Source: a virus. Taken from it: a stretch of 64,000 nucleotides of DNA. The notes below the pieces were generated by a model. It saw only the letters and a list, made by a program, of their open reading frames with translations, did not search any database and was not told the DNA's origin. This document shows positions 1-64,000 of this stretch, piece after piece. Location of the stretch: positions 32,001 to 96,000 of IMG/VR virus record IMGVR_UViG_3300030329_003696. One strand, given 5' to 3'. A program made the position numbers and the translations under genes. Positions within the stretch are counted from its first letter, which is position 1. Each line of letters opens with the position of its first letter.

Positions 1-19
1 GAAAGTAAGATGTCTGCCA

Positions 20-694
20 TTATGTTCTCCCGTCTGTATGTTCTATTTGTTGAGGGTAATTGTATTCCCCGTATATATATCCAGTCAATCCGACCATCAT
101 ATTTTCTATTCCGTCTGCACGCTTGGGCGTATTTGAAAGGTCAATCCTATCGTTCCAACCATTTAAGTACGACTTCCTGTTTATTATATGAGGATTGTTG
201 GATCTTTTGGTTGTCTTACAAAAGGTGCAACCATTAACCTGTATTTCTGTCAGTGACTCATTAACAGCGTGAATATTATTTCTCTTATTAAATCTCAGAT
301 GATCCATGTCCTGTTTTTTCATACAGTCGACTAAAAACCCTAAGCCGTGTTTTATTGTAGGTAAAAACTTCCAGTCGTGTTCAACCTGAAATATATAGTC
401 AGTATCACAATACTGGGTAGACTTTATGTATCCGTCAGCAAGTCCGTTAGTCACAAAACACTCTTTAACTAAGGGAATTGCCCTAGATATGTGCTCTATG
501 TAAGAGTTCAACTTGTCTTCGCAGGGTTGCGGATCAATAAAAACTCTTATGTTTTTGATGTGTTGATCCCCAAAGACATCTACAAGACTTCTAAAAGTTC
601 CCCCGATTAGTTCTCCGCTATCAGAATAACCGTCTGTACAGTTTGTGAATATATTAAGATCTACGCAAGATTGAGACGTATCGTCCGAACTCAT
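20..694 (-). CDS. GT-A fold (GT2-like) glycosyltransferase
   Basis: DYIFQVEHDW acidic motif and 'NNPHI' segment typical of phage GT2-like proteins; lies in glycosylation cluster. Confidence 0.55.
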   Translation of the reverse strand: MSSDDTSQSCVDLNIFTNCTDGYSDSGELIGGTFRSLVDVFGDQHIKNIRVFIDPQPCEDKLNSYIEHISRAIPLVKECFVTNGLADGYIKSTQYCDTDYIFQVEHDWKFLPTIKHGLGFLVDCMKKQDMDHLRFNKRNNIHAVNESLTEIQVNGCTFCKTTKRSNNPHIINRKSYLNGWNDRIDLSNTPKRADGIENMMVGLTGYIYGEYNYPQQIEHTDGRT

Positions 695-1178
695 CTTTAA
701 CCTCCGTTATTTCTGTTAGTTTCCACCCATCATTTGCCGCAAGGTCGCGACACATCTGGATATAGCTTGGATCATGGCAATCGTCAATAATACAGATAGA
801 ATTAGTGAACTTCTCTTTCACCTTTAAAAATTCTGTCTTTCTAAATGATTGGTTCTTTAGATCCCAAACGATTAAATCAAAGTCCTCTGAAAAATCATCG
901 GTATAGGTGTGTAGGTTATCTGAATTTACACCCTCCCTTTTTAGATAACCTTCCGTTTTTTTAAGCCATTCAGCATCTGTGTCGTAAGAATTATTTTCAA
1001 CTTGTGGGCAGTATTTTCTTATTGCGAAGGACGAAAACCCACTACCAAAATCAGCAACTCTTTTAATGCCTTGGTTAGAGTTAATGTATTCGATTAACCA
1101 CTTTACGCTCTGTAGTGACATTGGATGCCCGTACTTAGATACGTTATCGCAGTAGTCTTTATATTCCTCATCAATCAT
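654..1178 (-). CDS. class I SAM-dependent methyltransferase
   Basis: VADFGSGFSS motif I; FDLIVWD; IIDD. Confidence 0.7.
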   Translation of the reverse strand: MIDEEYKDYCDNVSKYGHPMSLQSVKWLIEYINSNQGIKRVADFGSGFSSFAIRKYCPQVENNSYDTDAEWLKKTEGYLKREGVNSDNLHTYTDDFSEDFDLIVWDLKNQSFRKTEFLKVKEKFTNSICIIDDCHDPSYIQMCRDLAANDGWKLTEITEVKDEFGRYVSILRRS

Positions 1179-1179
1179 A

Positions 1180-1977
1180 TTATGTTATTCCCTTAATAGC
1201 GGTTTCCGTGATTCTAAATTTATCGTTATTATTAAAATCTATTTCAGTGATTTGGTTCTTGTGTCCCATATGAATAAACATCGTTTCCCTGCCGTCCTCA
1301 TCTATGGTTAGTTTGCCGTTGTTCCAAGTGGCTGGGATTCTAAGGGGTGGCTGGAGATGCGGACTGCCGTAGTTTTGCATTGTTCTACCTTCGGACAACC
1401 CATAGCAAACATTAAGGTTAGAAGATTTAATAGCTTGATCAAGTCCCACCTCGTCGTAGGCCACATGATCTAACTCTATCATTATGGTATACCACAACTG
1501 ATGAAGCTTAAATACATCTCCTAGGACGGTTCTATAAATACTAAAAGGCCCACAAAGCCTAGTAACGTCTCCGGATATTACCTCGAACTCATCTAGTAGG
1601 CCACTCAGGTAGGAGTCAACGTCCCCAAAAATTAGGTCGAGATCGCAATGTCCCCAAAATTCGTATTTGTTCGCTATGGTCGGAAAAAGGAAATTGTATG
1701 CTGTTTTCCAGTCACATATTTTTCTAACCCTAGGCATTTTATAGTCAATGTTGAGTTTTGTGGAAACGGAAGCTTCGAGGTCAGCTACTGTGTAAGGCAA
1801 AAACCTAACATTTGCAAATCCAAACTCTTCGCAGAACCTATTAGCCTCATCTAGTTCTGGATCATCGGTCATAATACAAAAGTCTGCTGTCTTAACTGTT
1901 GAAGCAGATTTGACAAAAAACGGTATCCAAGACGGAAGTTTTCCAAAGTGGCAGTTAAATAAGCACACCCTTTTCAT
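1180..1977 (-). CDS. DUF6625-like glycosyltransferase-related protein
   Basis: HFGKLPSW..ICDWK..FWGHCDLDLIFGD pattern. Confidence 0.65.
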   Translation of the reverse strand: MKRVCLFNCHFGKLPSWIPFFVKSASTVKTADFCIMTDDPELDEANRFCEEFGFANVRFLPYTVADLEASVSTKLNIDYKMPRVRKICDWKTAYNFLFPTIANKYEFWGHCDLDLIFGDVDSYLSGLLDEFEVISGDVTRLCGPFSIYRTVLGDVFKLHQLWYTIMIELDHVAYDEVGLDQAIKSSNLNVCYGLSEGRTMQNYGSPHLQPPLRIPATWNNGKLTIDEDGRETMFIHMGHKNQITEIDFNNNDKFRITETAIKGIT

Positions 1978-2711
1978 ACTAGTGCCTCCAGTTTTTTATA
2001 TAGCTCATCATGGCGACAGTAATTGTCCCAAAATAACATTCCGAGACTACGCATCTTTTGGTATTCATCCTCTGACATACATGAAGCCATAGATGTAAGT
2101 CTATCAATCTCGGGTCTGTTTTGTTCTGCGATTTGTTTCCAACTACGCCCTTCTCCTCCTCTTAGGCAAAAACTGTCCCAATCAATCTCTTTCTTAAATG
2201 GGTAATCGTTCATACCAGTAATAATTGGTATTGAACCAGCCATTAATGATTGATAGGCACGAAAAGAACTAGAACCGATGCCTCTAGGACAAAACACAAA
2301 CTTGGCTCTAGCTATAACCCTTAAAAAGTCCTTTAGTACTGCTCTCTTTACCGATGGCTCAAGGTTGTAAACGGGTGCAGTTTCTTGGAAAACGTATTCC
2401 GGTAGGTTCAAATCTCTAAACACTTCCCTTCCAGCGTAGCTTGTCTGACCCATAAAGTTGAAGACATGATCTTTGGGGGTGGATCTTAGCTCATCAATAA
2501 AATCCGGATCTTCGTTTATAATATCCCATTCGTCGGTCATCATGAGTGGGACGGGTATAACATCAAAATCTTCGCTCTTATATTCCAGCGGCTGTGCAAC
2601 AAAGAAGGTTCCTCCACGCTGATAAGCTATAAATGGCGAATCATCATTTAAATAAGGGTACTTAGTCCCCCCTATGTCTATGTGGCTACATGCTTCAAAT
2701 GGTCTAGTCAT
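1974..2711 (-). CDS. exostosin (GT47)-like glycosyltransferase
   Basis: KFVFCPRGIGSSSFRAYQSLMAGSIPII motif. Confidence 0.75.
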   Translation of the reverse strand: MTRPFEACSHIDIGGTKYPYLNDDSPFIAYQRGGTFFVAQPLEYKSEDFDVIPVPLMMTDEWDIINEDPDFIDELRSTPKDHVFNFMGQTSYAGREVFRDLNLPEYVFQETAPVYNLEPSVKRAVLKDFLRVIARAKFVFCPRGIGSSSFRAYQSLMAGSIPIITGMNDYPFKKEIDWDSFCLRGGEGRSWKQIAEQNRPEIDRLTSMASCMSEDEYQKMRSLGMLFWDNYCRHDELYKKLEALV

Positions 2712-3414
2712 TTGTTATTCTTTCCTTTGGGAATCCTAGTTCCTTTCTCTTGTTAAAGACCACTTGGTCTCTCCCCGAGTAGTGCAATGTTTTTTGGGCC
2801 GCTAGGTCTAAATCTCCGTGATTCTCTGTGCCTTGTACGCTATAGTGTTCATGAGAGACTATAACTTTGTCAATAAATTTAGCTTTGGACATCTTGTTTA
2901 CCTCTTCTGTAAACTCGTTATCGCAATACAAGCTCTTGTAATCAGGATGATAAATATAACCAAAGTGATCGTAAAGAGCCTTCCCAAGAATAGAAAAAGT
3001 AATAAGTTCTCCATTTGTATTTCCGTCATTAAAATGAACACAGCCGTCTAGGTTTGGAAAGTGCTCTTGCATAGCTATAGCTATCTCGTTATCCCAATTA
3101 TGAGCCTTTGGAACCATGTCGTCGGACGCACATATAACTATGTCAAAATCTTTACCCTCTATGTGGTTGTTAATAGCACTTATTTTTTCCGTACTCTGAT
3201 CAAAATTGACCACGCCATCAACATTAGACTTTTTATTTAAAATGTATTGTATTCGTTCTTGCACATAAGAGTCTGTCATACTCAAATCTGACAGATCACA
3301 ATTAATGTTAAAGAAAAGTTGGTGGTGCGAACTAGCCGTTTCCACGTATTCATTTAGCACCCTCAAAAACTTTTCTGCCCTCGCAAAGGTCGGGAATTGT
3401 ATTAGTAGCTTCAT
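2704..3414 (-). CDS. GT2-like glycosyltransferase
   Basis: FPTFAR N-terminus, ASDDM DxD-like motif, YKSLYCDNEF, HEH. Confidence 0.7.
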   Translation of the reverse strand: MKLLIQFPTFARAEKFLRVLNEYVETASSHHQLFFNINCDLSDLSMTDSYVQERIQYILNKKSNVDGVVNFDQSTEKISAINNHIEGKDFDIVICASDDMVPKAHNWDNEIAIAMQEHFPNLDGCVHFNDGNTNGELITFSILGKALYDHFGYIYHPDYKSLYCDNEFTEEVNKMSKAKFIDKVIVSHEHYSVQGTENHGDLDLAAQKTLHYSGRDQVVFNKRKELGFPKERITND

Positions 3415-3430
3415 ATATATTATATCCCCC

Positions 3431-4306
3431 TTATTGGCCTTTTACAACTTGATTTTGTAGTTTTTGTAGATTTTTTACAGCCTCTTCATTCTTAAGAAAT
3501 CTCATTAATCTCTCTGCTCGATTGAACGGGGTATGCTTGGCTACGATCTGTTTCTTTAGCTGAGTACCGATATCCGTACACTCTTCTTCGGGTTCTTTGA
3601 AGATACTACCTAGAAACTTATTAAATTGTTCTACAGAGTCCTCTTGTGGAAGTATGTCAACCTTGTGGCAGGCCAAACATGAATCAAAAAATATCTGAGA
3701 CGTTGACAGCTCAACAGATCCAGCTATTACAAACCGTTCATAGAAGTGGTATAAGTTATGTAACATTGCCACATCGGTCTCAATATCTGTATATTCACCA
3801 CCTCCAAGGGATAAGAGGTGATAGTTCTTATTTGACTGCACTGCTTTCTCTACAGACTCTTTATCGCCCTCGTTTAAAATACCTAAAGCCATAGCCGGTT
3901 CGGACGGTCTTTTTTGAAGAAAAATATCAGCCGCTGGATATATCCCATTTAACTTAAGTTTTCTAAACTTCTCTTTTTTGTTAAAGGCGTTAGTGAAAAC
4001 AAAGGGAATATTTATCTTGCCCTCGCTCACCTTTTCTATTGACTCACACTCTTCTGGGTTTGCCCCCGTGACGTTAAGAACCAAATCTGGCCCGCCGTTT
4101 CGCTCAATATATTTTATAACATCATTTCCAAGAAATCTGTAGTGCGTGACCATTACGTCTGGCTTAAATGAGTCAAGTGCGTCGTATGCACTGACATTTG
4201 GATTAGCCCAAATTTCACAGTTGACCCCAGCTATACGCAGAGCATGTGACAAGTAATTCGCTTCTGTAGACAGCTTATTGCTGTAATTTTGAAACATTAT
4301 TTTCAT
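3431..4306 (-). CDS. hypothetical protein (possible degenerate GT-B fold)
   Basis: long ORF coupled to neighbours; FKPDVMV and KHTPFNRA resemble CgeB-like GT-B proteins. Confidence 0.4.
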   Translation of the reverse strand: MKIMFQNYSNKLSTEANYLSHALRIAGVNCEIWANPNVSAYDALDSFKPDVMVTHYRFLGNDVIKYIERNGGPDLVLNVTGANPEECESIEKVSEGKINIPFVFTNAFNKKEKFRKLKLNGIYPAADIFLQKRPSEPAMALGILNEGDKESVEKAVQSNKNYHLLSLGGGEYTDIETDVAMLHNLYHFYERFVIAGSVELSTSQIFFDSCLACHKVDILPQEDSVEQFNKFLGSIFKEPEEECTDIGTQLKKQIVAKHTPFNRAERLMRFLKNEEAVKNLQKLQNQVVKGQ

Positions 4307-5055
4307 AATTCGTTAACCCTTTTTAACGTTTTAATTGTATTTATTTTGACTATCGGTGTACCGGCATTCTCTTTTAGTGTAACCCTTCTTCTGTTTGGCC
4401 AAGCGTTGATCGCCTCGAATAAAAATCTGTTTTTATACTCGGGGTTTGATACGGTATTGTAGAAAGACTGGACTAAGTAGTCACCGGTAATATAAGTAAG
4501 CTCAGTCCATCTGTTCTCCGATACTGCCAATGATAAATTTTCTAGGTTCCCATTATTATCTATAACTCCAACATCAAACTCATCGTCACTATGTCCAACC
4601 TGAAATAGCGTTGAAGACTCTTTGAGATCAATTGATTGTAGATACTCAGGGGTTAGCAAGACGCCCCCACCACATATCACTATATTAGAGTTTGTAACGT
4701 TGTTCAAACAAAGCCTTATGCTCTCGCAACAGTTTGAGTGGAAGTAAACTTGGTTCTCCACTATTCTTATGTTTTCAGAATGCCCAAAAGTTTTTCTTAT
4801 GAAGTTGTATATTTTTGATGTCTCGAAACCGGAACATATGATCACTTCAAAATTTAGAAATGATGCTTTTATTGCCTCTATCTGCCTTTCTATTAGTGTT
4901 TTATCCCCAATCTTGACTAAAGATATCGGACCATATGACTTCATCCTGTAGCCATGATTCTCAGCAAGTAGCACAAAAGAAACCGGACTTTCCCTTTTCT
5001 TCCTGTCTGCCGCAAGAGGACTTGTTATAAACTTCTTATTTTTAGATCTACTCAT
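4303..5055 (-). CDS. nucleotidyltransferase-like protein (NTP_transferase fold, degenerate)
   Basis: VLLAENHGYRMKSYGPISLVKIGDKTLIERQI resembles LAAGxGxR..PKxL signature. Confidence 0.65.
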   Translation of the reverse strand: MSRSKNKKFITSPLAADRKKRESPVSFVLLAENHGYRMKSYGPISLVKIGDKTLIERQIEAIKASFLNFEVIICSGFETSKIYNFIRKTFGHSENIRIVENQVYFHSNCCESIRLCLNNVTNSNIVICGGGVLLTPEYLQSIDLKESSTLFQVGHSDDEFDVGVIDNNGNLENLSLAVSENRWTELTYITGDYLVQSFYNTVSNPEYKNRFLFEAINAWPNRRRVTLKENAGTPIVKINTIKTLKRVNEL

Positions 5056-5791
5056 ATAAATCTTGATACATTCCTTGTTTTATAGATGTATTTTGTAAAT
5101 CTTTTAGCATTAGATCATAGTCGTTGTGGTTTAAATAAATCTCTCTTACCACTTTTGACTGTGTGTAGTAAGTGTTACCCATGCCCCTAAAGAGACATAT
5201 CTGCTTGAGGTCATCATTCAATATTTCATCGATCCGTTTGAAATCGCCGGAACCTATTAGGTCGCCACACTTGAGGTACACAAAAAAATTGTAATTAACT
5301 ATTTTTTGAAACGAGTCCTTTTCTTTGAGTGGTTTGACATCGTGTAAGTGAGAAACAAATTCTACCTTATCAATAGATTTTTGAGACTCGTGGATTAAAT
5401 TTACTAACTTTGCAACATCTCTGGATGGGGATGTGGATACAACAATTTTTACCTTTTCTTTGTCATAATCTACTGAGGTTGCCGAAAGGACAGATTTTTG
5501 TAATTCTTCAAATGTTTTAGAGGGGTCGTCCTGAACGACAACTCCAAACGAAAGAGTTACCTCTTCTCGTGCCTCTTCAGGTGTCTCACCGTTCCACCGA
5601 CTAGATCTAAACATGTTGCAAAACTGTGTCAATTCGTAGGAGTCTTGATCTACCCGCCTAGTAGCTTTACCCCTATCAATTAACTTTTGTAGTCTACCGG
5701 CCTCACATCCGGTCTGACCTCCACCCCAAGGGCCACCACTCATTGGTGGGTTCCCATCTGTAATTTTAAAAACACAGTTTCCACAGTCCAT
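5048..5791 (-). CDS. hypothetical protein (N-terminal Cys cluster, possible GT-A remnant)
   Basis: ORF with CGNC..C..C at N-terminus. Confidence 0.45.
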   Translation of the reverse strand: MDCGNCVFKITDGNPPMSGGPWGGGQTGCEAGRLQKLIDRGKATRRVDQDSYELTQFCNMFRSSRWNGETPEEAREEVTLSFGVVVQDDPSKTFEELQKSVLSATSVDYDKEKVKIVVSTSPSRDVAKLVNLIHESQKSIDKVEFVSHLHDVKPLKEKDSFQKIVNYNFFVYLKCGDLIGSGDFKRIDEILNDDLKQICLFRGMGNTYYTQSKVVREIYLNHNDYDLMLKDLQNTSIKQGMYQDLYE

Positions 5792-5794
5792 CTA

Positions 5795-6211
5795 TTAAGC
5801 CCTCACCGCTTTAATTTCAAAGTGTATTCCCGTCATATGGGTATCAACCACCTTGAGACCCAAGCCAGACACGATCTCTTCAATCGTCACGAGAGAAGAC
5901 GCAGAGCTAATAGATGAAACCACAGAGGACGCCTGATTTAGATCGATAATTCCGTTCAGTACTCCTTTACAAAAAAGTCTTATATCTGTTCCTCCGATGG
6001 AAAGCTCCCCATTCATTCTTAACTTAGTGGAAATAGCTGAAATTAATTCAGGGATAGCATCAATGGTAAAGTCGTCTAAAATATCAGTAGCTAATATTTG
6101 GTCACACTCGTTATTGACAATTTCGCTTAGATCTACGTTGTTTGTCGTAACAGTTATGTGGTGGTAGTTCTCTATTTTGTCTTGACCTTCTCTTAGAATT
6201 TGTAGCTTCAT
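5795..6211 (-). CDS. hypothetical protein, degenerate methyltransferase-like
   Basis: CDQILATDILDDF..KLRMNGELSI resembles SAM-MTase core lacking motif I. Confidence 0.4.
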   Translation of the reverse strand: MKLQILREGQDKIENYHHITVTTNNVDLSEIVNNECDQILATDILDDFTIDAIPELISAISTKLRMNGELSIGGTDIRLFCKGVLNGIIDLNQASSVVSSISSASSLVTIEEIVSGLGLKVVDTHMTGIHFEIKAVRA

Positions 6212-7185
6212 TTTTTCACCTCGTAAGCCTTGTTAAAAATTGTGTTCCATTCTTCGATAAACCTATCTTCGGAGAAAAGGTTTTTAATTGTCTCCCTAGC
6301 ACTTTCGCCCATTTCTTTGGCTAGTTCGGGATCTGCTAATAGCTTTTGTATATAACCCCTTAACTCCTCTTCGTCATTCGATATAAAGCCGTTTTCGCCG
6401 TTGTTTATTATATTGGGCATTTCACAGGTAGCTGTTGTTACTACAGCACAACCGCAAGACATCGCCTCTAGCATAGACGTTGGTACTGGACTTAGTGTGC
6501 TGGGGTTGATATAAACTAGAGAATTTTGGTACTCCTCGACAAGGTGCTCTACAGATTCACTTTGCTTCGATAGACCCTCTGTTTCGCCTACAACCTTTCT
6601 TGGGAGGTCTTTAGTTATTCTTTCCCAACCTTGGTAGTTTAGTGCGTAGTCCCTATTTTTGAAATCGTGAGCAACCGTTAAAACACCCTCTCTTTTTGCT
6701 TCTGGGTCTGGCCTAAAAAGTTCTGTGTCAATTGAGTGATACACAACTTCTCCGCCCATCCCCCATTCTCCCATAGAGTATTTCGTTATGAATACATCAA
6801 TATCACCCTTCATGTTTTGATAGCTTTTCATTTGACTATCCGGCCAGCTAGATAGTGGTAATGTATGCTCAAGTGATATCACGGGAATCTGTAGTGTCCT
6901 ATTTATTTGCTCAGAGATTTGAAATTGACCAAACTTACTATTGGATAGTATGAAGTCAAAATTTATCGCGGAGAATAGAGAATTCTTGGGCAAAACATAA
7001 TAATTCTCCGGCATCGGTGCGTGTCCACTGTACCAATCTTTAGCACCCTCATGCATAAAAGCATAAAAGTTATGTCCCGTTTTCGCCAGTTGCGACTGGT
7101 ATCTTTCGTGGGTATTGAAAGTCAGTATATTGTACTTTTTAGAGGTTCTTTGTACATCACCTATTATGTTTTTTGTTTTAATCAT
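6208..7185 (-). CDS. GT4 glycosyltransferase
   Basis: SMLEAMSCGCAVVTT..NGENGF. Confidence 0.85.
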   Translation of the reverse strand: MIKTKNIIGDVQRTSKKYNILTFNTHERYQSQLAKTGHNFYAFMHEGAKDWYSGHAPMPENYYVLPKNSLFSAINFDFILSNSKFGQFQISEQINRTLQIPVISLEHTLPLSSWPDSQMKSYQNMKGDIDVFITKYSMGEWGMGGEVVYHSIDTELFRPDPEAKREGVLTVAHDFKNRDYALNYQGWERITKDLPRKVVGETEGLSKQSESVEHLVEEYQNSLVYINPSTLSPVPTSMLEAMSCGCAVVTTATCEMPNIINNGENGFISNDEEELRGYIQKLLADPELAKEMGESARETIKNLFSEDRFIEEWNTIFNKAYEVKK

Positions 7186-8296
7186 TTAGAATGTCCTTCA
7201 TTATTGATCCTACGCTTTCAAAAGAAAGGGACTCGCATACTGAGAATCCTGTGCTTTTTGCAGAGTTCTCAAAAGCAACTGGGTTTTTCTCCCAGTCGTT
7301 GTATGCTGATCTCATGGAATTTTTAAGATCTCTATCGTCAGATAGACACGTAAAGTCATGGCCGCAATTCATCTGTAAAATGCTATCTGAGGTTGTCTTG
7401 TTAGATTTTAGACAGAATCCTACTGGATATCCTTGATTTTCCGGCGTAACCTTGAGCAAATCTTTAGACGCTGAAATGTTAGTTAGTATAACCCTGCTAC
7501 CAAGACCCAACGCATCGACACCATGAGTTGCTGATGGAGAGTTTTTGAGATCTATAAAACAGTGCCCATACTGATGTGCTGCCATTAAGTGGTCTTCACT
7601 AAGGTTATTGTCTGTTATAATAACCTCTTTTAAGTAGTCTTTTGCGTCCTTGTTTAGCCTTAGCGTTTCCTTTACATTTGCAGCCGCCCTATTAACCGTT
7701 TCCCTAGCTTGATCTGAAGGATTTGTAACAACAATTATTAGTACAGCTCGATCAGTGTAGTCAAACTCGGAATGGAAGCTAGAAAGGATGGAGTCAAGAG
7801 AGTGACTATCACTGGAATCCACAAAGCAGTAAAGTCTAAATTTATTTCTAGCGTAGGGTATATCTATTGGTTGATAGCGTTGTTTAAACTTCTCTAGGTT
7901 GCATGAGGCTGGCACCACCTTGGTTGAAACTAAATCCCCAATGTTATCACTATAATCTTGATTGGGAACCCATACCTCATCTACTTGCTGTAAGTGTTCT
8001 ATAGTAGAGCTGTGTCTTATGTTTAGGAATGTATTCGATAAGATTGCTATATTCTTTTTAAATTTACTAGAGCCTACTATCGAGTCTGGAAAAACATGCT
8101 GTATGCAGACATCGCAGTCGTCAGCTTTTTTATTCTCAAGCTCAAGTATTCTTCCCTGCGAGGGGATTGAAGACTGTACCTTGATCCCCCTACAAACAAC
8201 GTCAACCCCAGCCTTATCTAGGGATAAAATGTTGTTTCGGGTTATTTGACCCCAATCGCTATTTTCCTTATGGTATCCAATATAGAGAACTTTCAT
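7178..8296 (-). CDS. GT4-like glycosyltransferase (divergent)
   Basis: MKVLYIG, VDEVWVP; GT-B layout with degenerate EAxAxG motif. Confidence 0.6.
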   Translation of the reverse strand: MKVLYIGYHKENSDWGQITRNNILSLDKAGVDVVCRGIKVQSSIPSQGRILELENKKADDCDVCIQHVFPDSIVGSSKFKKNIAILSNTFLNIRHSSTIEHLQQVDEVWVPNQDYSDNIGDLVSTKVVPASCNLEKFKQRYQPIDIPYARNKFRLYCFVDSSDSHSLDSILSSFHSEFDYTDRAVLIIVVTNPSDQARETVNRAAANVKETLRLNKDAKDYLKEVIITDNNLSEDHLMAAHQYGHCFIDLKNSPSATHGVDALGLGSRVILTNISASKDLLKVTPENQGYPVGFCLKSNKTTSDSILQMNCGHDFTCLSDDRDLKNSMRSAYNDWEKNPVAFENSAKSTGFSVCESLSFESVGSIMKDILND

Positions 8297-8868
8297 TAGT
8301 TATCTCCTCCCGACTTCTTAGCCACAATCATAATATCGTCATACCTATCTTTGTTAGATCTCAGGTCTATGGTTTTAATGTCATTAAATACAACCGGAAG
8401 ACTATTCATAATTGGTTCGCAAAATTGTATATCTTGCACATCTTCGATAACAAACACTCCGTCATCTTTCAGTAGCTGAGACCAAAACTTACAGGAAAAA
8501 ACCTGATGATTGGGAAGGTGTGAGCCATCGTCTATGATTATATCAAATTTAATACCTAAGTCTTCTATCTTTCTAATCGTGTCAAAAGAGATGGCATCAG
8601 TGTTTTCGTAAATGGTTACGTTTTCAATGTCATCAAATTGTCGAAGACCGCTTCTTTCATCTAATTCTATACCAATAATATTTGCGTCAGAGAAATAATC
8701 GTTCCAGAGACTAAGCGATCCACCGTGATGGTTCCCAATTTCAAGTAAATTTATCTTCTTATCCTTGTACTCTGAAAACAAGGAGTCATATGTTTCTATG
8801 TAAGAATGACTAGTGTCCTTATCTGTCCCGTAAGACCCACTAGTTATTAGCTCTTTTAAAGTTGACAT
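8296..8868 (-). CDS. SAM-dependent methyltransferase (sugar O-MTase type)
   Basis: YGTDK..HSY, LLEIG..GGSL, FDIIIDDGSH, GVFVIED. Confidence 0.85.
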   Translation of the reverse strand: MSTLKELITSGSYGTDKDTSHSYIETYDSLFSEYKDKKINLLEIGNHHGGSLSLWNDYFSDANIIGIELDERSGLRQFDDIENVTIYENTDAISFDTIRKIEDLGIKFDIIIDDGSHLPNHQVFSCKFWSQLLKDDGVFVIEDVQDIQFCEPIMNSLPVVFNDIKTIDLRSNKDRYDDIMIVAKKSGGDN

Positions 8869-9632
8869 TGTTTCTCCAAATTGTAAAACTTTATGAATTG
8901 CATTCCGGCGTTATTGAATTCTCCGTGAAATCCGAAGGATGAATATGACAATAAGACATCCCTGTTAAAATATTTATACTCAGTGGGATGCTCAACGGAG
9001 AACTTAGCCGCAAGAGAGGGTGGTGCAAAGGTAATGCCCTGTTCCGTCATGCGATCATAATTGAAAACACAAGTGTTGAGGTCTTCGTTCTTATGCTCCC
9101 ACCCCAGACTTGCCGATTCTTCCACAAACTTACGTGTTCTCAGGGAAAACCCTCCGTTGCCAACAACGTTCGGGATTTTCTCTATGCGACCAGCTACCAT
9201 GTCGCTTGCTTGAACTATTGACATCGGCCAAGGAGCACCTATATAGTCATACTCTAAATATTTATCATCCCAATTGGTTATATCTATAATAGTTGAATCA
9301 TGCTGCACATTCAAACAAAAATCATCTAAAATATACTTATTTGTCTGTTGAATAAATGATTCGCAGAATCCGCTTCGATTTTTATCATCATCCGACATGT
9401 TTGATGTTAGTTCTACGCTCATATCGCAGACATCAATGTCGTACTTGTTTATTACATCGTCAAATAAACTTAGGTTTGTTTTACTACTATCTGTAATTAA
9501 AACCGCACGCTTAAACTTTACCTGATCCATACCAATCAGCATAGATCTTAAAGATTTTCTTACATGCTCCTCTCCCCAGCAGAATGTAAAAATAGTTACA
9601 TCCGGAAGCTGCAACTTATTTCCAATAGTCAT
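8856..9632 (-). CDS. DUF5672 family protein (GT-like)
   Basis: QHD, YDYIGAPW, VGNGGFSLR, NED, FGFH. Confidence 0.85.
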   Translation of the reverse strand: MTIGNKLQLPDVTIFTFCWGEEHVRKSLRSMLIGMDQVKFKRAVLITDSSKTNLSLFDDVINKYDIDVCDMSVELTSNMSDDDKNRSGFCESFIQQTNKYILDDFCLNVQHDSTIIDITNWDDKYLEYDYIGAPWPMSIVQASDMVAGRIEKIPNVVGNGGFSLRTRKFVEESASLGWEHKNEDLNTCVFNYDRMTEQGITFAPPSLAAKFSVEHPTEYKYFNRDVLLSYSSFGFHGEFNNAGMQFIKFYNLEKQCQL

Positions 9633-10629
9633 AGATTCCCTTCTCTATTTCGTAGTCCATTCTTTTCTGTTCTCTTTCCGGTTGCTTCATAGCCCACTTG
9701 AACATTTCGTCGATAAGTTCTTCTAGATTTGTACCATCGTGAAACCCAAGATTTCTAGGGTCTTTTGCCAACGTGTGGTCGCAGTGTGCGTGTTTAGCTT
9801 CATGACGACCCTCTACATGCTTCTTTTCTGCTTCAAAGCCATTCTTCCAAGCTACACGTTGAACCGTGTCTGCAAGCTCGTTAATCGTATATGCTTTGTC
9901 TGCACCTAAATTAAATGTATAACCATTACATCTATCGATTAAGGTTTCAAAGGGTTTCATGTAATACTTAACGTCTGAGAACGCACGTGTTTGTTCTCCA
10001 TCGCCATAAATCAACATCGGCTCGCCAGCGAGGACGCGACGAATAAAAATGCCCGCTACGTTACGATATTTATCCCAGATATTCTGATAGATACCAACAA
10101 CGTTATGTGGCCTAATAATAGTGTATCGAAGGCCGTGTTGTTCACTAGCAATCTTTATATCCATTTCAATAGCATACTTTGCAACCCCGTATGGGTCGAT
10201 GGGTGCTGGCCCCATCTTTTCGTTGAAGGGAGGAAAGTGGTTTCCGTATACCGCCATAGAAGACGTGAAGATCATCTTCGTATCATGTTCGATACATTGA
10301 TTGATGATATTAACACTCCCTAAAACGTTATTTGTATAATTAAAGTGTCTTATATAGGGCGATAACCCCTCAGCTGCGTAAGCGGCAAAATGAAAACAGG
10401 CAGCTACATCATTAAAATGGAAGATATTATTTAAAGCCTTACTTGCCCAACGGTCAGAAATATTAATGGGCCAGAATTCAAATTGTTCTGGAGGTGCTTG
10501 CGGCAGATAGTCTGAGTATCCACCGCTAAGGTCATCAATCCCAATAACCCTGTAGCCTTCACTTAAAAGGTGTCTACTAAAATGACTACCAAAAAGCCCA
10601 GCTGCTCCTGTTACAACAACGGTTCTCAT
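9616..10629 (-). CDS. NAD-dependent epimerase/dehydratase (UDP-glucose 4-epimerase-like)
   Basis: TGAAGLFG, FTSSMAVYG, PYGVAK (YxxxK), GDGEQTR. Confidence 0.92.
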   Translation of the reverse strand: MRTVVVTGAAGLFGSHFSRHLLSEGYRVIGIDDLSGGYSDYLPQAPPEQFEFWPINISDRWASKALNNIFHFNDVAACFHFAAYAAEGLSPYIRHFNYTNNVLGSVNIINQCIEHDTKMIFTSSMAVYGNHFPPFNEKMGPAPIDPYGVAKYAIEMDIKIASEQHGLRYTIIRPHNVVGIYQNIWDKYRNVAGIFIRRVLAGEPMLIYGDGEQTRAFSDVKYYMKPFETLIDRCNGYTFNLGADKAYTINELADTVQRVAWKNGFEAEKKHVEGRHEAKHAHCDHTLAKDPRNLGFHDGTNLEELIDEMFKWAMKQPEREQKRMDYEIEKGIYDYWK

Positions 10630-12311
10630 TGAATGACTCCCGCCTGCTTCATGGCCTCAATTCTTTTTTGTTCCCAGTTGTTTCTCCTTTCACATAACTG
10701 CCGCATGTGAGAGTATGCCATGTCTATATTAAACTCTTGCCTAACGTTTGATCCGTCAAAAGCGGCGGACGATTCATTAAAATACATTCCCCCTGTAGAG
10801 CCTGTAGAGGACTTATACATTAGGTCTCTAGACATCCTAGCTTCAAAGAAACTATTTATTCGGTGAGGCTCTCCAAGGACTTCTGCTATCAACCATTTAG
10901 AAATTTGATTGATTGGTAAAGAGTTTATCTGCTCCTCTGGTAGCATTGGTGAGGACTGGTGAATTCTAGGCTCAGAACCCCAAGTCTGCTTTATATCTGG
11001 AGTCTCAAATGCATCAAAAATTCTTTCCCACTGCTTACCACTAAGATCCCACTGATAATACTTATCAAAGTTTTTGCGAGTCTCAGTCCCAATCTTGGCT
11101 ATTTCCTCGTCGCTCTTTTGGAAAAACTCAAGGAACAGTTCACTCGCCCTATCATTGTCGGGGACAGCACGTAGACAACCAGTCTCTAACTCTTTATAAA
11201 GTGCTGAGGGGCGTATGGGGAAGCCTCCGAGCTTTCTCAGTACACTTTCCATTGCGGAATAATCTGTACCGCAGACCGGAACCCCGCACGCCGCAGCCTC
11301 AACCTGTGGTAAACCAAAACCTTCACAGTTTGCGTATTGAGTATAAAGGTCAAATAGGTTAATGATATTGGACAGATCTTCGTATGACGCACCGTTTTTC
11401 ACGTTAGATAGGGTACTTCCCCACTTACCCGTGAAAGGTGACTGTGCTACGGCACCTTTAAACAGAGACGGAAAGGGCTTCTTTGTTTCTGGACATATAT
11501 ACGTAAACAATACGTGTGATGCTAGGTCGTTCTCGATTATGAGTTCTGGTATGTCCCACCCCAAATCTGGATACGACGTGTGGCAATAAAGATAGAACTT
11601 TTTATTCTCAGATTTGTCTAGAAACTTTCTGAAGGCCTTAAAAAGATCTGGGTACAGCTTGCGTCTTTGATTACGCATAACTGTTCCAATAATTTTATAT
11701 GAGGGATCTATACCGTATCTCAGCTTATGTTGCATCTTGTCCTCTACGGGACTGTAAGCCGGATGTGCGGACGGTGGTGCGGAACCAAGATACTGTATTT
11801 TACCGCCAGATTGATCGTTCAGAATAAGGCCAGCCCAGTCGGAATAGGTGAGACAGGCATCGGCAGACTCATATGTTGATATCCACTGTCTAGCTTGTGG
11901 CCTAGCGTCTACGGTGGGCATTACGACCCACTTAAAATAAGGTCTAAAGGGGCTTCTTTCAGCAAAGTCTAGCATCCAGAAGTCTCGAATATCACAAACG
12001 ACATCTGGGAGAAAGTCTAAACAGACATGCTCGAAGATCCATTCTCCAAACTGATTGGTGCCGCCCTGATTGTAGGCCTGCATTTCTTCTGGGGTTGCCT
12101 TGGGTTCAAAGTCAGTATTGGGTGCTACCCCGTAATATTTCCAAGGTATACTAGCTGCCCTCGGGTCATTCCTTTGCCCGTATGCACCAAGCTCTGCAAG
12201 CTCATACTTACCTGTACTGTGTAGATAATTCAATATCTCCCGCGTATAAGTGGCGTACCCAGTATTTAAAAACGTAGCTTCGCTACAGAACAGTATCCGT
12301 TTCTTTCTCAT
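10626..12311 (-). CDS. GT4 glycosyltransferase
   Basis: RNQRRK, EGFGLPQVEAAACGVP. Confidence 0.88.
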   Translation of the reverse strand: MRKKRILFCSEATFLNTGYATYTREILNYLHSTGKYELAELGAYGQRNDPRAASIPWKYYGVAPNTDFEPKATPEEMQAYNQGGTNQFGEWIFEHVCLDFLPDVVCDIRDFWMLDFAERSPFRPYFKWVVMPTVDARPQARQWISTYESADACLTYSDWAGLILNDQSGGKIQYLGSAPPSAHPAYSPVEDKMQHKLRYGIDPSYKIIGTVMRNQRRKLYPDLFKAFRKFLDKSENKKFYLYCHTSYPDLGWDIPELIIENDLASHVLFTYICPETKKPFPSLFKGAVAQSPFTGKWGSTLSNVKNGASYEDLSNIINLFDLYTQYANCEGFGLPQVEAAACGVPVCGTDYSAMESVLRKLGGFPIRPSALYKELETGCLRAVPDNDRASELFLEFFQKSDEEIAKIGTETRKNFDKYYQWDLSGKQWERIFDAFETPDIKQTWGSEPRIHQSSPMLPEEQINSLPINQISKWLIAEVLGEPHRINSFFEARMSRDLMYKSSTGSTGGMYFNESSAAFDGSNVRQEFNIDMAYSHMRQLCERRNNWEQKRIEAMKQAGVIQ

Positions 12312-12312
12312 T

Positions 12313-12630
12313 TTATTCCTTATCCAAACATCCGAAGTCGAATTGATTAACCCTAAAAATGACTTCTGTGTCGCTTTCGGGTTCTAGGTTTTTAGCTGAG
12401 GCGTTTATGGTCATTTTCATACCTTCTTTACCCAATTTTGCGATTGTCCTTGCCCCACTATCCCAAGCTATGAATCTAAGATATGTAGAGTGTCTTTTCT
12501 TTTCACCCCTTTTATTTCTAAAATACTCATAGATATATAGAGTAAACTCGCAGTATTCAGCACCGGAATCTTCATCTATTTCGACCTCTGGGTCATCGTA
12601 TAGGTATCCCGTAAACATGCAGTTGTTCAT
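12313..12630 (-). CDS. ssb: SSB-like OB-fold protein (short, no canonical acidic-PF tail)
   Basis: MNNCMFTGYLYDDPE..FIAWDSGA. Confidence 0.65.
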   Translation of the reverse strand: MNNCMFTGYLYDDPEVEIDEDSGAEYCEFTLYIYEYFRNKRGEKKRHSTYLRFIAWDSGARTIAKLGKEGMKMTINASAKNLEPESDTEVIFRVNQFDFGCLDKE

Positions 12631-12648
12631 TAATTCTCCTTTATACGT

Positions 12649-12677
12649 ATAGTAGTCTACACGTCGTCATAAACCAA
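12649..12677 (-). promoter_or_regulatory. possible sigma70-type promoter for short ssb
   Basis: TTGGTT-17-TACTAT. Confidence 0.35.
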
Positions 12678-14237
12678 TTATATTTCGTGAATTTTATTGA
12701 CAATGAACGAATTATCCTTAGCCACGTCTCCACACAGAAGAAGGTTATTACCTTCATAAAGTATATACTGGTATTTATCTCTTGCCTCTGGGAACACGAC
12801 TACACTATCTAAGGAACATGTATTGTCCTCTATCGTAAGAAAAGCCATCTTCCTCCCCTTAGTTTTACCTCGTTTAACCGTGGTGGTCGCTACTCGGTTC
12901 ACATTAGCTGCTATGCAAAGGTTTTTGCCCGTCTTTCCGTTGAGAACATCCTTGCAGTAAGTATTTGCAACCGATGTGTCCGCTGAGTCAATTTTAGACA
13001 GGGATACTGGACAGCCCAAGAATTTGCCCTCCTGTTCAATGATCCATGCAGGATCATCATCCAAGCTGTATGGAGGGTTTTTGATCAAGTTTGCCTCGTT
13101 TTCCACTATCTGACTTCGTTCGACCTTACTTGTTCCCCCACCCATCTTTTTCGTGGGAGATAGATCTATAAAGCAGTCATACAGATTGTCCCACTGTTTG
13201 CTCTGATAATTCTTTACGACCCAGTTAGACTCTGCCTTAGTTAACTCTCTGAATATAAGGTACTCATAAAGTGCTCTATTTCTAGACGTGTTGGTTGCGG
13301 CTGTAGAGAAAAAGCCTATGGAACATAGTGCTTTGAAGGCTGTCGCATTAATTTTTGGCGACAGGTAAACAATGATGTCCATCCAAGAGAACTCGCTAGG
13401 GTCTTTGCCCGTTTCTTCAGACGCCTCCTGCACAGCCTTCATCACTTTATCGCCCGTTACCCCCGTAAGAGATTTAACGTCCTTGACCCCGAAGTATATC
13501 CCATCATCCTGAATGTTGAATTTGGACTCAAACGAGGAAATCTTGGGAATCTTCACTTCAAGGTCAAAAAGCTTGGCTTCGGAAACCAGTTCATAAATTT
13601 CTTGATGGGGGTCTTGTTTCTCATTCGCATGGTATAGGTAGGACAGGAAGAATTCCTTGGTGTGATTTGCTTTATACCAAGCGGACCAAAATGAGTCAAC
13701 CGCATACGCAACAGCGTGAGACTTGTTGAAGGAGTACCTAGACGACTTCTCGATCCAACCAAAGATCTCAGATGCGGTGTCCTCGTTGACTAATCCAGTC
13801 TGGTGACATCCTAGAATAAAGTCTCCTCGTATCATAGCCATTAGCTCTGCATCCTTTTTACCAATAGCTTTTCTCAGGTCATCGGCCTTCTTGAGGTCAA
13901 AACCTGCAAGCTTCTGTGCTATACGCATAGATTGTTCTTGATAAACAAGTACGCCGTATGTTGGCTTGAATATCTCTTCGAGAGACTCGTGTAGATACGA
14001 GACTTCTTCTTCTTTATTCTTTCTATCAACAAACCTTTGCGTCATAGACTTTCCGTCAATAATCGCCTTCAAACAGCCCGGTCTAATCAACGCTATCAGA
14101 GCCGCAAGTTCCTCTAGATTTGAAGGTGCTAGCCTTTTAGACCAAGCACGCCCAAGGTTACTCTCTAGTTGGAAAACCCCTTTTGTGAGGCCGTCCTTGA
14201 AGAGGTTCCATGTTTTCTCATCTTTATAATCAATCAT
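12678..14237 (-). CDS. dnaE: DNA polymerase III alpha, C-terminal half (fingers/HhH/OB)
   Basis: GVFQLES, LIRPG, TYGVLVYQEQ, LRKAIGKK, YSFNKSHA, MAFLTIED. Confidence 0.93.
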   Translation of the reverse strand: MIDYKDEKTWNLFKDGLTKGVFQLESNLGRAWSKRLAPSNLEELAALIALIRPGCLKAIIDGKSMTQRFVDRKNKEEEVSYLHESLEEIFKPTYGVLVYQEQSMRIAQKLAGFDLKKADDLRKAIGKKDAELMAMIRGDFILGCHQTGLVNEDTASEIFGWIEKSSRYSFNKSHAVAYAVDSFWSAWYKANHTKEFFLSYLYHANEKQDPHQEIYELVSEAKLFDLEVKIPKISSFESKFNIQDDGIYFGVKDVKSLTGVTGDKVMKAVQEASEETGKDPSEFSWMDIIVYLSPKINATAFKALCSIGFFSTAATNTSRNRALYEYLIFRELTKAESNWVVKNYQSKQWDNLYDCFIDLSPTKKMGGGTSKVERSQIVENEANLIKNPPYSLDDDPAWIIEQEGKFLGCPVSLSKIDSADTSVANTYCKDVLNGKTGKNLCIAANVNRVATTTVKRGKTKGRKMAFLTIEDNTCSLDSVVVFPEARDKYQYILYEGNNLLLCGDVAKDNSFIVNKIHEI

Positions 14238-14613
14238 TATCTTTACTCAAATAGTTAATTGCTCTTTGTAAACCTTCAACACTATCGCTAAATGCTCCAA
14301 TTCCCCTATTGCACTTATGACATAGCCATCCCCTAAAAACATCTGTTGCATGGCAATGGTCAACGACAAAGGGTGATGCTCTCTTGCTGCCTTCGCCAGA
14401 GACTTCCGATGCTGTTCTTCCACAAATTGGACACTCATAATCTTCTGGCGGTCGCCCATATTTGGTCCGAAGCTCTTTCCTTCTTTTGCTTAAATGCCTA
14501 TTACAATCTTTACATTCTGTCCTCAAATAGTTTTCCCCACCCCTTTTACTGAAGTGTATTGTGGGTAGTTCTTTTTTACATTTACTGCATGTTTTATACG
14601 TACAAATTTCCAT
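14230..14613 (-). CDS. endonuclease VII-type HNH homing endonuclease
   Basis: CPICG..VVDHCHATDVFRGWLCHKCNRGIG; N-terminal CxxC..CxxC. Confidence 0.85.
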   Translation of the reverse strand: MEICTYKTCSKCKKELPTIHFSKRGGENYLRTECKDCNRHLSKRRKELRTKYGRPPEDYECPICGRTASEVSGEGSKRASPFVVDHCHATDVFRGWLCHKCNRGIGAFSDSVEGLQRAINYLSKDND

Positions 14614-15268
14614 CAGCAAACGCCTTATCAAATTTCATATTTCTGTATACTGCACGTCTTGATTTTTGTAGTTTAATAAAGATGTTTGCAGTGTCTTTAA
14701 CGTCTTGGAGGGCGTCATGAGCGTTGTCTCCGGAGAGACCCATGCGTTCTCTGAGGCTATCCATACTGATGGACTTTACGTTTGGATCTCCTTCAGTCCA
14801 AAGCCACACGTCATCCATAACATCAATTTTATAAATCTGGTGAAACAACTTCTGGGATTGTCGCTTTTCGTCCCAAGGCCCGTATTCTTTGCACAACCTG
14901 TTCACGATATGCATGTCATAACCGATAATATTAAAACCGGCGGGAATCGGTGCGAAGTATGGCGTTCCCTTCCAATTATATTTATTGACGAAGTTGCAGA
15001 ACTTTTTCCACACACCCTTCGGAAGCGGTGCTCTCGCCAGCTTCGATCTGGTCTGCCCAGTTACTTTCAACGCACCCTCTTCTAGTGGGTCAACTCCAGC
15101 AGCTATAGCCTCATCGTCATCAATAATAGGACGCATCATACTATTGAACTCACCCTTTAGTCTAAAGTTTCTTCCGTCTAGGGCAATCGCAGCGATTTGT
15201 GTAGGTTGGCATCGTAAAGGATTTCTACCGCCTGTCTCAAAGTCAAAAACAATTATGTCACGATTCAT
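14594..15268 (-). CDS. DnaQ-like DEDDh 3'-5' exonuclease
   Basis: VFDFETGG, GFNIIGYD, AHDALQD. Confidence 0.88.
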   Translation of the reverse strand: MNRDIIVFDFETGGRNPLRCQPTQIAAIALDGRNFRLKGEFNSMMRPIIDDDEAIAAGVDPLEEGALKVTGQTRSKLARAPLPKGVWKKFCNFVNKYNWKGTPYFAPIPAGFNIIGYDMHIVNRLCKEYGPWDEKRQSQKLFHQIYKIDVMDDVWLWTEGDPNVKSISMDSLRERMGLSGDNAHDALQDVKDTANIFIKLQKSRRAVYRNMKFDKAFADGNLYV

Positions 15269-16887
15269 ACTAACTCCTTGATCATCATTAGTTTATCCAA
15301 AAGGTTGATGCCTAAAACATCAAACTTAACGTGTCCGAGAGCCTCTAGGTCGGCCATTTCAAGGCCAGCGATCTTCTCTGTTCCGCTTTTAGGATTAACC
15401 ATAGGGCAAACTTTGTAAAGTTCTTCTGCCGATATTACAACACCGGCTGCATGTTTTCCTTGTGTCTTAAATGTTCCTTCTATGTCAATAGCCTGCTGAA
15501 ATAGTTCAGAATAATCACCCTCCAATTGACCCGCATCATTTATAAAACAATAGTCACGGAGGTCGTCTGGATTATTGAGCAATGCCCAACGAATAATCGA
15601 TCTGTCTTCTTCATCCATCTCGGCTAACTGGTCTGAGATAGCGGCTTCGTCTGGAATAGACTTAGTGATTTCATTCATTTCACTAAAACCGCAAGCATTG
15701 TTCACTCGCAACACTTCTTTCAAAGCACTGCGTCCCTGAAGTCTACCAAATGTTAACATCTGACTAACATTATTTTGTCCGTATTTATCTTTTAGGTAGG
15801 TAATGATTTCATCTCTTTTGCCACCGGGTACGTCCATGTCAATATCGGGTAGGGAGATGTGGTCATCTGTGTTACGACCGGCATTGTAGAATCTTTCAAA
15901 CAGTAAATCAAACTCAATGGGGTCTATCTGAGTTATACCAATGAGGTACGAGATTAGACAACCCGCTGCTGAACCACGCCCCGGACCTACCATCCACCCC
16001 TGAGTAACGCAGTAGTTAATAACATCCCAAACAATTAGAAAATAACCAAAAAGCTTGGCCTCTTCAATAACCTCATATTCGGAACGAAACCTATCCCCAT
16101 AAATCTTTTTCAGTTCTGGGTCTTTTATCTTGTGCGACAGAAGATCCGTCCACCCCTCACGAGCAAGCTCTCTAAGGTATTCCTTTTGAGTTTGTCCGTT
16201 CGGTGTATCGAATCTTGGTAGAATCGGTTGGCTAAGTATATTGTAGTTCTCGCACTTTTCAAAGATCTCGTCAAACGAATCAATCACTGGGTCTTCTGTT
16301 AATATCTTTGCTACTTCGGACCTATCTTTCAGGTAAAAGTCATTGGTCTCAAAGAAAACCGAGTTATCGATATCTTCTTTATTTGCTAATGATTTCTTAA
16401 TCTTTGGTAGCGTTGTCTTCATGCTTGAACATAATATGACCCTGTGTAATGGTGCGTGCTCCCTTTCTGTATAGTAGACATCCATAAAGGCTTCCGACTT
16501 CTTGTAAAAGTCCTTGCCTTTAATTGGTGATTTAGCTGGGTCTTCGGCAACACAGATAAAGTTCCCGTGGGAAGATAGCCTAACCAATAGTGGTTTGTCA
16601 ACAACTCCGTCCGAATCTATGCTGGAGACTATCTGTATTAGCTCAAGCCAGCCGGAGTGATTTTTGGCAAATAGCGAAAACCCATCAAAAGAACAGCCCA
16701 GTATGGGCTTTATATTATTACTTATGCACGCCTTGTAAAAAGTAACAGCACCAGATATAGACTTGTAGTCCGCAATTCCGCAAGCCGGAAAAGAATTTTG
16801 TGAGCATTTTTTAGCAAGCTCTCTAGGCTTAGAGAAACCCTTTTGTAGAGAATAGTGTGTGTAATTGCACAGTGGAAACCACTTCAT
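15265..16887 (-). CDS. dnaE: DNA polymerase III alpha, N-terminal half (degenerate PHP + palm)
   Basis: THYSL, GPGRGSAAG, LLFERF, LPDIDMD, GKHAAGVVI, KFDVLG. Confidence 0.93.
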   Translation of the reverse strand: MKWFPLCNYTHYSLQKGFSKPRELAKKCSQNSFPACGIADYKSISGAVTFYKACISNNIKPILGCSFDGFSLFAKNHSGWLELIQIVSSIDSDGVVDKPLLVRLSSHGNFICVAEDPAKSPIKGKDFYKKSEAFMDVYYTEREHAPLHRVILCSSMKTTLPKIKKSLANKEDIDNSVFFETNDFYLKDRSEVAKILTEDPVIDSFDEIFEKCENYNILSQPILPRFDTPNGQTQKEYLRELAREGWTDLLSHKIKDPELKKIYGDRFRSEYEVIEEAKLFGYFLIVWDVINYCVTQGWMVGPGRGSAAGCLISYLIGITQIDPIEFDLLFERFYNAGRNTDDHISLPDIDMDVPGGKRDEIITYLKDKYGQNNVSQMLTFGRLQGRSALKEVLRVNNACGFSEMNEITKSIPDEAAISDQLAEMDEEDRSIIRWALLNNPDDLRDYCFINDAGQLEGDYSELFQQAIDIEGTFKTQGKHAAGVVISAEELYKVCPMVNPKSGTEKIAGLEMADLEALGHVKFDVLGINLLDKLMMIKELV

Positions 16888-16927
16888 AGTTTGATCCTTC
16901 AATATTTATATTCAACTTGTCTACCCT

Positions 16928-16956
16928 ATTATAGGCTAGGGAAGGCTATTTTGCAA
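16928..16956 (-). promoter_or_regulatory. sigma70-type promoter for polymerase operon
   Basis: TTGCAA-17-TATAAT upstream of dnaE-N. Confidence 0.65.
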
Positions 16957-16962
16957 TGGGTT

Positions 16963-17382
16963 TTATGAATTTTTTACCCTTTTAATTATATCTGTTGTTG
17001 AAATGTCCCTAGTGTAGGGTAGATATATCAGTAGGATCTCCCGCTCATCTAGCCATTCCTGCGTAAAATCCATCTGCTTGTAGTAGTCTCTTTTACACCA
17101 GTCGTCGCCAATGGCAATTATGTCCGGTTTAACAGAAAGTATAGCTGGCTTGCTATCTGAGCCACCTGAATTTTCTATAACTTCATCTGCACATCCAGAC
17201 ATTAATATGCTTTTCTTTCTTTCTTCAAAACTTAAAAAGGGTTTTTTACCCTTGTACTCCTCTATAAATTCATCTGTGTTTAAAGAAACAATAACTCTAC
17301 GTGACAATCTTTTGCAATTTTTTAGAAACTGCATATGCCCGTAGTGAAACAGATCGAAGGTTCCGCCGGTGTATAACTTCAC
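16963..17382 (-). CDS. cytidylyltransferase (TagD-like)
   Basis: GGTFDLFHYGH, IGDDW, YTRDISTT. Confidence 0.88.
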   Translation of the reverse strand: MKLYTGGTFDLFHYGHMQFLKNCKRLSRRVIVSLNTDEFIEEYKGKKPFLSFEERKKSILMSGCADEVIENSGGSDSKPAILSVKPDIIAIGDDWCKRDYYKQMDFTQEWLDEREILLIYLPYTRDISTTDIIKRVKNS

Positions 17383-18237
17383 TTAACGAAACATCCTTGA
17401 GTAAGTAGCCATCCCACCCTTAGCTGAAGCTATAAAATGGAAAAATATAAATTCGTTTTCTGAAAATTGCCGCAAATTTAAATCGCCACTACCAACCTGC
17501 CAAGGCGATCCACATATCGACGAGGACTGCTTGAAGTTGCTGTCCTCCCAGTCGTCAGCAAGTGTTAACTCTATAATATGCTCATCGTGAAACTTTGTTA
17601 GACCGGGGTTTAATTCCGATGCGATTATTTGCCTTCTCCATTCTTCCTGAAGAAAATTTATTCTTTTTTTTCCAGCCGTCGTTAGGGGGTTTATACCATA
17701 CTCGTCCATCCTGCTTATCACTTTTTCGCAAACAGACCTATTAAAGATTGAAAAGCCAGTGTCAAGATTCAATCGTCTCTTAGGGGTGATTCCCACTTCT
17801 TTAAAAGCTACCTCATGTAGGAATGGCTTTCTAGCTAGAGTCCAAGTGCGTTTGTCCAAACTCAAGCTCATTTGGGTTTTTGCGAAGTTGCTAAGTTCAT
17901 CTTCGTCGCTCTGATATATAGAGTGGTTTATGTAATTAAAACCATCTTCTATGCAACCTCTAATGTCAACATGTTTGTTTATTACAGCTGTATCTAAATC
18001 AACGAAGATGCCGTATTGAGCGTCAGTTTCCAAGAATCTGTACAATCTAAAAATCTTTCTCAAGAGCGGAGTTAAGTTATCATTGTCACCGATTTGCTTG
18101 ATTAGGTGATTATCACTAGACAATATGTTAAGCTTGATATCGTGGTTAGCGAAGTAAGATGTTAAACTTGCAGTCGCGTCTAGATGCCAGCGTTCAGTGT
18201 TTGGAATTGTATTTAGTAAGAATGCTTCAAATTCCAT
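17383..18237 (-). CDS. putative GT-A glycosyltransferase-like protein
   Basis: IFVDLD, LDTGFSIF, HDE, FHF motifs. Confidence 0.45.
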   Translation of the reverse strand: MEFEAFLLNTIPNTERWHLDATASLTSYFANHDIKLNILSSDNHLIKQIGDNDNLTPLLRKIFRLYRFLETDAQYGIFVDLDTAVINKHVDIRGCIEDGFNYINHSIYQSDEDELSNFAKTQMSLSLDKRTWTLARKPFLHEVAFKEVGITPKRRLNLDTGFSIFNRSVCEKVISRMDEYGINPLTTAGKKRINFLQEEWRRQIIASELNPGLTKFHDEHIIELTLADDWEDSNFKQSSSICGSPWQVGSGDLNLRQFSENEFIFFHFIASAKGGMATYSRMFR

Positions 18238-18994
18238 CTCTACCTCCCTTTATTTTGTTATAAATTTCCATGTGCTCTTCTACAGTTATCGGTAAAACAG
18301 ATTGAATAAATCCTACGGGAAATTGCCCGTAGCATTTTCTCTCTATAAAATTCTGTAGGTTTGTGTATATATGTTCTTCCTCTAAGGAGAAAATTGCAGC
18401 GTAATGAGTCTCCCCCAATGCATACATGTCTGCTATCATTGGCCAATAGTGCGTCCAATATAGTGCGTTTTCGGTACAGTCGTGATCTGGATGGATTGCT
18501 TCGTATAAGTTTACCGCCTCACAAAAATCTCTTGTTAGCTGAGTATGATAAATACATGGGGTGACTGAGCAGTGAATTGGTGGGTTTGGCTTACCGAGGT
18601 ATTTTGAACAAGCGTTCCACCATCGCGGCTTTACCTTTAGTCCGTGCGTTTTCATCTTAGGTTTTCCGTCTTTGAATAACATCTGCATAGCATCCCCACG
18701 TTGCATAAAGAAGCAGTCTGCATCCATAGTCATAAACCATTCTGTTTCAATATGTTTGCTGGCCATCAATTTTATTATTTGCTGAATACGCCACCCCGTA
18801 TTGTTAGAAACCATATCCATATCAATGATATCCGAATCTGAGTGTGTGGACTTCAAAAATTTTGAGTCCGAGATAAGAAGGTGCTCGAAATTATAAATAT
18901 ACTCCATTGAAGGTTTCTGTATATTTTCGTAGAGCCAAGCGTCCTTATGCTTAGATCCAATTGGGGTTACGATGGTTATCTTATCAGATCGCAT
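18227..18994 (-). CDS. DUF6492-like nucleotide-diphospho-sugar transferase
   Basis: GWRIQQIIKL..MDADCFF..VTP. Confidence 0.65.
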   Translation of the reverse strand: MRSDKITIVTPIGSKHKDAWLYENIQKPSMEYIYNFEHLLISDSKFLKSTHSDSDIIDMDMVSNNTGWRIQQIIKLMASKHIETEWFMTMDADCFFMQRGDAMQMLFKDGKPKMKTHGLKVKPRWWNACSKYLGKPNPPIHCSVTPCIYHTQLTRDFCEAVNLYEAIHPDHDCTENALYWTHYWPMIADMYALGETHYAAIFSLEEEHIYTNLQNFIERKCYGQFPVGFIQSVLPITVEEHMEIYNKIKGGRDGI

Positions 18995-20898
18995 CAGTCT
19001 TCTTTCCTGTCGAGAAAAAATTTATAAAACCTTTTAGACGCATGTCTTTTATCTTCAACAAACTCAAATATTCCATCCTCATTGATGTATATGTCATTAT
19101 CTAGGTCTAATTCACAATCCGTTATTATGTCGTGCCTAGTAACATATTGTCTGTTTTTAGAGTCTCCGTGCCAAATATGAAATGCGGGCCAAGGGCAAAA
19201 GGTTGAATTAAAATGTAGCTCCGCTATGTTATCTATAGTTTCTAGCATGAGCTTGGAATAGGTTTTGCCAAACTCTTTAAGTGCTCGATGTTTCGTACCA
19301 CCTATTAAAGCTGACATAATCCTTTGTATATCTAGCTGCCTTACTATACCCATGCAAAAGTATTCGTCACCACTACCTATTACAGCATTTGGCCAAGGGG
19401 ACTCACCTATCTTTTTCAACGAGTCAACCCTTGCCCCCCAAGCCAATCCTGGGTTTCCTACATATGGGTTGATTTCAACTCCGTCAAACTGACTCGGAAT
19501 TTTTGCGGATTGATCCTGTAAAGATGACACCCTTCCCCTTTTTATCATCTCAATGTTACCGTATTTATCAGACCACGCAATCACATCAAACAGCTGAACA
19601 AAGTCAAAGCCACTCTTCATTTTATCCAATGCGTACTCTAACCATTTAGGACTTTGAAAACAAGCGTCGTGATCAATCCAAAAAAAGTATTTTTTATTTT
19701 TGTCGATGTTTTTGAAAGCTAGATTTAGTAGGGACTCCTTTTGCCATAGACAATTTTTATCTAAAGATGCTGGTATTACAATGGAGTTTGGTATCTCTGG
19801 TTCTCTACCATCAAAGACAATCTCATAACACTTTACGAATGGTGCTATATTTTTTAAACTTTTTATCCATAACTTATATGTCTTCGTGAGCCTTTTGGAC
19901 TGTATGGCGTTATAGTGGATTGTAACTATCTCTACTTCGTCCATGTTATCCGGCATGGCATAAGAGGTGGGCAGTTTCCAGTTTTTAGAAATGGCCTCGT
20001 ACTCAGACGTTACACCGCTGACTAATTGTTGCAGCAGGTTTTTTCTAGCCTTCTGTTTTCTCTCCCCGTTCACATGTTGAACATAAGAGGTTTTTAGCCC
20101 GTCCCAAAAGCCGCTGGTTGCTAGGCAATTATTCCACCTTCTATCTAACCTAAAAAACTTATCATCGGGTAAGCACATAGAAAGATATTGTTGGTCAAAG
20201 CACCATATTTGAGGATAAGGCTCGCTAGGCTGCTTATAGTATTCGCAGCATGAGTTTGGTATAACAAGAACCCCGCTGTTGATCATAAACCTTGGGATGT
20301 TTGAATCAAACGGTCTACCAAATGCCTTATTTATAGTTTGATATTGGCTGATTATCCATTCGCGATCAGTCCAGTCGTGGTATTCATCGTATGCAGATAT
20401 CTTGTCGTCCGGAGTAATTCTAAAAAGATTAGGAGCGTTATCTTTCACCATAACGTCGCAGTCCAAGAATACTGTTTTTTCATAGACGCTGGTTACGTGA
20501 TAGAGCCTGAACTTGTTCCCAATCGGCCATTCTTCACATTGGTCTCCGGTTAGCTCTATGTAGTCTGCACCGCATCTCTCGGCATAAGACTTTATTGAGT
20601 CCCTGCTAATGTCTAGAAGTTCAGTTGCCGATTTGTTTGCGGGAATAACACAGACTGCAAACTTACTATTTTGCTCTGGAAGTTCGTCATAAAAATTAAA
20701 AACCGGAACAAAGTGTTCTCGTTCCTTAACCTTTCTTACGCTTTTAGACATGTTACTAAAAAATTTCTTCCTTTGCTTCTCAGTGGCGGATTGACACCAA
20801 GCAAAGTTGGGCGGAGAAATACCCATCTCCATGTTGAAGATAGGGCAAAAACCCGCCCGTTCACATTGACATTTAGATAAATCTCGGTCTTCCATCAA
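18994..20898 (-). CDS. two-domain glycosyltransferase-like fusion (GT8-like + GT2-like)
   Basis: FLDCDV, INSGVLV, DQQYL; second domain WQKESLLN, WIDHD, IGSGD, HIWHG. Confidence 0.7.
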   Translation of the reverse strand: MMEDRDLSKCQCERAGFCPIFNMEMGISPPNFAWCQSATEKQRKKFFSNMSKSVRKVKEREHFVPVFNFYDELPEQNSKFAVCVIPANKSATELLDISRDSIKSYAERCGADYIELTGDQCEEWPIGNKFRLYHVTSVYEKTVFLDCDVMVKDNAPNLFRITPDDKISAYDEYHDWTDREWIISQYQTINKAFGRPFDSNIPRFMINSGVLVIPNSCCEYYKQPSEPYPQIWCFDQQYLSMCLPDDKFFRLDRRWNNCLATSGFWDGLKTSYVQHVNGERKQKARKNLLQQLVSGVTSEYEAISKNWKLPTSYAMPDNMDEVEIVTIHYNAIQSKRLTKTYKLWIKSLKNIAPFVKCYEIVFDGREPEIPNSIVIPASLDKNCLWQKESLLNLAFKNIDKNKKYFFWIDHDACFQSPKWLEYALDKMKSGFDFVQLFDVIAWSDKYGNIEMIKRGRVSSLQDQSAKIPSQFDGVEINPYVGNPGLAWGARVDSLKKIGESPWPNAVIGSGDEYFCMGIVRQLDIQRIMSALIGGTKHRALKEFGKTYSKLMLETIDNIAELHFNSTFCPWPAFHIWHGDSKNRQYVTRHDIITDCELDLDNDIYINEDGIFEFVEDKRHASKRFYKFFLDRKED

Positions 20899-21458
20899 GT
20901 CCTCTTCACGGCAAGTCTATAGCTTTTAAAAATAACTTCCGTAGACCACCCCTTAGTCATCTCAACAAAACAATCAATTGCCACTTTTGGCATCTTGTGT
21001 CTTTGGCCACCATGATTATTATCCCATAGGTAATCGTCAAATAAAATTACACAACCCTTTTTAATAAGCCTGAATGATTGGATGGCATCACTCATTACAT
21101 CAATTGCTTCATGACTACCATCAACGTAGATACCGTCAAAGAGCTGGTCTTCCAATGTCGGAAGGGTGTGCTGTGACTCACCCCTAATCACTTCTATTCT
21201 GTCTTTAAGGTCTTCCATATTGTCTAAGAATAGATTGTAGTGTTCGTTATCAACATCGCCCCGCCACCAGTCAAGACAATAAAGCTTGTCCTCTGGGTGA
21301 TTGAACATGTTCTCAACGATCCACCTAGATGTTCTACCCTCAAAACATCCAATTTCTAGGAAATTGATGGGGTGCTCCCTTTCCTCGAAGAGTTTTGGGA
21401 ACACTCTAATCATATCCTGCGAAGCAACCGTGGTCCAGTTTTGCGTGTACCTTACCAC
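20895..21458 (-). CDS. SAM-dependent methyltransferase (Methyltransf_24-like)
   Basis: LEIGCFEGR, FDGIYVDGSH, LFDDYLW. Confidence 0.88.
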   Translation of the reverse strand: MVRYTQNWTTVASQDMIRVFPKLFEEREHPINFLEIGCFEGRTSRWIVENMFNHPEDKLYCLDWWRGDVDNEHYNLFLDNMEDLKDRIEVIRGESQHTLPTLEDQLFDGIYVDGSHEAIDVMSDAIQSFRLIKKGCVILFDDYLWDNNHGGQRHKMPKVAIDCFVEMTKGWSTEVIFKSYRLAVKRT

Positions 21459-22084
21459 GCCCTACAACTCCAGTAACGAGCTTTCCATCTCGGCCCCGGA
21501 TTATCGCAGTTATGGCGTGCCCTAAAACTTTTTCTGCGTTTTGGATTATCTTTTTTGATCTCCATGTTGGGATCTCCAAAGTTGACCTTAACCACATTCC
21601 CTTTACCATTCTTCACATAGACTGACATTTTTTTAGGACCATCTGGTGTTCTAAATGGCTTGCCAAGTTTGACCTTTCTACCCTGATACTCTGCCGCCCT
21701 AACCGGAACTAGATTCCTACCATTTTTTTGGTAGACACCTTTTCTCTCGTACTCGTAAACCTCGCCGGTCTTAGGGTCTTTGTATTTATATTTATTCTGG
21801 GCCTTCTTCCAAGACTCAGGATCTGGTCTGTCGGGGTCTCCCTTTTTTGCGGGCTTGTAGTCCTTACCTTCACGTTCTTTCTTCTTGCGGATGTTCTCCC
21901 ATAGACCCGGTTTAGCTTCTGAGATATCCCAGTCTTCAACCTCAGACTCTTCGTAAAATACTTCTTCGGCAGAAACATATTCTTCCTCTGCCGGTACATA
22001 ATAATTTTCCTCTGTAATTTCTTCTTCTGAGCCGTATGATTCAAAATAGTAGTGTTCATCAGCTTCAGATATGTAATCAGGCAT
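21452..22084 (-). CDS. conserved large-virus hypothetical protein (acidic N-terminus, basic modules)
   Basis: GLWENIRKKK and KVNFGD..RKSFRARHNC..ARYWSC modules recurrent in large phages. Confidence 0.6.
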   Translation of the reverse strand: MPDYISEADEHYYFESYGSEEEITEENYYVPAEEEYVSAEEVFYEESEVEDWDISEAKPGLWENIRKKKEREGKDYKPAKKGDPDRPDPESWKKAQNKYKYKDPKTGEVYEYERKGVYQKNGRNLVPVRAAEYQGRKVKLGKPFRTPDGPKKMSVYVKNGKGNVVKVNFGDPNMEIKKDNPKRRKSFRARHNCDNPGPRWKARYWSCRAW

Positions 22085-22092
22085 GTTATCTC

Positions 22093-22758
22093 CTAAAAGT
22101 GTGGTAGTTCTGGAAATAGTTTATATCGTATATCTTCCCACACAGCACCAGTAATAATCATTGATGCCTCGTTGTCGGAAGGGTAGTGTACGCCCATAAG
22201 CATTCTAGCCATCCCAGCCATCTGAACCTTGTCAAAAAAGTGTTCTGAAAACTGTGGATATTTAGCTGCTAAGATGTAAGCACTCAAAGCGGCACCAGCC
22301 GTATGTCCGGATGGATAAGCTGGAGTTTGTGCGGTGTGAGAATCGAGCAAGTTGATGTCTATACCGTATTTCTCGGCAAGCTGATAAGGCCTTGGTCTGT
22401 TGTGTCTGTGTTTTAAATTGAGAATGATTGGTAGGATTATACTCCAAGACTTGTCAAATATTTCCTTGGGAAAAGTTATATTTAGCTTTCGTAGGGTCTT
22501 ATGAAACAAATCGTTGGGTTCTCGGTCTACCAGTTTAATTAAATCAACTTGAGAGTTACTTCTGTTTCTTGTCAGATTAGAAAGATACACAAGTTCTTTT
22601 TTGGTTGTCTCACTATTATTTTCTGGAGGGTCCGGAAGAATATCGTCCCAACCAATAGTAACCTTGTTAGACACCTTCCAAGTTCTTGTCTTGTCGGTGT
22701 ACTTCATGTTCTTAATTTGTTCGGATATAAATTTATCCGCACCGATTATATAGTTCAT
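22093..22758 (-). CDS. PAP2/acid phosphatase family protein
   Basis: KxxxxRPRP, YPSGH, RMLMGVHYPSD. Confidence 0.88.
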   Translation of the reverse strand: MNYIIGADKFISEQIKNMKYTDKTRTWKVSNKVTIGWDDILPDPPENNSETTKKELVYLSNLTRNRSNSQVDLIKLVDREPNDLFHKTLRKLNITFPKEIFDKSWSIILPIILNLKHRHNRPRPYQLAEKYGIDINLLDSHTAQTPAYPSGHTAGAALSAYILAAKYPQFSEHFFDKVQMAGMARMLMGVHYPSDNEASMIITGAVWEDIRYKLFPELPHF

Positions 22759-23039
22759 TGCTGTACCATCATATTCTTTGACCTGTTATGTTCGTCGCAT
22801 AGTGGACACATGTCCTGTTTACCAGCCGGATGTATTTCTCTGTCGTGATGTATCATTAAAATACCCTGAAGTATCTGTGTATCTCTAATCATCGAGTGTT
22901 CATTTATTTCTCTAAGTGCTGGATCGGGAGCCACAATAACGTTGGGCGTTCTTAGTTCCCTATACATGTAAGCACTAAAACCTAAGTTACATAAACTGAT
23001 TGCAAACAGCACGTATGCTGCACATCTAAAAAATTTCAT
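22755..23039 (-). CDS. small membrane-anchored hypothetical protein
   Basis: N-terminal hydrophobic helix; H..H..CPLC. Confidence 0.55.
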   Translation of the reverse strand: MKFFRCAAYVLFAISLCNLGFSAYMYRELRTPNVIVAPDPALREINEHSMIRDTQILQGILMIHHDREIHPAGKQDMCPLCDEHNRSKNMMVQQ

Positions 23040-23050
23040 TTTGACACCTG

Positions 23051-24262
23051 CTAGGAAAATAGTTCGGAAATTACTTTTCCTGAATTAGCTATTTTCATAG
23101 GTCGCCCACTATTACTTGTGTAGGTGGTTTGTAGCGAAATGCCAAGAGCCTTACAAACTGAGGCCATAACATCTTGGGATGAATATGCCATTGACTCCAC
23201 TCGTGTGCCGTCTTCGTTAGTTTCACCAACGGCTATGCCGCCGTTCATGCCAGCACCGCCAACGACAACACTCCAGCTTCTCGCCCAGTGATCTCGTCCA
23301 GCGTTTTGATTGATACGTGGAGTCCTGCTAAATTCACCCATCCATATGATAGCTGTGTCCTCCAATAACCCTCTTTGCTCTAAGTCCTCTACTAACGCAC
23401 TCATGCCTTGATCTAGCATGGGTAGTTTCGTGTCTCTTAAGGTTGGGAAGATGTTCTGATGATTATCCCATCCACCTAAACCAACTTCTACAAATGGAAC
23501 TCCAACCTCTACTAAGCGTCTAGCCATCAAGCATCCTTTGCCAAAGCTGTTATCCCCATACCTGTCCCTTACAGATTGTGGTTCTTTTGCTACTTTGGTT
23601 GCGTCCATCTCTGTGCTTGTCAAGACGTTGAAGGTCTTTCTTAATATTTTCTGATGCTCCTTTGCCATACTTCCCCGATTAGTGTTGATAAAATTAGTTT
23701 CTATCATATCGAGAACTTGTGCTCTTTGATAAAATCTTTCATCTATCTTTATGTTGAGATTTCTAATGTTGCCATCACTATTGAGAACCAACGGAGAAAA
23801 CTCTGCACCTAAGAAGCCTGCCCCCATACTCCCACCATTTACAGATATAAACTGTGGAATCATAAGCTCTCTGTCTAATTGCTTAGAGATGACGGAGCCA
23901 TAACTTGGGTGAACCATACTTTGGCTTGGAACATATCCTGTGTGCATGTAGTATCTGCCACGCATATGATCTGCTTCTCTGGTACTCATGCTACGGATGA
24001 TTGCCATGTTGTGCATCTGCTTGGCCATTAATGGCATGTGCTCGCAGATTTCAACGTCGCCAGTCGTAGAGATTGGCTTAAAAGGCCCACCAGTAGCAGC
24101 TCCGGGTTTTAGATCCCAGATATCCATAGTAGATGGTCCACCGCCCATCCAAAGTAGGATGGCCGATTTACCGTTTTTCTTTAGCTGCTGCTCATTAGCT
24201 TTGAGCGTCGTGGTTAAGGTGGCAACTCCCGCTAGGGATGTTAGAAATTCTCTTCTTTTCAT
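23051..24262 (-). CDS. DUF1501 family protein, Tat-exported (copy 1)
   Basis: KRREFL; LWMGGGPSTMDIWD; ARRLVEVGV; GWDNH; GEFSRTP..GRDHW. Confidence 0.92.
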   Translation of the reverse strand: MKRREFLTSLAGVATLTTTLKANEQQLKKNGKSAILLWMGGGPSTMDIWDLKPGAATGGPFKPISTTGDVEICEHMPLMAKQMHNMAIIRSMSTREADHMRGRYYMHTGYVPSQSMVHPSYGSVISKQLDRELMIPQFISVNGGSMGAGFLGAEFSPLVLNSDGNIRNLNIKIDERFYQRAQVLDMIETNFINTNRGSMAKEHQKILRKTFNVLTSTEMDATKVAKEPQSVRDRYGDNSFGKGCLMARRLVEVGVPFVEVGLGGWDNHQNIFPTLRDTKLPMLDQGMSALVEDLEQRGLLEDTAIIWMGEFSRTPRINQNAGRDHWARSWSVVVGGAGMNGGIAVGETNEDGTRVESMAYSSQDVMASVCKALGISLQTTYTSNSGRPMKIANSGKVISELFS

Positions 24263-24263
24263 A

Positions 24264-24641
24264 TTAAAACCTAAAGTGGAAGAACAGCCCACTGAATGGG
24301 GCGGGATAAACCGGCACGGGCTGTGGTTGAATAATGACGGGAGGTCCGTAATAGTGATGATGAATCATTGGCGGATATACCCTGTACTGATATGGATAAA
24401 CGTATGGCCTACCGATTATTATGCTTCCATGTCTATAGTTATGACTGGGTCTAACTTGGGGCTGCTGAGGCCTCTGCCAATCTTGTTTTCCAAAACCAGA
24501 AGGTCTTTGCGGTTGTGGCCTTGTAAAATCCCTAGGGACGCTCTTTACAGTCGGCGGTTTAATAACTTTACGCTCAGGCTGTTGTGCTTCAGCAGACAAC
24601 GGTATAAAAAACAAACATAACAGTGATGCTAAATATTTCAT
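24264..24641 (-). CDS. secreted Pro/Tyr/Gln-rich low-complexity protein
   Basis: signal peptide (AEA|Q), YPY/HHHYYGPP, C-terminal FFHFRF. Confidence 0.6.
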   Translation of the reverse strand: MKYLASLLCLFFIPLSAEAQQPERKVIKPPTVKSVPRDFTRPQPQRPSGFGKQDWQRPQQPQVRPSHNYRHGSIIIGRPYVYPYQYRVYPPMIHHHYYGPPVIIQPQPVPVYPAPFSGLFFHFRF

Positions 24642-24835
24642 TATGCAGCCTCGCAATCTGGGCATTCACAACCGTCTTGACACACACATTCTTGAGTTGG
24701 GCATGGGCATTCGTTTTCGCAGATATCACAAATCACGGGGTTCTCCTTTGTGAACATATTTTTAATTTCATCTTTGTTAATTAAGCAGATTGCGGCAACA
24801 ATAATAACCGCTAAAAAAGGTATTTTAAACTTCAT
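24641..24835 (-). CDS. membrane-anchored Cys-rich (metallothionein-like) peptide
   Basis: TM followed by CDICENECPCPTQECVCQDGCECPDC. Confidence 0.6.
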   Translation of the reverse strand: MKFKIPFLAVIIVAAICLINKDEIKNMFTKENPVICDICENECPCPTQECVCQDGCECPDCEAA

Positions 24836-24845
24836 GGTATTTTCC

Positions 24846-26108
24846 TTAAATGAGAATGTCTGTTAGTATTTTGCCACCGTCTACAATTTCTATTGGGCGG
24901 TCACCGGGAGCCATAAGCTCTTTATCAGCGACAATACCAAGTCTGTTGTAAATAGTAGCTGCCCAGTCTTCTATATTAACTGGGTTTTGATCTGGTTCGC
25001 TCGCCGTAGCGTTGGAGGTTCCGTATGTCATCCCCCCTTTGATTCCACCGCCAGCCAAAACTGTACTGAATACTTTTGGCCAATGGTCTCTTCCTGCACG
25101 ATTGTTAATCTTTGGAGTTCTTCCAAATTCAGAAACCACACAAACCAAAGTAGAATCTAATAATCCACGTTGATCTAAATCTTCAATAAGGGTTGCAAAC
25201 CCTTGATCAAAAGCTGGTAGCTGACTTTTCATTCCGTTCGCTATGTTGTCATGCATATCCCATCCGCCATAGGTTAAAGTGACGAAGCGTGTACCAAATT
25301 CCACCAATCGTCGAGCGAGTAACATTCTAGCACCAGCGGTGTTTCTACCGTATTTGTCTCTGGTTGCCGCTGACTCCTTCTCAAGATCAAACGCATCTTT
25401 TGCGTTCTGGTCTCCTATTAGGCTATAGGCACGGTCATAAAAAGAATTGACAGCCGAGACGGAGTCGGCGTTTTGTTTTTTATTGAAGTCGGTATTTACT
25501 ATGTCTAGCACACGCCGCCTTCTGGAAAATCTCTCGTCTGGAACTGGAACTTTTAAGTCTCTAACCTCGAAGCCCTCGCTTGCCGGATCAGACCCTAAAC
25601 CAAACCCAGAATATGAGCTACTTAGATATCCAGTACCTGCATATTCATTGGGTTGGTTTGGTATGCAGACATATGGAGGAAGGTTTTTGCGTGGGCCAAA
25701 TTCATGTGCAACCACTGAACCCATAGATGGGTATTGAAGGGCTGGGCTAGGTCTATAGCCAGTAAACATATTGTGTGTCCCACGTTCATGAGCAGCCTCC
25801 CCGTGTGTAATACTGCGGATAATTGCAATCTTGTCTGCTACCTTGGCTGTTTTGCCCAATAGTTCTCCAAGGCGTATGCCCGCAACGTTGGTACTAATAC
25901 TACCAAGTGGTCCTCGGTATTCTAACGGGGCGAATGGCTTAGGATCAAATGTCTCCTGATGAGCCATTCCACCCGGAAGATAAATGAAAATAATACTTTT
26001 AGCTGGCCCTTCTTTACTATCGTAGTGTTTTTGATCTGCTCTAGCGAGAGACGCACCTAAAGTACCTAAAACGCCAGCCTTTAAAAAATATCTTCTTTTC
26101 ATCATCAT
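24846..26108 (-). CDS. DUF1501 family protein, Tat-exported (copy 2)
   Basis: KRRYFL; YLPGGMAHQETFDPKP; GWDMH; SEFGRTP..GRDHWP. Confidence 0.93.
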   Translation of the reverse strand: MMMKRRYFLKAGVLGTLGASLARADQKHYDSKEGPAKSIIFIYLPGGMAHQETFDPKPFAPLEYRGPLGSISTNVAGIRLGELLGKTAKVADKIAIIRSITHGEAAHERGTHNMFTGYRPSPALQYPSMGSVVAHEFGPRKNLPPYVCIPNQPNEYAGTGYLSSSYSGFGLGSDPASEGFEVRDLKVPVPDERFSRRRRVLDIVNTDFNKKQNADSVSAVNSFYDRAYSLIGDQNAKDAFDLEKESAATRDKYGRNTAGARMLLARRLVEFGTRFVTLTYGGWDMHDNIANGMKSQLPAFDQGFATLIEDLDQRGLLDSTLVCVVSEFGRTPKINNRAGRDHWPKVFSTVLAGGGIKGGMTYGTSNATASEPDQNPVNIEDWAATIYNRLGIVADKELMAPGDRPIEIVDGGKILTDILI

Positions 26109-26115
26109 TTCCTTG

Positions 26116-26256
26116 TTAGAATAAAAACCTTGACCACCAACCTTGGGATGCTCCCAAGAAGTACACTCCTACTAGAGCACCACCGATGAGGGCGGCACGT
26201 CTAATCAATCGGTGCTTTCTAATAAAGCTAGCGATAGGACCGTTAAACAGGGGCAT
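26116..26256 (-). CDS. 46-aa membrane peptide (not in ORF track)
   Basis: GGAGG RBS; MPLFNGPIASFIRKHRLIRRAALIGGALVGVYFLGASQGWWSRFLF; fills gap. Confidence 0.6.
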   Translation of the reverse strand: MPLFNGPIASFIRKHRLIRRAALIGGALVGVYFLGASQGWWSRFLF

Positions 26257-26272
26257 AGTTACCTCCATTAGG

Positions 26273-27532
26273 TTAAAGAATTACTTTTGCTTCACCCTCC
26301 AACAAATATCTGGGACGACCAGACATGTCAGTACGTTGAATCGCTCCATCAATTCCAAAATGGTCAAACAGCGTTGCTTGTAGATCGAGTGGTCCCACTG
26401 GGTTTTCTATGGGGCTATACGACCTGTCTGCTTCACCAATCGTTCTTCCTGATTGATAATTACCACCAGCCATCATCATTGGTGTAATTGCAGGCCAATG
26501 GTCTCTACCAGAGTTAGCATTGATTTTGGTTCTACCAAACTCTCCGGTAACTACCAGTAAAACTTTCTCATTTAAGCCTCTATCCCAAACATCTTGTAAA
26601 AATCCTGCAATCGCTTTGTCGATGGGGGGAACTCTTCCCTTCAATGACTTAGAAATATTACTATGCATGTCCCATCCACCATAGTGCAGGGTGATGAACT
26701 TGGTTCCATACTCAACTAATCTTCTTGCTAATATCATTTGTTCACCAATGTCGTTGGCCTTTTCAGAACCGTACAGAGCTTTTGTCGTTTCTGATTCTTG
26801 ATCTGTAGCAAACGCATCTTTAGCAGAACCAAGAATCACGTCATAGGCTTGCCCCTTATAGAAACCAACTGAATCAGCACTCTTCCCCTGAATACTTTTT
26901 GATGCTGAACCAAGTGCTCCCAATAGATCCTTTCTAGTGTTGAATCTGTTAATCTCAATCCGTGGTTTAAGATTATCCTTATTGGATGGGTCAAATGGTT
27001 TGTATGCACCACCAAGCCAAGCTCCCTCATCCCCCTCGATTTTGCCTTGCTTCACATAAGAAGGCACTCCATTTCGAGGGTGGTTGGTTCCATACACTGA
27101 AGATATCAGCGAACCAAAAGAGGGGTATTTAGCAGTGGAGGTGGTTGTTCTTTCTGGATTATAATGCCCAGTCATCATAAAGTGGGTACCCTGTCTATGT
27201 GAGGAATCTTTATGACTAAACGAATTAACCACGTTTAACTTAGCTGTGTGTTTAGAAAGCTCGTACCAGTCCTGACCTAAAGTAATGTTAGTACTGGAGT
27301 CATGCGTAGCACCGTTTACTGGTCGCCACTCTGTGGGTACCGTGTCCTTTGGTGCGTGAAAAGTTTCAAACTGCGTAGGACCGCCACCAAGCCACACCCA
27401 GACAACAGCTTTGTCATTCAGGCTCTGTGCATTAGCGGCAAAGACTTCATCAGAGAAGCCTGCCATTGTCATCCCCGCTCCTATAGATCCAACCCTAAGA
27501 AAATCCCTTCGATTAAAGATAAAATCGAGCAT
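26273..27532 (-). CDS. DUF1501 family protein, Tat-exported (copy 3)
   Basis: NRRDFL; WLGGGPTQFETF; GWDMH; GEFGRT..GRDHWP. Confidence 0.92.
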   Translation of the reverse strand: MLDFIFNRRDFLRVGSIGAGMTMAGFSDEVFAANAQSLNDKAVVWVWLGGGPTQFETFHAPKDTVPTEWRPVNGATHDSSTNITLGQDWYELSKHTAKLNVVNSFSHKDSSHRQGTHFMMTGHYNPERTTTSTAKYPSFGSLISSVYGTNHPRNGVPSYVKQGKIEGDEGAWLGGAYKPFDPSNKDNLKPRIEINRFNTRKDLLGALGSASKSIQGKSADSVGFYKGQAYDVILGSAKDAFATDQESETTKALYGSEKANDIGEQMILARRLVEYGTKFITLHYGGWDMHSNISKSLKGRVPPIDKAIAGFLQDVWDRGLNEKVLLVVTGEFGRTKINANSGRDHWPAITPMMMAGGNYQSGRTIGEADRSYSPIENPVGPLDLQATLFDHFGIDGAIQRTDMSGRPRYLLEGEAKVIL

Positions 27533-27552
27533 TTTAGTCTCCCTTTTTCTAA

Positions 27553-28590
27553 CTACCCCGGAGCTTCATAGAAGCCTATGTTAAAGCCCGGACGAGTACA
27601 TTCGTTTACTGTTTTTTCCATACCATGTTTTTTAAGGTGCTTCTCTATATATATACACATTTTTTCGTCTGTACCCTCCCAATTGTTTTTGCAAAAATGA
27701 CAAAGGTATTTGCATTTCCAGTGACTTCTCGTAGGATCTAGGGGTTTAGGGTTAACATTATGTCTTATTTCTTCTACTCTATTCTTTAGCATCTCTAAAA
27801 ATCTAGCTTCGTCGCTTTTATCAAACATTAAAGAAAACGGTTTTGGATCTGGTTCTCCTTCTGCGTCCTTGTAGAAAAAAATACTCATAATTCTATTTGG
27901 ATACTCTGGATAGAGCTTAGATATGGCGTAGAAATAGAGGAGAAGCTGGGCGTCATTCTCAAGTTTTTTATAGTCCTTAACCTCACCCGTGGCCCAGTCC
28001 ATACGACGACCTGATTTCCAGTCAATAACCTCTATCGTATCCTCATTGAGTAGTGTTACGAGGTCGATTGTTCCCTTGATTGCTAACTGCCCCTGAACCT
28101 TCTCTCCATCTATTTCGTATTCAAACTTTGCCCAATCTTCTTCAATCGGGATGTCAAAATGAGGCTCAGGGTGGTGGATATTTCTTTTTCTGGGGTCAAA
28201 CATTCCGTCACTATGCGTAAGGAATGTCCATACCGTTTGAGCCACCTCTTTTCTTTCCTTTGGATAGAATTTATGTTTAGAGTTTTTTGCGTAACAGTCT
28301 ATGGATATCTCTATAAGATCGTTCACAAAGTCGTCTGTATATAACTCGTCCTTCTTAATCCTGATTTTGCCAGCAGCATCATCTTCTACAACCAAATACT
28401 TTCTTCTAGGGTTGTCTTGTTGGAACTTCTTGAGTCCAGCTAGGATCTCCATAGCTTTATGGGCCATAGTCCCCATATCTGCCTTTTTACCGCTATCAGA
28501 TTGGTGCCCAAGAACATAGGTAATAAAGTACTGCATTTGGCAATACGCATAATTATTATAGCTGGAACTTCTCACATACGTGACTAACAT
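27553..28590 (-). CDS. PD-(D/E)XK exonuclease, Cas4/AddB-like
   Basis: GTMAH, GTIDLV, IDWKSG, QLLLY; one N-terminal plus three C-terminal Cys (Fe-S staple). Confidence 0.82.
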   Translation of the reverse strand: MLVTYVRSSSYNNYAYCQMQYFITYVLGHQSDSGKKADMGTMAHKAMEILAGLKKFQQDNPRRKYLVVEDDAAGKIRIKKDELYTDDFVNDLIEISIDCYAKNSKHKFYPKERKEVAQTVWTFLTHSDGMFDPRKRNIHHPEPHFDIPIEEDWAKFEYEIDGEKVQGQLAIKGTIDLVTLLNEDTIEVIDWKSGRRMDWATGEVKDYKKLENDAQLLLYFYAISKLYPEYPNRIMSIFFYKDAEGEPDPKPFSLMFDKSDEARFLEMLKNRVEEIRHNVNPKPLDPTRSHWKCKYLCHFCKNNWEGTDEKMCIYIEKHLKKHGMEKTVNECTRPGFNIGFYEAPG

Positions 28591-28592
28591 AC

Positions 28593-29321
28593 TTACTCCT
28601 TAAGGGATTGGTAGAAATGTTTAACCTTCACCATTAAGGAATCAATGCTATTATCTTGGTTATCTATATAGTCTGTGAAGGGATAATCGTCTAAAGCTAC
28701 TTCGCTAGAGTGATTATCTTCAATTGTTTGTCTTGTTAAGCGAATTAGAGTGCCGCCAGCTTTTTCGATAGCCTTGGCTTCGTTGGGAAATCTCACGTCA
28801 GCAATAATCGCTAATTCTGATTGTTCTTGCTGTATTTTCTTGATGCAAGAACTGACCCAAATCGGTTCGTACATTTTACGCATAACGTCTGTACCAAAAA
28901 ACTGCATAAATTCACGAGCCGTCATCGGCCCTCTTTTGTTCGGATTGTTTAATATTTCCAAACAAGGCATATTTTCCCAGAGTAGATGCGACTGATGTTG
29001 ATTCTTTTGTTCGTCAGTTCCCCACACACACTCATGCGGAATGTTAAACAGTTTTACACATATCCACTTGAGATAATCTGCGAAGCTATATAGTTTTACG
29101 AAGGGCCACATGTTCCCCTCTGCGTATTGTGAAAAGGCTTCATCATTTCTAGTAATGTCAAACTCTCCCCAAGACCCCTCGGTGAGAATGAGAAGCTCAC
29201 CCTTCTTGCCAATCTTCCACCCCTCGACATTATTTAACCGTTCAAGCACAATACCATGTAAAATATTTGCTGTGGTGTTTTTACCCGCCTGCTTTCTTCC
29301 TGATATGCCTAGTATTCTCAT
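28593..29321 (-). CDS. deoxynucleoside monophosphate kinase
   Basis: GISGRKQAGKNT, SFAD, REFMQFFGT, DVRFPNE, HSSE. Confidence 0.88.
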   Translation of the reverse strand: MRILGISGRKQAGKNTTANILHGIVLERLNNVEGWKIGKKGELLILTEGSWGEFDITRNDEAFSQYAEGNMWPFVKLYSFADYLKWICVKLFNIPHECVWGTDEQKNQHQSHLLWENMPCLEILNNPNKRGPMTAREFMQFFGTDVMRKMYEPIWVSSCIKKIQQEQSELAIIADVRFPNEAKAIEKAGGTLIRLTRQTIEDNHSSEVALDDYPFTDYIDNQDNSIDSLMVKVKHFYQSLKE

Positions 29322-30355
29322 TAATAAAGTCCTCGTAGATTTATTAGTATTTCATTCTTTATCTTGTTGACACTCGTGTCACCCAAGTCTTTACCGTATG
29401 TCGCTGGAAAGACTAGACTAAAGAGCCTTCCCAGTTCCCTATTTATTTTTATTTTCGACTCTCTGCCAGCCTGATCGTTGTCTGTTAATACAACCAAGGT
29501 CGTTACACCACTTTTTAGTAGTAACTCTTTTTGTCTAATAGAAACATCTTTACCAAATAGCCCAACAACATTGTTTACTCCAGCCTCGTAGAGTCTCCAT
29601 ACATCCCCCTGCCCCTCAACCAAAAAGAGGCAGTGTTTGTTTCTGGCTGTATCTATTGCATTATCATAATTATAAAGATAGTCTGTTTTTTTTATACCTT
29701 CTGAAAATAGATACTTCGGTTGAAGCCAGTCTTTTGTAGACCTAGCTATGTATCCAATCTTTTTACCGTTGTTCTTTATTGGAATAATTGATCTATGTCT
29801 CATGGCACAGCTATTGTCTTGACAATCTTCTACACCAAAATACCTCAGTGTTTTGCTCTTGAAGTTTCTACTTTCAAAATACGGAGAACTACCAATAGTA
29901 TGTACGTCTAGACAAGATGCGGTTGGTTTAGTAACCGGATCTGATTTCTTAAAAGTTCTCACTAGGTCTGAAAAAAAGTCTTCAGTGCGTTCACCCTTTT
30001 CTTTGTACTCTGTTTTAGCATTGCTTACATTGTATATATTACATATCAACCTTAAAGCGTCTGAAAACTGGTGCGGCTCATCTCTGGAATAAAGTACACC
30101 TCTAACAAAAGCGAAAATGTCCGTCCCAAATTCTTCATGACACCCACGAGTCCAGCATCTCCACACTTGCTTATCCAGCGATATGGACAATGCGTTTGGG
30201 TTATCACTTCCCTCGTGAATGGGACAGCTCATAAATATATTATCCGAATCTTGGGCATATTCCAAATCAAAATGCCCAAGAAGTAAATCTATATCGTTAA
30301 AAACGATGGTTTTCACTTTGTTAAGATCAAGCGTTTGGGTTTTTTGAAAACTCAT
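29321..30355 (-). CDS. dnaG: DNA primase (Zn finger + TOPRIM)
   Basis: CPIH..C..C; LVEGQGD; DNDQAG. Confidence 0.9.
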   Translation of the reverse strand: MSFQKTQTLDLNKVKTIVFNDIDLLLGHFDLEYAQDSDNIFMSCPIHEGSDNPNALSISLDKQVWRCWTRGCHEEFGTDIFAFVRGVLYSRDEPHQFSDALRLICNIYNVSNAKTEYKEKGERTEDFFSDLVRTFKKSDPVTKPTASCLDVHTIGSSPYFESRNFKSKTLRYFGVEDCQDNSCAMRHRSIIPIKNNGKKIGYIARSTKDWLQPKYLFSEGIKKTDYLYNYDNAIDTARNKHCLFLVEGQGDVWRLYEAGVNNVVGLFGKDVSIRQKELLLKSGVTTLVVLTDNDQAGRESKIKINRELGRLFSLVFPATYGKDLGDTSVNKIKNEILINLRGLY

Positions 30356-30494
30356 ACCATAAAAATCCTGTGTTAGCCGCTGCGTACGAGAACCATATCA
30401 ATGCGTGTGGAAAATCCTTTTGCCTTAAATTATCTATGCCACAAGCTAAATAACAAAGCGTTGAAATTGTTATTGCGTATGTTGCTAACATCAT
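30327..30494 (-). CDS. 55-aa two-TM peptide (not in ORF track)
   Basis: GGAGG RBS; MMLATYAITISTLCYLACG..WFSYAAANTGFLWYE; fills gap. Confidence 0.55.
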   Translation of the reverse strand: MMLATYAITISTLCYLACGIDNLRQKDFPHALIWFSYAAANTGFLWYEFSKNPNA

Positions 30495-31567
30495 ACCTCC
30501 TCTACTGATAAATCGTTATGCGTTCTGTTAACTCTTACAAATCTTGCTGTTTTACTGAAATCCTTTAGTGACGTAGCACCGGTGTATGCACAGGCACTAC
30601 GAACGCCACCGAGTATGTCGTTAACAACCAACTCGGCTTTACCTTTGTATGGAATCTCCTTGACTCTACCCTCACTAGATCTGTAACTGAGTAGTCCATC
30701 TCCATGTTTTTCTTGTGCTTTTTTAGAGGACATGCCATAGAACACAAGTGACTTCTTCTCGTGCGTGTCTGCATATTTAATCCACTCGCCTTCACACTCT
30801 TCTGTGCCAGCTAGCATACCGCCAAGCATGACAAAGTCGGCTCCTGCTGCATAAGCTTTAGCTACATCTGCTGGATAGCGACATCCACCATCTGCACAAA
30901 TCAGTCCCAGCCTGCCAGTGTCAGAACGTAATCCATGAGCAACATGGGAGCATTCAGCAATAGCGGAAAGTTGTGGATAGCCGACCCCAGCTTTAAGCCT
31001 TGTTGTGCAAGCAGAGCCGGGACCAATACCGACTTTAACAATGTCAACTTCTCCGTGTAAAATTAGTTCCGATACCATCTCTGGGGTGGCTACGTTGCCA
31101 GCCATGATGATTGAATTGGGAAACTCTAGCCTGACTTTAGCACAATAGTCAATAAACTTTTCTGTGTATCCATTGGCTATGTCGATACAAATGTTGGGCT
31201 GAATTGATGTATTATCTTCAATTTTGAACAAACGTTCAAGTTCATGTTCAACGTCCATACCAATACTAACCCATACATTGCTCTCCACGTTATAGTACTT
31301 ATAGTACCCCTCTATAGCATCTGAACTGTAGTATTTATGTAAGCACGTTATTGCTTCATGATTGTTCAGGGATATACCCATATTAAAAGTGCCGGTAGTG
31401 TCCATATTTGCAGCCATGAGCGGTACACCATGCCACTCTTTATCGGACCAATAAAACTTAAAGTTCCGTTTTAAATTTACTTCCTTTCGACTCGCAGCAT
31501 ATGACCTTTGTGGTACGAGTAAGACATCATCGAAGTCTAATTTAATGTCATTATCAATTTTGAGCAT
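30491..31567 (-). CDS. guaC: GMP reductase
   Basis: LDFDDVL, AANMD, DIANGY, KVGIGPGSACTTR, FYGMSS, SEG. Confidence 0.93.
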   Translation of the reverse strand: MLKIDNDIKLDFDDVLLVPQRSYAASRKEVNLKRNFKFYWSDKEWHGVPLMAANMDTTGTFNMGISLNNHEAITCLHKYYSSDAIEGYYKYYNVESNVWVSIGMDVEHELERLFKIEDNTSIQPNICIDIANGYTEKFIDYCAKVRLEFPNSIIMAGNVATPEMVSELILHGEVDIVKVGIGPGSACTTRLKAGVGYPQLSAIAECSHVAHGLRSDTGRLGLICADGGCRYPADVAKAYAAGADFVMLGGMLAGTEECEGEWIKYADTHEKKSLVFYGMSSKKAQEKHGDGLLSYRSSEGRVKEIPYKGKAELVVNDILGGVRSACAYTGATSLKDFSKTARFVRVNRTHNDLSVEEV

Positions 31568-33008
31568 CTTCTTCCTCTATATCAAATGGTAAATCTGAAC
31601 CCTCAATTATGCCTCCCTCTGGGGAAGAGCGAACCTCGTCTCTAGTTCTAAGCTCTAGGAGTTGAGAGTGAGACCCTATCATATTCATATTAATGTAATT
31701 CCCATCAAGAAGTCCAGCCCCATGCCTAGCTTTGAGGGTAACTAGCTTTCTATTACCCGAGCTTGGACCGTCCTCTGCTAGCTCCTCTGCCGACTTTAAT
31801 TTAAATATGGAGAATGACGTGCATAACCAGATGAGTCTGTCAGATCCACTCACAGCGTCTGTAGATTCCTTTGTTATCCCGTCCCTATTGAGTTGTACAA
31901 AGGAAAGGCAAGGGAAATCTAATTTTACCGCGAGATTATGAAGATTGGTGATCTGAAAACCCAACGCTTGATATTCCTGCATATTGTTATTGATTGAGCT
32001 AGAGGACATTAGCTTTAGGTAATCGTATACAACTAGACAGTCGTTAGTTTTTCCAAACTCGTCTTGACCAACCTCTTGCATAATCCAACGCTTTATTGTG
32101 TTGAGTATGGTTTCAAACGGGGCACCAGCAACACTCACATATGTGTAGGGAATATCCCTAATCTCCTCCATAGCATTGCGAACTTTTATTAGCTTTTCAT
32201 CATCCTCAGAAAATCGTCCGGTAGAAACTTCTTCGATTGGAACTCCACTAATGTTAGAAAGGATTCTGTTGAGGTGATCTTCCTTGCTCATTTCGGTATC
32301 CAGCATCAACACTGGAATACCTTTACGGGCATTGTGTAGTGCTACATTATCAGCAAAAACTGACTTACCAACCCCGGGGCGAGCAGATACAAGATCGACA
32401 CACTTACGCCGTAAGCCACCACCGACAACAGCATCAAACCGAGGGAAGCCACTTGATAGTCCGATTTGGTCACACTTATTCTCCACCAAAAAATCTAAAT
32501 ACTCATCTATGTCATCTCCGAGCTTTTCCGGCTTTTGACCAATCTCATCATTTCTGAGAAATTCTGTTATTGGGTTCTCAATTAAGTTGACAATTTCATC
32601 TATAGATTCATCGCCTTTTATCTCGTCGATATCCTTTGATATTTTATGAGCAACCTTCTTGGCCTGTCTAGCCAGTTCAAACTTTTTGATTTGGGCAGCA
32701 AAGTGAGGAACGTTTTCCCTCTTCACTGGGTAATCCATTAAGGCGTTTATATACTCAAGCTCCTGCTTTGTGTGAACGCACTCAGACAAATTCAACTGTT
32801 CGGCAGCAGAAAGTATGGACGGTATATCTACGTGAGCATCCGACCTTAAAATTTTCTCAATACATTTAAATAGTACCTGATTGTTTCTGTGTGCAAAACT
32901 ATTATGCGTTAGAAAATCAGATATCTCAACATATGATTCGACACCAAAAGAGAAGAGACCGGCTAGAACAGCTCTTTCGGAACCGAGATCTGACAATTTA
33001 GAATCCAT
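31554..33008 (-). CDS. dnaB: replicative DnaB-like helicase
   Basis: SERAVL, ARPGVGKS, DTEM, YDYL, QLNR, KARHG. Confidence 0.92.
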   Translation of the reverse strand: MDSKLSDLGSERAVLAGLFSFGVESYVEISDFLTHNSFAHRNNQVLFKCIEKILRSDAHVDIPSILSAAEQLNLSECVHTKQELEYINALMDYPVKRENVPHFAAQIKKFELARQAKKVAHKISKDIDEIKGDESIDEIVNLIENPITEFLRNDEIGQKPEKLGDDIDEYLDFLVENKCDQIGLSSGFPRFDAVVGGGLRRKCVDLVSARPGVGKSVFADNVALHNARKGIPVLMLDTEMSKEDHLNRILSNISGVPIEEVSTGRFSEDDEKLIKVRNAMEEIRDIPYTYVSVAGAPFETILNTIKRWIMQEVGQDEFGKTNDCLVVYDYLKLMSSSSINNNMQEYQALGFQITNLHNLAVKLDFPCLSFVQLNRDGITKESTDAVSGSDRLIWLCTSFSIFKLKSAEELAEDGPSSGNRKLVTLKARHGAGLLDGNYINMNMIGSHSQLLELRTRDEVRSSPEGGIIEGSDLPFDIEEEDAQN

Positions 33009-33009
33009 A

Positions 33010-33429
33010 CTACCTTCCTGTGCAACGATTGCATCTTGTAAATTCGCCGTAGATTAAGTTCTCGTTGATGTGAAAGTTCTTGCCGCACACATGGCACTCA
33101 ACCTGAATCTTTTTAGCTCTGCCACGATTTCGGACTGTTTTACCCATACGTTCAAATTTTTCTGGATCGAAGTCCGGATCTCTATCCTCTCCTGTATCCA
33201 CCCATTGATTTTTTCTACCTCTCACTGGAGTTTTCCTTTGGTCTAAATCATTTTGTTTTATAACTTTAAAATCCTCAGAAATGTTTGACTGAGGCTCCGG
33301 AGGTGCTACGTCCTCCTGTGTTTCGGGAGCATCGCTTTTTGCATTACTGCTTAAAAGCTGATCTATTAAATTTGACTTCTGCTCCGGCGTTAGTGATTCT
33401 AACAATGCTTTTACAAGGTCGTCACTCAT
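33010..33429 (-). CDS. hypothetical protein with C-terminal Zn ribbon
   Basis: CHVC..CNRC. Confidence 0.6.
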   Translation of the reverse strand: MSDDLVKALLESLTPEQKSNLIDQLLSSNAKSDAPETQEDVAPPEPQSNISEDFKVIKQNDLDQRKTPVRGRKNQWVDTGEDRDPDFDPEKFERMGKTVRNRGRAKKIQVECHVCGKNFHINENLIYGEFTRCNRCTGR

Positions 33430-33890
33430 TTTCTCTTCCCTTTTTCTATTAGAATATCTGCCTTACGGCGAACGTTGTACTCTCTACTCTTAATGTTTTC
33501 TAGTCTGCCCTCCGCAGTCAATTTCCACTCGTTTATCTTTGCCGCTAAATCGTCATTGCGTAGAATTGTTGCGACTTTGGTTTCATGTTTAGCGTATTGA
33601 TCCCAAACGCCACCATTTAGCTCTTCGCATATTATACTTTGCAAGGCATTTCCGCACCACCTGACTACATTTTCGCAGTGTGCCTTCTCTCTAGAAACGT
33701 GGTCAGCAAATTGGTAGAGCTGATACGCATAATTAAAACATTCATCTTGTTTTAAGTTTTCCATATCCTCTATTGAAAGAGTTTCGGGTATTATAAAGTC
33801 TGGTTTAAATGCGGTAGGGACTACATTCTTAGCTGCAATGTATGCATCTATTCCGTCCAAAAAATGTTTTAGTCTATCTGCTGCGTTCAA
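33426..33890 (-). CDS. hypothetical helical protein (positionally UvsY-like)
   Basis: TTG start with GGAG RBS; helical, near recA; function is inference only. Confidence 0.5.
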   Translation of the reverse strand: MNAADRLKHFLDGIDAYIAAKNVVPTAFKPDFIIPETLSIEDMENLKQDECFNYAYQLYQFADHVSREKAHCENVVRWCGNALQSIICEELNGGVWDQYAKHETKVATILRNDDLAAKINEWKLTAEGRLENIKSREYNVRRKADILIEKGKRK

Positions 33891-34290
33891 TTTGTTCTCT
33901 CCAATACTCTGGTGAATCATCCCACCTAAGTTCAACTAGGTTTATGTCGTTCGTACGACACCACTCTCTTTTATCCATGTCTCTTTTCTTAGCCATAGCA
34001 AATCCTGCCTTGCTTTTATGAAAGTACGGAGTATATTTATAATGCTGTTGTCCATGAACCTCAATACCCATTATAGCACTCGGTATGTAGAAGTCAAGGT
34101 ATAGAACAGATTTTTTTGAGGGTTTTACAGATCCCGGTAATTTAACCTCTTCGTAGATATTATAGCCACGAAACATTTCTTTCAATAGAACTCTTGCAAT
34201 TTTATGATAGAAGGAGCAATTTTCTCTCTGCTTGGTGTACTTTTTTAAGTCTAGATTATACTCTCTACCGTTTAACCCAGTCACCTTCAT
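33874..34290 (-). CDS. DUF559/Vsr-like endonuclease
   Basis: YLDFYIP..IEVHGQQHY..D..K..WC. Confidence 0.7.
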   Translation of the reverse strand: MKVTGLNGREYNLDLKKYTKQRENCSFYHKIARVLLKEMFRGYNIYEEVKLPGSVKPSKKSVLYLDFYIPSAIMGIEVHGQQHYKYTPYFHKSKAGFAMAKKRDMDKREWCRTNDINLVELRWDDSPEYWREQIERSR

Positions 34291-35405
34291 AGCAGTACTT
34301 CTCTAATTTGCTCATATAAGAACTGGGTTATAGTCTCATTTGTTTCTAGAAAGTTGGTGACCTTCTCCATACCTTGAAACTTGAATGCTTTCGTGATAGC
34401 TTCTTCATCTTCTAGGTCTACTTCATTATCTATTAACCAACTTTTTATTACCGGATCTTCTTTGTTGTCTATCGCACACGTTATAGTGTACCAAGCACCG
34501 CTACGTTCGATCATAGCAAACTCACTTGCTATCTGAGATATCTCCTGACACTCATCGATTCCTACCCCATATCTAATCCAGCTCTCGGTAGTTTTCAGTG
34601 GTGTTCCACCTGCGGCAGAGGTCTTAATTAACCAGTTTGCAACCTGCCCAACGTGTTGCCCAGAGTCTTTTGGAACCTCCCATTTTCCTCGGTGCGTGAT
34701 AACCATATTGGTTCCAGCTTGATACTGAAGCATGTTTCCACAATCCGCCATCTTGGAAGGTGCCCAGCGACTACCTCCGGTATTTGCTATGTTGTGTGTA
34801 ATAAAAATTACTATAGCTTTCATTCTGGATACGTCGCCGCTTATACGCTTAAAAAACATTGACAACAATCTTGGTAGGGCGTTGCGTACACCGGTTCTGA
34901 TTTCCCCTTCTATTTCATCTTTGGGAACCATGTTGGAGGTGGAGTCTACTATCGCCACTAGGTCTGGCGTTTGTTTGATGTATGACTCTAATGCGTTGAG
35001 GTACTTCTCGGCTGGCACAATAGGCTCTTCATCTGTAGCTTGCATCACCTCAATAGCACCTATATCAAGATCTTTGATGCCCTTGAAATTTTCCTTAGTC
35101 AGCCTTCCCTCGGTATTTAGATAAACAACATTCTTCCCCTCTTTTTGGGCTTTGGCCGCAAAGTATAAGGCCGTAGTTGTTTTTCCAGTTTTGGGGTCGC
35201 CAGTCATAACAACACAGCTCCCTTCTCTGAGACCGCCGCCCAATGCTATGTCCAATGCTGGAGATATACCGATGGTTTTAAAGTTCTCAAGTGACTCTAA
35301 AACAGCGGAGCCAGACTGAACAATACGCCCATATTTTTTATTTATGATGTTTGTGACTGGGTTATCGCTTTTTGCGACCTCGGTCTTCTTCGTTTTCTTC
35401 GCCAT
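34287..35405 (-). CDS. recA: RecA/UvsX-like recombinase
   Basis: LDIALGGG, GDPKTGKTT, LNTEGR, IVDS, YGVGID, SGAWY. Confidence 0.88.
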   Translation of the reverse strand: MAKKTKKTEVAKSDNPVTNIINKKYGRIVQSGSAVLESLENFKTIGISPALDIALGGGLREGSCVVMTGDPKTGKTTTALYFAAKAQKEGKNVVYLNTEGRLTKENFKGIKDLDIGAIEVMQATDEEPIVPAEKYLNALESYIKQTPDLVAIVDSTSNMVPKDEIEGEIRTGVRNALPRLLSMFFKRISGDVSRMKAIVIFITHNIANTGGSRWAPSKMADCGNMLQYQAGTNMVITHRGKWEVPKDSGQHVGQVANWLIKTSAAGGTPLKTTESWIRYGVGIDECQEISQIASEFAMIERSGAWYTITCAIDNKEDPVIKSWLIDNEVDLEDEEAITKAFKFQGMEKVTNFLETNETITQFLYEQIREVLL

Positions 35406-35847
35406 TTTCAAATTTCCTTAGAGTGTCAAACAGGTTTCTTCTACCGTACTTCTTTTTCTGGTGGGAAGCATTCTTCTTAACGTCAATCTCTTGACATTTT
35501 TCGGTCTGGTCATTTAATAATAGCTGATACTTGCGAATAATACCAATGGCTTTTGGATGATTAAGAGAAAAAATACTCTTAAACTCATCTGAGTGAATAG
35601 CCTTTACCAGAGCTTCCTCGGATATTTTATGGTCTTTCAATATTTTATTAGCCGCAAACATTTGCTTCTTAAATGTCCAGTCCCAAGGCTTTTTGTTCCA
35701 AAATTTATAGGGTAAAGATCCTTTGTTCTTTCTCTCGGCATTTCTCTTACACATTATCTCAGCTACGTACGCAGCACAGGTACAGTAATCCCCAGTGCTC
35801 TCGTGTTTATACCTACTTTTCTGACTTCGCTTTCGTTTTTTCTTCAT
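35362..35847 (-). CDS. basic hypothetical protein
   Basis: ORF overlapping neighbours. Confidence 0.6.
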   Translation of the reverse strand: MKKKRKRSQKSRYKHESTGDYCTCAAYVAEIMCKRNAERKNKGSLPYKFWNKKPWDWTFKKQMFAANKILKDHKISEEALVKAIHSDEFKSIFSLNHPKAIGIIRKYQLLLNDQTEKCQEIDVKKNASHQKKKYGRRNLFDTLRKFENGEENEEDRGRKKR

Positions 35848-36250
35848 TGTAAATAATCGCCTCTTCAAAACAGTCCTCAATTTCATCCTCGTATTCCAAG
35901 TCTTTAAGTAGTTCGGGTATCATCCACATCTGTTTATGAATTAACCCGTCATCCTTAAGCAAACCGAGCGTTAGGAAGTTGGTTGTCCCTGCTCCCATCT
36001 CACCCATAGCAGATCTAACCAAATAAATTCCAGCGGGATCTCCTATGTCTAAAACACACTTGTGAGACCTAAACTGTAGATGCATCTCTTTTACAAAAGT
36101 CTTTTTAGACTCACAGTGTTTTTTAACTTTCGCCCAAGTCTCGTGTTTGCCGTCAAAGAAAAAGTGCTTTCCATCTTTAGTCATTACCTTAACCCAAACC
36201 TTATCCTTGTTTGAACTCCTGTAATGTTCCCTCCATTTTTCCTCGTCCAT
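35813..36250 (-). CDS. hypothetical protein
   Basis: ORF with GGAG RBS. Confidence 0.6.
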   Translation of the reverse strand: MDEEKWREHYRSSNKDKVWVKVMTKDGKHFFFDGKHETWAKVKKHCESKKTFVKEMHLQFRSHKCVLDIGDPAGIYLVRSAMGEMGAGTTNFLTLGLLKDDGLIHKQMWMIPELLKDLEYEDEIEDCFEEAIIYNEEKTKAKSEK

Positions 36251-36251
36251 A

Positions 36252-36551
36252 CTACTCTCCCTTAATTGTTGTTACGCAGGAAGGTCTCTTTTTTGCATTG
36301 AATTCGACTCTTCTGGAGTCAGCCATCTCGGAGGCAGATTGTGTCATAACGGTAGACCCCTTTTCGTTTCTGCCGAACTGTTGATATAAAAGGCTGTCCT
36401 CTGTTTTTTTCTCTTTTGGTAATGTGCCTAGAAATTTTTTCACGCTAGACTTCGCCCTATCGAGATCTTTACATAGCGTGTCTAAGTCAACGCTCTTATG
36501 GTGTTCTAGGTAAAATCTTTCAGCCTTGCTTAGTGGTCCTTTTTTAGTCAT
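36252..36551 (-). CDS. hypothetical protein (possible HTH)
   Basis: LSKAERFYL..LCKDLDRAKSSVKKF. Confidence 0.55.
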   Translation of the reverse strand: MTKKGPLSKAERFYLEHHKSVDLDTLCKDLDRAKSSVKKFLGTLPKEKKTEDSLLYQQFGRNEKGSTVMTQSASEMADSRRVEFNAKKRPSCVTTIKGE

Positions 36552-36876
36552 TTAAAAATCCTCTCTGAGCCTTTGTTAAGTAAATTGAATTATTAGTTTT
36601 TAAATATGTGATATAAAAATCAAATGTCGCTTTTGATACCCTTCTAATCTTTGTGTCTATGAATTTTTCACGCTTGCCGTAAGGCCCGTTTGGGTCGAAT
36701 AAGCTACTCTGATGTATCTTAGCAAAATAACTCTCATTGCCGTCTTCAGTTGTTATAACTTTAGCGTAATGGGAAATTATATACTTCTTTTCTTCTTCTA
36801 TTAAATTCCCAGTTTTATCAAAAAGACTTATACGGCTCGTATTCTTCTCTATATAACCCTCACCTATATACTTCAT
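36544..36876 (-). CDS. hypothetical protein
   Basis: coupled ORF. Confidence 0.6.
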   Translation of the reverse strand: MKYIGEGYIEKNTSRISLFDKTGNLIEEEKKYIISHYAKVITTEDGNESYFAKIHQSSLFDPNGPYGKREKFIDTKIRRVSKATFDFYITYLKTNNSIYLTKAQRGFLND

Positions 36877-37229
36877 TTTTTACCCTCCATTATATATTTA
36901 GCTTTCTGTTTATTTGTCATTGAGTTTATCTCTTTTGATGTAGCGTTTCCGTGTTTATGGTACCATGCCTTACTCTCTTTCGGTTTAGATTCATTTTTCT
37001 TGTGCGTTTCTTCTGCGATTTTATTTTTATTGGCACTCGCATTCTTATCTGCGATGCTACCTATAGTATTAGAGCCTTTTACAAAACTATGAACTCCTCC
37101 CGTTATAACCCTATATAAGGCGGGTTCCTTGCATTCTGGGCAGAAGGATAATGGGTCGTCATTAAAAGACTGCTTGACATCTAAAATTTGATGTGAGCAT
37201 TTTTCACATTCGTAATCATATAGTGGCAT
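36873..37229 (-). CDS. FmdB-family zinc ribbon protein
   Basis: MPLYDYECEKC..CPEC. Confidence 0.85.
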   Translation of the reverse strand: MPLYDYECEKCSHQILDVKQSFNDDPLSFCPECKEPALYRVITGGVHSFVKGSNTIGSIADKNASANKNKIAEETHKKNESKPKESKAWYHKHGNATSKEINSMTNKQKAKYIMEGKK

Positions 37230-37892
37230 TTAATTCTCCAATGCAGTTAGTACCCTGCCTATTATATCATTTCTCTGTATATCTTCGTATCCCAACCTAC
37301 AGATACCCACCCCGTCGATGCCCTCAAGTTTGGATATGCAGTAGTCTAGGCCACTCCTTCCTCGGAGGTCGTCTTGGTTAACATCTCCATTGATGAGAAC
37401 CTTACTGTTCTTTCCCATCCGAGTTATGAACATCTTGATTTGTTCGGTTGTACAGTTTTGTGCTTCGTCTAATATCATGTAAGCATTATGAAAAGTTGAA
37501 CCCCTCATTATTTCCAATGGCTTATATAGTATCTGCCCCTCGTTATCGTAGTGGCCATAATAGGATCTTCCAAAGAAAAACTTTAGATTCTCTTGCATTG
37601 GTAGTAGGTAAGGTGCTATTTTTTCACCAAGTTCTCCCGGTAAAGAACCAATATCCTTTCCTGTGCAAACCAATGGTCTAGTAATAATTATCTGTTCTAT
37701 GTCTCCTCTGTGTAGATGTTCTGCTGCTATACCGGCAGCGACAAAAGACTTGCCTGAACCCGATGGGCCAGAGCAGAACACGATATCGTTCTCTACAATT
37801 GATCTTATATATATTTTTTGGTTTTCTGTTTTTGCTTCAACATGCTGTACTTTGGGCTTTTCTTCTCTTCTGGTTCTTCTATTTCTCGCCAT
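37230..37892 (-). CDS. phoH: PhoH-like ATPase
   Basis: GPSGSGKS, LPGE..EK, MRGSTF, LDEAQN, TRMG, GDVNQ. Confidence 0.93.
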   Translation of the reverse strand: MARNRRTRREEKPKVQHVEAKTENQKIYIRSIVENDIVFCSGPSGSGKSFVAAGIAAEHLHRGDIEQIIITRPLVCTGKDIGSLPGELGEKIAPYLLPMQENLKFFFGRSYYGHYDNEGQILYKPLEIMRGSTFHNAYMILDEAQNCTTEQIKMFITRMGKNSKVLINGDVNQDDLRGRSGLDYCISKLEGIDGVGICRLGYEDIQRNDIIGRVLTALEN

Positions 37893-37912
37893 TTATTGTT
37901 ACCTTCTAGGAA

Positions 37913-38353
37913 TTACAGGTCAGTTTCTTTAATAAAGATTCCGTCAACCATCCTACCTTTTCTATCCTTGATATCGTCCCAAGCCTTCGACAGACAATCT
38001 GCGAGACTTAACTTGTTCCGTTCTGCTATATTTAGTAGAACGACGATCATGTCTCCAATGTCGTCAGACACGTCCTCGCCTTTACAGATGTTGTCGGAAA
38101 GCTCACCGGCTTCCTGTATCAGTTTAGCAAATTGGTCTTTATCTGTTGACCCATCAATGAGATTACGATCATGGTGCCAGCCAACGATCTTTTTTACGTA
38201 GTCGTCGGTAGATAGATTTTCTTGCACTGTAATCCATTCTGGGTAACTATTAAAAACAACATCTTGTTTCACTCCGTGAACAGTCTCTAGTTTGTACCTG
38301 TGTAGTTGATCCATTCTAGCGTCTTGGTCGGGATGTGAGTTTTTTCCTGTCAT
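37913..38353 (-). CDS. mazG: MazG-like NTP pyrophosphohydrolase
   Basis: KLIQEAGEL, DDIGD, IKDRKG. Confidence 0.8.
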   Translation of the reverse strand: MTGKNSHPDQDARMDQLHRYKLETVHGVKQDVVFNSYPEWITVQENLSTDDYVKKIVGWHHDRNLIDGSTDKDQFAKLIQEAGELSDNICKGEDVSDDIGDMIVVLLNIAERNKLSLADCLSKAWDDIKDRKGRMVDGIFIKETDL

Positions 38354-39423
38354 AGTTTCATATCTCCAAAGTCCATATCGTCCAAATCGTTTTTACTAGC
38401 ACCTATTTTATAACTAGTGATCTCGTGTTCTTGAGGTGCAACCTGAACACTCTCACTCTGCATCCACGCCTGAGTCCATCCTGCTATTGGGTTCTTGCCG
38501 ACATTCTCGTAAGGTAGCCCAATCATTTTTCTTCTGCTCATACAAAGCCAGTCAACATATTGATGCAAAACTGTTTCGTTGAGACCGATAATTGAACCAT
38601 CCTTAAATAGGTAAGACGCCCACTTCTTTTCCTCCTCTGCGGCGTTTTCAAACATTTTTACCGCATCTTCTTCGCACTGTTGAGCAATCTTGGTGAAACC
38701 CTCTGATTCTTCTTTTTGCAATATTTTAAGTATTTCTTTCGTGTTTGTTAGGTGTAACGCTTCGTCTCTTTTGATTAGTTTAATAATGTCCGCATTTCCT
38801 ACCATTTTTTTATTTTCAGCGAAAGCAAAACTGCAAACAAAGCTAACATAAAATCTAACGGCTTCTAGGATATTAATGCTCATTACGGTCATATATATTT
38901 GCTTCTTGAGGTCTGAAGGTTTGTTTTTATCACAAGCCATCCCCATCAGATTGTTATAATCACGAATGGCACCGTTTGCACGTTTCATGATTTCTTTATC
39001 CTCATAAATCCCCCCAAAGACCTCTGAGCTGTCTGCATACACGTTTTGAATAATGTATGAGTAAGATTGGCTATGAATTTTTTCAAAGAACTGCCACGTC
39101 ATGAGGCAGGCCTCTAGCTCTGTATTTGTAACAAACTCTAGTAAGGTTGGTACGCCTCGACAAATTACGCTGTCGAGCATAGTTTGATACTTCAAGTTAG
39201 AGGTGAAGATAAATTTCTCATTATCTGACATCTCTTTAAAATCTCCACGATCTTTTTTTAGCTCTATCTCTTCCGGCCTCCAGAAGTTCATCATCTGCTT
39301 ACTGTCAAGATCCTTAAAGATTGGATACTTAAGAACGTCGTAACGCTGAACACCTAAATCCTTCCCCAGAAATAGGGGTTGTGTCATTGGGTCTACGTTC
39401 TTGGTGTTGAAAATAGTCTTCAT
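38350..39423 (-). CDS. nrdB: class Ia ribonucleotide reductase beta subunit
   Basis: FWRPEE, EKIHSQSY, LEAVRFYVSF, RDEALH, VAPQE. Confidence 0.95.
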   Translation of the reverse strand: MKTIFNTKNVDPMTQPLFLGKDLGVQRYDVLKYPIFKDLDSKQMMNFWRPEEIELKKDRGDFKEMSDNEKFIFTSNLKYQTMLDSVICRGVPTLLEFVTNTELEACLMTWQFFEKIHSQSYSYIIQNVYADSSEVFGGIYEDKEIMKRANGAIRDYNNLMGMACDKNKPSDLKKQIYMTVMSINILEAVRFYVSFVCSFAFAENKKMVGNADIIKLIKRDEALHLTNTKEILKILQKEESEGFTKIAQQCEEDAVKMFENAAEEEKKWASYLFKDGSIIGLNETVLHQYVDWLCMSRRKMIGLPYENVGKNPIAGWTQAWMQSESVQVAPQEHEITSYKIGASKNDLDDMDFGDMKL

Positions 39424-39824
39424 TTTTTTTTGGCCTCTTGAATTTTTTGCCTTAAACCGGATGATGAATACCCGAACCTCTTGCAGTAATGAATTTCTAT
39501 GTCTAACTCACTACCAGTAAAGTCCGTCTTTGTTATGTAGTCTTCGCCTAAGAATCTGATATGATAGTCACCACTTTTTAATATGACATACAGGTCTTCC
39601 TCAGTCTCGTAGGGTATTATTTCATCAATAAACACGTTTGATTTTAATCTTAGGTATCTTTGATAAACCGTCTCTATTGGTTTGTTTTTATCTGGTCTAT
39701 CAATTGTTGGGTCGGTGTGTAAGCCTACTGTAAGTTTTCTACAGTGCTTTTTGCACTCTTCCAACATAAGTATATGACCGGCATGACATAGATCAAAAGC
39801 CGAACAGGTGAAACCGTTTTTCAT
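39420..39824 (-). CDS. cytidylyltransferase (TagD-like) between nrdA and nrdB
   Basis: AFDLCHAGH, LGEDY, YSSS. Confidence 0.85.
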   Translation of the reverse strand: MKNGFTCSAFDLCHAGHILMLEECKKHCRKLTVGLHTDPTIDRPDKNKPIETVYQRYLRLKSNVFIDEIIPYETEEDLYVILKSGDYHIRFLGEDYITKTDFTGSELDIEIHYCKRFGYSSSGLRQKIQEAKKK

Positions 39825-42049
39825 ATCGCACACGCTCCAGATTCGCAATTCATGCCCTTCTCTGTTTCTCCGTCACCATCTGGAGTGTTAGCATAATAAA
39901 AGTTTTTTAACCCATATTTGTAGCCGTATATCTGATCTTTAATCAGCACACTGAGTGGGATATTACCATCTTCATAATGGGAGTAGTTGTAGTACAGATT
40001 TGTACTCATACTCATGTCCACAAACTTCTGTATTACTGCGGCTATATTTATAATAGCCGTGTTATCTGTCATTTCCCAAGCTAAAGTATAATGTTTTTTC
40101 CTCATGTGGTAATTTGGAACTAACTGTTTAAGGATTCCGTTCTTTGCTTTCTTGTGTATCAACAACGATCTAACGGGTTCAATTCCATTGGTAGAGTTCT
40201 GAATGACGGAGCTAGATTCACAAGGCATAATAGCAGATAAAGTAGAGTGCCTAAGACCATGTTCTTTAATCCTCTCACGCAACCCCTCCCAGTCCATGTT
40301 ATAGTTAGGTTTTATTAGTTCGTCTACAGTTTTTTTGTACCAATCGATTGGTAACAACCCCTGAGAATACTTTGTGTCTTCAAACTTAGGGCAAGAACCT
40401 TTTTCTTCAGCTAACTCACAACTAGCGTTGATAAGGTTCCACTGAATTTGTTCCATAGTTTCATGTACTAGCTCTAGTGCTTCAACATCTTCGTACTTCA
40501 GCTTGTTCTTAGCCAAGAAGCCAGCTAGATTGGTGATGCCAATACCCAAAGATCTTCTGTTTTTAGTAAATGTCTCACCAGCTAAAACTGGGTAATCTTG
40601 ATAGTCGATAACAGAGTCTAGAGTCCTAACCGCCATCCGGCAGGCGTCCTCTATGTCTTTCTCGTTACCTAGTTCTAATAAGTTTAGTGCCGAAAGAATA
40701 CAGATGCCTATTTCACCCTCTGGATCGTCAATGGATTGAATTGGTTGGGTCGGGTGGATGATTTCTTGACAAAGGTTGCTCATATAGCAAGGTGTCGCCC
40801 ATGACCCATGTGCATTAGCTGAGTCAATATTCATGCTATATATACGACCAGTTTCAAGTCTCTCCCGAGCAAAAATCTCAGCCAGTTTACGTGCTGATAC
40901 CTTCTTCTTGAACTTTAGCGAAGTGGCTCTCTCATATTTTAAATATAGCTCTTCAAATTTTTCATTATCACCAAACGCATCGTATAGACCAGTTGCCTCT
41001 TGAGGACTAAACAGGGTAACGTCTTCATTGGCTATTAATCGGTCATAAAAGATCTTGCAAAATTGAATGCTATAATCTAATTTACGAACACGATTATCGT
41101 CTGTTCCTGCGTTGTTCTTGAGAACCATAATGTCTTCAATTTCATAGTGCCAGAACGGTACATGGACCGTAGCAGATCCTCCACGTAGTCCATTCTGAGA
41201 CGTTGACTTTACAGCAGACTCAAAGTTTTTTAGATATGGAATTAGGCCCGTATGGATAACCTCACCACCCCTGATGGGAGAATTGATTGGTCTCATTCTT
41301 CCAATGTTGAGTCCAATTCCCGCTCTTCTCGCTGTATACTTGCCCACCGCATGAATACTCGAAAATATACCGTCAAGATTGTCATCAACATCAACCAAAA
41401 CGCAACTGGCGAACTGACGTATGTTAGTCCTAACACCAGCCATAATAGGAGTAGGAAGATTAATTTTGAATGTAGAATAACAGTCATAAGCTTTCTTTAC
41501 CTCATTTATGTCATCAAACAAGCACATTGCTATACACATATAAGCGAATTGAGGGGTCTCGTATATCGCTCCGGTGCTTCTGTTTTTTACTAGGTACTTA
41601 TCAATAAGTTGTTGTAGCCCAGCAAACGTGAATTTGTCATCTCTAGAGTGGTCTATATATTTTCCTAGCTTGTCAACGTCTTCAATAGACCATCTAGCTA
41701 GTATGGCTGGATCATAGACCGCATTATCTACGTTTCTTTGTAGGAACAACAAGAAGTCTGTTGGTTGGTCGCCATACCCCCAAACCTCTTTTCGTAGCTG
41801 CATATTTAACAGTCTTGCGGCAACATATTGGTAGTTGGGGTTGGTTTCAGAAATTAAGTCATTAGCCGACTTGATGAGTATCTGGTGTATGTCTGAGCTA
41901 CTAATCCCATCGTAAATAGAGAGATTTGCGTTCATGCAGATATCTGAGAATGAAACCCCATTAATACCCTTGGTAGCCCATTGAACGACTTTGTGAATTT
42001 TTTCTACGGAGAACTCTTCTTTTTCTCCGCTTCTTTTGGTGACGTGCAT
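39821..42049 (-). CDS. nrdA: class Ia ribonucleotide reductase alpha subunit with ATP cone
   Basis: VTKRSG, PTP, ASC, SNLCQE, NGIEP, C-terminal CESGACAI. Confidence 0.96.
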   Translation of the reverse strand: MHVTKRSGEKEEFSVEKIHKVVQWATKGINGVSFSDICMNANLSIYDGISSSDIHQILIKSANDLISETNPNYQYVAARLLNMQLRKEVWGYGDQPTDFLLFLQRNVDNAVYDPAILARWSIEDVDKLGKYIDHSRDDKFTFAGLQQLIDKYLVKNRSTGAIYETPQFAYMCIAMCLFDDINEVKKAYDCYSTFKINLPTPIMAGVRTNIRQFASCVLVDVDDNLDGIFSSIHAVGKYTARRAGIGLNIGRMRPINSPIRGGEVIHTGLIPYLKNFESAVKSTSQNGLRGGSATVHVPFWHYEIEDIMVLKNNAGTDDNRVRKLDYSIQFCKIFYDRLIANEDVTLFSPQEATGLYDAFGDNEKFEELYLKYERATSLKFKKKVSARKLAEIFARERLETGRIYSMNIDSANAHGSWATPCYMSNLCQEIIHPTQPIQSIDDPEGEIGICILSALNLLELGNEKDIEDACRMAVRTLDSVIDYQDYPVLAGETFTKNRRSLGIGITNLAGFLAKNKLKYEDVEALELVHETMEQIQWNLINASCELAEEKGSCPKFEDTKYSQGLLPIDWYKKTVDELIKPNYNMDWEGLRERIKEHGLRHSTLSAIMPCESSSVIQNSTNGIEPVRSLLIHKKAKNGILKQLVPNYHMRKKHYTLAWEMTDNTAIINIAAVIQKFVDMSMSTNLYYNYSHYEDGNIPLSVLIKDQIYGYKYGLKNFYYANTPDGDGETEKGMNCESGACAI

Positions 42050-42091
42050 TTAGTTATATCCTTATTATATCTGCGATGTTGGCACATCTTC

Positions 42092-42119
42092 ATTATAACA
42101 CATCTAGGCCGTAAGTCAA
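42092..42119 (-). promoter_or_regulatory. sigma70-type promoter for nrdA
   Basis: TTGACT-16-TATAAT. Confidence 0.55.
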
Positions 42120-42176
42120 GTGACTAGATGCAAATACCCCGCAATAATCTGCTGGCGACTACGGCGGGGCATTAAA

Positions 42177-42350
42177 TCATTTTAAAATTTTAATTTCTAC
42201 ATTATCACCAATCTTAATCAGTATAATGTCTTTTCCATTCTCCTTTGTGAAAGAAATCATATCGAGTATTTCAGTTGCCTTGTCTATGTCTTTTTGTTCT
42301 ACGTTTACATGTTCTAGTATTGATTCAACTATTTTGTCCGTGATGCCCAT
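42177..42350 (-). CDS. small hypothetical protein
   Basis: TAATG coupling to upstream ORF. Confidence 0.55.
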   Translation of the reverse strand: MGITDKIVESILEHVNVEQKDIDKATEILDMISFTKENGKDIILIKIGDNVEIKILK

Positions 42351-42820
42351 TATTGATGTACACCCCATGCGATAGCACTGAGTGAATCATGCAAGCTCTT
42401 TCTCTTTTTCGCTGTTAACTGACTATCTTCTAGACCTATTGTATTTACGATAATACTATCTATCTCTTCTCCAAGGTTGGGATACTTATCCTTTAGATCT
42501 AAGCCCGCAAAGTTAAGGCCACCAGACTTTATATTGAACTCTCTGAATTTTCCTGTGGAGTCCAAAAATCCGGGATCTGACTTAACTACATCTGCGACCT
42601 CTAGGAAGAAGTCCGATATCTGCGTTGCGTCTTTTTTATCTATATCCATATCTACAACCTTCTGAACGAGCGTTTTGTATTCCAAAGTTGGCTCGTCCAC
42701 GTTAACTGACGGTGTGTTAACAATCTCTACGTTATTTTTTACAATTTCAATGATCTGTTCGCCAAAGAAAGCAGCTACCACAAGGATGGTGGCTAGTATT
42801 AGCTTTACAGTATTAGGCAT
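42350..42820 (-). CDS. membrane-anchored extracytoplasmic protein
   Basis: N-terminal TM/signal, helical body. Confidence 0.65.
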   Translation of the reverse strand: MPNTVKLILATILVVAAFFGEQIIEIVKNNVEIVNTPSVNVDEPTLEYKTLVQKVVDMDIDKKDATQISDFFLEVADVVKSDPGFLDSTGKFREFNIKSGGLNFAGLDLKDKYPNLGEEIDSIIVNTIGLEDSQLTAKKRKSLHDSLSAIAWGVHQ

Positions 42821-43103
42821 TTTTCACCTCTCTATCGTCCACCTTTGGAACAAAGAGAGGGAAGATCTTATCTAATTCGTCACAAGCAGAGTTTAGTTTT
42901 GCTTTCTCACAGCTAACCTTTAGATGCTCCCAACACCTGATAATTTCCACCAAGGAAGAGTCCTTCGGGATTCCGTCTTGGGGAATATATGGCTTTACAT
43001 CGCTAGGTTTAAAACTAGAGGCAAAGCCTTTAATATGGGGCCAAAAAACACTCAGTGCTAATATGGCCGCTCCAACAAGCATAATAATTTGAAAAGTGTT
43101 CAT
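42813..43103 (-). CDS. single-TM protein
   Basis: IIMLVGAAILALSVFW; C..C..C. Confidence 0.6.
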   Translation of the reverse strand: MNTFQIIMLVGAAILALSVFWPHIKGFASSFKPSDVKPYIPQDGIPKDSSLVEIIRCWEHLKVSCEKAKLNSACDELDKIFPLFVPKVDDREVKNA

Positions 43104-43105
43104 CT

Positions 43106-43447
43106 TTACTCCTGTATACTTTCCATTAAATCAAACAATTCTCTTTCTGAAAGTGTTTTTGACACCTCTGAGAAACTTTTGTATAACGCTTTTCTTTCGT
43201 CCTTGCCTTTAAAATTCTTCCTTATTTCTTTTCTTATTAGATATCTATGGATAATGTTGTCGGATCGAATTGCCGACAACATTTTTTCTTTCGAGTAACA
43301 CATATATAATAGCTTAACTACGGATATAATGCAATTACAAATTGCCATAATGGTGAACGGATCAAAAGAAAACTTGTCACATCTTGATTGTGCGTGTGCT
43401 AGTATTCTTCGACCGATCAATTGTTGTGCTTCTGGTAAATCACTCAT
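43106..43447 (-). CDS. hypothetical protein
   Basis: FSFDPFTIMAI hydrophobic segment. Confidence 0.6.
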   Translation of the reverse strand: MSDLPEAQQLIGRRILAHAQSRCDKFSFDPFTIMAICNCIISVVKLLYMCYSKEKMLSAIRSDNIIHRYLIRKEIRKNFKGKDERKALYKSFSEVSKTLSERELFDLMESIQE

Positions 43448-44126
43448 CGTTTAATTTCTCCTGTATAGTCTCAACCATTTTACTAGCATCCATAAAGCCC
43501 GAAAATCTATGTACTGGGTTTTCTAGGTTATCATGATCGAGAAAAATTACGGTCGGGTAATACTTTACTTTGTAGTACAAAAAAAACTTCTTATGATCTG
43601 GATTATCCTCGTCATAAATAATAAGTTTTGCCTTCTTCTGCTCTATCGCTTCTTTGACCCTCCTGCTTGCCCAAGTCTGCTGTTTCATTTTCTCGCATGG
43701 GCCACACCACTTCGCTCCAAAATGATAGATGTAGAATTCTGGATCGTCTGAAGATATCAAAAAGTCTTGGGATGACTCTTTTTTTTTAACGTCTTCTTTT
43801 AGGGGGAAACATTGACCACTTTCTTGACAGTTACACTCTTGTTTATCGCAGCCGCAGTCACACCCACTGTTTGGCTTTGGGTCTGGCTCAGGCTTAACTT
43901 TGTCTTCGCACGCAGAACATCCGGGGCATTCTGTTTTGTGACCATCTCCGTGAGTAATCCATCCAGAACCATCACACTTTTCTTCTACTGTGTCCTCATC
44001 TTCAGTCATTATGACTTTGGCTAGGTTTGTAGATATATATGGTCTATGGTTTATGTTGTCTTCGTTCCCTGTAAAATTGAATGTCACTAAAGCTGAGGCT
44101 AAAAGCCAAGTACCTAGTATTTTCAT
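43440..44126 (-). CDS. exported thioredoxin-domain protein with Cys-rich linker
   Basis: signal peptide; CDGSG..CPGCSAC, CDCGC..CNC; AKWCGPC; YPT cis-Pro. Confidence 0.85.
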   Translation of the reverse strand: MKILGTWLLASALVTFNFTGNEDNINHRPYISTNLAKVIMTEDEDTVEEKCDGSGWITHGDGHKTECPGCSACEDKVKPEPDPKPNSGCDCGCDKQECNCQESGQCFPLKEDVKKKESSQDFLISSDDPEFYIYHFGAKWCGPCEKMKQQTWASRRVKEAIEQKKAKLIIYDEDNPDHKKFFLYYKVKYYPTVIFLDHDNLENPVHRFSGFMDASKMVETIQEKLNDE

Positions 44127-44135
44127 GATAGCACC

Positions 44136-45062
44136 CTATAGGTATGATGATGTACCGTAATCTGGTAAGTTTCTAGCTGGAAAACCTTCCACGTCACTAA
44201 AAACCCAAGATCCTTGTTCTGCCAACATTCCTCTGGCGTCCTTTTCACGTATCCAAAAACTACCTTCTGGTTGACCATGTACTTTTGGCCCACTATTCCA
44301 TTTACCCCAACTGTTTTGAACTAGGAAGAGGGTTTCTCGAAACCGTTTTTTGGTGTCATCACAAGCTATCCAAGCCATAGCATGGTTCCAGCCGGAGCCA
44401 CGCTTGGCAATCCCGTTAGTATCCCTACGACTGCTGAACCCATACCCTGAGCATACGCTGAGAGCGTAACCATTAGAGAGTGCATCTCTAGCTTCTTCGA
44501 CTGTGGTTATCATTGAAATAGTTTTTACCTGATGCTTTTTAGCCTCTGTAGAATAAATCTTAGAGGGTATTTGATGTCTAGCACCAAGGGCTGAGTTGTA
44601 TGTAGAGAGATCTACTTCGCCATAGTCTTTTCTTAGTAGAATACCGCCCTTAGAGTGGACGTACTTAGCGGCACCGGAACAGGTCATGCCTTGTCCTCTG
44701 TGGCCCCTAGATTGATATATTGCCTCTGTAGCACTGCGAGTTTCAAAAGATTCTAACTCGCCTTTTATGTCTATCTCCACTGCTCTCGTTATATCGACGG
44801 CGTTTCTGGTGGAGTGAGAAACACAGTCTCCTGTCGTTTGCCTTTCAGACGGCCCAAAACTTGAATCAAACTTCAGCAAAGACTTAAACGGCAGGGAGAG
44901 TTTACCCTCTCCGCTACCGAAAAGTCTGTAGGCGGTCGCACCAAAAATAGGTGTTTTTAACTTTGCGAGAAGCTCTGCTGTTTCTTCTGGGTCGCAGATG
45001 CTTCCCTCAAAACCGTTTCTGTAGGCATTCAACAATTCCCTCGGACTGCTGAATGTGTCCAT
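44136..45062 (-). CDS. papain-like (C1) cysteine peptidase
   Basis: QTTGDCVS (oxyanion Q, catalytic C), WNHAM, VQNSWG. Confidence 0.85.
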   Translation of the reverse strand: MDTFSSPRELLNAYRNGFEGSICDPEETAELLAKLKTPIFGATAYRLFGSGEGKLSLPFKSLLKFDSSFGPSERQTTGDCVSHSTRNAVDITRAVEIDIKGELESFETRSATEAIYQSRGHRGQGMTCSGAAKYVHSKGGILLRKDYGEVDLSTYNSALGARHQIPSKIYSTEAKKHQVKTISMITTVEEARDALSNGYALSVCSGYGFSSRRDTNGIAKRGSGWNHAMAWIACDDTKKRFRETLFLVQNSWGKWNSGPKVHGQPEGSFWIREKDARGMLAEQGSWVFSDVEGFPARNLPDYGTSSYL

Positions 45063-45064
45063 TA

Positions 45065-45277
45065 TTACTCCTCGTCTTTGTTGTCTTTAAGCCATTTAAT
45101 GGCGGTATCCAAACCAACAGCAACGATGGGTACAAAAAGTGTACCAAGAGTACCTAGATCAATTTGATCCAAATTGCCAGCTACGTAGGTAAGAGCTGCT
45201 GCTCCACCCACCAACAGGGCGTTCTTGCCGATCTTAGAAATATCGGCCCAGTTTAGTGTAAATTTCTTAGAACCCAT
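45065..45277 (-). CDS. holin-like two-TM protein
   Basis: 70 aa, two hydrophobic helices, charged C-terminus KWLKDNKDEE. Confidence 0.6.
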   Translation of the reverse strand: MGSKKFTLNWADISKIGKNALLVGGAAALTYVAGNLDQIDLGTLGTLFVPIVAVGLDTAIKWLKDNKDEE

Positions 45278-45278
45278 A

Positions 45279-45854
45279 TCAGTTCTCCTTATAAAGATGA
45301 ATTAAAAAACCTTCGTGAGACTTTTCACTGATCCTGTACGGATAACCTAAAAAGTGAATTTTCTGTCCATGTACCGATTCAGTCTCTATATCGACTCTCC
45401 TGCACATTCTGAGGCAGGAATTGAACTCCTTTAAGAACTCTTCTCTTTCTTCCTCATTTATTATAGAAATCCAGTCAAGCCCCTCCGTGAAATCTCCATT
45501 GTCTTTCGTTAGTTCTTGAAAAGATTCATTGCTCCAAGTCACTCTACCGGTTTTATCAGTTTCAAAGAGAGGTCTACCGGTGTAGTGAAGTGCCGCTTTT
45601 GATCTTTGGTCTAAAACCTTTTGCGTTACTTCTATCCTTTGACAAGTATCCTTAAGGCAGTTGATTGCGTCTTTCATTGAGCCTCCGCCGTTTGGCGTGA
45701 CTTCGCTTTTAATAGTCTCGATAGAATCCTTTAAATACTCATGATCTTTTAGAAAAACCCTGCTAACCTTGAACACCCTCCACAAGAAAATAATTAATGA
45801 TCCACCAAGCCCTAATATTGTACCTATAGTTGTAGCTTCTTCTTGTGATAACAT
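45279..45854 (-). CDS. TM + coiled coil + PAS-domain protein
   Basis: N-terminal TM; EVTPNGGGSMKD; FETDKTGRVTWSN..GLDWISIINEEER PAS pattern. Confidence 0.7.
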   Translation of the reverse strand: MLSQEEATTIGTILGLGGSLIIFLWRVFKVSRVFLKDHEYLKDSIETIKSEVTPNGGGSMKDAINCLKDTCQRIEVTQKVLDQRSKAALHYTGRPLFETDKTGRVTWSNESFQELTKDNGDFTEGLDWISIINEEEREEFLKEFNSCLRMCRRVDIETESVHGQKIHFLGYPYRISEKSHEGFLIHLYKEN

Positions 45855-45869
45855 TTTAAGCTCCCAGTG

Positions 45870-45911
45870 TTAAAAATACCCCACCCCCCAGAGGGGAGCG
45901 GGGGTTTTTAA
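45870..45911 (-). terminator. intrinsic terminator
   Basis: AAAAACCCCCGCTCCCC-TCT-GGGGGGTGGGGTATTTTT on minus strand. Confidence 0.75.
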
Positions 45912-45928
45912 GATGCACGTACAGGGGT

Positions 45929-46591
45929 TTAGATCACGCCGCTTTCTGGGGTGTCTTTACCTTTGTACTGATCCTGTTTCGGATTCTTACCACCAAACAT
46001 GTAGGTAAGTTCACCCGGAACAGCTCTGGTCGTATTAGCTTCATTGTCACTAGCAGCAACGTCTCCAGCACCACTTGGTGCTACCATGTTTACGTCGTTG
46101 GCAGCACCAGTTCTACTAGTTACGAAACCATTAATGGTTGTAGATGGGGTAGCTAGAATATCAATGACCGTATCACCGATTTTCTTACGCTTGTTGTTTG
46201 ACGTAACATTGCTTCTAGTTGCGTCCATACCTTCGCTATCAGCCGCACCGCCAATCAGCTTGGTGTTCGCTGCGTTGTTGAGAGTAGTGGTAACATTACC
46301 ACCCTGAACAACCCACTGAGTTGCGGTTGAATTGTATGCAATGGTTCCAGCTTGACCAGCTCTAGCTTGACTAACACCGGCTCTGTCTGTGGTATTAGCA
46401 CCCGAACCAGCATTTACTACAACCTTAGAACCAAAGCTCTCGCCAAAATCATCAGCGATGTCAGCGAGGCTAAGGTTCTTGGTCATGACTCCGGCGGCAT
46501 TGCTACCACCGTGGATGACGGTACCACCATCATTTTTTGCACCAGCTCCGACAGCTTCGTCGCCAGCACCACTTGGACGTACAGTAGGCAT
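45929..46591 (-). CDS. Gly/Ala/Thr-rich protein, probable virion structural component
   Basis: composition; own upstream TATAAT element and downstream terminator. Confidence 0.55.
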   Translation of the reverse strand: MPTVRPSGAGDEAVGAGAKNDGGTVIHGGSNAAGVMTKNLSLADIADDFGESFGSKVVVNAGSGANTTDRAGVSQARAGQAGTIAYNSTATQWVVQGGNVTTTLNNAANTKLIGGAADSEGMDATRSNVTSNNKRKKIGDTVIDILATPSTTINGFVTSRTGAANDVNMVAPSGAGDVAASDNEANTTRAVPGELTYMFGGKNPKQDQYKGKDTPESGVI

Positions 46592-46672
46592 AAGGAATCT
46601 CCTTAAATAAGATAAATGAAATAAATTGTTTAGATTCCTTTTGTCCTGTAATGTAGTCCGTTTCCTGATATA

Positions 46673-47140
46673 TTATACACCATAACTCATTGATTTTCTC
46701 AACTTTTTTAGGTTTTTTTGCAACCTTATTCGTATAGTTTCTCCGCAAACCCCTCTGTCTTTTGCGATTTCGTTAATTGTCATATTTTTGTAAAACCTGT
46801 CATATATTAATTCGGGATCGTCGCACTGCTGTATTTCGTCCAGCATGTCAACTCTCTCCGTGTCATTTCGCTTCTCAGGCACACTTATTGTTAGCTGATT
46901 GGTTCTAGCTAGGTTGAACTTTCTCTGAGTCAAGCACTCAAACACAACCCCTCTATGTATAAAAGAAGTTAATTTACATTTACTTCCCGTTTTATACCTC
47001 TTTTTAGCTTTCCATAATGCTGAGAGTATACAGCTCTGAATTTCGTCCCTAGACAATGTAGAGGAAAAAGATGACGCAGCCTTATTTGCAACCTTCACAA
47101 TGTCCTCATTTGATAAATAATCCTCAATACCATTACTCAA
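46673..47140 (-). CDS. phage sigma70-family (ECF-like) sigma factor
   Basis: region 2 (DEIQS..ALWKA..Y..LTSF) and region 4 HTH (MTINEIAKDRGVCGETIRIR). Confidence 0.78.
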   Translation of the reverse strand: MSNGIEDYLSNEDIVKVANKAASSFSSTLSRDEIQSCILSALWKAKKRYKTGSKCKLTSFIHRGVVFECLTQRKFNLARTNQLTISVPEKRNDTERVDMLDEIQQCDDPELIYDRFYKNMTINEIAKDRGVCGETIRIRLQKNLKKLRKSMSYGV

Positions 47141-47597
47141 TATTATTCTCCTTTTTAATTATTGTTTGTTCTATTTTCTTTCTGACATCTTTAAAATCAA
47201 ACATCTTTCCGACGCCAACAAAGAATCTATATCTACTACAAATCTTAAGGGCTTCTACACCCTCAGTTTGATCTAATGCTGTTTTAATGTCCTCTGTTAT
47301 GTTAAAGTTTGTGTGACCCATCCAACAATCAAAATTTGTTACTAAATTTATATTTTCAATAAGTTTGTCGTCAACTGGTATAAAACTTTCCTGCGGGTGA
47401 TTCATTTGTTGTCCACCCTGAGACTTTAACAATTCTTCTATTTCTTCTTCAGTAAAATCTTCTAGCTCTGTTATTTCACCGACCTCTGAAAGCATGTTAT
47501 CCTGAAATGATCTGTAGAGCTGTTGAAATAAAGGCGATTGCATTTGCTCTTCCAGCATGTCTTCATATTTTTGCCAGCCTATTTTATTTTCACTCAT
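47133..47597 (-). CDS. conserved phage hypothetical protein
   Basis: WMGHTNFNIT..GVE..SRYRF. Confidence 0.65.
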   Translation of the reverse strand: MSENKIGWQKYEDMLEEQMQSPLFQQLYRSFQDNMLSEVGEITELEDFTEEEIEELLKSQGGQQMNHPQESFIPVDDKLIENINLVTNFDCWMGHTNFNITEDIKTALDQTEGVEALKICSRYRFFVGVGKMFDFKDVRKKIEQTIIKKENNIE

Positions 47598-47606
47598 GAT
47601 ATTCTC

Positions 47607-47957
47607 CTATAGTATATCTGAAGGTTTGATGCACGGCTCGTTGCTTCCTTTTTGGTCTTCCTCCTTAAGTTCCTTTGACTGTTGCATTTTGGTTAGTAAT
47701 GATTCCGATTTAAGTAATATTTGTGAAATAAGAAGCTCAAGCTCCTCACCCTTACCATCCTCTAGGAACGCATCTTTTACTATGTTCATGGTTTGAACTT
47801 GAAACTGCACGGATGGAATTGATGCTAAGAGTGTTGATAAATGAGTTAGGGTTTGCTCTTCATAATCTTCTATATTAATATCTACTGAGTACTCATTGTC
47901 ATAATCTATACTGTAGCAAACAATTATCTTTTTATTCGTCTTTTGTTCATCAGACAT
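47607..47957 (-). CDS. hypothetical protein
   Basis: ORF. Confidence 0.6.
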   Translation of the reverse strand: MSDEQKTNKKIIVCYSIDYDNEYSVDINIEDYEEQTLTHLSTLLASIPSVQFQVQTMNIVKDAFLEDGKGEELELLISQILLKSESLLTKMQQSKELKEEDQKGSNEPCIKPSDIL

Positions 47958-48996
47958 CTAATAAATCCATTATTTTGCTGGCAGAGTTGTCCCAACAGAA
48001 CCTCTTGGCTGTTTCTATACCAGCTTGATTAATCGTACCCTTCTTGTCGAGTATAAACCTCATCATTTTCATGCTCAAATCCCACTCTTCATGACTACCA
48101 ATTTTAGCCCATTTTCCTTGACCAAAGAACCATTTATTGTCAAACGCCAGTTCTGTATCTTTTATCGTCACTAAGCCCGCATTTTCTTTAGTACAAAATT
48201 CAGTATGGGCTGAATAATCAGTGGCTATTACGTGTTTACCACAAGACATCATCTCTAGGAGTTCTAAGTTCCAACCTTCTCCACGAGAGGGGAACACTCC
48301 ACAATCTACTTGGGACATAATATTATACACTTCTGCCTGTGTCTCAGCCCTTGGAATAATCTTGACATTTGGGTGAGAATAAAGATTTAGCCATTTATTT
48401 TCTTCTTCTGGGGAGTTGAACGGATTTGAACACATCATCCATAATTCTGCATCTTCTCCATGCTCAACAACCTTCTTGAAAGCGTTAATGAGAATATCGT
48501 GACCCTTACGAACCTCCCATTTACCACAATTAAAAAAGATTGTTTTATCGTCTTCTCTTACTGGTGCTGGGGAAAATAGTTCTGCGTCTACACCAAGAGG
48601 AACAACATCAACATGGGGTACATACGTTTGATCCAAGCATACATTTTTTGCCCACTCTGAACAAACCATTAATCTGTCACAGGAATTTAGGTGGTGCTTT
48701 TCTAAATCGCTAAAGGTATCTAACTCAAAGATGGGAAAGCCAATGAACTTGCCTGACCCTATACGTTCTGCCATCTGGTTCTGATGCCAAATCTTAATAC
48801 AGGGTGCATAAGCATCAAATCTCTTAGACGTTTCTACAGCACTCCTGACGGCATCTGCATCTGCCTGACTGGTAACTTGAGGTTGTCCAATCGGGAACAG
48901 GGATACGTTCGCCCTTTTTTGCAATGCTTTAAGGATGTTTAATCCAGCTACGCCGTAGCCAAGCTGATTGATTGGAGCCATTAAGTTTATGTTCAC
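47950..48996 (-). CDS. GT4 glycosyltransferase
   Basis: GKWEVRKG, PSRGEGWNLELLEMMSCGK. Confidence 0.88.
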   Translation of the reverse strand: MNINLMAPINQLGYGVAGLNILKALQKRANVSLFPIGQPQVTSQADADAVRSAVETSKRFDAYAPCIKIWHQNQMAERIGSGKFIGFPIFELDTFSDLEKHHLNSCDRLMVCSEWAKNVCLDQTYVPHVDVVPLGVDAELFSPAPVREDDKTIFFNCGKWEVRKGHDILINAFKKVVEHGEDAELWMMCSNPFNSPEEENKWLNLYSHPNVKIIPRAETQAEVYNIMSQVDCGVFPSRGEGWNLELLEMMSCGKHVIATDYSAHTEFCTKENAGLVTIKDTELAFDNKWFFGQGKWAKIGSHEEWDLSMKMMRFILDKKGTINQAGIETAKRFCWDNSASKIMDLLDV

Positions 48997-49685
48997 TTTA
49001 CGTATACTCCTGCAATAAACTCTTCAACTGATTTTGTGTTTGGATTATTTGTAAAATAATTGTTTGTTGTTGATTTAGCGACGGACTTCTTCTCCCCTAG
49101 ACTAACCAGTGCTGCTATACATTCTTGTATAAGCTCACTATTTTGCTCCACCTTTTGCGTCTTTGGTTTCTTGCTTTTTGGTTTCTTACTATTTGATTTC
49201 TTACTCTTTGATTTCTTAGTCTTTGATTTCTTAGTCTTTATCAATTCAGGTGCGTACATCTCGTAGTATTCAGGTGGATTCCAAGCATTCCCACTGTTTC
49301 CGGCTATATCTACAGCGTCCCAACCAGTACCGTTATATTCTTTAGGTTGGCTTTTCTCTCGTTTGTTTGCTCGTTTTAACTTTTGTATTTCCAGCTTGAG
49401 TCTTTTAACCTCTGAGTCTTGGCTTTTTACAGTACGTCTAGCCGTGGCTTTTTTTGTCCCTAGCGTGCAGTGTGCAGCTAGATACTCTTCATCACCTGTG
49501 GCGACCGCAAACAAGTCTTGATCGTCAATATTTGTTTTTAGGTTAGAGCCTACTGGTTTTACTTTCTCTGGCCCAGCAATCATTCCTATCATGAAGCAAA
49601 CCCCACAAAATGTAGCTATACCAAAAGCCAATAACTCTGCTATCCACTGATATGCCTGTAAATCTGATACGCCATCCATTCCCAT
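48993..49685 (-). CDS. TM protein with Lys-rich repeats and RuvA C-terminal-like domain
   Basis: N-terminal TM; KKSKT pentapeptide repeats; ECIAALVSLGEKKSVA. Confidence 0.6.
   Translation of the reverse strand: MGMDGVSDLQAYQWIAELLAFGIATFCGVCFMIGMIAGPEKVKPVGSNLKTNIDDQDLFAVATGDEEYLAAHCTLGTKKATARRTVKSQDSEVKRLKLEIQKLKRANKREKSQPKEYNGTGWDAVDIAGNSGNAWNPPEYYEMYAPELIKTKKSKTKKSKSKKSNSKKPKSKKPKTQKVEQNSELIQECIAALVSLGEKKSVAKSTTNNYFTNNPNTKSVEEFIAGVYVK
49162..49239. repeat. 15-bp coding tandem repeat, about 5 copies
   Basis: TTTG(A/G)TTTCTTxxxx units encoding KSKTK/KPKSK. Confidence 0.8.
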
Positions 49686-50173
49686 AACTACACACTGCTC
49701 CGCAATTTAAACTAGTTAATTGTAAAAGTTTTTAACTTCTTCTCTTCAGGAAGAACTTCCTCAGTAGACACGTATAACATGCCATCCCTCATAGAAACGT
49801 CCTTCACCTCATGATATTGTCCAAGAGAGAATTTAGTTGTAAACGCCCTCTTTGCGACACCTCTATAATTATACTCTATATCGTCCTGTTTGTCAACCCC
49901 ACTTGAGGAAATTGTCAAAACTTTGTCCTGAATAGTCACAGAAATGTCATCCCTACTGTATCCAGCAAGGGCTAACTGTATCTGTGTACCATCACCATCC
50001 TTAACGATATTGAATGGAGGGAAGTTTGAGCGGTTATTTGTAGAAACAACTTGGCTCAGTAGGTGTTCCCAACCTACGCTACGTCTTAAAAAGTCTTGAA
50101 TTAAAGTTGAGTTTGTCATAATAAACCTCCTTTGTTACCCATTAGGCATAACTTGGGAGCAGTGCGTAGTTAT
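49684..50173. repeat. 18-bp inverted repeat flanking the hsp20 gene
   Basis: 49684-49701 ATAACTACACACTGCTCC and 50156-50173 GGAGCAGTGCGTAGTTAT, 17/18 complementary. Confidence 0.85.
49712..50119 (-). CDS. small heat shock protein Hsp20 (IbpA-like)
   Basis: NFPPFNI, LALAGY, YRGVAKRAF, MRDGML. Confidence 0.92.
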   Translation of the reverse strand: MTNSTLIQDFLRRSVGWEHLLSQVVSTNNRSNFPPFNIVKDGDGTQIQLALAGYSRDDISVTIQDKVLTISSSGVDKQDDIEYNYRGVAKRAFTTKFSLGQYHEVKDVSMRDGMLYVSTEEVLPEEKKLKTFTIN

Positions 50174-50180
50174 AAGAATG

Positions 50181-50217
50181 AAAAAGCCCCGCCAAGCCAT
50201 TGAGACTCGACGAGGCT
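50181..50217 (-). terminator. intrinsic terminator downstream of ssb
   Basis: AGCCTCGTCGAGT..GCTTGGCGGGGCT + TTTTT (G-U pairs on minus strand). Confidence 0.65.
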
Positions 50218-50281
50218 ACTCGGTCGCTATAATTATCCGTTTTCATCGTCCTTAACGGTGGTACCGAGTCACGAATACTAA

Positions 50282-50638
50282 TTAAAACGGAGAACTTCCA
50301 TCTTCACTAGTGGTTCGCTTAGTAATTGTAGATGGATCGGGGCCAAGAGAAATCTCATCAGCCATGATGCAAACAGAACTTCTTTTGTTCTGGTTTTCAT
50401 CTTCATAATCATCAATCTTCAGCTTTCCAGTGATAGAAACGAGTCTACCTTTGAGCAGCATAGGATTGAGGCTTTCTGCCATCTTACCAAAACAAAGCAC
50501 ATTGATAAACAAAGTGTCGTCCATTCTACGGTCATTCACCGCCAAGCGGAACTTGGACATCGGTGTGCCCTTCTTTGTTGTAGTAAATTCTGCGTCTTTT
50601 GTGAGCCTTCCGGCTCCGTTCCAACTATTCTGATTCAT
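50282..50638 (-). CDS. ssb: single-stranded DNA-binding protein
   Basis: GRLTKDAE, FRLAVN, FGKMAE, KGRLVSITG, tail EDGSSPF. Confidence 0.9.
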   Translation of the reverse strand: MNQNSWNGAGRLTKDAEFTTTKKGTPMSKFRLAVNDRRMDDTLFINVLCFGKMAESLNPMLLKGRLVSITGKLKIDDYEDENQNKRSSVCIMADEISLGPDPSTITKRTTSEDGSSPF

Positions 50639-50639
50639 A

Positions 50640-50951
50640 TTAAACTCCTAAAGCTGATCGAACCTTTCCACGTACTACCTGAGTATTGCCACGATTTGAA
50701 ACGCTCGTAACCGCGTCATATACATGAGATGTAAATCCAGTATTGAGACCTAAAACTTTTCCAGCACGAAGTGTCTCACGCTTATTTGTGCCGTAAACAG
50801 TGCCAGTAGTCTTGTAGGCTACCGCTGTCACGGGGTTTACGGCTTCGCCTCGGTACTGACCACCAGTAATCTCACCAACCAGCGAGCCTTCCTGATTGAA
50901 ATAGCTCTTAGGCAATTTTGCTAGTGCTTTGTAAAACTCATTACTTTCCAT
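50640..50951 (-). CDS. hypothetical protein
   Basis: ORF with RBS. Confidence 0.65.
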   Translation of the reverse strand: MESNEFYKALAKLPKSYFNQEGSLVGEITGGQYRGEAVNPVTAVAYKTTGTVYGTNKRETLRAGKVLGLNTGFTSHVYDAVTSVSNRGNTQVVRGKVRSALGV

Positions 50952-51153
50952 AATTATCTCCTAAAAAGGTTTGACTTTGTGGAATTGGTGATTCCACTTG
51001 AATATCTTCTTCCAAAGTTTTCTTCCCCTCATCCAAATAGCTAGCCAGTCTAGCTATGTCTTGGTCGATGGCAGCTTTACGCTCATTGAGTTGTTGTATC
51101 TCTCTCTGAACATTAAGCAGGTGTGCCTCAGCCATTTCTTTTAAAGTTGCCAT
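50941..51153 (-). CDS. small coiled-coil protein
   Basis: start MATLKE with AAGGAG RBS. Confidence 0.6.
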   Translation of the reverse strand: MATLKEMAEAHLLNVQREIQQLNERKAAIDQDIARLASYLDEGKKTLEEDIQVESPIPQSQTFLGDNYGK

Positions 51154-51183
51154 TAAAAATCTCCTTTGTTTCGGTTTACTTAT

Positions 51184-51212
51184 ATTATAGTCCACTTCGG
51201 CCTAAAAGTCAA
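51184..51212 (-). promoter_or_regulatory. sigma70-type promoter for ssb operon
   Basis: TTGACT-17-TATAAT. Confidence 0.7.
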
Positions 51213-51754
51213 TCGGGTTCTTCGGTTTTTTTGAAAGTTTCTAAAATACATTCCAAGACATCGGTATCTAGCGACAACTTTGGTATGTACTTTAACTCCA
51301 ACTTACCCTTTAGTAATCTGAGAATTGTGTCATATTTTTTGGAATAGATTTCCATCTTGGGTGATGAGATGTCTGAGAATAAAATCCTTTTAATTCCACA
51401 TTGGTGAAGCATTTGGACGCAGGACAGACAGGGAACTGCTGTCACGTAGCAATCAGAATCAACTGTTGAGACACCATTCTTGGCGGCATTGTAGACTGCA
51501 TTAGCTTCGGCATGAATCATAAACGGATATTTTTCAGGTCTCTCTCTCGGTAAAATGGAGTCGTCTATACCAGAGATAAAGCCGTTGTAGCCAGTTGAAA
51601 TAATCCTTTTGTCTTTAACTAGCACTGCTCCACACTGTGTTTGTGAATCGTGGCTTCTTTTAGACCATAATGCAGCACTCAAGAGAAACGAAGTCTCCCA
51701 ACTGGTCGGCTCTTGACTCTGCAAGATTAGCTTAGACAAAACCCTGTTTATCAT
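51209..51754 (-). CDS. dCMP deaminase
   Basis: STGYNG, HAEANA, PCLSC. Confidence 0.9.
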   Translation of the reverse strand: MINRVLSKLILQSQEPTSWETSFLLSAALWSKRSHDSQTQCGAVLVKDKRIISTGYNGFISGIDDSILPRERPEKYPFMIHAEANAVYNAAKNGVSTVDSDCYVTAVPCLSCVQMLHQCGIKRILFSDISSPKMEIYSKKYDTILRLLKGKLELKYIPKLSLDTDVLECILETFKKTEEPD

Positions 51755-51759
51755 AGGTA

Positions 51760-52185
51760 CTACTCTTCATCTTTGTTTTTGGGAAAAAGTTTTTTAACTA
51801 TCTTGGGTATGGACTGCTTCATTTTTTTACCCTCCTCGGTGAGTTCGTAGTAAAAATTTCCATCTTCACCGACCAACTGGTCAATTAGCCCTTCCCCCAT
51901 TAGCTTTATTATCACTTCGGTAACGCTTTGCTCTAAGGCGTTATTGGACTTTTCTAAAAATGTTAAGATGTGTGGTTTCTCATTAAGGTCAAACTCTAAG
52001 ACATCATAAGCTACATCTATATTTTTTTTAGGTTGGTCTAGGTCTTCTAGTTTAACCGCATAGTTTAATGCTATATCTAAATCGTTAAAAGCACCAATCG
52101 GTTCTACTGAGTAGGAGTTTCCAAATAGCTTATCAATAGATATTTCCACGCAGACTAGAACGTAAATGGTTGAGGGTTTTGACAT
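51760..52185 (-). CDS. hypothetical protein (possible C-terminal wHTH)
   Basis: LMGEGLI..YYELTEEG. Confidence 0.55.
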   Translation of the reverse strand: MSKPSTIYVLVCVEISIDKLFGNSYSVEPIGAFNDLDIALNYAVKLEDLDQPKKNIDVAYDVLEFDLNEKPHILTFLEKSNNALEQSVTEVIIKLMGEGLIDQLVGEDGNFYYELTEEGKKMKQSIPKIVKKLFPKNKDEE

Positions 52186-52187
52186 CT

Positions 52188-52403
52188 TTAATCATCTCCG
52201 TATACGCCTCTAAGCCACTCTATAGTTTCTAGCCTATCATTAGCATCTACTAAATTGTTTAAGGACTCATTTAGGTTAGAAAGGAAGTCTGACGTTGAGT
52301 GATCGCCAATCCCGACTGCCTTTTCTAGTAATAAATCAAACGCTAGTAACGCTGCTTGCTGATCCGACTCCGCTTTTTTTTGTAGGTAGTTTAACGCCTT
52401 CAT
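52188..52403 (-). CDS. small phage hypothetical protein
   Basis: AVGIGDH motif. Confidence 0.6.
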   Translation of the reverse strand: MKALNYLQKKAESDQQAALLAFDLLLEKAVGIGDHSTSDFLSNLNESLNNLVDANDRLETIEWLRGVYGDD

Positions 52404-52639
52404 TTATATCTCCTGCTTGAATATCTATTTGGGTCAGCGAGACCGCTGTCTAACTTTTTCTTTTCGGTTATATAATAACCATTGTCATCTTGACATAATA
52501 CCTGATCTTCGGAGAGGGTTACATCTCGCCCTCCAATTTGCACTTCCGAATGATCTACTACCATTGAAGCGTGTGAACCAAACCAAGTGGGTGTAGTTAT
52601 ACTGCTTCCTGTTTGATGTCTCGTTCTGTTTCTTGCCAT
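52400..52639 (-). CDS. hypothetical protein
   Basis: start MARNR with GGAG RBS. Confidence 0.6.
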   Translation of the reverse strand: MARNRTRHQTGSSITTPTWFGSHASMVVDHSEVQIGGRDVTLSEDQVLCQDDNGYYITEKKKLDSGLADPNRYSSRRYK

Positions 52640-52640
52640 T

Positions 52641-52955
52641 TTAATCTCCATAGGGCCAAATTTTGGCCAGTTCATCAGTTACACCTTGAATATGTACGAT
52701 CCAACGACCGTACTTCCCCGTCTTCTCTGTCCTAATTATTATCTTGCCCTCGTAAGGAAAGGATGCCGCAGCTTTGTTTAGCAGCTCTCTACATTTTTGG
52801 GTAGCAAGTAGGAAATCAGGTTGCCCTCGTTCAGGCGTGTCAACGCCAGCAAGCCTAGTCCGTATTTTCATACCAACACTGAAACCTAGATCAACATAAA
52901 AGTCAACCGTATCCCCATCAACTACTCTATCAACTATAGCTTTATATTCATACAT
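52641..52955 (-). CDS. thermonuclease (SNase-like)
   Basis: RVVDGDTVD, RLAGVDTPE, GKYGRW. Confidence 0.88.
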   Translation of the reverse strand: MYEYKAIVDRVVDGDTVDFYVDLGFSVGMKIRTRLAGVDTPERGQPDFLLATQKCRELLNKAAASFPYEGKIIIRTEKTGKYGRWIVHIQGVTDELAKIWPYGD

Positions 52956-53239
52956 TAGAACATGATCCCATAATATAAGTATCCATTGTTACAAACTACA
53001 AGCATCATAGCTATGTCTAGGATACATAGAAACTCATTGGTTATTTTCTCTCTAAAATAGTACAATGCTGCACAAACAGCTATCTTTTGAACCCAAAGCC
53101 CATATGGTACTAGGAGCATGAAGATCGCTACCGGCCCAATCTCTTGATATATGGGCCATTTTGTTATTTCGTATGTAAATATATTATCTATTACACATAA
53201 AAAAACAAATAAGACCGACAGTACTATCCTAGCCGACAT
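52955..53239 (-). CDS. multi-TM membrane protein (DUF5658-like)
   Basis: three hydrophobic helices, D..T..E.P pattern. Confidence 0.55.
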   Translation of the reverse strand: MSARIVLSVLFVFLCVIDNIFTYEITKWPIYQEIGPVAIFMLLVPYGLWVQKIAVCAALYYFREKITNEFLCILDIAMMLVVCNNGYLYYGIMF

Positions 53240-53910
53240 TGAATTGCCTCCAACGTGTGTTTAAACGGTTCTCCCTCAATGCTCTCAACTAAATCCCACA
53301 TCGACTGTGCGATCTCTCTAATCTCTTTTTGTGCGTGTTCGCTATTTCTTAGCTTTATAAAGTTAGCAAAACTACGCATGTTAAACATAATGTCTGCCTG
53401 AATCTGGCTGTTGTAGGTCTTGAAGAAGCGGGCGGATTCCTTCGCCCTCTTTCTGCCCAATGTAGGTTCAATATCTTCCACGCACTGGTGATACAATAAA
53501 TTTCCTAGCTCTGTATATCTTCTTAAGATCGTAGTCCACTTTTGGTGCTTCTCCCCATTCCCGTCTATACGAAGGTTAGGATTGGAGTTTCTAATTTCAG
53601 TCCAGTCTTCAGGGAGGTAATACTTATCTTCTTTTAATTCTTTATAGCGGGCTGATTCAGCATTAAGAGAGCTAATCCTATGTTTAAGGAGATGGATATG
53701 AGAAGCAATCTCACAATCCACCAAGAAGTGCACAACACCCTTCTCAAAAGGAGTTTCGTGTCCTTCCCTCCACAACATGCTAATGAGCTTTCCAATTCTA
53801 CTTCTTTTTTCATTTGTTAAATCTCTTGATGTAGATGTCCATGCGGAGCAGGCGATAACTTCGTCTGATCCATAATATCCTAATAAATCCACCTTGTTAT
53901 TCAAAGTCAA
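53224..53910 (-). CDS. thyX: FAD-dependent thymidylate synthase
   Basis: GHETPFE, LLKHR..NAESARY, KESAR, NMRS..F..LR..HAQKEIR. Confidence 0.92.
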   Translation of the reverse strand: MTLNNKVDLLGYYGSDEVIACSAWTSTSRDLTNEKRSRIGKLISMLWREGHETPFEKGVVHFLVDCEIASHIHLLKHRISSLNAESARYKELKEDKYYLPEDWTEIRNSNPNLRIDGNGEKHQKWTTILRRYTELGNLLYHQCVEDIEPTLGRKRAKESARFFKTYNSQIQADIMFNMRSFANFIKLRNSEHAQKEIREIAQSMWDLVESIEGEPFKHTLEAIQCRLG

Positions 53911-54325
53911 TCCTCATACAGTTTTCATGGTGAATAAATCCACAGGATTCATAGAATGGTATATTTTCTTTTGAGCAGTCTAGTATAGCTTTGTAACAAA
54001 ATCTTTCTTTACAGAAATCTATACATGCGTTGATAAGCCCTCTGCCCACACCAGATAGCCTTGATTTGCTGTCAACTACCACATCTTCAATATGTCCAAC
54101 CTTAGAACCGCAGTGAAGTAGTTTGTTCTCTATTAGAACCGTTGCTGTTCCTACTATGTTGTCGCTACCCTCAAAGACAAAGGTTTGGTGGTCGTCGTTA
54201 TCTTCGTATTTCAACCAAAATGTCATCGCGGTTTGCCATTTAATATGTTTGTTTTTTCCGCTGAGTTGGCAGAGCAACTCCATGTAATCATCATTAATAT
54301 CTAGTAACTCTAGACCTCTAATCAT
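53897..54325 (-). CDS. glucosamine-6-phosphate N-acetyltransferase (GNA1-like GNAT)
   Basis: LIENKLLH..GHIEDVVV..YKAILDC..FYESCGF. Confidence 0.82.
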   Translation of the reverse strand: MIRGLELLDINDDYMELLCQLSGKNKHIKWQTAMTFWLKYEDNDDHQTFVFEGSDNIVGTATVLIENKLLHCGSKVGHIEDVVVDSKSRLSGVGRGLINACIDFCKERFCYKAILDCSKENIPFYESCGFIHHENCMRIDFE

Positions 54326-54758
54326 TCTTTACCTTTTCTAGCAGGGTGCTTGATGATTCGGTTTTACCTCCACCAATATTGTAGAAGGTTGTTATACCGT
54401 TTCTAGAACAATATTCTTCTTCGGGGGTGTTACCCGCAACTCTATCGCCTCCATTCATAAACACAAATGAGGTCACAAACGGGTCATCTCTATTCCAGTT
54501 GTAAATCCACTCTATACTCTTAACCACTGTTCCGTCATCGTCTTTAGCAATCAATCCCCTATCTACGGGTTTTAGTGCTTTCACGATTCTTAACCTACTC
54601 TCCTCGTCCATAAAACGCTCACTACCTTTAATGTCTACTTGTTTATCACTGTTTACTATAACATACAGTAGGTCACAAGCATTTTTTGCTCCCTCAATAT
54701 AATCTAAATGTCCTGTGTGGACGGGGTTAAAGTACCCCGATACAATTCCTACTATCAT
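54318..54758 (-). CDS. cytidylyl/adenylyltransferase (HxGH family)
   Basis: SGYFNPVHTGH, NGGDR, GGGKTESSS. Confidence 0.85.
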   Translation of the reverse strand: MIVGIVSGYFNPVHTGHLDYIEGAKNACDLLYVIVNSDKQVDIKGSERFMDEESRLRIVKALKPVDRGLIAKDDDGTVVKSIEWIYNWNRDDPFVTSFVFMNGGDRVAGNTPEEEYCSRNGITTFYNIGGGKTESSSTLLEKVKND

Positions 54759-55240
54759 TCCGTTCTCCCGTAGTCGTCCTCTACCCTAACAATATCATCT
54801 TCCCGACAGTCACCAGTTTGCAGTTCTAAAATCACTAATGGTACGTCGCTCTCGTTCGTAATCCTGTGTACCTCAAGTTTGCCTATCTCAACTCTGTCCC
54901 CAGTCTCAACATCCCAAACAGCATTCCCGATCTGCATCTCACCTTTTCCAGAGAGTATGTGCCAAGTCTCCATTCGATTGCGATGTAGTTGTAGGCTAAG
55001 TCTCCGGTCGCGGTTTACAACAATCTTCTTGACCTTGTAGCCCTCTTCGTCTAATAGGTTTTCAAACGAACCCCAAGGTCTTGTCTCCCTCTTCTTGTCT
55101 CCAGAAAAACCACCCAGTCGAATGACATGATCTTCTTTGTCCACCTCCTCTGCAAAGAAAGATGTTTCTCCACAATGGTGACATTCATACGGAACCTTAT
55201 CCACTATTGCTTCACAGCAACTAAGTCTAAGTTGTCTCAA
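54755..55240 (-). CDS. type II phosphomannose isomerase C-terminal cupin
   Basis: RPWG, LSLQLH..ETW, HRI, ELQTG..EDDIVRVEDDYGR. Confidence 0.88.
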   Translation of the reverse strand: MRQLRLSCCEAIVDKVPYECHHCGETSFFAEEVDKEDHVIRLGGFSGDKKRETRPWGSFENLLDEEGYKVKKIVVNRDRRLSLQLHRNRMETWHILSGKGEMQIGNAVWDVETGDRVEIGKLEVHRITNESDVPLVILELQTGDCREDDIVRVEDDYGRTE

Positions 55241-55848
55241 TTCCAATTCTCCTCTACGAACCATTCGCTAAAGTCTTTTTGTTTTAATACAACGCCCGAC
55301 TTACCACCCATATAATTTATCGGTTTAAACAGCGACTTTTCTTTAGCGTTATTGTAAAATTCTTTCACTCTTGGAGACCACATGATACCCCACTTGATTT
55401 GGTCTGCTTTCGACTCAATTAAACGTATGTGTCTCTCAAAGTCGTAGTCTTTAGGCTTACGCATGTCCGTACCACATCTCACAGAATTGTAGATGAAAAG
55501 AATACTTGCCTCTTCTTCTACATATGCTTTTAAATCATTTTCCTTTAGGGTGAACTTACCAGCCGTTGGAACCCATTTAATTTCTAGTGGTTCTTCAGTT
55601 AGTTTTGCATCTAGCCCGACACCTCTAACTGACCCGCTAATTTTATAGTCAGCACCGGCTGTATTCCCCTTTGCGATAAATTCTCCATCGTTACCGCAGC
55701 CATTGTCTGACCAGTCGGAAACATATATGCTTGAACTTTGTTCGAGAACATTAAGCCATTGGTGAAAAAAATATTTCTCTAGCTTCGTGCTGAACTTTAT
55801 GTCTTTCTTAAATGTGTTTACGGTTCTATTATCAAATCTACTTGGCAC
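55237..55848 (-). CDS. hypothetical protein, possible PD-(D/E)XK nuclease
   Basis: E..GADY..LEIK pattern; GTG start with AAGGAG. Confidence 0.5.
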   Translation of the reverse strand: MPSRFDNRTVNTFKKDIKFSTKLEKYFFHQWLNVLEQSSSIYVSDWSDNGCGNDGEFIAKGNTAGADYKISGSVRGVGLDAKLTEEPLEIKWVPTAGKFTLKENDLKAYVEEEASILFIYNSVRCGTDMRKPKDYDFERHIRLIESKADQIKWGIMWSPRVKEFYNNAKEKSLFKPINYMGGKSGVVLKQKDFSEWFVEENWN

Positions 55849-56053
55849 CAAACCACTCCTTAATTCTTTTCCATAGGGATTTCTTGCGTCTAGGCGGCTT
55901 CGCGTTAGCCTCAAACCTTCGACGGCGTAATTCCATTATACTACATCTTTCTATTTTGTCAAGAGTCTCTTTGTGTTTTTCTAGAAAAAACTTTTGTGAT
56001 CTGTAAAATCCGCTATCGGATAATCCTGAGTCTCCTCTTAAATTACTTTTCAT
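55838..56053 (-). CDS. small basic protein
   Basis: coupled ORF. Confidence 0.5.
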   Translation of the reverse strand: MKSNLRGDSGLSDSGFYRSQKFFLEKHKETLDKIERCSIMELRRRRFEANAKPPRRKKSLWKRIKEWFGAK

Positions 56054-56310
56054 TCTTCTGTTCCCATGACATATATTGGGGTGTGTTTGCCAATGTAAGA
56101 CGATATTGTGTTAAATTCAATCCATTCAAGAGCGTCGTTATAAGTCATGCCAGCTTCCACCATGCAGGCTTCCACCATGCTTGCGTAGCAGTATACAACT
56201 CTCTGAGAGTCGTGACCACAGGCAACGCCTATTATAGCATCGTCAAAACCATCGGCAAAGATTAATTCTTCTCCGTAAATATTTGAAAGTTTTTCTCTTA
56301 CACTAGACAT
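56050..56310 (-). CDS. conserved phage protein
   Basis: ADGFDDAIIG..ALEWIEFN..YIG..TP. Confidence 0.75.
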   Translation of the reverse strand: MSSVREKLSNIYGEELIFADGFDDAIIGVACGHDSQRVVYCYASMVEACMVEAGMTYNDALEWIEFNTISSYIGKHTPIYVMGTEE

Positions 56311-57004
56311 AGTAACTATTTATTATGCTCCTTGTATCTTTCCAGCCATCGACTTGGTGGAATTTTTCTGACGCTCTTGAAATGGTGTAGTCGTTTCCTC
56401 CTTTGTGACACTTGTCTCCAAAGAAAATCGTCTCTCCTTTCATGTGTTGTAATACTTGGCTTTTGTCTTTCCCTTTGGGATATATATCTGTGCTAATTTC
56501 TCCACCTACATCGAACTGTAATCTTGGGTATCTAAGAGATAACCATTCTGCATTTTGTTCTCGCTCCTTAGTAAACTTGTCCCACAAGGCATATGCTTTT
56601 CGTTGTTTCTGTGTTGCCGTTCTACCAACCGTAGAGAAGTTTACCATTCCAATACGCTCCTCTATATTTTGCTCGGCCTTACCAAACCAAGGACTCCGCT
56701 CCGCTAGGATTAAAAGGTCAAGTCTTAGGTGTGCCGAGATAACCCATTTTGATTGATATATTAGCGAGTTGCGAATAAATAGCTGGTTTCCACAATTTTG
56801 GTATACTCCATTCATCAGTCTATATAGAGGCAATCCAACCTGTGATATTGTTTTGGGTTTGTCGGAGCCTGTAACTAGGAACACCTCGTCGCCGTTTGAT
56901 TGAACATCTAATACCCATTCCCCAAAAAACCTAGAAAACTCTGGATTAACTGGTTCTCTTGGGTTGGTTAGTGTTCCGTCTACATCAAACAGAAAATGTG
57001 TCAT
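56303..57004 (-). CDS. HAD-IIB phosphomannomutase (eukaryote-type PMM)
   Basis: FDVDGTLT, VTGSD, ERIGMVNFS.VGR, GGEISTDIYPKG, FFGD..GGND. Confidence 0.88.
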   Translation of the reverse strand: MTHFLFDVDGTLTNPREPVNPEFSRFFGEWVLDVQSNGDEVFLVTGSDKPKTISQVGLPLYRLMNGVYQNCGNQLFIRNSLIYQSKWVISAHLRLDLLILAERSPWFGKAEQNIEERIGMVNFSTVGRTATQKQRKAYALWDKFTKEREQNAEWLSLRYPRLQFDVGGEISTDIYPKGKDKSQVLQHMKGETIFFGDKCHKGGNDYTISRASEKFHQVDGWKDTRSIINSYYV

Positions 57005-57186
57005 AGCTTCTTGAATATCTCTACTAAAAAATCTATAAGTAGGGGTTGAAATAAAAAAATAGAAAGGATCACAACAGCAAAGATGAACCCGCCCCAGTCT
57101 GTCTCGTCTTGCTCTCTAACAGTTTCAAGCCAACGGTCGTAGTCCCTTTTGGGATCAGTCTTGGGGGGTTGATACGGGTTCTTCAT
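57001..57186 (-). CDS. small TM protein with NPYQPP motif
   Basis: MKNPYQPP; C-terminal TM. Confidence 0.6.
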   Translation of the reverse strand: MKNPYQPPKTDPKRDYDRWLETVREQDETDWGGFIFAVVILSIFLFQPLLIDFLVEIFKKL

Positions 57187-57445
57187 TTAACTTCTTGAAA
57201 TTGGCGGCAAACTCTTTGAACAATTTGACACCTTCTTCTCTGCTGGCCTGCCTTGCTATTGATTCCATTTCTCTTGGAGCCATCTCAACAAAACTTTCCA
57301 ACATCATGTGAATATCATTGATGTGCTGTTGTTGACCTACGAACGCCGACATTTGCCTGTCTGCCTTCTTTTCTAGTCTATATGACTCCCAGCACAACAC
57401 CCCGAGAAACAATAAGATTACGATGTTAAACTTATTCTCCTTCAT
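57155..57445 (-). CDS. single-TM protein
   Basis: N-terminal TM. Confidence 0.6.
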   Translation of the reverse strand: MKENKFNIVILLFLGVLCWESYRLEKKADRQMSAFVGQQQHINDIHMMLESFVEMAPREMESIARQASREEGVKLFKEFAANFKKLNEEPVSTPQD

Positions 57446-57560
57446 TTTTCTTTCTCCTTTTAATGACCTTATTTTCTTCGTGCGTGAGCAGGAGGAACAT
57501 AAGGGTAGCTACGATTAACTCGATGCTCCATGCCAACAGGCCAGCTATAATTGCGTCCAT
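57432..57560 (-). CDS. 42-aa TM peptide (not in ORF track)
   Basis: MDAIIAGLLAWSIELIVATLMFLLLTHEENKVIKRRKKNEGE fills gap. Confidence 0.5.
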   Translation of the reverse strand: MDAIIAGLLAWSIELIVATLMFLLLTHEENKVIKRRKKNEGE

Positions 57561-57842
57561 TTACACAAACTTAAAAACTAGGTAGCCAACGATTACAGCG
57601 GCGATGATTAGGAATAACCATTTTCTTTTTGCCGCCACTGCGTATATTTTTTCTTTTAGTGCGTGTATTTTTTCAATTCGGTAATTTCGCTTGGCCTCAC
57701 GTTTTTTCCGTCTGTCCTCCCAGCGTTGACGGCGGGACTCAAGTCTTTCCTCTCGCTTGGTTTTTTCTTCAGGGGTTTCGTCCACTGGTGCAACCTCTAA
57801 GTCGTCACCACCTCGGATAAAATCTACTATCCAGTTAAACAT
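57561..57842 (-). CDS. tail-anchored membrane protein
   Basis: charged helix plus C-terminal TM. Confidence 0.6.
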   Translation of the reverse strand: MFNWIVDFIRGGDDLEVAPVDETPEEKTKREERLESRRQRWEDRRKKREAKRNYRIEKIHALKEKIYAVAAKRKWLFLIIAAVIVGYLVFKFV

Positions 57843-57850
57843 TAAATTAT

Positions 57851-58090
57851 CTATTTATTCTCCTTGTAATTTTGTTTGTTGTCTTCGTAGTATTGTTTAT
57901 TCTCTAGTACAGAAGTTGCCTCGTGTTCATGCTTAAAATAATGCTTGAATTGTTTGTATAGTGCTTTCACCTGCTCAAATGCTTCTTCTTCGCATATCTT
58001 GCCGCCTTGCTCCAAGTCACATATGATAGACATCTGTATATTAAAGGCTCTAAAGGGGTCATCGTACTTTTCAAATTTGAATTTACTCAT
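57851..58090 (-). CDS. small hypothetical protein
   Basis: ICDLEQGGKI..AFEQVK. Confidence 0.6.
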   Translation of the reverse strand: MSKFKFEKYDDPFRAFNIQMSIICDLEQGGKICEEEAFEQVKALYKQFKHYFKHEHEATSVLENKQYYEDNKQNYKENK

Positions 58091-59322
58091 TATCTCCAGC
58101 CTTCACGCAACACTCTTAAAGCATTACCTCCTAAAAACTTAGCTATTACTTCGTCTGAATATTTTTGTTTTCCAAGCCCGCTTGTGAGACACTTAAGATA
58201 CTTCGTTATTCTCGGAATCTCTGACATATCTGTGATCTCGTCTGGTGGATCGGTGAAGCCATCAAAGTCCGTGCCGATGCCAACAATGTCTGAACCACCA
58301 ATCTTCATGGCGTGTTCTAAAGTTCTTTCAATATATTTAATCCCTAAAGGTGAGTCAACGGGACTAATCCAGTAGTTCATAAAGATAATACCTAGAACGC
58401 CTCCGTGTTGGCTAAACCATTCTAGCTCCCAGTCGTGTAGGTTGTACGGGTCTGGGTTTACCTCGAAAACTCCTGTATGACTGCTTATGACTCGGTTCTG
58501 CCTGTCCCCAACAATTTCGTAGACCTGCGACCTAGCCTTTGGTGTGCAGTGTGCGATGTCTATAATCATACTTAGTTCACACATACGCTCTACAACCTTC
58601 TTGCCTATCTCGGAAAGACCTACGTTCATATCCCAGTTAGCCATGAGCTTCTTCCAGTTGCCCCTTTTGATGCCATAGTTGGGGTACGGAAACACTGGGT
58701 GTGCGACGAGGTTGGGATAGAAGTGTGCAAGTGTCAGATACGCTACGCCTCTCTCAGCAAAATAGTCTAGGTGCTGTAATATTTCAGCTTCCTTCACTCT
58801 CATATCTGTTGAGGTTTCGCAATCAACACCCTGTAGACTATGACCCCCTTCAATAGAGTGAATCATAGCAATGTGATTGTTTTCAATACACTGTGTAAGT
58901 TCGTGATTGTTCTTAACTATACATACCGGCTTAGATTTTGAGAAATCTATTTTATTATTATATTCAGTTATATGCTTCTCCATGTCGTCAATCATGTTGA
59001 CGGTAGCATCAAAGTAAAAGGGATCAAAAACCCTTCTTCTTACACTCGGTGCTAGGGCTAGTGCCAGCTTCACTAAACTCTGGTCTTCGAGCCATTCCCT
59101 TTCTGGTATATAGCAAGTAGAGAGAATAATATCTACTCCACCCTTCTCCACTAGGGGAAATGTAGTACGCTGACTTAGAGGCCAGAACGCTCTTTTGAAC
59201 AGGCCAGCCAGAAACTTGGTTTTGCTGGCAGAGAGATCCCTGTCTAGTAAGAAACGCTTGAGTACAGCATGGTTGTGTAAGTCAACAACCGTAGAATTTT
59301 TATGTAAGTCTTGCCAATTCAT
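58090..59322 (-). CDS. membrane dipeptidase (peptidase M19, amidohydrolase fold)
   Basis: DLHNH, SIEGGH, LTLAH, IDIAH, SSHT, GIGTDFDG, GGNALRV. Confidence 0.88.
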   Translation of the reverse strand: MNWQDLHKNSTVVDLHNHAVLKRFLLDRDLSASKTKFLAGLFKRAFWPLSQRTTFPLVEKGGVDIILSTCYIPEREWLEDQSLVKLALALAPSVRRRVFDPFYFDATVNMIDDMEKHITEYNNKIDFSKSKPVCIVKNNHELTQCIENNHIAMIHSIEGGHSLQGVDCETSTDMRVKEAEILQHLDYFAERGVAYLTLAHFYPNLVAHPVFPYPNYGIKRGNWKKLMANWDMNVGLSEIGKKVVERMCELSMIIDIAHCTPKARSQVYEIVGDRQNRVISSHTGVFEVNPDPYNLHDWELEWFSQHGGVLGIIFMNYWISPVDSPLGIKYIERTLEHAMKIGGSDIVGIGTDFDGFTDPPDEITDMSEIPRITKYLKCLTSGLGKQKYSDEVIAKFLGGNALRVLREGWR

Positions 59323-59324
59323 TT

Positions 59325-59819
59325 TTAGTCACCTATATATTCGTGAGAGTAGCAGACACGAAGTGATAGCGACTCCTTGATCATATTGTTGTAATTCTTT
59401 TTTCTGTTAAGGTTGTCGGGTCTGGCTTTCCCGTTCTTGCTTGTGGGTCGCCAGATGTCCTTCCCGTTTCTATACTCTCCAAGTTTTATATTTGCGGTTT
59501 TTGAAAAGAACCGCTTATCTTCCGATCTTAAAATCTTACCGATACATTCTGACATTCTATTACCAATGCCCATTCCTTGATAGTCAGACAGAACAACCAG
59601 TCGATGTTCCCTCCAAGCGTTTTTTAATGAACCGCTAGGCATAGCAAGAACCGAGTTAAATGCAACAGGATTTTCCCAAAGGTAGGCAACCCAACAGCGA
59701 GCCGCTTTATTTAATGTCTCTCCTAAGTAGTGATGTTTCTTAAATAATGCCCAATACTTTTCCTTAAGTTCTTTTGGTACTTCGTATACTTCTAGCTCTA
59801 TGGCTGGTCTTTTAAACAT
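59325..59819 (-). CDS. GNAT acetyltransferase (Mom-like)
   Basis: WALFKKHHYL, HRLVVLSDYQGMGIG. Confidence 0.78.
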   Translation of the reverse strand: MFKRPAIELEVYEVPKELKEKYWALFKKHHYLGETLNKAARCWVAYLWENPVAFNSVLAMPSGSLKNAWREHRLVVLSDYQGMGIGNRMSECIGKILRSEDKRFFSKTANIKLGEYRNGKDIWRPTSKNGKARPDNLNRKKNYNNMIKESLSLRVCYSHEYIGD

Positions 59820-60439
59820 TAGAGTATCTCTATCCTCGCTACCTTTTTTAAGGAATCTCTTGGGTCGTCGTTTACAAATCGTTCGCCACTGTCGCAATCA
59901 AAAACCCAATCGGGTTCTATCCACTCAATTATATCTTTATGGCAGGAACATAAAACAACATTCTTAATACCCTTGCGTCTAATATATTTACTGAGTGCGA
60001 CCGACAAACTCTTTGCCGTTTCCCTGTTTACCTCTGAGGTAAATTCGTCTAGCATCATTCCATCTTGTAGTTTTCTAGCTACGGTGGCACGATACTTTTC
60101 ACCGTTACTAAGAACGTGGAAGGGTTTACATAGTGTAGGCACTGATGCCAACCCACACGCAAATAGTTTTTCAATAGCTTCGTCTGGTGTTTCAAAGTGT
60201 GAAACAACAGCCTTATCTCGTACCCAAGTGGTCTGTTTGTGAACTAAACCAAAGTGGTGACTTAAAATTTGACTTTTGCCAGAACCACTGGCTCCCACTA
60301 TCATCCCTATATTATAGGGTTCAGTCGGCTGGAGAAACTCCGGTATCTCCGTAGTAATTGTTCCGTCAAACTCTAGGTCGAACGCTTGAGCTACCTTTTC
60401 AGTAAACTCATCTGGCTGGATACTAATACTTAATTTCAT
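59819..60439 (-). CDS. soluble ABC-type ATPase
   Basis: GASGSGKS, LSNGEKYR, LDEFTS, SCH. Confidence 0.85.
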   Translation of the reverse strand: MKLSISIQPDEFTEKVAQAFDLEFDGTITTEIPEFLQPTEPYNIGMIVGASGSGKSQILSHHFGLVHKQTTWVRDKAVVSHFETPDEAIEKLFACGLASVPTLCKPFHVLSNGEKYRATVARKLQDGMMLDEFTSEVNRETAKSLSVALSKYIRRKGIKNVVLCSCHKDIIEWIEPDWVFDCDSGERFVNDDPRDSLKKVARIEIL

Positions 60440-60465
60440 GCTAATCTCCTAATTTCGGCTACTCT

Positions 60466-60494
60466 ATTATAGTCTAGTATCGGTTAATTGTCAA
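60466..60494 (-). promoter_or_regulatory. consensus sigma70 promoter
   Basis: TTGACA-17-TATAAT. Confidence 0.85.
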
Positions 60495-60526
60495 TAGGTT
60501 CTTTATAATTTTTCAAGTATTTTTTG

Positions 60527-60724
60527 TTAATTATCTTCTTCTAGGGACTCGCGTATAAGCTCGATCAGATCGTTCAACTCTTTGGGTGTTACTTCAATAC
60601 CTTGTTCGGCCATACTCTGTCGTATCATGGATGGGTTCTGTCGGTATTCGTCTACTGCATTTTGAAGTCTTTGGTGATTGTTACTAACAAACTCTAACCA
60701 AGTCTTTCTTATCCGTTCATCCAT
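60527..60724 (-). CDS. small hypothetical protein
   Basis: ORF. Confidence 0.55.
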   Translation of the reverse strand: MDERIRKTWLEFVSNNHQRLQNAVDEYRQNPSMIRQSMAEQGIEVTPKELNDLIELIRESLEEDN

Positions 60725-61197
60725 TTGTCAGCCCCTTCTGGTAGGATACACTTTACTCCAAAAAAATGTTCCAACTGTTGGATCATCTTGTCTCGATATT
60801 CATCAAGCATGAAACTTGACTTCATTTGGTTAGCGTCAAATGATGCTAAACCGCAGTTCTCTATGTCGCTTGTTCCACCTTTACTCAGCGGTACTATGTG
60901 ATCTAACGAATACTGCTTTGAGTCCATCAGGTCTATCTTTTCTCCTGATAGGTAACAGTATGGATTTGCTTCCAGTTTATCTCTTAACTCTTTATTGGTA
61001 AACTTTTTCACAATCTTATCTCCAAATTCTTTTCTTTCTGCTTTTGACTGAGTTCTAGCGAAGTTACAGTGTTTTCTATGAATTACTCTTGCGATTGTTA
61101 GTTTATGATGCTTGGTGTCTGTCATTGACTTTCTATTAAAAGTTTTTGGCTTCTCGTACATAAATCTACTAACTTTTTTCATCAATACTTTATTCAT
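60709..61197 (-). CDS. HNH endonuclease
   Basis: CYLSG..SLDHIVPLSKGG..N..ANQMK. Confidence 0.82.
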   Translation of the reverse strand: MNKVLMKKVSRFMYEKPKTFNRKSMTDTKHHKLTIARVIHRKHCNFARTQSKAERKEFGDKIVKKFTNKELRDKLEANPYCYLSGEKIDLMDSKQYSLDHIVPLSKGGTSDIENCGLASFDANQMKSSFMLDEYRDKMIQQLEHFFGVKCILPEGADKWMNG

Positions 61198-61208
61198 TTG
61201 TCAGCTCC

Positions 61209-62120
61209 TTAGTGTAGTGCGTACATGGACTTAGCGTTCTTGAGATGTGAGGCACAGGCACGAATCGCTGCGTCCTTAGACTTGAGTTCGATGTCCCAGT
61301 CGTAGTCATCGCTACATGGAAAATCTACGGGCATGTCTGCGTGACTGCGTGGATTGGTCTTGTCAGGATGTGACTCACTGTAATGAAACAGTGGTTTGCA
61401 AGGCCAAGTCTCTGCACACTCTAGGTAAGTATTCTTGGCTGACGGATTGCACTTGTCGTGCAGGTTGTCGTATGTGATAGGTAAGCTAAAATACTTGAGC
61501 AGGTTATCTACATTCCAGCAACCTTTGTCTTCGTTCTCTAAGACTAAACGAGAAGTTACGCTTTGATCGCACTGGTTTAGGTTAGACATGAAGCGAGCAG
61601 CGATGTCAGCGAGATCGCCCTTAGTACAGTTGACATGGATGTTGATAGGGTTGTAGTAGCTACGCTCACAGCCTAGCTGATCCATGACCCAGCCATGATG
61701 GTTGAGTTCTAGGATCGTCTTATCTACTGACCCTTGATTCTCGCTTGCAAGCACGTTAAACTGGTCAGGATGCGTAGATAACCGCACGCCCCAGAAGTTC
61801 TTGTTTTCCCATGCGGTATCGTTGAGAGTTTCCATGATAGCTTCGTACTGAGGTACGTCTGAGATGTCGTAACCGAACTCAGGATGTGTTAGCACAGGGA
61901 ACAGATTGCTTGAAATGCGATAGCCCCAGCGGTTTTGCCAGCAGTGCAGGATAGCAAGTCTAGTGACTTTGACATTATTGAGCCAGCGTGAGCCTAGCTC
62001 GTTGAGTGCGTGAGAGACACTGTGCTGACTGCACAGGTCATTGTAACGCTTCCATGTCATGGTCTGGAAGGAGTGGCCTTGTTCTTTGAGTTCGTTACTG
62101 ATGCAACATAGATTGTACAT
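61209..62120 (-). CDS. uvsE: UV damage repair endonuclease
   Basis: YRISS, RLSTHPDQF, NIH, LENED, DNLH, FHYS, HAD, ELKSKD. Confidence 0.92.
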   Translation of the reverse strand: MYNLCCISNELKEQGHSFQTMTWKRYNDLCSQHSVSHALNELGSRWLNNVKVTRLAILHCWQNRWGYRISSNLFPVLTHPEFGYDISDVPQYEAIMETLNDTAWENKNFWGVRLSTHPDQFNVLASENQGSVDKTILELNHHGWVMDQLGCERSYYNPINIHVNCTKGDLADIAARFMSNLNQCDQSVTSRLVLENEDKGCWNVDNLLKYFSLPITYDNLHDKCNPSAKNTYLECAETWPCKPLFHYSESHPDKTNPRSHADMPVDFPCSDDYDWDIELKSKDAAIRACASHLKNAKSMYALH

Positions 62121-62154
62121 ACTTGTCTCCTGTTAGTTGGTTAGTATCCACTGT

Positions 62155-62183
62155 ATTATAATTTATCTATCGGCAGATGTCAA
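62155..62183 (-). promoter_or_regulatory. consensus sigma70 promoter
   Basis: TTGACA-17-TATAAT upstream of uvsE. Confidence 0.85.
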
Positions 62184-62228
62184 TAGGTATCTTTAATTTA
62201 TTTTAAATATTTGCGTACCGACAGCGTT

Positions 62229-62500
62229 TATACCTACGAAGAACTATGAAAGCCAGTAGGTATATGGTAGTGTTTATAGGCAGTATCTTACAAGCTAATG
62301 GAAATTTTTTGCTAAAACCGAAGTTATCTTCGTAGGTCTAGGTTGCTCGCCAGCATTGCCTAGATTTAATTTTTCGATACCTCTGAGTGGTCGGACACTC
62401 AACTGCAACCTATACTTCTCAATGGGTCAGGAACGCAAGACTGCACCCAGTTACGTCTTTATACAAATCTATGAGAAGCGATAATACTGAACTACCATTA
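62229..62500 (-). ncRNA. putative structured ncRNA, unassigned
   Basis: ORF-free, at least 8 complementary helices, follows tRNA-Leu; strand inferred from context. Confidence 0.55.
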
Positions 62501-62534
62501 TTATCTAATCATTATATTTAATCATTATATTTAA

Positions 62535-62619
62535 TCTCGATGGAGGGGATCGAACCCTCACTCCCAATAAGGGAACCGGATTTTAAGTCCGATGCGTCTG
62601 CCTATTCCGCCACATCGAG
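62535..62619 (-). tRNA. tRNA-Leu(UAA)
   Basis: CTCGATG/CATCGAG acceptor, TCGGA-CT TAA AA-TCCGG, long variable arm, TTCGA; no CCA. Confidence 0.93.
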
Positions 62620-62814
62620 TTAGTCTTTTCTGAAGAACTTTTTAAATGTGTTCCAGAGAAAACTTTTTATCACGCTTTTATGGACGATCCTTCCCCCTTC
62701 TTCTTTGAGTCCAAAGTGTTCCAAAGAGCAGTCTTTACAATACCAAAGATGACATATCCTACAGCGGTAGGACTGGTTAATTTCAATCTCTTTGTCGCAA
62801 CTTTCACATTTCAT
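62620..62814 (-). CDS. small Zn-finger protein
   Basis: CESC..CRIC..CKDC..H. Confidence 0.65.
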   Translation of the reverse strand: MKCESCDKEIEINQSYRCRICHLWYCKDCSLEHFGLKEEGGRIVHKSVIKSFLWNTFKKFFRKD

Positions 62815-62817
62815 AAG

Positions 62818-62889
62818 TAGCTCGACGAGGAATCGAACCTCGAACTAGGGTTTAGAAGACCCTTGTTATATCCGTTTAACTATCGAGCC
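62818..62889 (-). tRNA. tRNA-Arg(UCU)
   Basis: GGCTCGA/TCGAGCT, AGGGT-CT TCT AA-ACCCT, GGTTCGATTCC. Confidence 0.92.
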
Positions 62890-62894
62890 AGAAG

Positions 62895-62967
62895 TCCGGC
62901 AGGGTGGAATCGAACCACCGACTCCCGCTTTATAAGAACGACGCTCTAACCCCTGAGCTACTGCCGG
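62895..62967 (-). tRNA. tRNA-Ile(UAU)
   Basis: CCGGCAG/CTGCCGG, TCGTT-CT TAT AA-AGCGG, GGTTCGATTCC. Confidence 0.9.
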
Positions 62968-63055
62968 TTCACGGAGGTTGTCGCCCTGATTATTCTCAGC
63001 CGTTGCACTTTTAAGCAACCGAACACTTAGTGAGAACAGCGGTGTGTCCTGTATT

Positions 63056-63084
63056 ATTATATTCAATCTATCGTCATTTGTCAA
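63056..63084 (-). promoter_or_regulatory. consensus sigma70 promoter for tRNA cluster
   Basis: TTGACA-17-TATAAT. Confidence 0.85.
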
Positions 63085-63106
63085 TGGGTTCTTTAGATAA
63101 TTTCAT

Positions 63107-63139
63107 AAAAAAAGCCAGCTTTGGTAACAAGGTGCTGGC
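63107..63139 (-). terminator. intrinsic terminator after tmRNA coding piece
   Basis: GCCAGC..GCTGGC + T7. Confidence 0.75.
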
Positions 63140-63383
63140 AAACCCCGTGACCTACGAATAGGTCAGTCGGCCACCTAAGCGGCCATTGCGTAATTCTCTA
63201 CGCCGTTTAAAGTTGTGATAGATTTTTAGCGTAGCCCTTCTATCAACTACGACATGCAGTCATTAACTACGCAACCAGTCGATACCATTACGCCCCCATG
63301 AGTTGGCAAGTGGAGGCGGGGAGAATCGAACTCCCGTCCTGCATTGGTTCACTAATAACGTCTACATGCTTATGCCCGAAGGC
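63110..63383 (-). ncRNA. ssrA: circularly permuted (two-piece) tmRNA
   Basis: acceptor piece (T-arm, CGCCTCCA ending 63311) precedes coding piece GGGGGCG (63297); G3-U70; P2 and pk1 pairings; tag GVENYAMAA* at 63175-63204. Confidence 0.9.
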
Positions 63384-63385
63384 AG

Positions 63386-63458
63386 TACCCCATAGGAGAA
63401 TTGAACTCCTGTTTTCGGCGTGAAAAGCCGATGTCCTAGTCCACTAGACGAATGGGGC
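63386..63458 (-). tRNA. tRNA-Glu(UUC)
   Basis: GCCCCAT/ATGGGGT, TCGGC-TT TTC AC-GCCGA, AGTTCAATTCT. Confidence 0.92.
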
Positions 63459-63465
63459 GGTGATG

Positions 63466-63573
63466 CTACGCAAATGTTCGGTAGATCACAATTAACATTG
63501 ACAAACTAATGCCAGATAAAAAACCTAAGCTATAGTCTTTTAACATAAGATTTCTTTCTCCTCTTTTTACCAT
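63466..63573 (-). CDS. possible 35-aa TM peptide
   Basis: GGAG RBS; hydrophobic C-terminal half. Confidence 0.35.
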   Translation of the reverse strand: MVKRGERNLMLKDYSLGFLSGISLSMLIVIYRTFA

Positions 63574-63585
63574 ATTCTCCCCTGA

Positions 63586-63999
63586 TTAAAACTTAAACTC
63601 AACAAGAGTAATGAACTCTTGATTATCGATTCCTCTATGCAAAGGATAGATAAGATCGCTTGGCAATAATTGCTTATCACACTCCGAGGGAGGTGCTGGA
63701 TCGCCTAGAATCCCCTCTGGTTCTACAATCGGAGGTTTCGTTGGGAGTCTCTCCAGCTTAGGAGGAACCCAGTAACCTCTTTCATATCGAAACATCTTAG
63801 GTTGAGGCCAATAAAATTTAGCCCTGAATGGGGATGTGATAATTCTACCAGCACCCTTAAGCATAGCTCCAGTCCCCCGAATGGTCTTCTGTCCCACGTC
63901 TTTAACATAGAGTCCCACTCCCGACAATACGTCGCAAGGGGTGACAGCCTTAAAAAATATAGGCTCTTTTTCCTGTGCCTCTGCGTCTGCGGTGATAGA
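63586..63999 (-). CDS. hypothetical protein, 5'-truncated by window edge
   Basis: frame open to window end (SITADAEAQEKEP...). Confidence 0.6.
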   Translation of the reverse strand, partial: SITADAEAQEKEPIFFKAVTPCDVLSGVGLYVKDVGQKTIRGTGAMLKGAGRIITSPFRAKFYWPQPKMFRYERGYWVPPKLERLPTKPPIVEPEGILGDPAPPSECDKQLLPSDLIYPLHRGIDNQEFITLVEFKF

Positions 64000-64000
64000 C

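What the first reader, a model, noticed from the sequence alone, without database searches (positions are those of the whole stretch)
22755..27532. Phage-borne array of three Tat-exported DUF1501 paralogues without their usual partner genes
Seen: three divergent full-length DUF1501 proteins, each with a twin-arginine signal (RREFL, RRYFL, RRDFL) and intact GGxxxxxxxD, WDxH, EFxRT and GRDHW motifs, separated by small secreted or TM peptides. Established: DUF1501 is massively expanded in Planctomycetota/PVC, usually paired with DUF1549/DUF1553 proteins, and functionally unknown. No such partner lies in this window. Inference: an undescribed class of auxiliary genes that remodels or hijacks the host periplasmic DUF1501 system (nutrient scavenging, receptor masking or superinfection exclusion). 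It also points to a planctomycete host, for which few phages are known.
Basis: partly seen in the sequence, partly recalled or inferred. Interest (0 to 1): 0.85.

Follow-up and report, generated by a model that had tools for sequence, protein, structure and literature searches.

The report
Phage cassette of planctomycete DUF1501 subunits
A widespread family of large marine phages carries one to four exported enzymes of an unstudied planctomycete family. At least three were captured separately from different host gene modules, and they seem to plug into the host's own haem-protein partners, which the phage leaves behind; this gives a first testable model for one of the phylum's largest unexplained protein systems.

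Summary
The array is real. The window lies on a 152.6-kb phage contig mis-binned in a Dehalococcoidia MAG. It carries three intact Tat-signal DUF1501 genes (order C-B-A), and no DUF1549/DUF1553 partner is on the contig.

The cassette (C/E-B-D-A, 1-4 copies) recurs in dozens of IMG/VR contigs, at three or more genomic sites, under strong purifying selection (dN/dS 0.03-0.06).

The genes are not phage duplicates (single-clade p=1.6e-40). A and B are 66-77% identical to the DUF1501 of two different conserved Planctomycetia modules, closest in low-GC marine Pirellulales-like MAGs. C belongs to an old, apparently phage-only lineage.

The fold is alkaline-phosphatase-like with a remodelled, fully conserved metal site. 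A predicted complex docks phage A by a helical hairpin onto the C-terminus of the host DUF1553 partner (0.76 against best control 0.01; the mark was reached by 58/80 solved and 2/110 mismatched pairs).

Best reading (0.55): the phage supplies active subunits for host-made periplasmic scaffolds. The chemistry is unknown. I found no paper describing this; the scan noted DUF1501 genes in other phages before.

The parts
26273..27532 (-). DUF1501 type C (419 aa, RRDFL Tat signal). Old, apparently phage-only lineage; best cellular relative 40-42%; first gene of the cassette, 20 bp after the PD-(D/E)XK exonuclease.
26116..26268 (-). 50-aa peptide with one hydrophobic segment; in 5 of 80 viral loci.
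24846..26108 (-). DUF1501 type B (420 aa, RRYFL). Orthologue (66-77%) of gene 1 of the four-gene DUF1501 / PPC / Big_2-PSCyt2-PSD1 / PSCyt1-WD40 module of Planctomycetia. Putative site H107, D284, H286, E327, R330, H342.
24641..24835 (-). 64-aa peptide: N-terminal hydrophobic anchor plus a metallothionein-like Cys-rich tail; in 24 of 80 loci.
24264..24635 (-). 123-aa Pro/Gln/Tyr-rich protein with a signal-peptide-like N-terminus and a conserved aromatic C-terminus (FFHFRF); in 26 of 80 loci.
23051..24262 (-). DUF1501 type A (403 aa, RREFL). Orthologue (66-75%) of the single-copy DUF1501 that follows a 571-aa PSCyt2/PSD1 gene in hosts.
23621..23767 (-). Helical hairpin of A (mature residues 142-190) predicted to dock on the C-terminal NSNEFILNH segment of the host PSD1 domain. 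Its sequence is type-specific and shared between each phage type and its host orthologue.
22755..23039 (-). 94-aa membrane-anchored protein with a conserved HH-x4-H...CPxC cluster (possible metal site); follows A in most loci (51 of 80); no known family.
22093..22758 (-). PAP2-superfamily phosphatase/haloperoxidase-like gene, motifs intact, no signal peptide; near the cassette in 18 of 80 loci.
21452..22084 (-). 210-aa protein (C-terminus matches phrog_7595); in 42 of 80 loci, often inserted between DUF1501 genes.

Best explanation
The cassette is an auxiliary gene module by which a family of roughly 150-180-kb tailed phages of Pirellulales-like planctomycetes supplies the small, Tat-exported, metal-binding subunit of several host periplasmic DUF1501-DUF1549/DUF1553 complexes, and leaves the large haem-c scaffold subunits to the host. 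SHOWN: phage origin; separate capture of A and B from two different conserved host modules (D from a third host subfamily); absence of the partner genes; purifying selection as strong as on replication genes; alkaline-phosphatase fold; intact export signal and conserved His/Asp/Arg site. MODELLED: phage A binds the host PSD1 C-terminus through a helical hairpin. INFERRED: the proteins fold with a metal in the cytoplasm, leave by the host Tat system and dock on existing host scaffolds, each type on its own cognate scaffold. This would keep up or retune several periplasmic activities during infection, as cyanophage psbA does for photosystem II. The chemistry is probably turnover or binding of a phosphate- or sulfate-type anionic group, coupled to the partner's haem, in organic-matter or nutrient acquisition. 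That last step is the weakest.
For: Host orthologues: A 66-74%, single best hit in 5 of 5 planctomycete genomes, next best at most 45%. A's partner is present in 110 of 121 genomes of the order, with A adjacent in 23 of 30 loci. B 65-77% in 80 planctomycete-type loci with the three-gene partner block, matching the module of PMC3542564. One phage clade for A+B+C is rejected, p-AU 1.6e-40. dN/dS: A 0.035, B 0.043, C 0.056, against primase 0.054 and RecA 0.014. Site residues (His, DxH, EFxRT, RDH) are invariant in all phage copies. Complex of phage A with the host partner: score 0.76, best of 3 controls 0.01; the mark was reached by 58 of 80 solved and 2 of 110 mismatched pairs; runs agree in at least 72% of contacts; partner pLDDT at least 86. 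No solved structure of either family was found by sequence, so a pass from memory is unlikely. Inside the hairpin, 22 of 34 predicted contact positions have the same consensus in phage and host, against 4 of 15 non-contact positions (Fisher p=0.028, positions not independent). PSCyt2 is absent from 23 of 24 viral records, two of them 94% and 100% complete.
Against: No function is known for the host system, so 'supplementation' rests on analogy. The complex used a stand-in host (MAG SP166), and an alignment holding 24 host A rows. The pass may therefore reflect host-host co-variation, and close cousins of a true partner also pass. Only A was modelled. C has no close host orthologue, so its cognate scaffold is unknown. 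Interface positions are no more conserved than the protein as a whole (0.79 against 0.86). The host link rests on gene phylogeny only.
Confidence: 0.55

Rival explanations
1. Stand-alone periplasmic scavenging enzymes: each DUF1501 works without a partner, releasing phosphate or sulfate from different substrates for phage nucleotide synthesis.
For: AP-superfamily fold, closest to NPP/ENPP enzymes (Z 19.5, rmsd 3.1, 244 aligned). A PAP2 gene is often adjacent and PhoH is on the genome. Some host DUF1501 genes have no adjacent partner (PMC3542564; the C-like host gene).
Against: A and B come from host modules that are nearly always partner-linked, and they keep the partner-facing hairpin residues. 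The canonical first-strand metal Asp and the Ser/Thr/Cys nucleophile are replaced, so ordinary phosphatase or sulfatase chemistry is doubtful.
Confidence: 0.2
2. Decoys or jammers: the phage copies occupy host scaffolds, or the Tat route, to block a receptor, a superinfecting phage or a host stress or defence signal.
For: The same docking model fits. Type content varies between phages (C or E; with or without B and D), the cassette is mobile, and the C lineage has radiated widely in phages, as arms-race genes do. The companions are small envelope peptides.
Against: Putative catalytic residues are invariant in every phage copy, and whole-gene dN/dS is 0.03-0.06. A decoy should keep the hairpin and let the site decay.
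Confidence: 0.15
3. The phage copies form their own hetero-oligomer, or use the small companion proteins (94-aa His/Cys protein, Cys-rich peptide) as replacement partners or metal chaperones.
For: Fixed gene order with gaps of a few bases; the 94-aa gene follows A in most loci.
Against: Any of B, C and D can be missing or swapped, which is unlike a fixed stoichiometric complex. The companions bear no resemblance to PSD1.
Confidence: 0.08
4. Assembly chimera or neutral, recently captured host DNA.
For: The contig sits in a cellular MAG bin.
Against: The bin's cellular part is Dehalococcoidia with no such genes. The array recurs in dozens of viral contigs, depth is even, codon use is ameliorated and selection is strong.
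Confidence: 0.02

Closest known systems
DUF1501 (PF07394) + PSCyt2/PSD1 (DUF1549/DUF1553; PF07583/PF07587) modules of PVC bacteria (Kamneva et al. 2012, PMC3542564)
   Same: Same family, Tat signal and conserved motifs. B is the orthologue of gene 1 of the paper's four-gene module; A is the orthologue of a near-universal two-gene module.
   Different: Phage-borne. DUF1501 genes from different modules are gathered in one mobile cassette and the partner genes are left behind. It includes a lineage (C/E/F) with no close cellular orthologue found.
Cyanophage psbA/psbD auxiliary genes (own knowledge)
   Same: Proposed logic: the phage supplies one subunit of a host multi-protein complex and uses host-made partners.
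   Different: Periplasmic, unknown chemistry, several different host complexes targeted at once; the logic is inferred here, not shown.
Alkaline phosphatase superfamily: NPP/ENPP, PafA, formylglycine sulfatases
   Same: Core fold (Z 19.5 to ENPP6, 19.3 to Xac NPP, about 16-17 to sulfatases) and a probable Asp/His/His metal site.
   Different: First-strand Asp replaced by Pro/Gly; His at the nucleophile position; S/G-E-F-G in place of S-D-H-G; an added helical hairpin; 9-17% identity.
Phage phosphate-scavenging auxiliary genes (phoA, pstS, phoH; own knowledge)
   Same: Exported host-derived enzymes of a related fold in marine phages; PhoH is on this genome.
   Different: No phosphatase activity shown; non-canonical site; the host orthologues are partner-dependent by gene context.

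Membership tests
DUF1501 (PF07394) | Full-length Pfam match above the cut-off | tested here: met
   341, 378 and 218 bits against a cut-off of 27
DUF1501 (PF07394) | Twin-arginine signal peptide | tested here: met
   RRxFL motif plus hydrophobic stretch in A, B and C; an RR motif was found in 75 of 77 A and in all C, D and E phage ORFs (the B pattern match was loose). Export itself is untested.
DUF1501-PSCyt/PSD module (PMC3542564) | Adjacent PSCyt2/PSD1 gene | tested here: not met
   None on C7, C9 or C13, in the closer viral loci, or in 23 of 24 viral records; present in L074, L076 and L077
DUF1501-PSCyt/PSD module (PMC3542564) | Orthology to module-linked host DUF1501 genes | tested here: met
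   Met for A and B; not for C (best 41%, with only 5 candidates scored per genome in the wide search)
DUF1501-PSCyt/PSD module (PMC3542564) | Physical binding to the PSD1 partner | tested here: inconclusive
   The model supports but does not show it: 0.76 against best control 0.01; 58/80 solved and 2/110 mismatched pairs reach the mark
Alkaline phosphatase superfamily | Core alpha/beta fold | tested here: met
   Model pLDDT 92.6; Z 19.5, rmsd 3.1, 244 aligned to ENPP6
NPP / alkaline phosphatase / sulfatase enzymes | First-strand metal Asp and Ser/Thr/Cys(FGly) nucleophile | tested here: not met
   Pro/Gly/Ser at the Asp position and an invariant His nine residues before the TG motif. Mapped by motif spacing and secondary structure, not by residue-level superposition.
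NPP / alkaline phosphatase / sulfatase enzymes | Hydrolytic activity | not testable with these tools
   Needs an assay
Phage auxiliary gene | Host-derived gene in a true viral context, under purifying selection | tested here: met
   Flanked by phage exonuclease, primase, DnaB, recombinase and RNR; the sister phage has a terminase; dN/dS 0.03-0.06
Phage auxiliary gene | Expressed during infection | tested here: inconclusive
   Contigs at 99% or more identity from one metatranscriptome sample cover parts of A, B and C, but the run was selected by this query and DNA carry-over is not excluded

The most novel reading that the evidence does not exclude
DUF1501 is the exchangeable catalytic subunit of a large family of planctomycete periplasmic haem-metalloenzyme complexes. 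It docks by a specificity hairpin on the DUF1553 C-terminus, and a whole phage family has built a plug-in cassette that reprograms several such host complexes at once, including with a phage-evolved subunit (type C) that has new specificity or His-based chemistry.
Probability: 0.35. Interest if true: 0.88.

Novelty: new variant of a known kind. Interest (0 to 1): 0.72.

Why it matters
DUF1501-DUF1549/DUF1553 modules are among the most expanded unexplained gene systems of Planctomycetota. One DUF1501 query met 34-171 candidate loci per genome, and the papers found give no function and no structure. Phages have picked out a few members from that crowd, separately and repeatedly, and keep them as tightly as replication genes. 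That marks which modules matter most and offers natural partner-free constructs. The docking model (hairpin on the PSD1 C-terminal motif) is a first structural hypothesis for how the host system assembles and how many paralogues could find their own partners. The genes also point to a host, marine Pirellulales-like planctomycetes, for a common phage family; the B query found no match among the INPHARED phage records and no PHROG family covers the three proteins.

Tried and rejected
- Duplication inside the phage: rejected.
- Several captures of B: the tree splits phage B, but monophyly is not rejected (p 0.39), so this is left open.
- The MAG organism as host: its cellular contigs are Dehalococcoidia-like, lack PSCyt2/PSD1, and its own DUF1501 is a distant DUF1800-linked type. 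C7, C9 and C13 are tetranucleotide outliers (0.88-0.93 against 0.96-1.00).
- tRNA-based host assignment: about 80% identity to both planctomycetes and the MAG, uninformative.
- PDB sequence searches for DUF1501 and for the partner: nothing.
- PHROGs and INPHARED: no match.
- Promoter and terminator scan: no excess over shuffles.
- Profile alignment to sulfatases: weak (probability 39%, shallow template). It supports the first-strand and SEFG mappings but did not align the nucleophile motif.
- Atlas search for the 94-aa protein: only leads under 0.9.
- Metatranscriptome contigs cannot rank genes or show transcription.
- The phylum-wide search for a C orthologue scored only 5 candidates per genome, so 'no host orthologue' means not found.
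Full report
Setting. The window is G000:C7:19373-83372. C7 is a 152.6-kb contig with a long one-strand block of replication and metabolism genes and an opposite-strand block of very large virion-type genes. PHROGs names an exonuclease, primase, DnaB, recombinase, RNR and PhoH next to the array. Contigs C9 and C13 of the same bin are a second, related phage: they are collinear with C7, and C9 carries a terminase in a ~13-kb stretch that C7 lacks. The rest of the bin is a Dehalococcoidia-like cell. The three phage contigs are tetranucleotide outliers, so they are most likely mis-binned.

Observation. Three minus-strand genes match PF07394 over its full length. In transcription order they are C (26273-27532), B (24846-26108) and A (23051-24262), with B and C 36% and 28% identical to A. 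All have RRxFL signals. Four small ORFs between and after them are conserved in relatives. No DUF1549/DUF1553 gene is on C7, C9 or C13. One DNA run covers 15-35 kb at an even depth of about 6-8, and GC3 of the three genes (0.35-0.43) matches the core genes.

Spread. A scan of IMG/VR confirmed 475 DUF1501-coding stretches; a scan with C alone confirmed 143. In 80 A-anchored loci the proteins fall into types A, B, C, D, E and rarer ones, 70-87% identical on average within a type and 23-39% between most types. The order is nearly always C(or E)-B-D-A. Among 41 C-anchored loci with at least 5.5 kb downstream, 12 are CBDA, 11 CBA, 5 CD, 4 CB, 4 C alone, 3 CA, 1 CBD and 1 CAB. The sister phage has C-B-D up to its contig end. 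The block sits in at least three different neighbourhoods (after the exonuclease, between RNR and PhoH, before a glycosyltransferase/protease block), so it moves as a cassette with its small companions. All 24 larger viral records searched have 1-4 copies. PSCyt2 is found in one of them, G428 = L074, which with L076 and L077 carries a PSCyt1/PSCyt2/PSD1 gene beside a further DUF1501. dN/dS is 0.035 (A), 0.043 (B), 0.056 (C) and 0.037 (D), in the range of primase (0.054) and the exonuclease (0.030) (unsaturated pairs only, some samples small).

Origin. B has cellular orthologues at 65-77% in 80 loci, nearly all Planctomycetota. There it is followed by PPC, Big_2-PSCyt2-PSD1 and PSCyt1-WD40 genes, exactly the four-gene module of PMC3542564. 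A has one orthologue at 66-74% in each of five planctomycete genomes, directly behind a 571-aa PSCyt2/PSD1 gene. That partner occurs in 110 of 121 genomes of the order, with A adjacent in 23 of 30 loci. D is 59% identical to a third host subfamily. C has no cellular match above about 42%. Its nearest 50%-clusters are short-signal proteins; the three I traced lie in phage contexts, one of them alone at the same site as in the window, and they form one branch with E and F (99% SH-aLRT). A single phage clade for A, B and C is rejected (p-AU 1.6e-40). All phage B sequences group with six low-GC marine MAGs, including Pirellulales ALOHA_A2.0_43 and SP166 (94/99). This is the best pointer to the host, but it is gene phylogeny, not a direct link.

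Structure. B folds with pLDDT 92.6 and C with 90.5. B matches the alkaline phosphatase superfamily, best ENPP6 and Xac NPP (Z 19.5 and 19.3), then sulfatases. By motif spacing and secondary structure (inference; partly supported and the weak PF01663 hit): D284, H286 and H342 take the place of the Asp/His/His metal site; the first-strand Asp is Pro or Gly; S-D-H-G reads S/G-E-F-G; and an invariant His (H107) lies nine residues before the TG motif, where those enzymes have their Ser/Thr/Cys nucleophile. These residues and the nearby arginines are invariant in all phage types. So the site looks kept and active, but it is not a textbook phosphatase or sulfatase.

Docking. Phage A was folded with the host partner from MAG SP166: score 0.76, best of three controls 0.01; the mark was reached by 58 of 80 solved complexes and 2 of 110 mismatched pairs; the runs agree in at least 72% of contacts; partner pLDDT at least 86. 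The interface is A's helical hairpin (mature residues 142-190) on the partner's C-terminal region, centred on residues 510-525, the W..LNSxEF..NH ending that the B-module partner shares. No solved relative of either chain was found. Within the hairpin, phage and host consensus agree at 22 of 34 contact positions but 4 of 15 others (p 0.028). R156, L160, E164, R172, G173 and H179 are invariant in both. Each type has its own hairpin sequence, shared with its host orthologue, and the R-x-x-x-R-x-x-(L)-L core survives in C and E. Limits: the host is a stand-in, the alignment held host rows, cousins of true partners also pass, and B and C were not modelled.

How it most likely works. Shown: capture, selection, export signal, fold and absence of partners. 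Modelled: binding of A to PSD1. Inferred: during infection the phage makes the ~45-kDa Tat subunits, which dock on host-made haem-c scaffolds, one type per scaffold, and keep up or retune several periplasmic activities at the cost of 1.2 kb per gene instead of the 3-9 kb of a whole module (0.55). Rivals: stand-alone phosphate or sulfate scavengers (0.2), decoys (0.15), a phage-only complex with the small companions (0.08), artefact (0.02). The papers found tie PSCyt genes loosely to carbohydrate use or electron transfer and state that the function is unknown.

Novelty. Full-text searches found no paper on DUF1501 in phages. One unrelated-looking phage DUF1501 is in BFVD (16% identity), and one Atlas cluster near C is mostly viral, so the sequences are in databases but undescribed. 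The scan's own notes report DUF1501 genes in other phages; I did not test those. What is added here is the multi-capture cassette across a phage family, the named host modules and the docking model. I rate it a new variant of a known kind (phage auxiliary genes; a known family of unknown function), interest 0.72.

Noticed in passing
window 63084-63400 (-): Circularly permuted (two-piece) tmRNA, tag GVENYAMAA (Rfam RF04321). The sister phage on C13 has an ordinary one-piece tmRNA, tag AEKNFALAA.
   Followed up: partly
G000 contigs C7, C9, C13: A GTDB MAG of 1.36 Mb (89.6% complete, 1.4% contamination) holds about 310 kb, or 23%, of DNA from two related large phages; the cellular part is Dehalococcoidia-like.
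   Followed up: yes
L074:9180-13421; L076; L077: A more distant group of phage contigs carries a full PSCyt1/PSCyt2/PSD1 gene plus its own DUF1501 (type G) as well as a partner-less A; G428 has a third DUF1501 elsewhere.
   Followed up: partly
window 22755-23039 (-): 94-aa membrane-anchored protein with invariant HH-x4-H and CPxC, in 51 of 80 loci; no family found; possible metal-binding companion of A.
   Followed up: partly
window 24641-24835 (-): Membrane-anchored metallothionein-like peptide with nine Cys in about 27 residues, in 24 loci.
   Followed up: partly
L179:5063-7174; L180:10127-12262; L182:5386-7473: In several hosts the A module is followed by an ECF sigma factor and an anti-sigma-like protein; in G001 a second PSCyt2/PSD1 match lies at that gene, suggesting a link between the A module and signalling.
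   Followed up: no
window 20-14237 and 16963-21458 (-): Long run of glycosyltransferase, epimerase, methyltransferase and cytidylyltransferase-like genes, with a split DnaE (12678-14237 and 15265-16902) separated by an exonuclease and a small ORF.
   Followed up: no
window 58090-59322 (-): Peptidase M19 (membrane dipeptidase) gene, conserved in the sister phage; an unusual phage gene.
   Followed up: no
L285 and L288 (IMGVR_UViG_3300025264_002028): One 103-kb viral contig has two C-type genes about 23 kb apart: a duplication or an assembly repeat.
   Followed up: no

What the first reader, a model, noticed from the sequence alone, without database searches (positions are those of the whole stretch)
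42177..45854. Candidate non-muralytic lysis cassette: holin-like protein + papain-like cysteine protease + exported thioredoxin + TM-PAS protein
Seen: a block bounded by a terminator (45870-45911) and the nrdA promoter. It encodes, in order, a TM-PAS protein with a PNGGGSMKD segment, a 2-TM holin-like protein, a signal-less C1 peptidase with intact Q/C/H/N, a signal-peptide WCGPC thioredoxin, and four small mostly membrane proteins. No amidase, muramidase or transglycosylase is recognisable. Established: holin next to an endolysin is the standard lysis layout; NGGxSxxD-type TM proteins occur beside holins in actinophages; planctomycete envelopes were described as Cys/Pro-rich disulfide-crosslinked protein sacculi. 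Inference: the protease takes the endolysin slot and the thioredoxin reduces envelope disulfides (redox-assisted proteolytic lysis), with the PAS protein as a timing or antiholin sensor.
Basis: partly seen in the sequence, partly recalled or inferred. Interest (0 to 1): 0.88.

Follow-up and report, generated by a model that had tools for sequence, protein, structure and literature searches.

The report
Protease-based lysis module of planctomycete phages
Viruses of planctomycete bacteria in which no known wall-breaking enzyme could be found share a conserved gene set built around a papain-like protease with membrane partners, which probably lets them burst out of the cell and would be an undescribed route of phage lysis.

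Summary
The genes are real. The window is a ~170-kb phage, probably of planctomycetes, co-binned in an unrelated MAG. The protease has a papain C1A fold with an intact Q/C/H/N set. Its family has 2,152 clusters and no curated model. In 59 full loci the core is: protease, exported Cys-knuckle protein (59), two membrane-anchored proteins (56 each), and exactly one of two unrelated holin-like genes (37+22). Thioredoxin (28) and PAS (35) are accessory; complete relatives lack them. Elsewhere the partners fuse with the protease into one membrane-anchored chain. In three planctomycete prophages the module lies just before terminase, the lambda lysis slot. No canonical endolysin was found in complete genomes, and other phages carry a separate head protease. 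Best reading (0.55): a holin/endolysin-like module with a C1A lysin, substrate unknown. New here: an A9 slippage site giving knuckle-thioredoxin or knuckle-basic-tail products. Inteins sit at all three catalytic motifs in relatives. The scan noted similar cassettes and the inteins before on other DNA, unchecked. No function has been shown experimentally.

The parts
45879..45903 (-). Intrinsic-terminator-like hairpin upstream of the block (ends the 220-aa gene)
45279..45854 (-). 1-TM (N-out/C-in) helical NGGxSxKD segment + cytoplasmic PAS domain; accessory (35/59 loci); topology like LysF1b-type 1-TM holins; other lineages have a 1-TM coiled-coil protein without PAS
45065..45277 (-). 70-aa 2-TM holin-like protein; mutually exclusive with an unrelated 58-aa 2-TM protein that hits PHROG holins
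44136..45062 (-). Signal-less C1A (papain-fold) cysteine peptidase, Q75 (44838-44840), C80 (44823-44825), H227 (44382-44384), N250 (44313-44315); residues ~1-50 possibly a pro-region (inferred); proposed lysin
43440..44126 (-). Exported protein: signal + helix + Cys knuckle (43905-43976; core, 59/59) + Cys-rich linker + thioredoxin domain (WCGPC at 43695-43709; accessory, 28/59)
43779..43787 (-). A9 tract between knuckle and thioredoxin: candidate transcriptional-slippage or phase-variation site; one extra A gives a 171-aa product with a K/R-rich amphipathic segment like the C-termini of thioredoxin-less orthologues
43612..43778 (-). Overprinted alternative frame (basic amphipathic tail) reached by +1 A
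43106..43447 (-). 113-aa protein, marginal hydrophobic helix, frequent module member (39/59)
42813..43103 (-). 96-aa N-terminal TM protein, core (56/59; look-alikes in distant prophages)
42350..42820 (-). 156-aa TM-anchored helical-bundle protein, core; fused N-terminally to the protease in 14 homologues; no clear structural match
42177..42368 (-). 57-63-aa soluble protein, clade-specific neighbour (36/59), moves independently of the module
42092..42119 (-). sigma70-like promoter of nrdA (boundary, not part of the module)

Best explanation
This is most likely the lysis module of a large group of planctomycete phages, with a papain-family (C1A) protease in the endolysin role. SHOWN (by comparison of sequences): an intact C1A enzyme; a conserved partner set; an ever-present small 2-TM gene; fusions placing the 156-aa domain, protease and knuckle in one chain behind a hydrophobic N-terminal anchor; placement directly before terminase in several prophages; no canonical lysin detected. 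INFERRED: the signal-less protease accumulates in the cytoplasm and is released by the 2-TM holin (perhaps with the 1-TM/PAS protein, as in the LysF1a/LysF1b pair). It docks on the membrane-anchored 156-aa protein and the exported knuckle protein and cuts the load-bearing envelope layer. Lineages whose protease has its own anchor would act like SAR-type lysins. I put the substrate at about 55% envelope proteins and 45% peptidoglycan peptides. Thioredoxin is a repeatedly recruited helper, most plausibly keeping the catalytic Cys and the knuckle in the right redox state in the periplasm. The A9 tract probably sets the ratio of knuckle-thioredoxin to knuckle-basic-tail products. PAS is a lineage-specific add-on.
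For: Fold: xylellain Z 18.9 (rmsd 3.0, 216 aligned), Cwp84 Z 16.4, PeiR Z 11.4; Foldseek E 1e-7. Phage C1-like domains in BFVD include entries named N-acetylmuramidase and peptidoglycan-binding-like. Co-occurrence: knuckle 59/59, 96-aa and 156-aa genes 56/59, hol70 37 + h58 22, never both, never neither; the two are unrelated (hhalign 0.8%); h58 hits PHROG holins at E 6e-4 and 1.5e-3. Fusions: 14 of 158 full-length homologues carry the 156-aa domain, 29 have a hydrophobic N-terminus, and P0187/P0200 add the knuckle. Complex prediction of protease + 156-aa protein: weak support, 0.58 vs best control 0.00 (mark reached by 58/80 solved and 2/110 mismatched pairs, but at <=0.60 by only 7 solved and both mismatches; runs agree >=77%, partner pLDDT >=81). 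Prophages G206, G172 and G373 have the module 1-4 genes before terminase. G206's ~26-kb prophage shows no lysin family. No Amidase_2/3, lysozyme, SLT, PG_binding_1, M15_3/4, Hydrolase_2, M23, NlpC/P60 or CHAP in G000 and complete G001/G002; six of these were also run on complete G006, with no match. About 73/166 long or representative homologues carry inteins at the catalytic Cys, His or Asn motifs, consistent with a strongly conserved, needed enzyme.
Against: No experiment. In this clade the block lies among replication and nucleotide genes (between a sigma-like gene and nrdA), on the strand opposite the structural genes. Prophage-free-looking chromosomal copies exist in Pirellulales MAGs (between gatAB and fatty-acid genes), which fits a non-lytic, host-useful role. 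The window's 70-aa gene has no significant holin profile hit. In about 20 loci the 1-TM gene is separated from the module. No wall-binding domain was found fused to the protease. Missing known lysin families is common in uncultured phages; the GH19 and GH108 controls did not ring, and GH25, glucosaminidase and PF11860 were not searched across whole genomes.
Confidence: 0.55

Rival explanations
1. One reading: the thioredoxin reduces disulfides of a proteinaceous host sacculus so the protease can digest it, and PAS times lysis.
For: An exported thioredoxin recurs: in the module (28/59), in the distant G206 prophage (WCPYC), probably fused to the protease in P0253/P0254 (CPPC; hhalign only 14%, E 0.002), and elsewhere in G003/G006 with signal peptides. 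Older literature describes a disulfide-bonded protein sacculus (PMC2754498).
Against: Thioredoxin is lost in the nearest relatives and absent from complete G002. PAS is absent from G003, G005 and G006. The CXXC dipeptide varies. Planctomycetes have lysozyme-sensitive, DAP-containing peptidoglycan (PMC4432640).
Confidence: 0.13
2. Non-lytic envelope remodelling: a membrane-tethered periplasmic protease complex that cleaves receptors or surface proteins (superinfection exclusion, Cwp84-like maturation, host modification).
For: Location among middle genes in this clade; chromosomal copies without nearby phage genes (G286); general-protease C1A fold including Cwp84; anchored fusion forms.
Against: A holin-like gene is always present, in two unrelated forms. 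The signal-less protease has no other evident exit. Pre-terminase slot in prophages. These phages would then have no identifiable lysin at all.
Confidence: 0.22
3. Virion maturation protease.
For: In L178 the module follows the capsid gene; phage cysteine proteases can process structural proteins (own knowledge).
Against: L178 has its own S78 protease. G373 has a long protease/capsid-type gene after portal (my reading). The sister phage C9 has a Clp-family gene before terminase and a 498-aa gene between portal and capsid. Fusion to membrane anchors fits the envelope, not the capsid.
Confidence: 0.05
4. The thioredoxin is simply the electron donor of the adjacent NrdAB (concerns that one gene only).
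For: nrdA/nrdB lie directly downstream.
Against: It is fused behind a signal/lipobox and knuckle, travels with the protease when nrdA is elsewhere, and occurs in the G206 prophage, which has no RNR.
Confidence: 0.05

Closest known systems
Canonical holin-endolysin cassette (lambda S-R-Rz/Rz1 before terminase)
   Same: Small 2-TM gene next to a signal-less hydrolase, plus TM-anchored and lipoprotein partners; pre-terminase slot in prophages
   Different: The hydrolase is C1A, not a muramidase, amidase or known endopeptidase. Partners fuse with the enzyme, which spanins do not do (own knowledge); no spanin profile hits.
Mycobacteriophage LysF1a (2-TM) + LysF1b (1-TM, N-out/C-in, DUF2746) pair (PMC13056207)
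   Same: Adjacent 1-TM N-out/C-in helical protein and 2-TM protein
   Different: No PF10874 hit in 23 homologues; a PAS domain is appended; host is diderm
Papain-superfamily lysins: CHAP/NlpC-P60 endolysins; archaeal PeiW/PeiP (C71) and PeiR (C39) (PMC10318531, PMC6189367)
   Same: Cys-His-type phage lysins needing reducing conditions; PeiR aligns at Z 11.4
   Different: Closer to C1A (Z 16-19); no wall-binding domain; membrane partners and an optional thioredoxin
Bacterial C1A proteases xylellain (Xylella) and Cwp84 (C. difficile surface-layer-associated)
   Same: Fold and catalytic Q/C/H/N; Cwp84 processes a protein envelope layer (own knowledge)
   Different: About 17% identity; phage-encoded; no lectin or cell-wall-binding domains; intein hot spot
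A9/T9 transcriptional slippage, e.g. T. thermophilus dnaX (PMC5009743)
   Same: A run of 9 giving alternative C-termini
   Different: Here it toggles thioredoxin versus a basic tail in a phage envelope protein; slippage not shown

Membership tests
Peptidase C1A (papain family) | Papain fold | tested here: met
   (Z 18.9 to xylellain)
Peptidase C1A (papain family) | Oxyanion Gln, catalytic Cys, His, Asn in papain order | tested here: met
   Q75, C80, H227, N250 invariant in A1; N250 >=90% in A4
Peptidase C1A (papain family) | Pfam PF00112 above cut-off | tested here: not met
   window copy no hit; 4/27 members weak, best E 0.0027
Peptidase C1A (papain family) | Thiol-dependent proteolysis | not testable with these tools
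   needs assay
Holin-endolysin lysis cassette | Small membrane protein linked to the hydrolase | tested here: met
   59/59 loci have one of two 2-TM genes
Holin-endolysin lysis cassette | 70-aa protein belongs to a known holin family | tested here: inconclusive
   no PHROG/Pfam hit; ESM neighbours named holin at 0.94, r1t holin 0.88
Holin-endolysin lysis cassette | Known peptidoglycan-hydrolase domain | tested here: not met
   11 families with working controls negative in G001/G002; ORF scans
Holin-endolysin lysis cassette | Late expression, membrane permeabilisation, lysis phenotype | not testable with these tools
LysF1b/DUF2746 1-TM holin | 1 TM, N-out/C-in, basic residues after the TM | tested here: met
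LysF1b/DUF2746 1-TM holin | PF10874 match | tested here: not met
   0/23 at E<=0.5
Thioredoxin family | Trx fold with CXXC and conserved Pro | tested here: met
PAS domain | PAS profile/feature match | tested here: met
   PAS_9 18/23, best E 2e-7; ESM 0.95-0.99; window copy below Pfam cut-off
Programmed slippage site | Run of >=9 A with conserved coding in both frames | tested here: met
Programmed slippage site | Both products made in vivo | not testable with these tools
   needs RNA reads or proteomics
Capsid maturation protease | Only protease candidate, located in the head module | tested here: not met

The most novel reading that the evidence does not exclude
Planctomycete phages lyse their hosts without any peptidoglycan hydrolase: a membrane-assembled papain complex cuts envelope proteins, tuned by an exported thioredoxin whose dose is set by poly-A slippage, with the alternative basic amphipathic tail helping to breach the outer membrane. 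This would mean proteins, not only peptidoglycan, bear load in planctomycete envelopes.
Probability: 0.25. Interest if true: 0.92.

Novelty: new variant of a known kind. Interest (0 to 1): 0.74.

Why it matters
My searches of the held literature found no paper describing a lysis system of planctomycete phages; that library is partial. This module covers about 2,150 protein clusters at 50% identity, large marine phages and prophages of several planctomycetes, and has no curated family. Its substrate would show which layer actually holds the planctomycete envelope together, a long-disputed question, and compact prophages such as G206's make this testable. It would also add a C1A lysin class, an intein hot spot outside nucleotide enzymes, and a phage slippage switch.

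Tried and rejected
PDB sequence searches for the protease and PAS found nothing significant. No match among 50,697 GenBank phage records. The 156-aa model (pLDDT 88) had only generic helical-bundle matches (best Z 7.0; Atlas TM <=0.41), so its fold is unassigned. GH19 and GH108 searches are uninformative because the controls did not ring. The binned MAG as host was rejected: 0/300 other genomes of its phylum carry the protease, against 7/401 in the phylum of a Pirellulales MAG, several on large chromosomal contigs. Hits in Flavobacteriales and Lewinella MAGs are on short contigs and probably misbinned (inference). A homopolymer sequencing error is an unlikely cause of the A9 pattern, because it recurs in 11 genomes of two thioredoxin lineages with a tail-like alternative frame; it is not excluded for single genomes, and a relic of gene fusion remains possible. 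The label-change count on the tree failed technically, so no statistical test of independence was made; kin are not independent.
Full report
Setting. The window is contig C7 (152,655 bp) of a 1.36-Mb MAG. Most contigs are bacterial; C7 and C9+C13 are two related large phages binned with them. Relatives with complete genomes are 131-174 kb (G001 and G006 with terminal repeats, G002 100% by CheckV). The host is most likely a planctomycete. Protease homologues lie in Pirellulales and Planctomycetaceae assemblies and in 7/401 genomes of that phylum, several on megabase contigs, against 0/300 other genomes of the MAG's own phylum. The window also carries DUF1501-type genes whose best plasmid hit is Singulisphaera.

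Observation. The 308-aa protein has no Pfam, PHROG, PDB-sequence or GenBank-phage hit. Its model (pLDDT 78) matches papain-family C1A enzymes: xylellain Z 18.9, Cwp84 16.4, against PeiR 11.4 and a C39-like enzyme 11.3. Q75, C80, H227 and N250 are invariant in 27 homologues, and there is no hydrophobic segment. The profile finds 2,152 clusters at 50% identity.

What is conserved. In 59 non-redundant loci with full flanks, the Cys-knuckle protein follows the protease in 59, and the 96-aa and 156-aa membrane-anchored genes occur in 56. The other three have diverged look-alikes upstream. The thioredoxin domain occurs in 28 and PAS in 35. Every locus has exactly one small 2-TM gene: the 70-aa type (37) or an unrelated 58-aa type (22) that hits PHROG holin families. 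The 70-aa type itself has only feature-level holin support. The nearest relatives lack thioredoxin although nested among carriers; complete G002 has none; G003 and G006 keep a signal-bearing one elsewhere. PAS is absent from G003, G005 and complete G006. Where PAS is missing, a 1-TM coiled-coil protein takes the slot behind the 220-aa gene. So the module is protease + knuckle + 156-aa + 96-aa + a holin-like gene; thioredoxin and PAS are accessory. These counts include kin and are not independent events.

Where it acts. Of 158 full-length long or representative homologues, 29 begin with a hydrophobic anchor and 14 are fusions of the 156-aa domain to the protease. P0187 and P0200 add the knuckle; P0253 and P0254 end in a Pro stalk and a CPPC thioredoxin-like domain (weak, hhalign 14%). 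L171, L172 and L174 fuse the 156-aa domain with the knuckle. Many knuckle proteins have lipoboxes. Co-folding of the protease with the 156-aa domain gave weak support: 0.58 against 0.00 for the best control; the mark was reached by 58/80 solved and 2/110 mismatched pairs, but at <=0.60 by only 7 solved and both mismatches; runs agree >=77%, partner pLDDT >=81. I infer an extracytoplasmic, membrane-tethered enzyme complex, which the signal-less version must reach through a hole. No wall-binding domain was found in any fusion.

Why lysis. In prophages G206, G172 and G373 the module lies one to four genes before terminase, where lambda keeps its lysis genes (own knowledge); in G399 it precedes the late genes. 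G206's ~26-kb prophage also has a thioredoxin in the module and no lysin family. Eleven lysin families with working controls are undetected in G000, G001 and G002, and six of them in G006. Scans of about 90 unannotated and structural C7 ORFs found none. Host amidases lie far from the prophages. Separate head proteases exist in L178 (S78), and the sister phage has candidates in its head module. The 1-TM plus 2-TM pair mirrors LysF1b/LysF1a in topology (PMC13056207) but without a DUF2746 hit. Against lysis: in this clade the block sits among replication genes, and some Pirellulales carry it without nearby phage genes. A non-lytic envelope role therefore keeps 0.22.

Substrate and redox. Planctomycetes have lysozyme-sensitive peptidoglycan (PMC4432640), so the 'protein sacculus' premise (PMC2754498) cannot be assumed. 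The C1A fold favours protein substrates, but papain-superfamily lysins cut wall peptides too (PMC10318531, PMC6189367), and BFVD lists C1-like phage domains in proteins named as muramidase or PG-binding. The simplest job for an optional exported thioredoxin is protecting the catalytic Cys or folding the knuckle (inference).

New features. (i) An A9 run at 43779-43787 separates knuckle and thioredoxin. As encoded it yields the 228-aa fusion; one extra A yields a 171-aa product with a K/R-rich amphipathic segment resembling the C-termini of thioredoxin-less orthologues. The same arrangement is in L006 (A10, tail in frame), L010 and L013, and in a second thioredoxin lineage (L052, L055-L057, L062, L067 A10 split; L058 A11 fused). 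C7 has only three runs of >=9 A/T in 152 kb, and tail-like 18-mers occur in 2/3,555 blocks of the window's minus strand, a set that includes this site. Runs of nine slip efficiently in bacteria (PMC5009743). Most thioredoxin-fused orthologues lack the run, so it is a sub-lineage feature; slippage itself is not shown. (ii) About 73/166 long or representative homologues carry inteins, by motif count 57 immediately before the catalytic Cys, 23 after the His and 7 at the Asn motif (the set is enriched for long proteins). The window's copy has none.

Verdict. A real, widespread, apparently undescribed phage module. Lysis with a C1A lysin is the best reading (0.55). First-stage readers of this scan noted similar cassettes and the inteins in other genomes; those notes were unchecked and are not counted as evidence.

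Noticed in passing
G000 contigs C7, C9, C13: About 310 kb (23%) of this MAG is two large phages, yet it is rated 1.43% contaminated.
   Followed up: yes
window 23051-27532: Three adjacent ~415-aa genes of DUF1501 type (one checked: best plasmid hit Singulisphaera); possible host-derived auxiliary genes.
   Followed up: partly
L100/L101 ~4700-9340: The module sits in Pirellulales chromosomes between gatAB-like and fatty-acid genes with no phage genes within 7 kb, with an esterase-like gene inserted: domesticated copy or remnant.
   Followed up: partly
G286:C1 ~881700-894400: A compact capsid/tail-like gene cluster resembling G206's prophage lies ~6 kb from a module copy; possibly a defective prophage or GTA-like element.
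   Followed up: no
window 39423-39431: The only other A9 run in the window lies at the junction of the 142-aa gene and the nrdB start.
   Followed up: no
G000:C13 12453-14654; L042, L044, L056, L071: A different ~735-aa RNR (class II-like by my reading) replaces nrdA in the same slot; in L025-L031 nrdA is split around a 244-aa ORF (intron or homing element?).
   Followed up: no
window 45929-46591: A Gly/Ala/Thr/Asn-rich 220-aa protein with a conserved C-terminal motif always precedes the 1-TM gene in this clade; no family hit.
   Followed up: partly
window 58090-59322: Membrane dipeptidase family M19 (E 3e-49), shared with the sister phage; unusual in phages.
   Followed up: no
P0132, P0134, P0135, P0137, P0208, P0232, P0280, P0285: Inteins occur even in protease versions with an N-terminal export anchor, which is unusual for inteins (own knowledge).
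   Followed up: partly

What the first reader, a model, noticed from the sequence alone, without database searches (positions are those of the whole stretch)
62229..62500. Unassigned ~270-nt multi-helix RNA-like element downstream of the tRNA cluster
Seen: the largest ORF-free gap in the window, dense in complementarity. Closing helices: ATGGTAGT(62264-71)/ACTACCAT(62491-98) and CAGTAT(62281-86)/ATACTG(62484-89). Internal helices: CTTCTCA/TGAGAAG enclosing TGGGT/ACCCA, TGAGTG/CACTCA, TCTAGG/CCTAGA. Crossing helix: TATAGG(62275-80)/CCTATA(62409-14). Segment 62229-42 can pair with either 62256-64 (9 bp) or 62327-37 (11 bp). Established: large phage ncRNAs such as GOLLD and ROOL sit next to tRNAs. 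Inference: a novel pseudoknotted ncRNA, ribozyme or conformational switch co-transcribed with the tRNAs.
Basis: partly seen in the sequence, partly recalled or inferred. Interest (0 to 1): 0.75.

Follow-up and report, generated by a model that had tools for sequence, protein, structure and literature searches.

The report
Five-pseudoknot phage RNA with switch
The gap holds a real gene for a roughly 300-base, heavily knotted non-coding RNA of large uncultured phages, absent from the RNA family catalogue, whose 3' end keeps two mutually exclusive folds across the family; its job is untested.

Summary
Real and apparently uncatalogued. The element is a minus-strand non-coding RNA gene at about 62505-62214, 29 nt after tRNA-Leu, on a 153-kb phage contig (host probably Planctomycetota). 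I collected 68 distinct homologues from viral and metagenome contigs. They support seven nested helices and five pseudoknots (a sixth is tentative): 215 independent two-sided compensatory changes against 6±4 in a control. The 3' tail docks on two hairpin loops in succession. There is no Rfam match; GOLLD, ROOL, RNase P, group I/II and theta features are not met. A second paralogue has its own -10 box and no tRNA nearby; two contigs carry both types and one close relative lacks the RNA. Best reading: a stable, accessory, trans-acting RNA fold whose competing hairpin guides folding. A ribozyme is not excluded. I obtained no expression data. The scan already reported this family from this genome's second copy (e1-5653163).

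The parts
62511..62516 (-). TATAAT -10 box ending 5 nt before P1; weak -35 inside the tRNA-Leu end. Possible own promoter.
   Evidence: 12 of 49 type I copies have such a box, 8 of them at the same 5-nt spacing
62214..62505 (-). The ncRNA gene, about 292 nt (model hit 62209-62509). Ends are inferred from structure and promoter spacing.
62480..62505 (-). P1 hairpin (62505-62499 with 62486-62480); its loop carries the PK1 strand GGUAGU
   Evidence: 48 independent two-sided changes
62266..62496 (-).
   Evidence: 14 independent two-sided changes; 19 strand variants, 0 of 5000 permutations as good
62415..62478 (-). P2 (62478-62472 with 62421-62415) enclosing P3 (62448-62441 with 62430-62424)
62432..62457 (-). 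PKa: linker 62457-62453 pairs with the P3 loop 62436-62432
   Evidence: 23 strand variants, 0 of 5000 permutations; weaker by alignment columns, 81% paired, and weak in three type II members
62275..62414 (-). P4 (62414-62409 with 62280-62275) and P6 (62381-62377 with 62286-62282), long-range nested helices, with the P5 hairpin (62400-62385) at their junction
   Evidence: 34, 14 and 6 independent two-sided changes
62337..62364 (-). P7 hairpin with internal loop; its apical loop 62351-62348 takes part in PK2
62233..62336 (-). P8: 10-bp long-range pseudoknot, 62336-62327 with 62242-62233
   Evidence: 13 independent two-sided changes, 2 breaks; mean duplex energy -15.8 kcal/mol
62229..62264 (-). 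ALT hairpin, 62264-62256 with 62237-62229; competes with P8 for the same strand
   Evidence: local minimum-energy fold in 67 of 68; core four pairs 61-64 of 64; mostly one-sided variation
62214..62226 (-). 3' tail: 62226-62223 pairs with the P7 loop (PK2), 62222-62218 with the P5 loop (PK3), 62217-62214 tentatively with 62465-62462 (PK4)
   Evidence: PK2 34 and PK3 13 strand variants, 0 of 5000 permutations; PK3 100% paired; PK4 only one-sided changes
62535..62619 (-). tRNA-Leu(taa), the upstream neighbour
62155..62183 (-). Perfect TTGACA-17-TATAAT promoter lying between the RNA and uvdE (61209-62120)
   Evidence: TTGAC within 60 nt downstream in 38 of 49 type I copies

Best explanation
A stand-alone phage gene for a compact, knotted RNA that acts in trans. 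SHOWN: a conserved fold of seven nested helices and five pseudoknots on the minus strand, with the 3' tail bound by two hairpin loops; a conserved competing hairpin (ALT); two paralogues; varying neighbours. INFERRED: it is made either from its own -10 box or by read-through from the tRNA operon and freed by tRNA 3' processing. During transcription the local ALT hairpin captures the P8 3' strand. Once the 3' end is free, the stronger P8 displaces ALT from the unshared pairs, and the tail locks onto the P7 and P5 loops, leaving both ends paired and nuclease-resistant. The mature RNA is most likely a non-catalytic binding particle (decoy or scaffold for a host translation or defence factor, possibly oligomeric as GOLLD and ROOL are) that helps some infections but is dispensable.
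For: Covariation. Independent gene: -10 box in 18 of 19 type II copies against 3 of 67 control windows; downstream gene varies; a separate promoter follows the RNA in 38 of 49 type I. Accessory: absent between tRNA-Arg and uvdE in L003/L004, whose flanks are 86-91% identical to those of L002, and not found in that 138-kb, 88% complete contig; two copies on contigs G051 and G058. ALT: 67 of 68, weaker than P8 on average (-10.8 against -15.8), and kept even where the spacer has shrunk to a 4-nt loop so that both cannot coexist (L116, L122, L129, L138). Conserved transient helices are documented in other RNA families (PMC3695514). GOLLD and ROOL share the tRNA-island setting, and ROOL is non-essential (PMC12286853).
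Against: No partner identified. Many invariant unpaired bases fit a catalytic core as well as a binding surface. ALT has only 3 independent two-sided changes against 37 breaks over seven columns, partly from misalignment. Energies of a duplex and a hairpin are not strictly comparable. The order of folding events is inference only.
Confidence: 0.5

Rival explanations
1. A new large ribozyme. The knotted core is a catalytic centre and the P8/ALT exchange is a docking step or on/off switch, for self-processing or for action on tRNA or another RNA in trans.
For: Size, five pseudoknots and about 47 near-invariant positions, many unpaired. Two look-alike strands compete for one guide-like strand. 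Nine type I copies start 1-3 nt after a tRNA.
Against: No fixed register to tRNA ends (1 to over 2000 nt, none for type II), unlike theta ribozymes, whose cut is within 5 nt (PMC10879173). No RNase P, group I, group II or hammerhead signature. It does not interrupt a gene.
Confidence: 0.25
2. An RNA-only oligomer or cage: some long-range pairings (PK1, PK2, PK3, P8) form between chains, and the different loop codes of the two paralogues keep them from mixing.
For: GOLLD and ROOL form cages. On contigs with both copies, PK1 and PK3 pair fully within a type (4-6 bp) and only 2-3 bp across types.
Against: Covariation cannot tell within-chain from between-chain pairs. PK2 and PKa are partly cross-compatible. 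No self-complementary loop is kept across the family. It is half the size of ROOL.
Confidence: 0.15
3. A cis-regulatory switch (riboswitch, attenuator or thermometer) for the downstream gene.
For: Two mutually exclusive folds at the 3' end; often upstream of uvdE.
Against: The downstream gene varies, and a separate consensus promoter lies between RNA and gene in 38 of 49 type I copies. No terminator or ribosome-binding site is coupled to the switch. Type II has unrelated neighbours.
Confidence: 0.05
4. The guide or donor RNA of a mobile element (IS110-like or TnpB-like ORFs sit upstream in some loci), or a DNA-level structure.
For: Presence/absence at a tRNA 3' end; such ORFs near about 12 copies.
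Against: Neither ORF is in this 153-kb contig. A tRNA usually lies between ORF and RNA. All variable loops covary with the RNA's own strands. G-U excess points to RNA. No reverse transcriptase found.
Confidence: 0.03

Closest known systems
GOLLD and ROOL RNAs (PMC12286853)
   Same: Phage-encoded, ornate, pseudoknotted, often in tRNA islands, function unknown; ROOL is non-essential in one strain.
   Different: About 300 nt against about 660 and over 800 nt; no model match at E up to 5-10 in 11 members; different helix order; oligomer state unknown.
Theta (HDV-like) ribozymes of gut phages (PMC10879173)
   Same: Pseudoknotted phage RNA 3' of tRNAs.
   Different: Much larger than an HDV-type fold (own knowledge), no fixed position relative to the tRNA end, and a whole paralogue group without tRNAs.
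RNase P RNA catalytic domain (own knowledge)
   Same: Similar size; a loose topological echo (helix, hairpin, long pseudoknot helix: P6/P7/P8 here, P2/P3/P4 there).
   Different: No CR-I or CR-V motif in 0 of 68, no bulged U in the long helix, ends not paired to each other, no Rfam match.
Phage T4 RNA C and RNA D (own knowledge; genes named in the papers)
   Same: Two small stable RNAs of unknown role made with phage tRNAs.
   Different: About half the size from memory; no sequence comparison was made here.
Conserved transient helices in RNase P, SRP and HDV ribozyme folding (PMC3695514)
   Same: An evolutionarily kept helix incompatible with the final fold, like ALT.
   Different: Here it competes with a 10-bp pseudoknot and partly copies its 5' strand; not tested by experiment.

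Membership tests
Any Rfam 15 family (includes GOLLD, ROOL, OLE, raiA) | Covariance-model match | tested here: not met
   No match in the element at E up to 10 except a 14.7-bit chance hit; none over the element in 10 homologous loci at E up to 5
GOLLD / ROOL | Length of about 600-800+ nt with 19-27 stems | tested here: not met
   68 members span 294-337 nt including a few flanking bases
GOLLD / ROOL | Phage-encoded, often near tRNA islands | tested here: met
   33 of 49 type I within 300 nt of a tRNA; not true of type II
GOLLD / ROOL | Forms a homo-oligomeric cage | not testable with these tools
   needs cryo-EM or mass photometry
Theta / HDV-like ribozyme | 5' end within 5 nt of a tRNA 3' end | tested here: not met
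   9 of 68 only
Theta / HDV-like ribozyme | Self-cleavage | not testable with these tools
   bench assay
RNase P RNA | CR-I and CR-V motifs around P4 | tested here: not met
   0 of 68 for both
Group I intron | R and S elements forming P7, P3/P7 crossing, interrupts a gene | tested here: not met
   R motif 2 of 68; the TAGTC word (29 of 68) lies on a variable P7/P8 junction; intergenic
Group II intron | Domain V hairpin with catalytic triad | tested here: not met
   0 of 68
SRP RNA / tRNA-like or Y RNA | Helix-8 motif; T-loop and 3' CCA | tested here: not met
   0 of 68 each
Retron / RT-associated ncRNA | Adjacent reverse transcriptase | tested here: not met
   No PF00078 match in the assembly; the phage contig lacks one end
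Bridge or omega guide RNA | Constant linkage to an IS110 or TnpB gene | tested here: not met
   Those ORFs occur near a minority of copies and not in this contig
Candidate viral RNAs of Fremin et al. 2023 (PMC10690425) | Listed among 10,006 candidates of 30-151 nt | tested here: inconclusive
   The whole RNA is too long to be listed; fragments could be; supplements not held

The most novel reading that the evidence does not exclude
A new class of large natural ribozyme or two-state RNA machine of phages, in which strand exchange between P8 and ALT gates a catalytic or binding core, carried as two paralogues with different loop codes.
Probability: 0.25. Interest if true: 0.93.

Novelty: categorically new. 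Interest (0 to 1): 0.75.

Why it matters
Few bacterial or phage RNAs of this size and complexity are known, and those with known jobs are mostly ribozymes or core machinery. This one packs five or six pseudoknots into 300 nt, so it is a tractable target for probing and cryo-EM. It offers a natural, family-wide case of strand displacement against a pseudoknot, which makes co-transcriptional folding control testable. It also adds an unrelated fold to the open question of why phages keep ornate RNAs beside their tRNAs. 'Categorically new' refers to the RNA class and fold; the setting resembles GOLLD and ROOL, and no function is shown.

Tried and rejected
BLAST against annotated phages gave only short chance hits, and no cultured close relative exists there (uvdE best 34%; DUF1501 none). 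Forty GTDB relatives of the assembly gave no real match. A type I pattern over 185,579 species genomes gave two hits that the model rejected; type II was not scanned there. The second copy noted for this genome lies beyond the held end of contig C7 and could not be checked. Contig C13 and five more distant phage contigs gave no match. Coding: overlapping 37-44 aa ORFs are not conserved, with lengths spread over all three frames and a median open stretch of 29-41 aa. Plus-strand reading, the CAGTAT/ATACTG helix, a terminator role for ALT (no U run) and a Hoogsteen triplex reading of ALT (wrong polarity, by inspection) were rejected. A 2026 preprint on mining non-coding elements (10.64898/2026.09.22.753630) could not be opened ('Planctomyc' 0, 'phage' 5 mentions), so overlap with its catalogue is unchecked.

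Full report
Setting. Nearly all genes in the window, four tRNAs and a permuted tmRNA are on the minus strand. The window lies in a 152,655-nt contig (C7) of a 1.36-Mb bacterial assembly. C7 is a phage: tape measure, DnaB, ribonucleotide reductase, SSB and UvsX-like genes, and its closest relatives are IMG/VR contigs up to 163 kb. DUF1501 genes whose nearest bacterial clusters are mostly Planctomycetota suggest the host; this is a lead only.

Observation. Single-sequence folding is only mildly better than shuffles. Rfam has nothing for the element or for ten homologous loci.

Homologues. Loci fetched through uvdE gave eight homologues. Pattern scans of viral and metagenome contigs extended this, and model R1 confirmed them. 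I analysed 68 distinct sequences of 294-337 nt: 49 of type I (mean identity 70% among 47) and 19 of type II, which form their own branch in a midpoint-rooted tree and are 57-64% identical to type I in three comparisons. No true match was found in 185,579 species genomes with the type I pattern.

Structure, 5' to 3' on the minus strand. P1; P2 enclosing P3; P4; P5; P6; P7; P8 5' strand; two variable hairpin regions; P6', P4'; PK1'; ALT strand; P8'; tail (coordinates). An unbiased mutual-information scan put these pairs at the top. For the full structure 97.8% of cells pair and 46 of 65 pairs change on both sides, while slid controls fall to 34-49%; the joint alignment gives 95.8% and 52 of 66. 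Counting on a tree to allow for kinship gives 215 independent two-sided changes against 6±4, maximum 21, for shuffled partners. Five pseudoknots are supported: PK1, PKa, P8, PK2 and PK3. For the four short ones, alignment-free swaps of partner strands never reached the observed score in 5000 permutations. PK4 shows only one-sided changes and is tentative. G-U cells outnumber A-C cells 308 to 46, which fixes the strand.

The competing hairpin. The strand after PK1' repeats the start of the P8 5' strand and pairs with the same AGGUA segment. It is the predicted local fold in 67 of 68 members. Its core positions vary only between C-G and U-G. In L062 the shared base and both partners change together, and members with AGGUAC have G opposite. 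In L083, L099 and several type II copies the ALT strand follows changes in the P8 3' strand. In L116, L122, L129 and L138 the hairpin has a 4-nt loop and overlaps the P8 3' strand, so the two folds exclude each other. P8 is stronger on average (-15.8 against -10.8 kcal/mol; rough comparison). Column-based support for ALT is weaker than for the other helices, so I treat it as well supported but not proven.

A gene in its own right. Eighteen of 19 type II copies have a -10 box 3-4 nt before the column of P1 and none has a tRNA within 300 nt; most lie back to back with a divergent gene. Of 49 type I copies, 9 start 1-3 nt after a tRNA, 24 within 40 nt, and 12 have a -10 box, including this one. 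Thirty-eight are followed by a TTGAC promoter element, which separates them from a downstream gene that varies. Contigs G051 and G058 each hold one copy of each type. L003/L004 join tRNA-Arg directly to uvdE without the RNA, and the 138-kb contig of L004 (88% complete) has no match. No reading frame is conserved.

How it probably works. Shown: fold, strand, independence from neighbours, paralogy, dispensability at one site. Inferred: release from the tRNA precursor or its own promoter; ALT holds the P8 3' strand during synthesis; P8 then displaces it and the tail docks on the P7 and P5 loops, protecting the 3' end. Because P8 is nearly a full turn inside the loop closed by P6, a free 3' end may be needed to wind through; this is geometric reasoning, not a result. 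I put a non-catalytic, stable binding RNA at 0.5, a new ribozyme at 0.25, a cage-type oligomer as the main role at 0.15, a cis switch at 0.05 and a mobile-element guide at 0.03. That the element is a real structured RNA gene I put at about 0.95.

Comparison. It shares its setting with GOLLD and ROOL (PMC12286853) but not size, helix order or model match. It fails tested features of theta ribozymes (PMC10879173), RNase P, group I and II introns, SRP and tRNA-like RNAs. Published viral candidates are at most 151 nt (PMC10690425). One 2026 preprint could not be read.

Earlier notes. The scan's note e1-5653162 mentioned two diverged copies, which led me to look for a paralogue; e1-5653163 already describes this family from the second copy. 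I could not see that copy in the held contig, but found the two-copy arrangement in other contigs.

Limits. No expression, no end mapping, uncultured phage, inferred host, MAFFT alignments without R-scape, and pattern searches that favour near relatives.

Noticed in passing
window 63084-63400 (-): Circularly permuted tmRNA (RF04321, 81.7 bits), tag GVENYAMAA, next to tRNA-Glu; many related phages carry one.
   Followed up: partly
G000 contigs C7 and C13: C7 (153 kb) is a phage contig binned into a small bacterial genome; C13 (64 kb) looks like a second, related phage fragment with its own tmRNA and tRNAs and no copy of this RNA.
   Followed up: partly
L005:294-1439, L058:131-1306, L043:2146-3369, L034:4604-5800 and others: A 340-435 aa ORF with no Pfam match sits just upstream, usually before tRNA-Leu, in about ten related loci; a weak lead (score 0.84) to IS110 DEDD transposases. 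Absent from C7.
   Followed up: partly
L014:4122-5393, L059, L072: TnpB/Cas12f-like ORF (PF07282) inserted in the tRNA cluster upstream of the RNA.
   Followed up: partly
window 24846-26108, 26273-27532 (and probably 23051-24292): DUF1501 genes in a phage; nearest bacterial clusters mostly Planctomycetota; none in annotated phage records.
   Followed up: partly
window 12678-16902 (-): DNA polymerase III alpha seems split: PHP and NTPase part at 15265-16902, a likely second part at 12678-14237, with two ORFs in between.
   Followed up: no
window 62509-62534 (-): A 13-nt tandem duplication containing TATAAT between tRNA-Leu and the RNA, giving two -10 boxes.
   Followed up: no
window 60709-61197 (-): HNH endonuclease gene directly after uvdE.
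   Followed up: no
G000:C7:725-11865 (beyond the window end): Nine CCGGG-N4-CCCGG dyads at 0.8-1.7 kb spacing, none on other contigs.
   Followed up: no
G000:C7:126730-127493: 774-nt stretch 86% identical to contig C9:29606-30378; unexplained.
   Followed up: no
type II loci, e.g. L128:900-960, L134, L145: A shared upstream promoter pattern (T-run, CCAAAAA, then GACTATAAT) without TTGACA, at a point where gene orientation switches.
   Followed up: no
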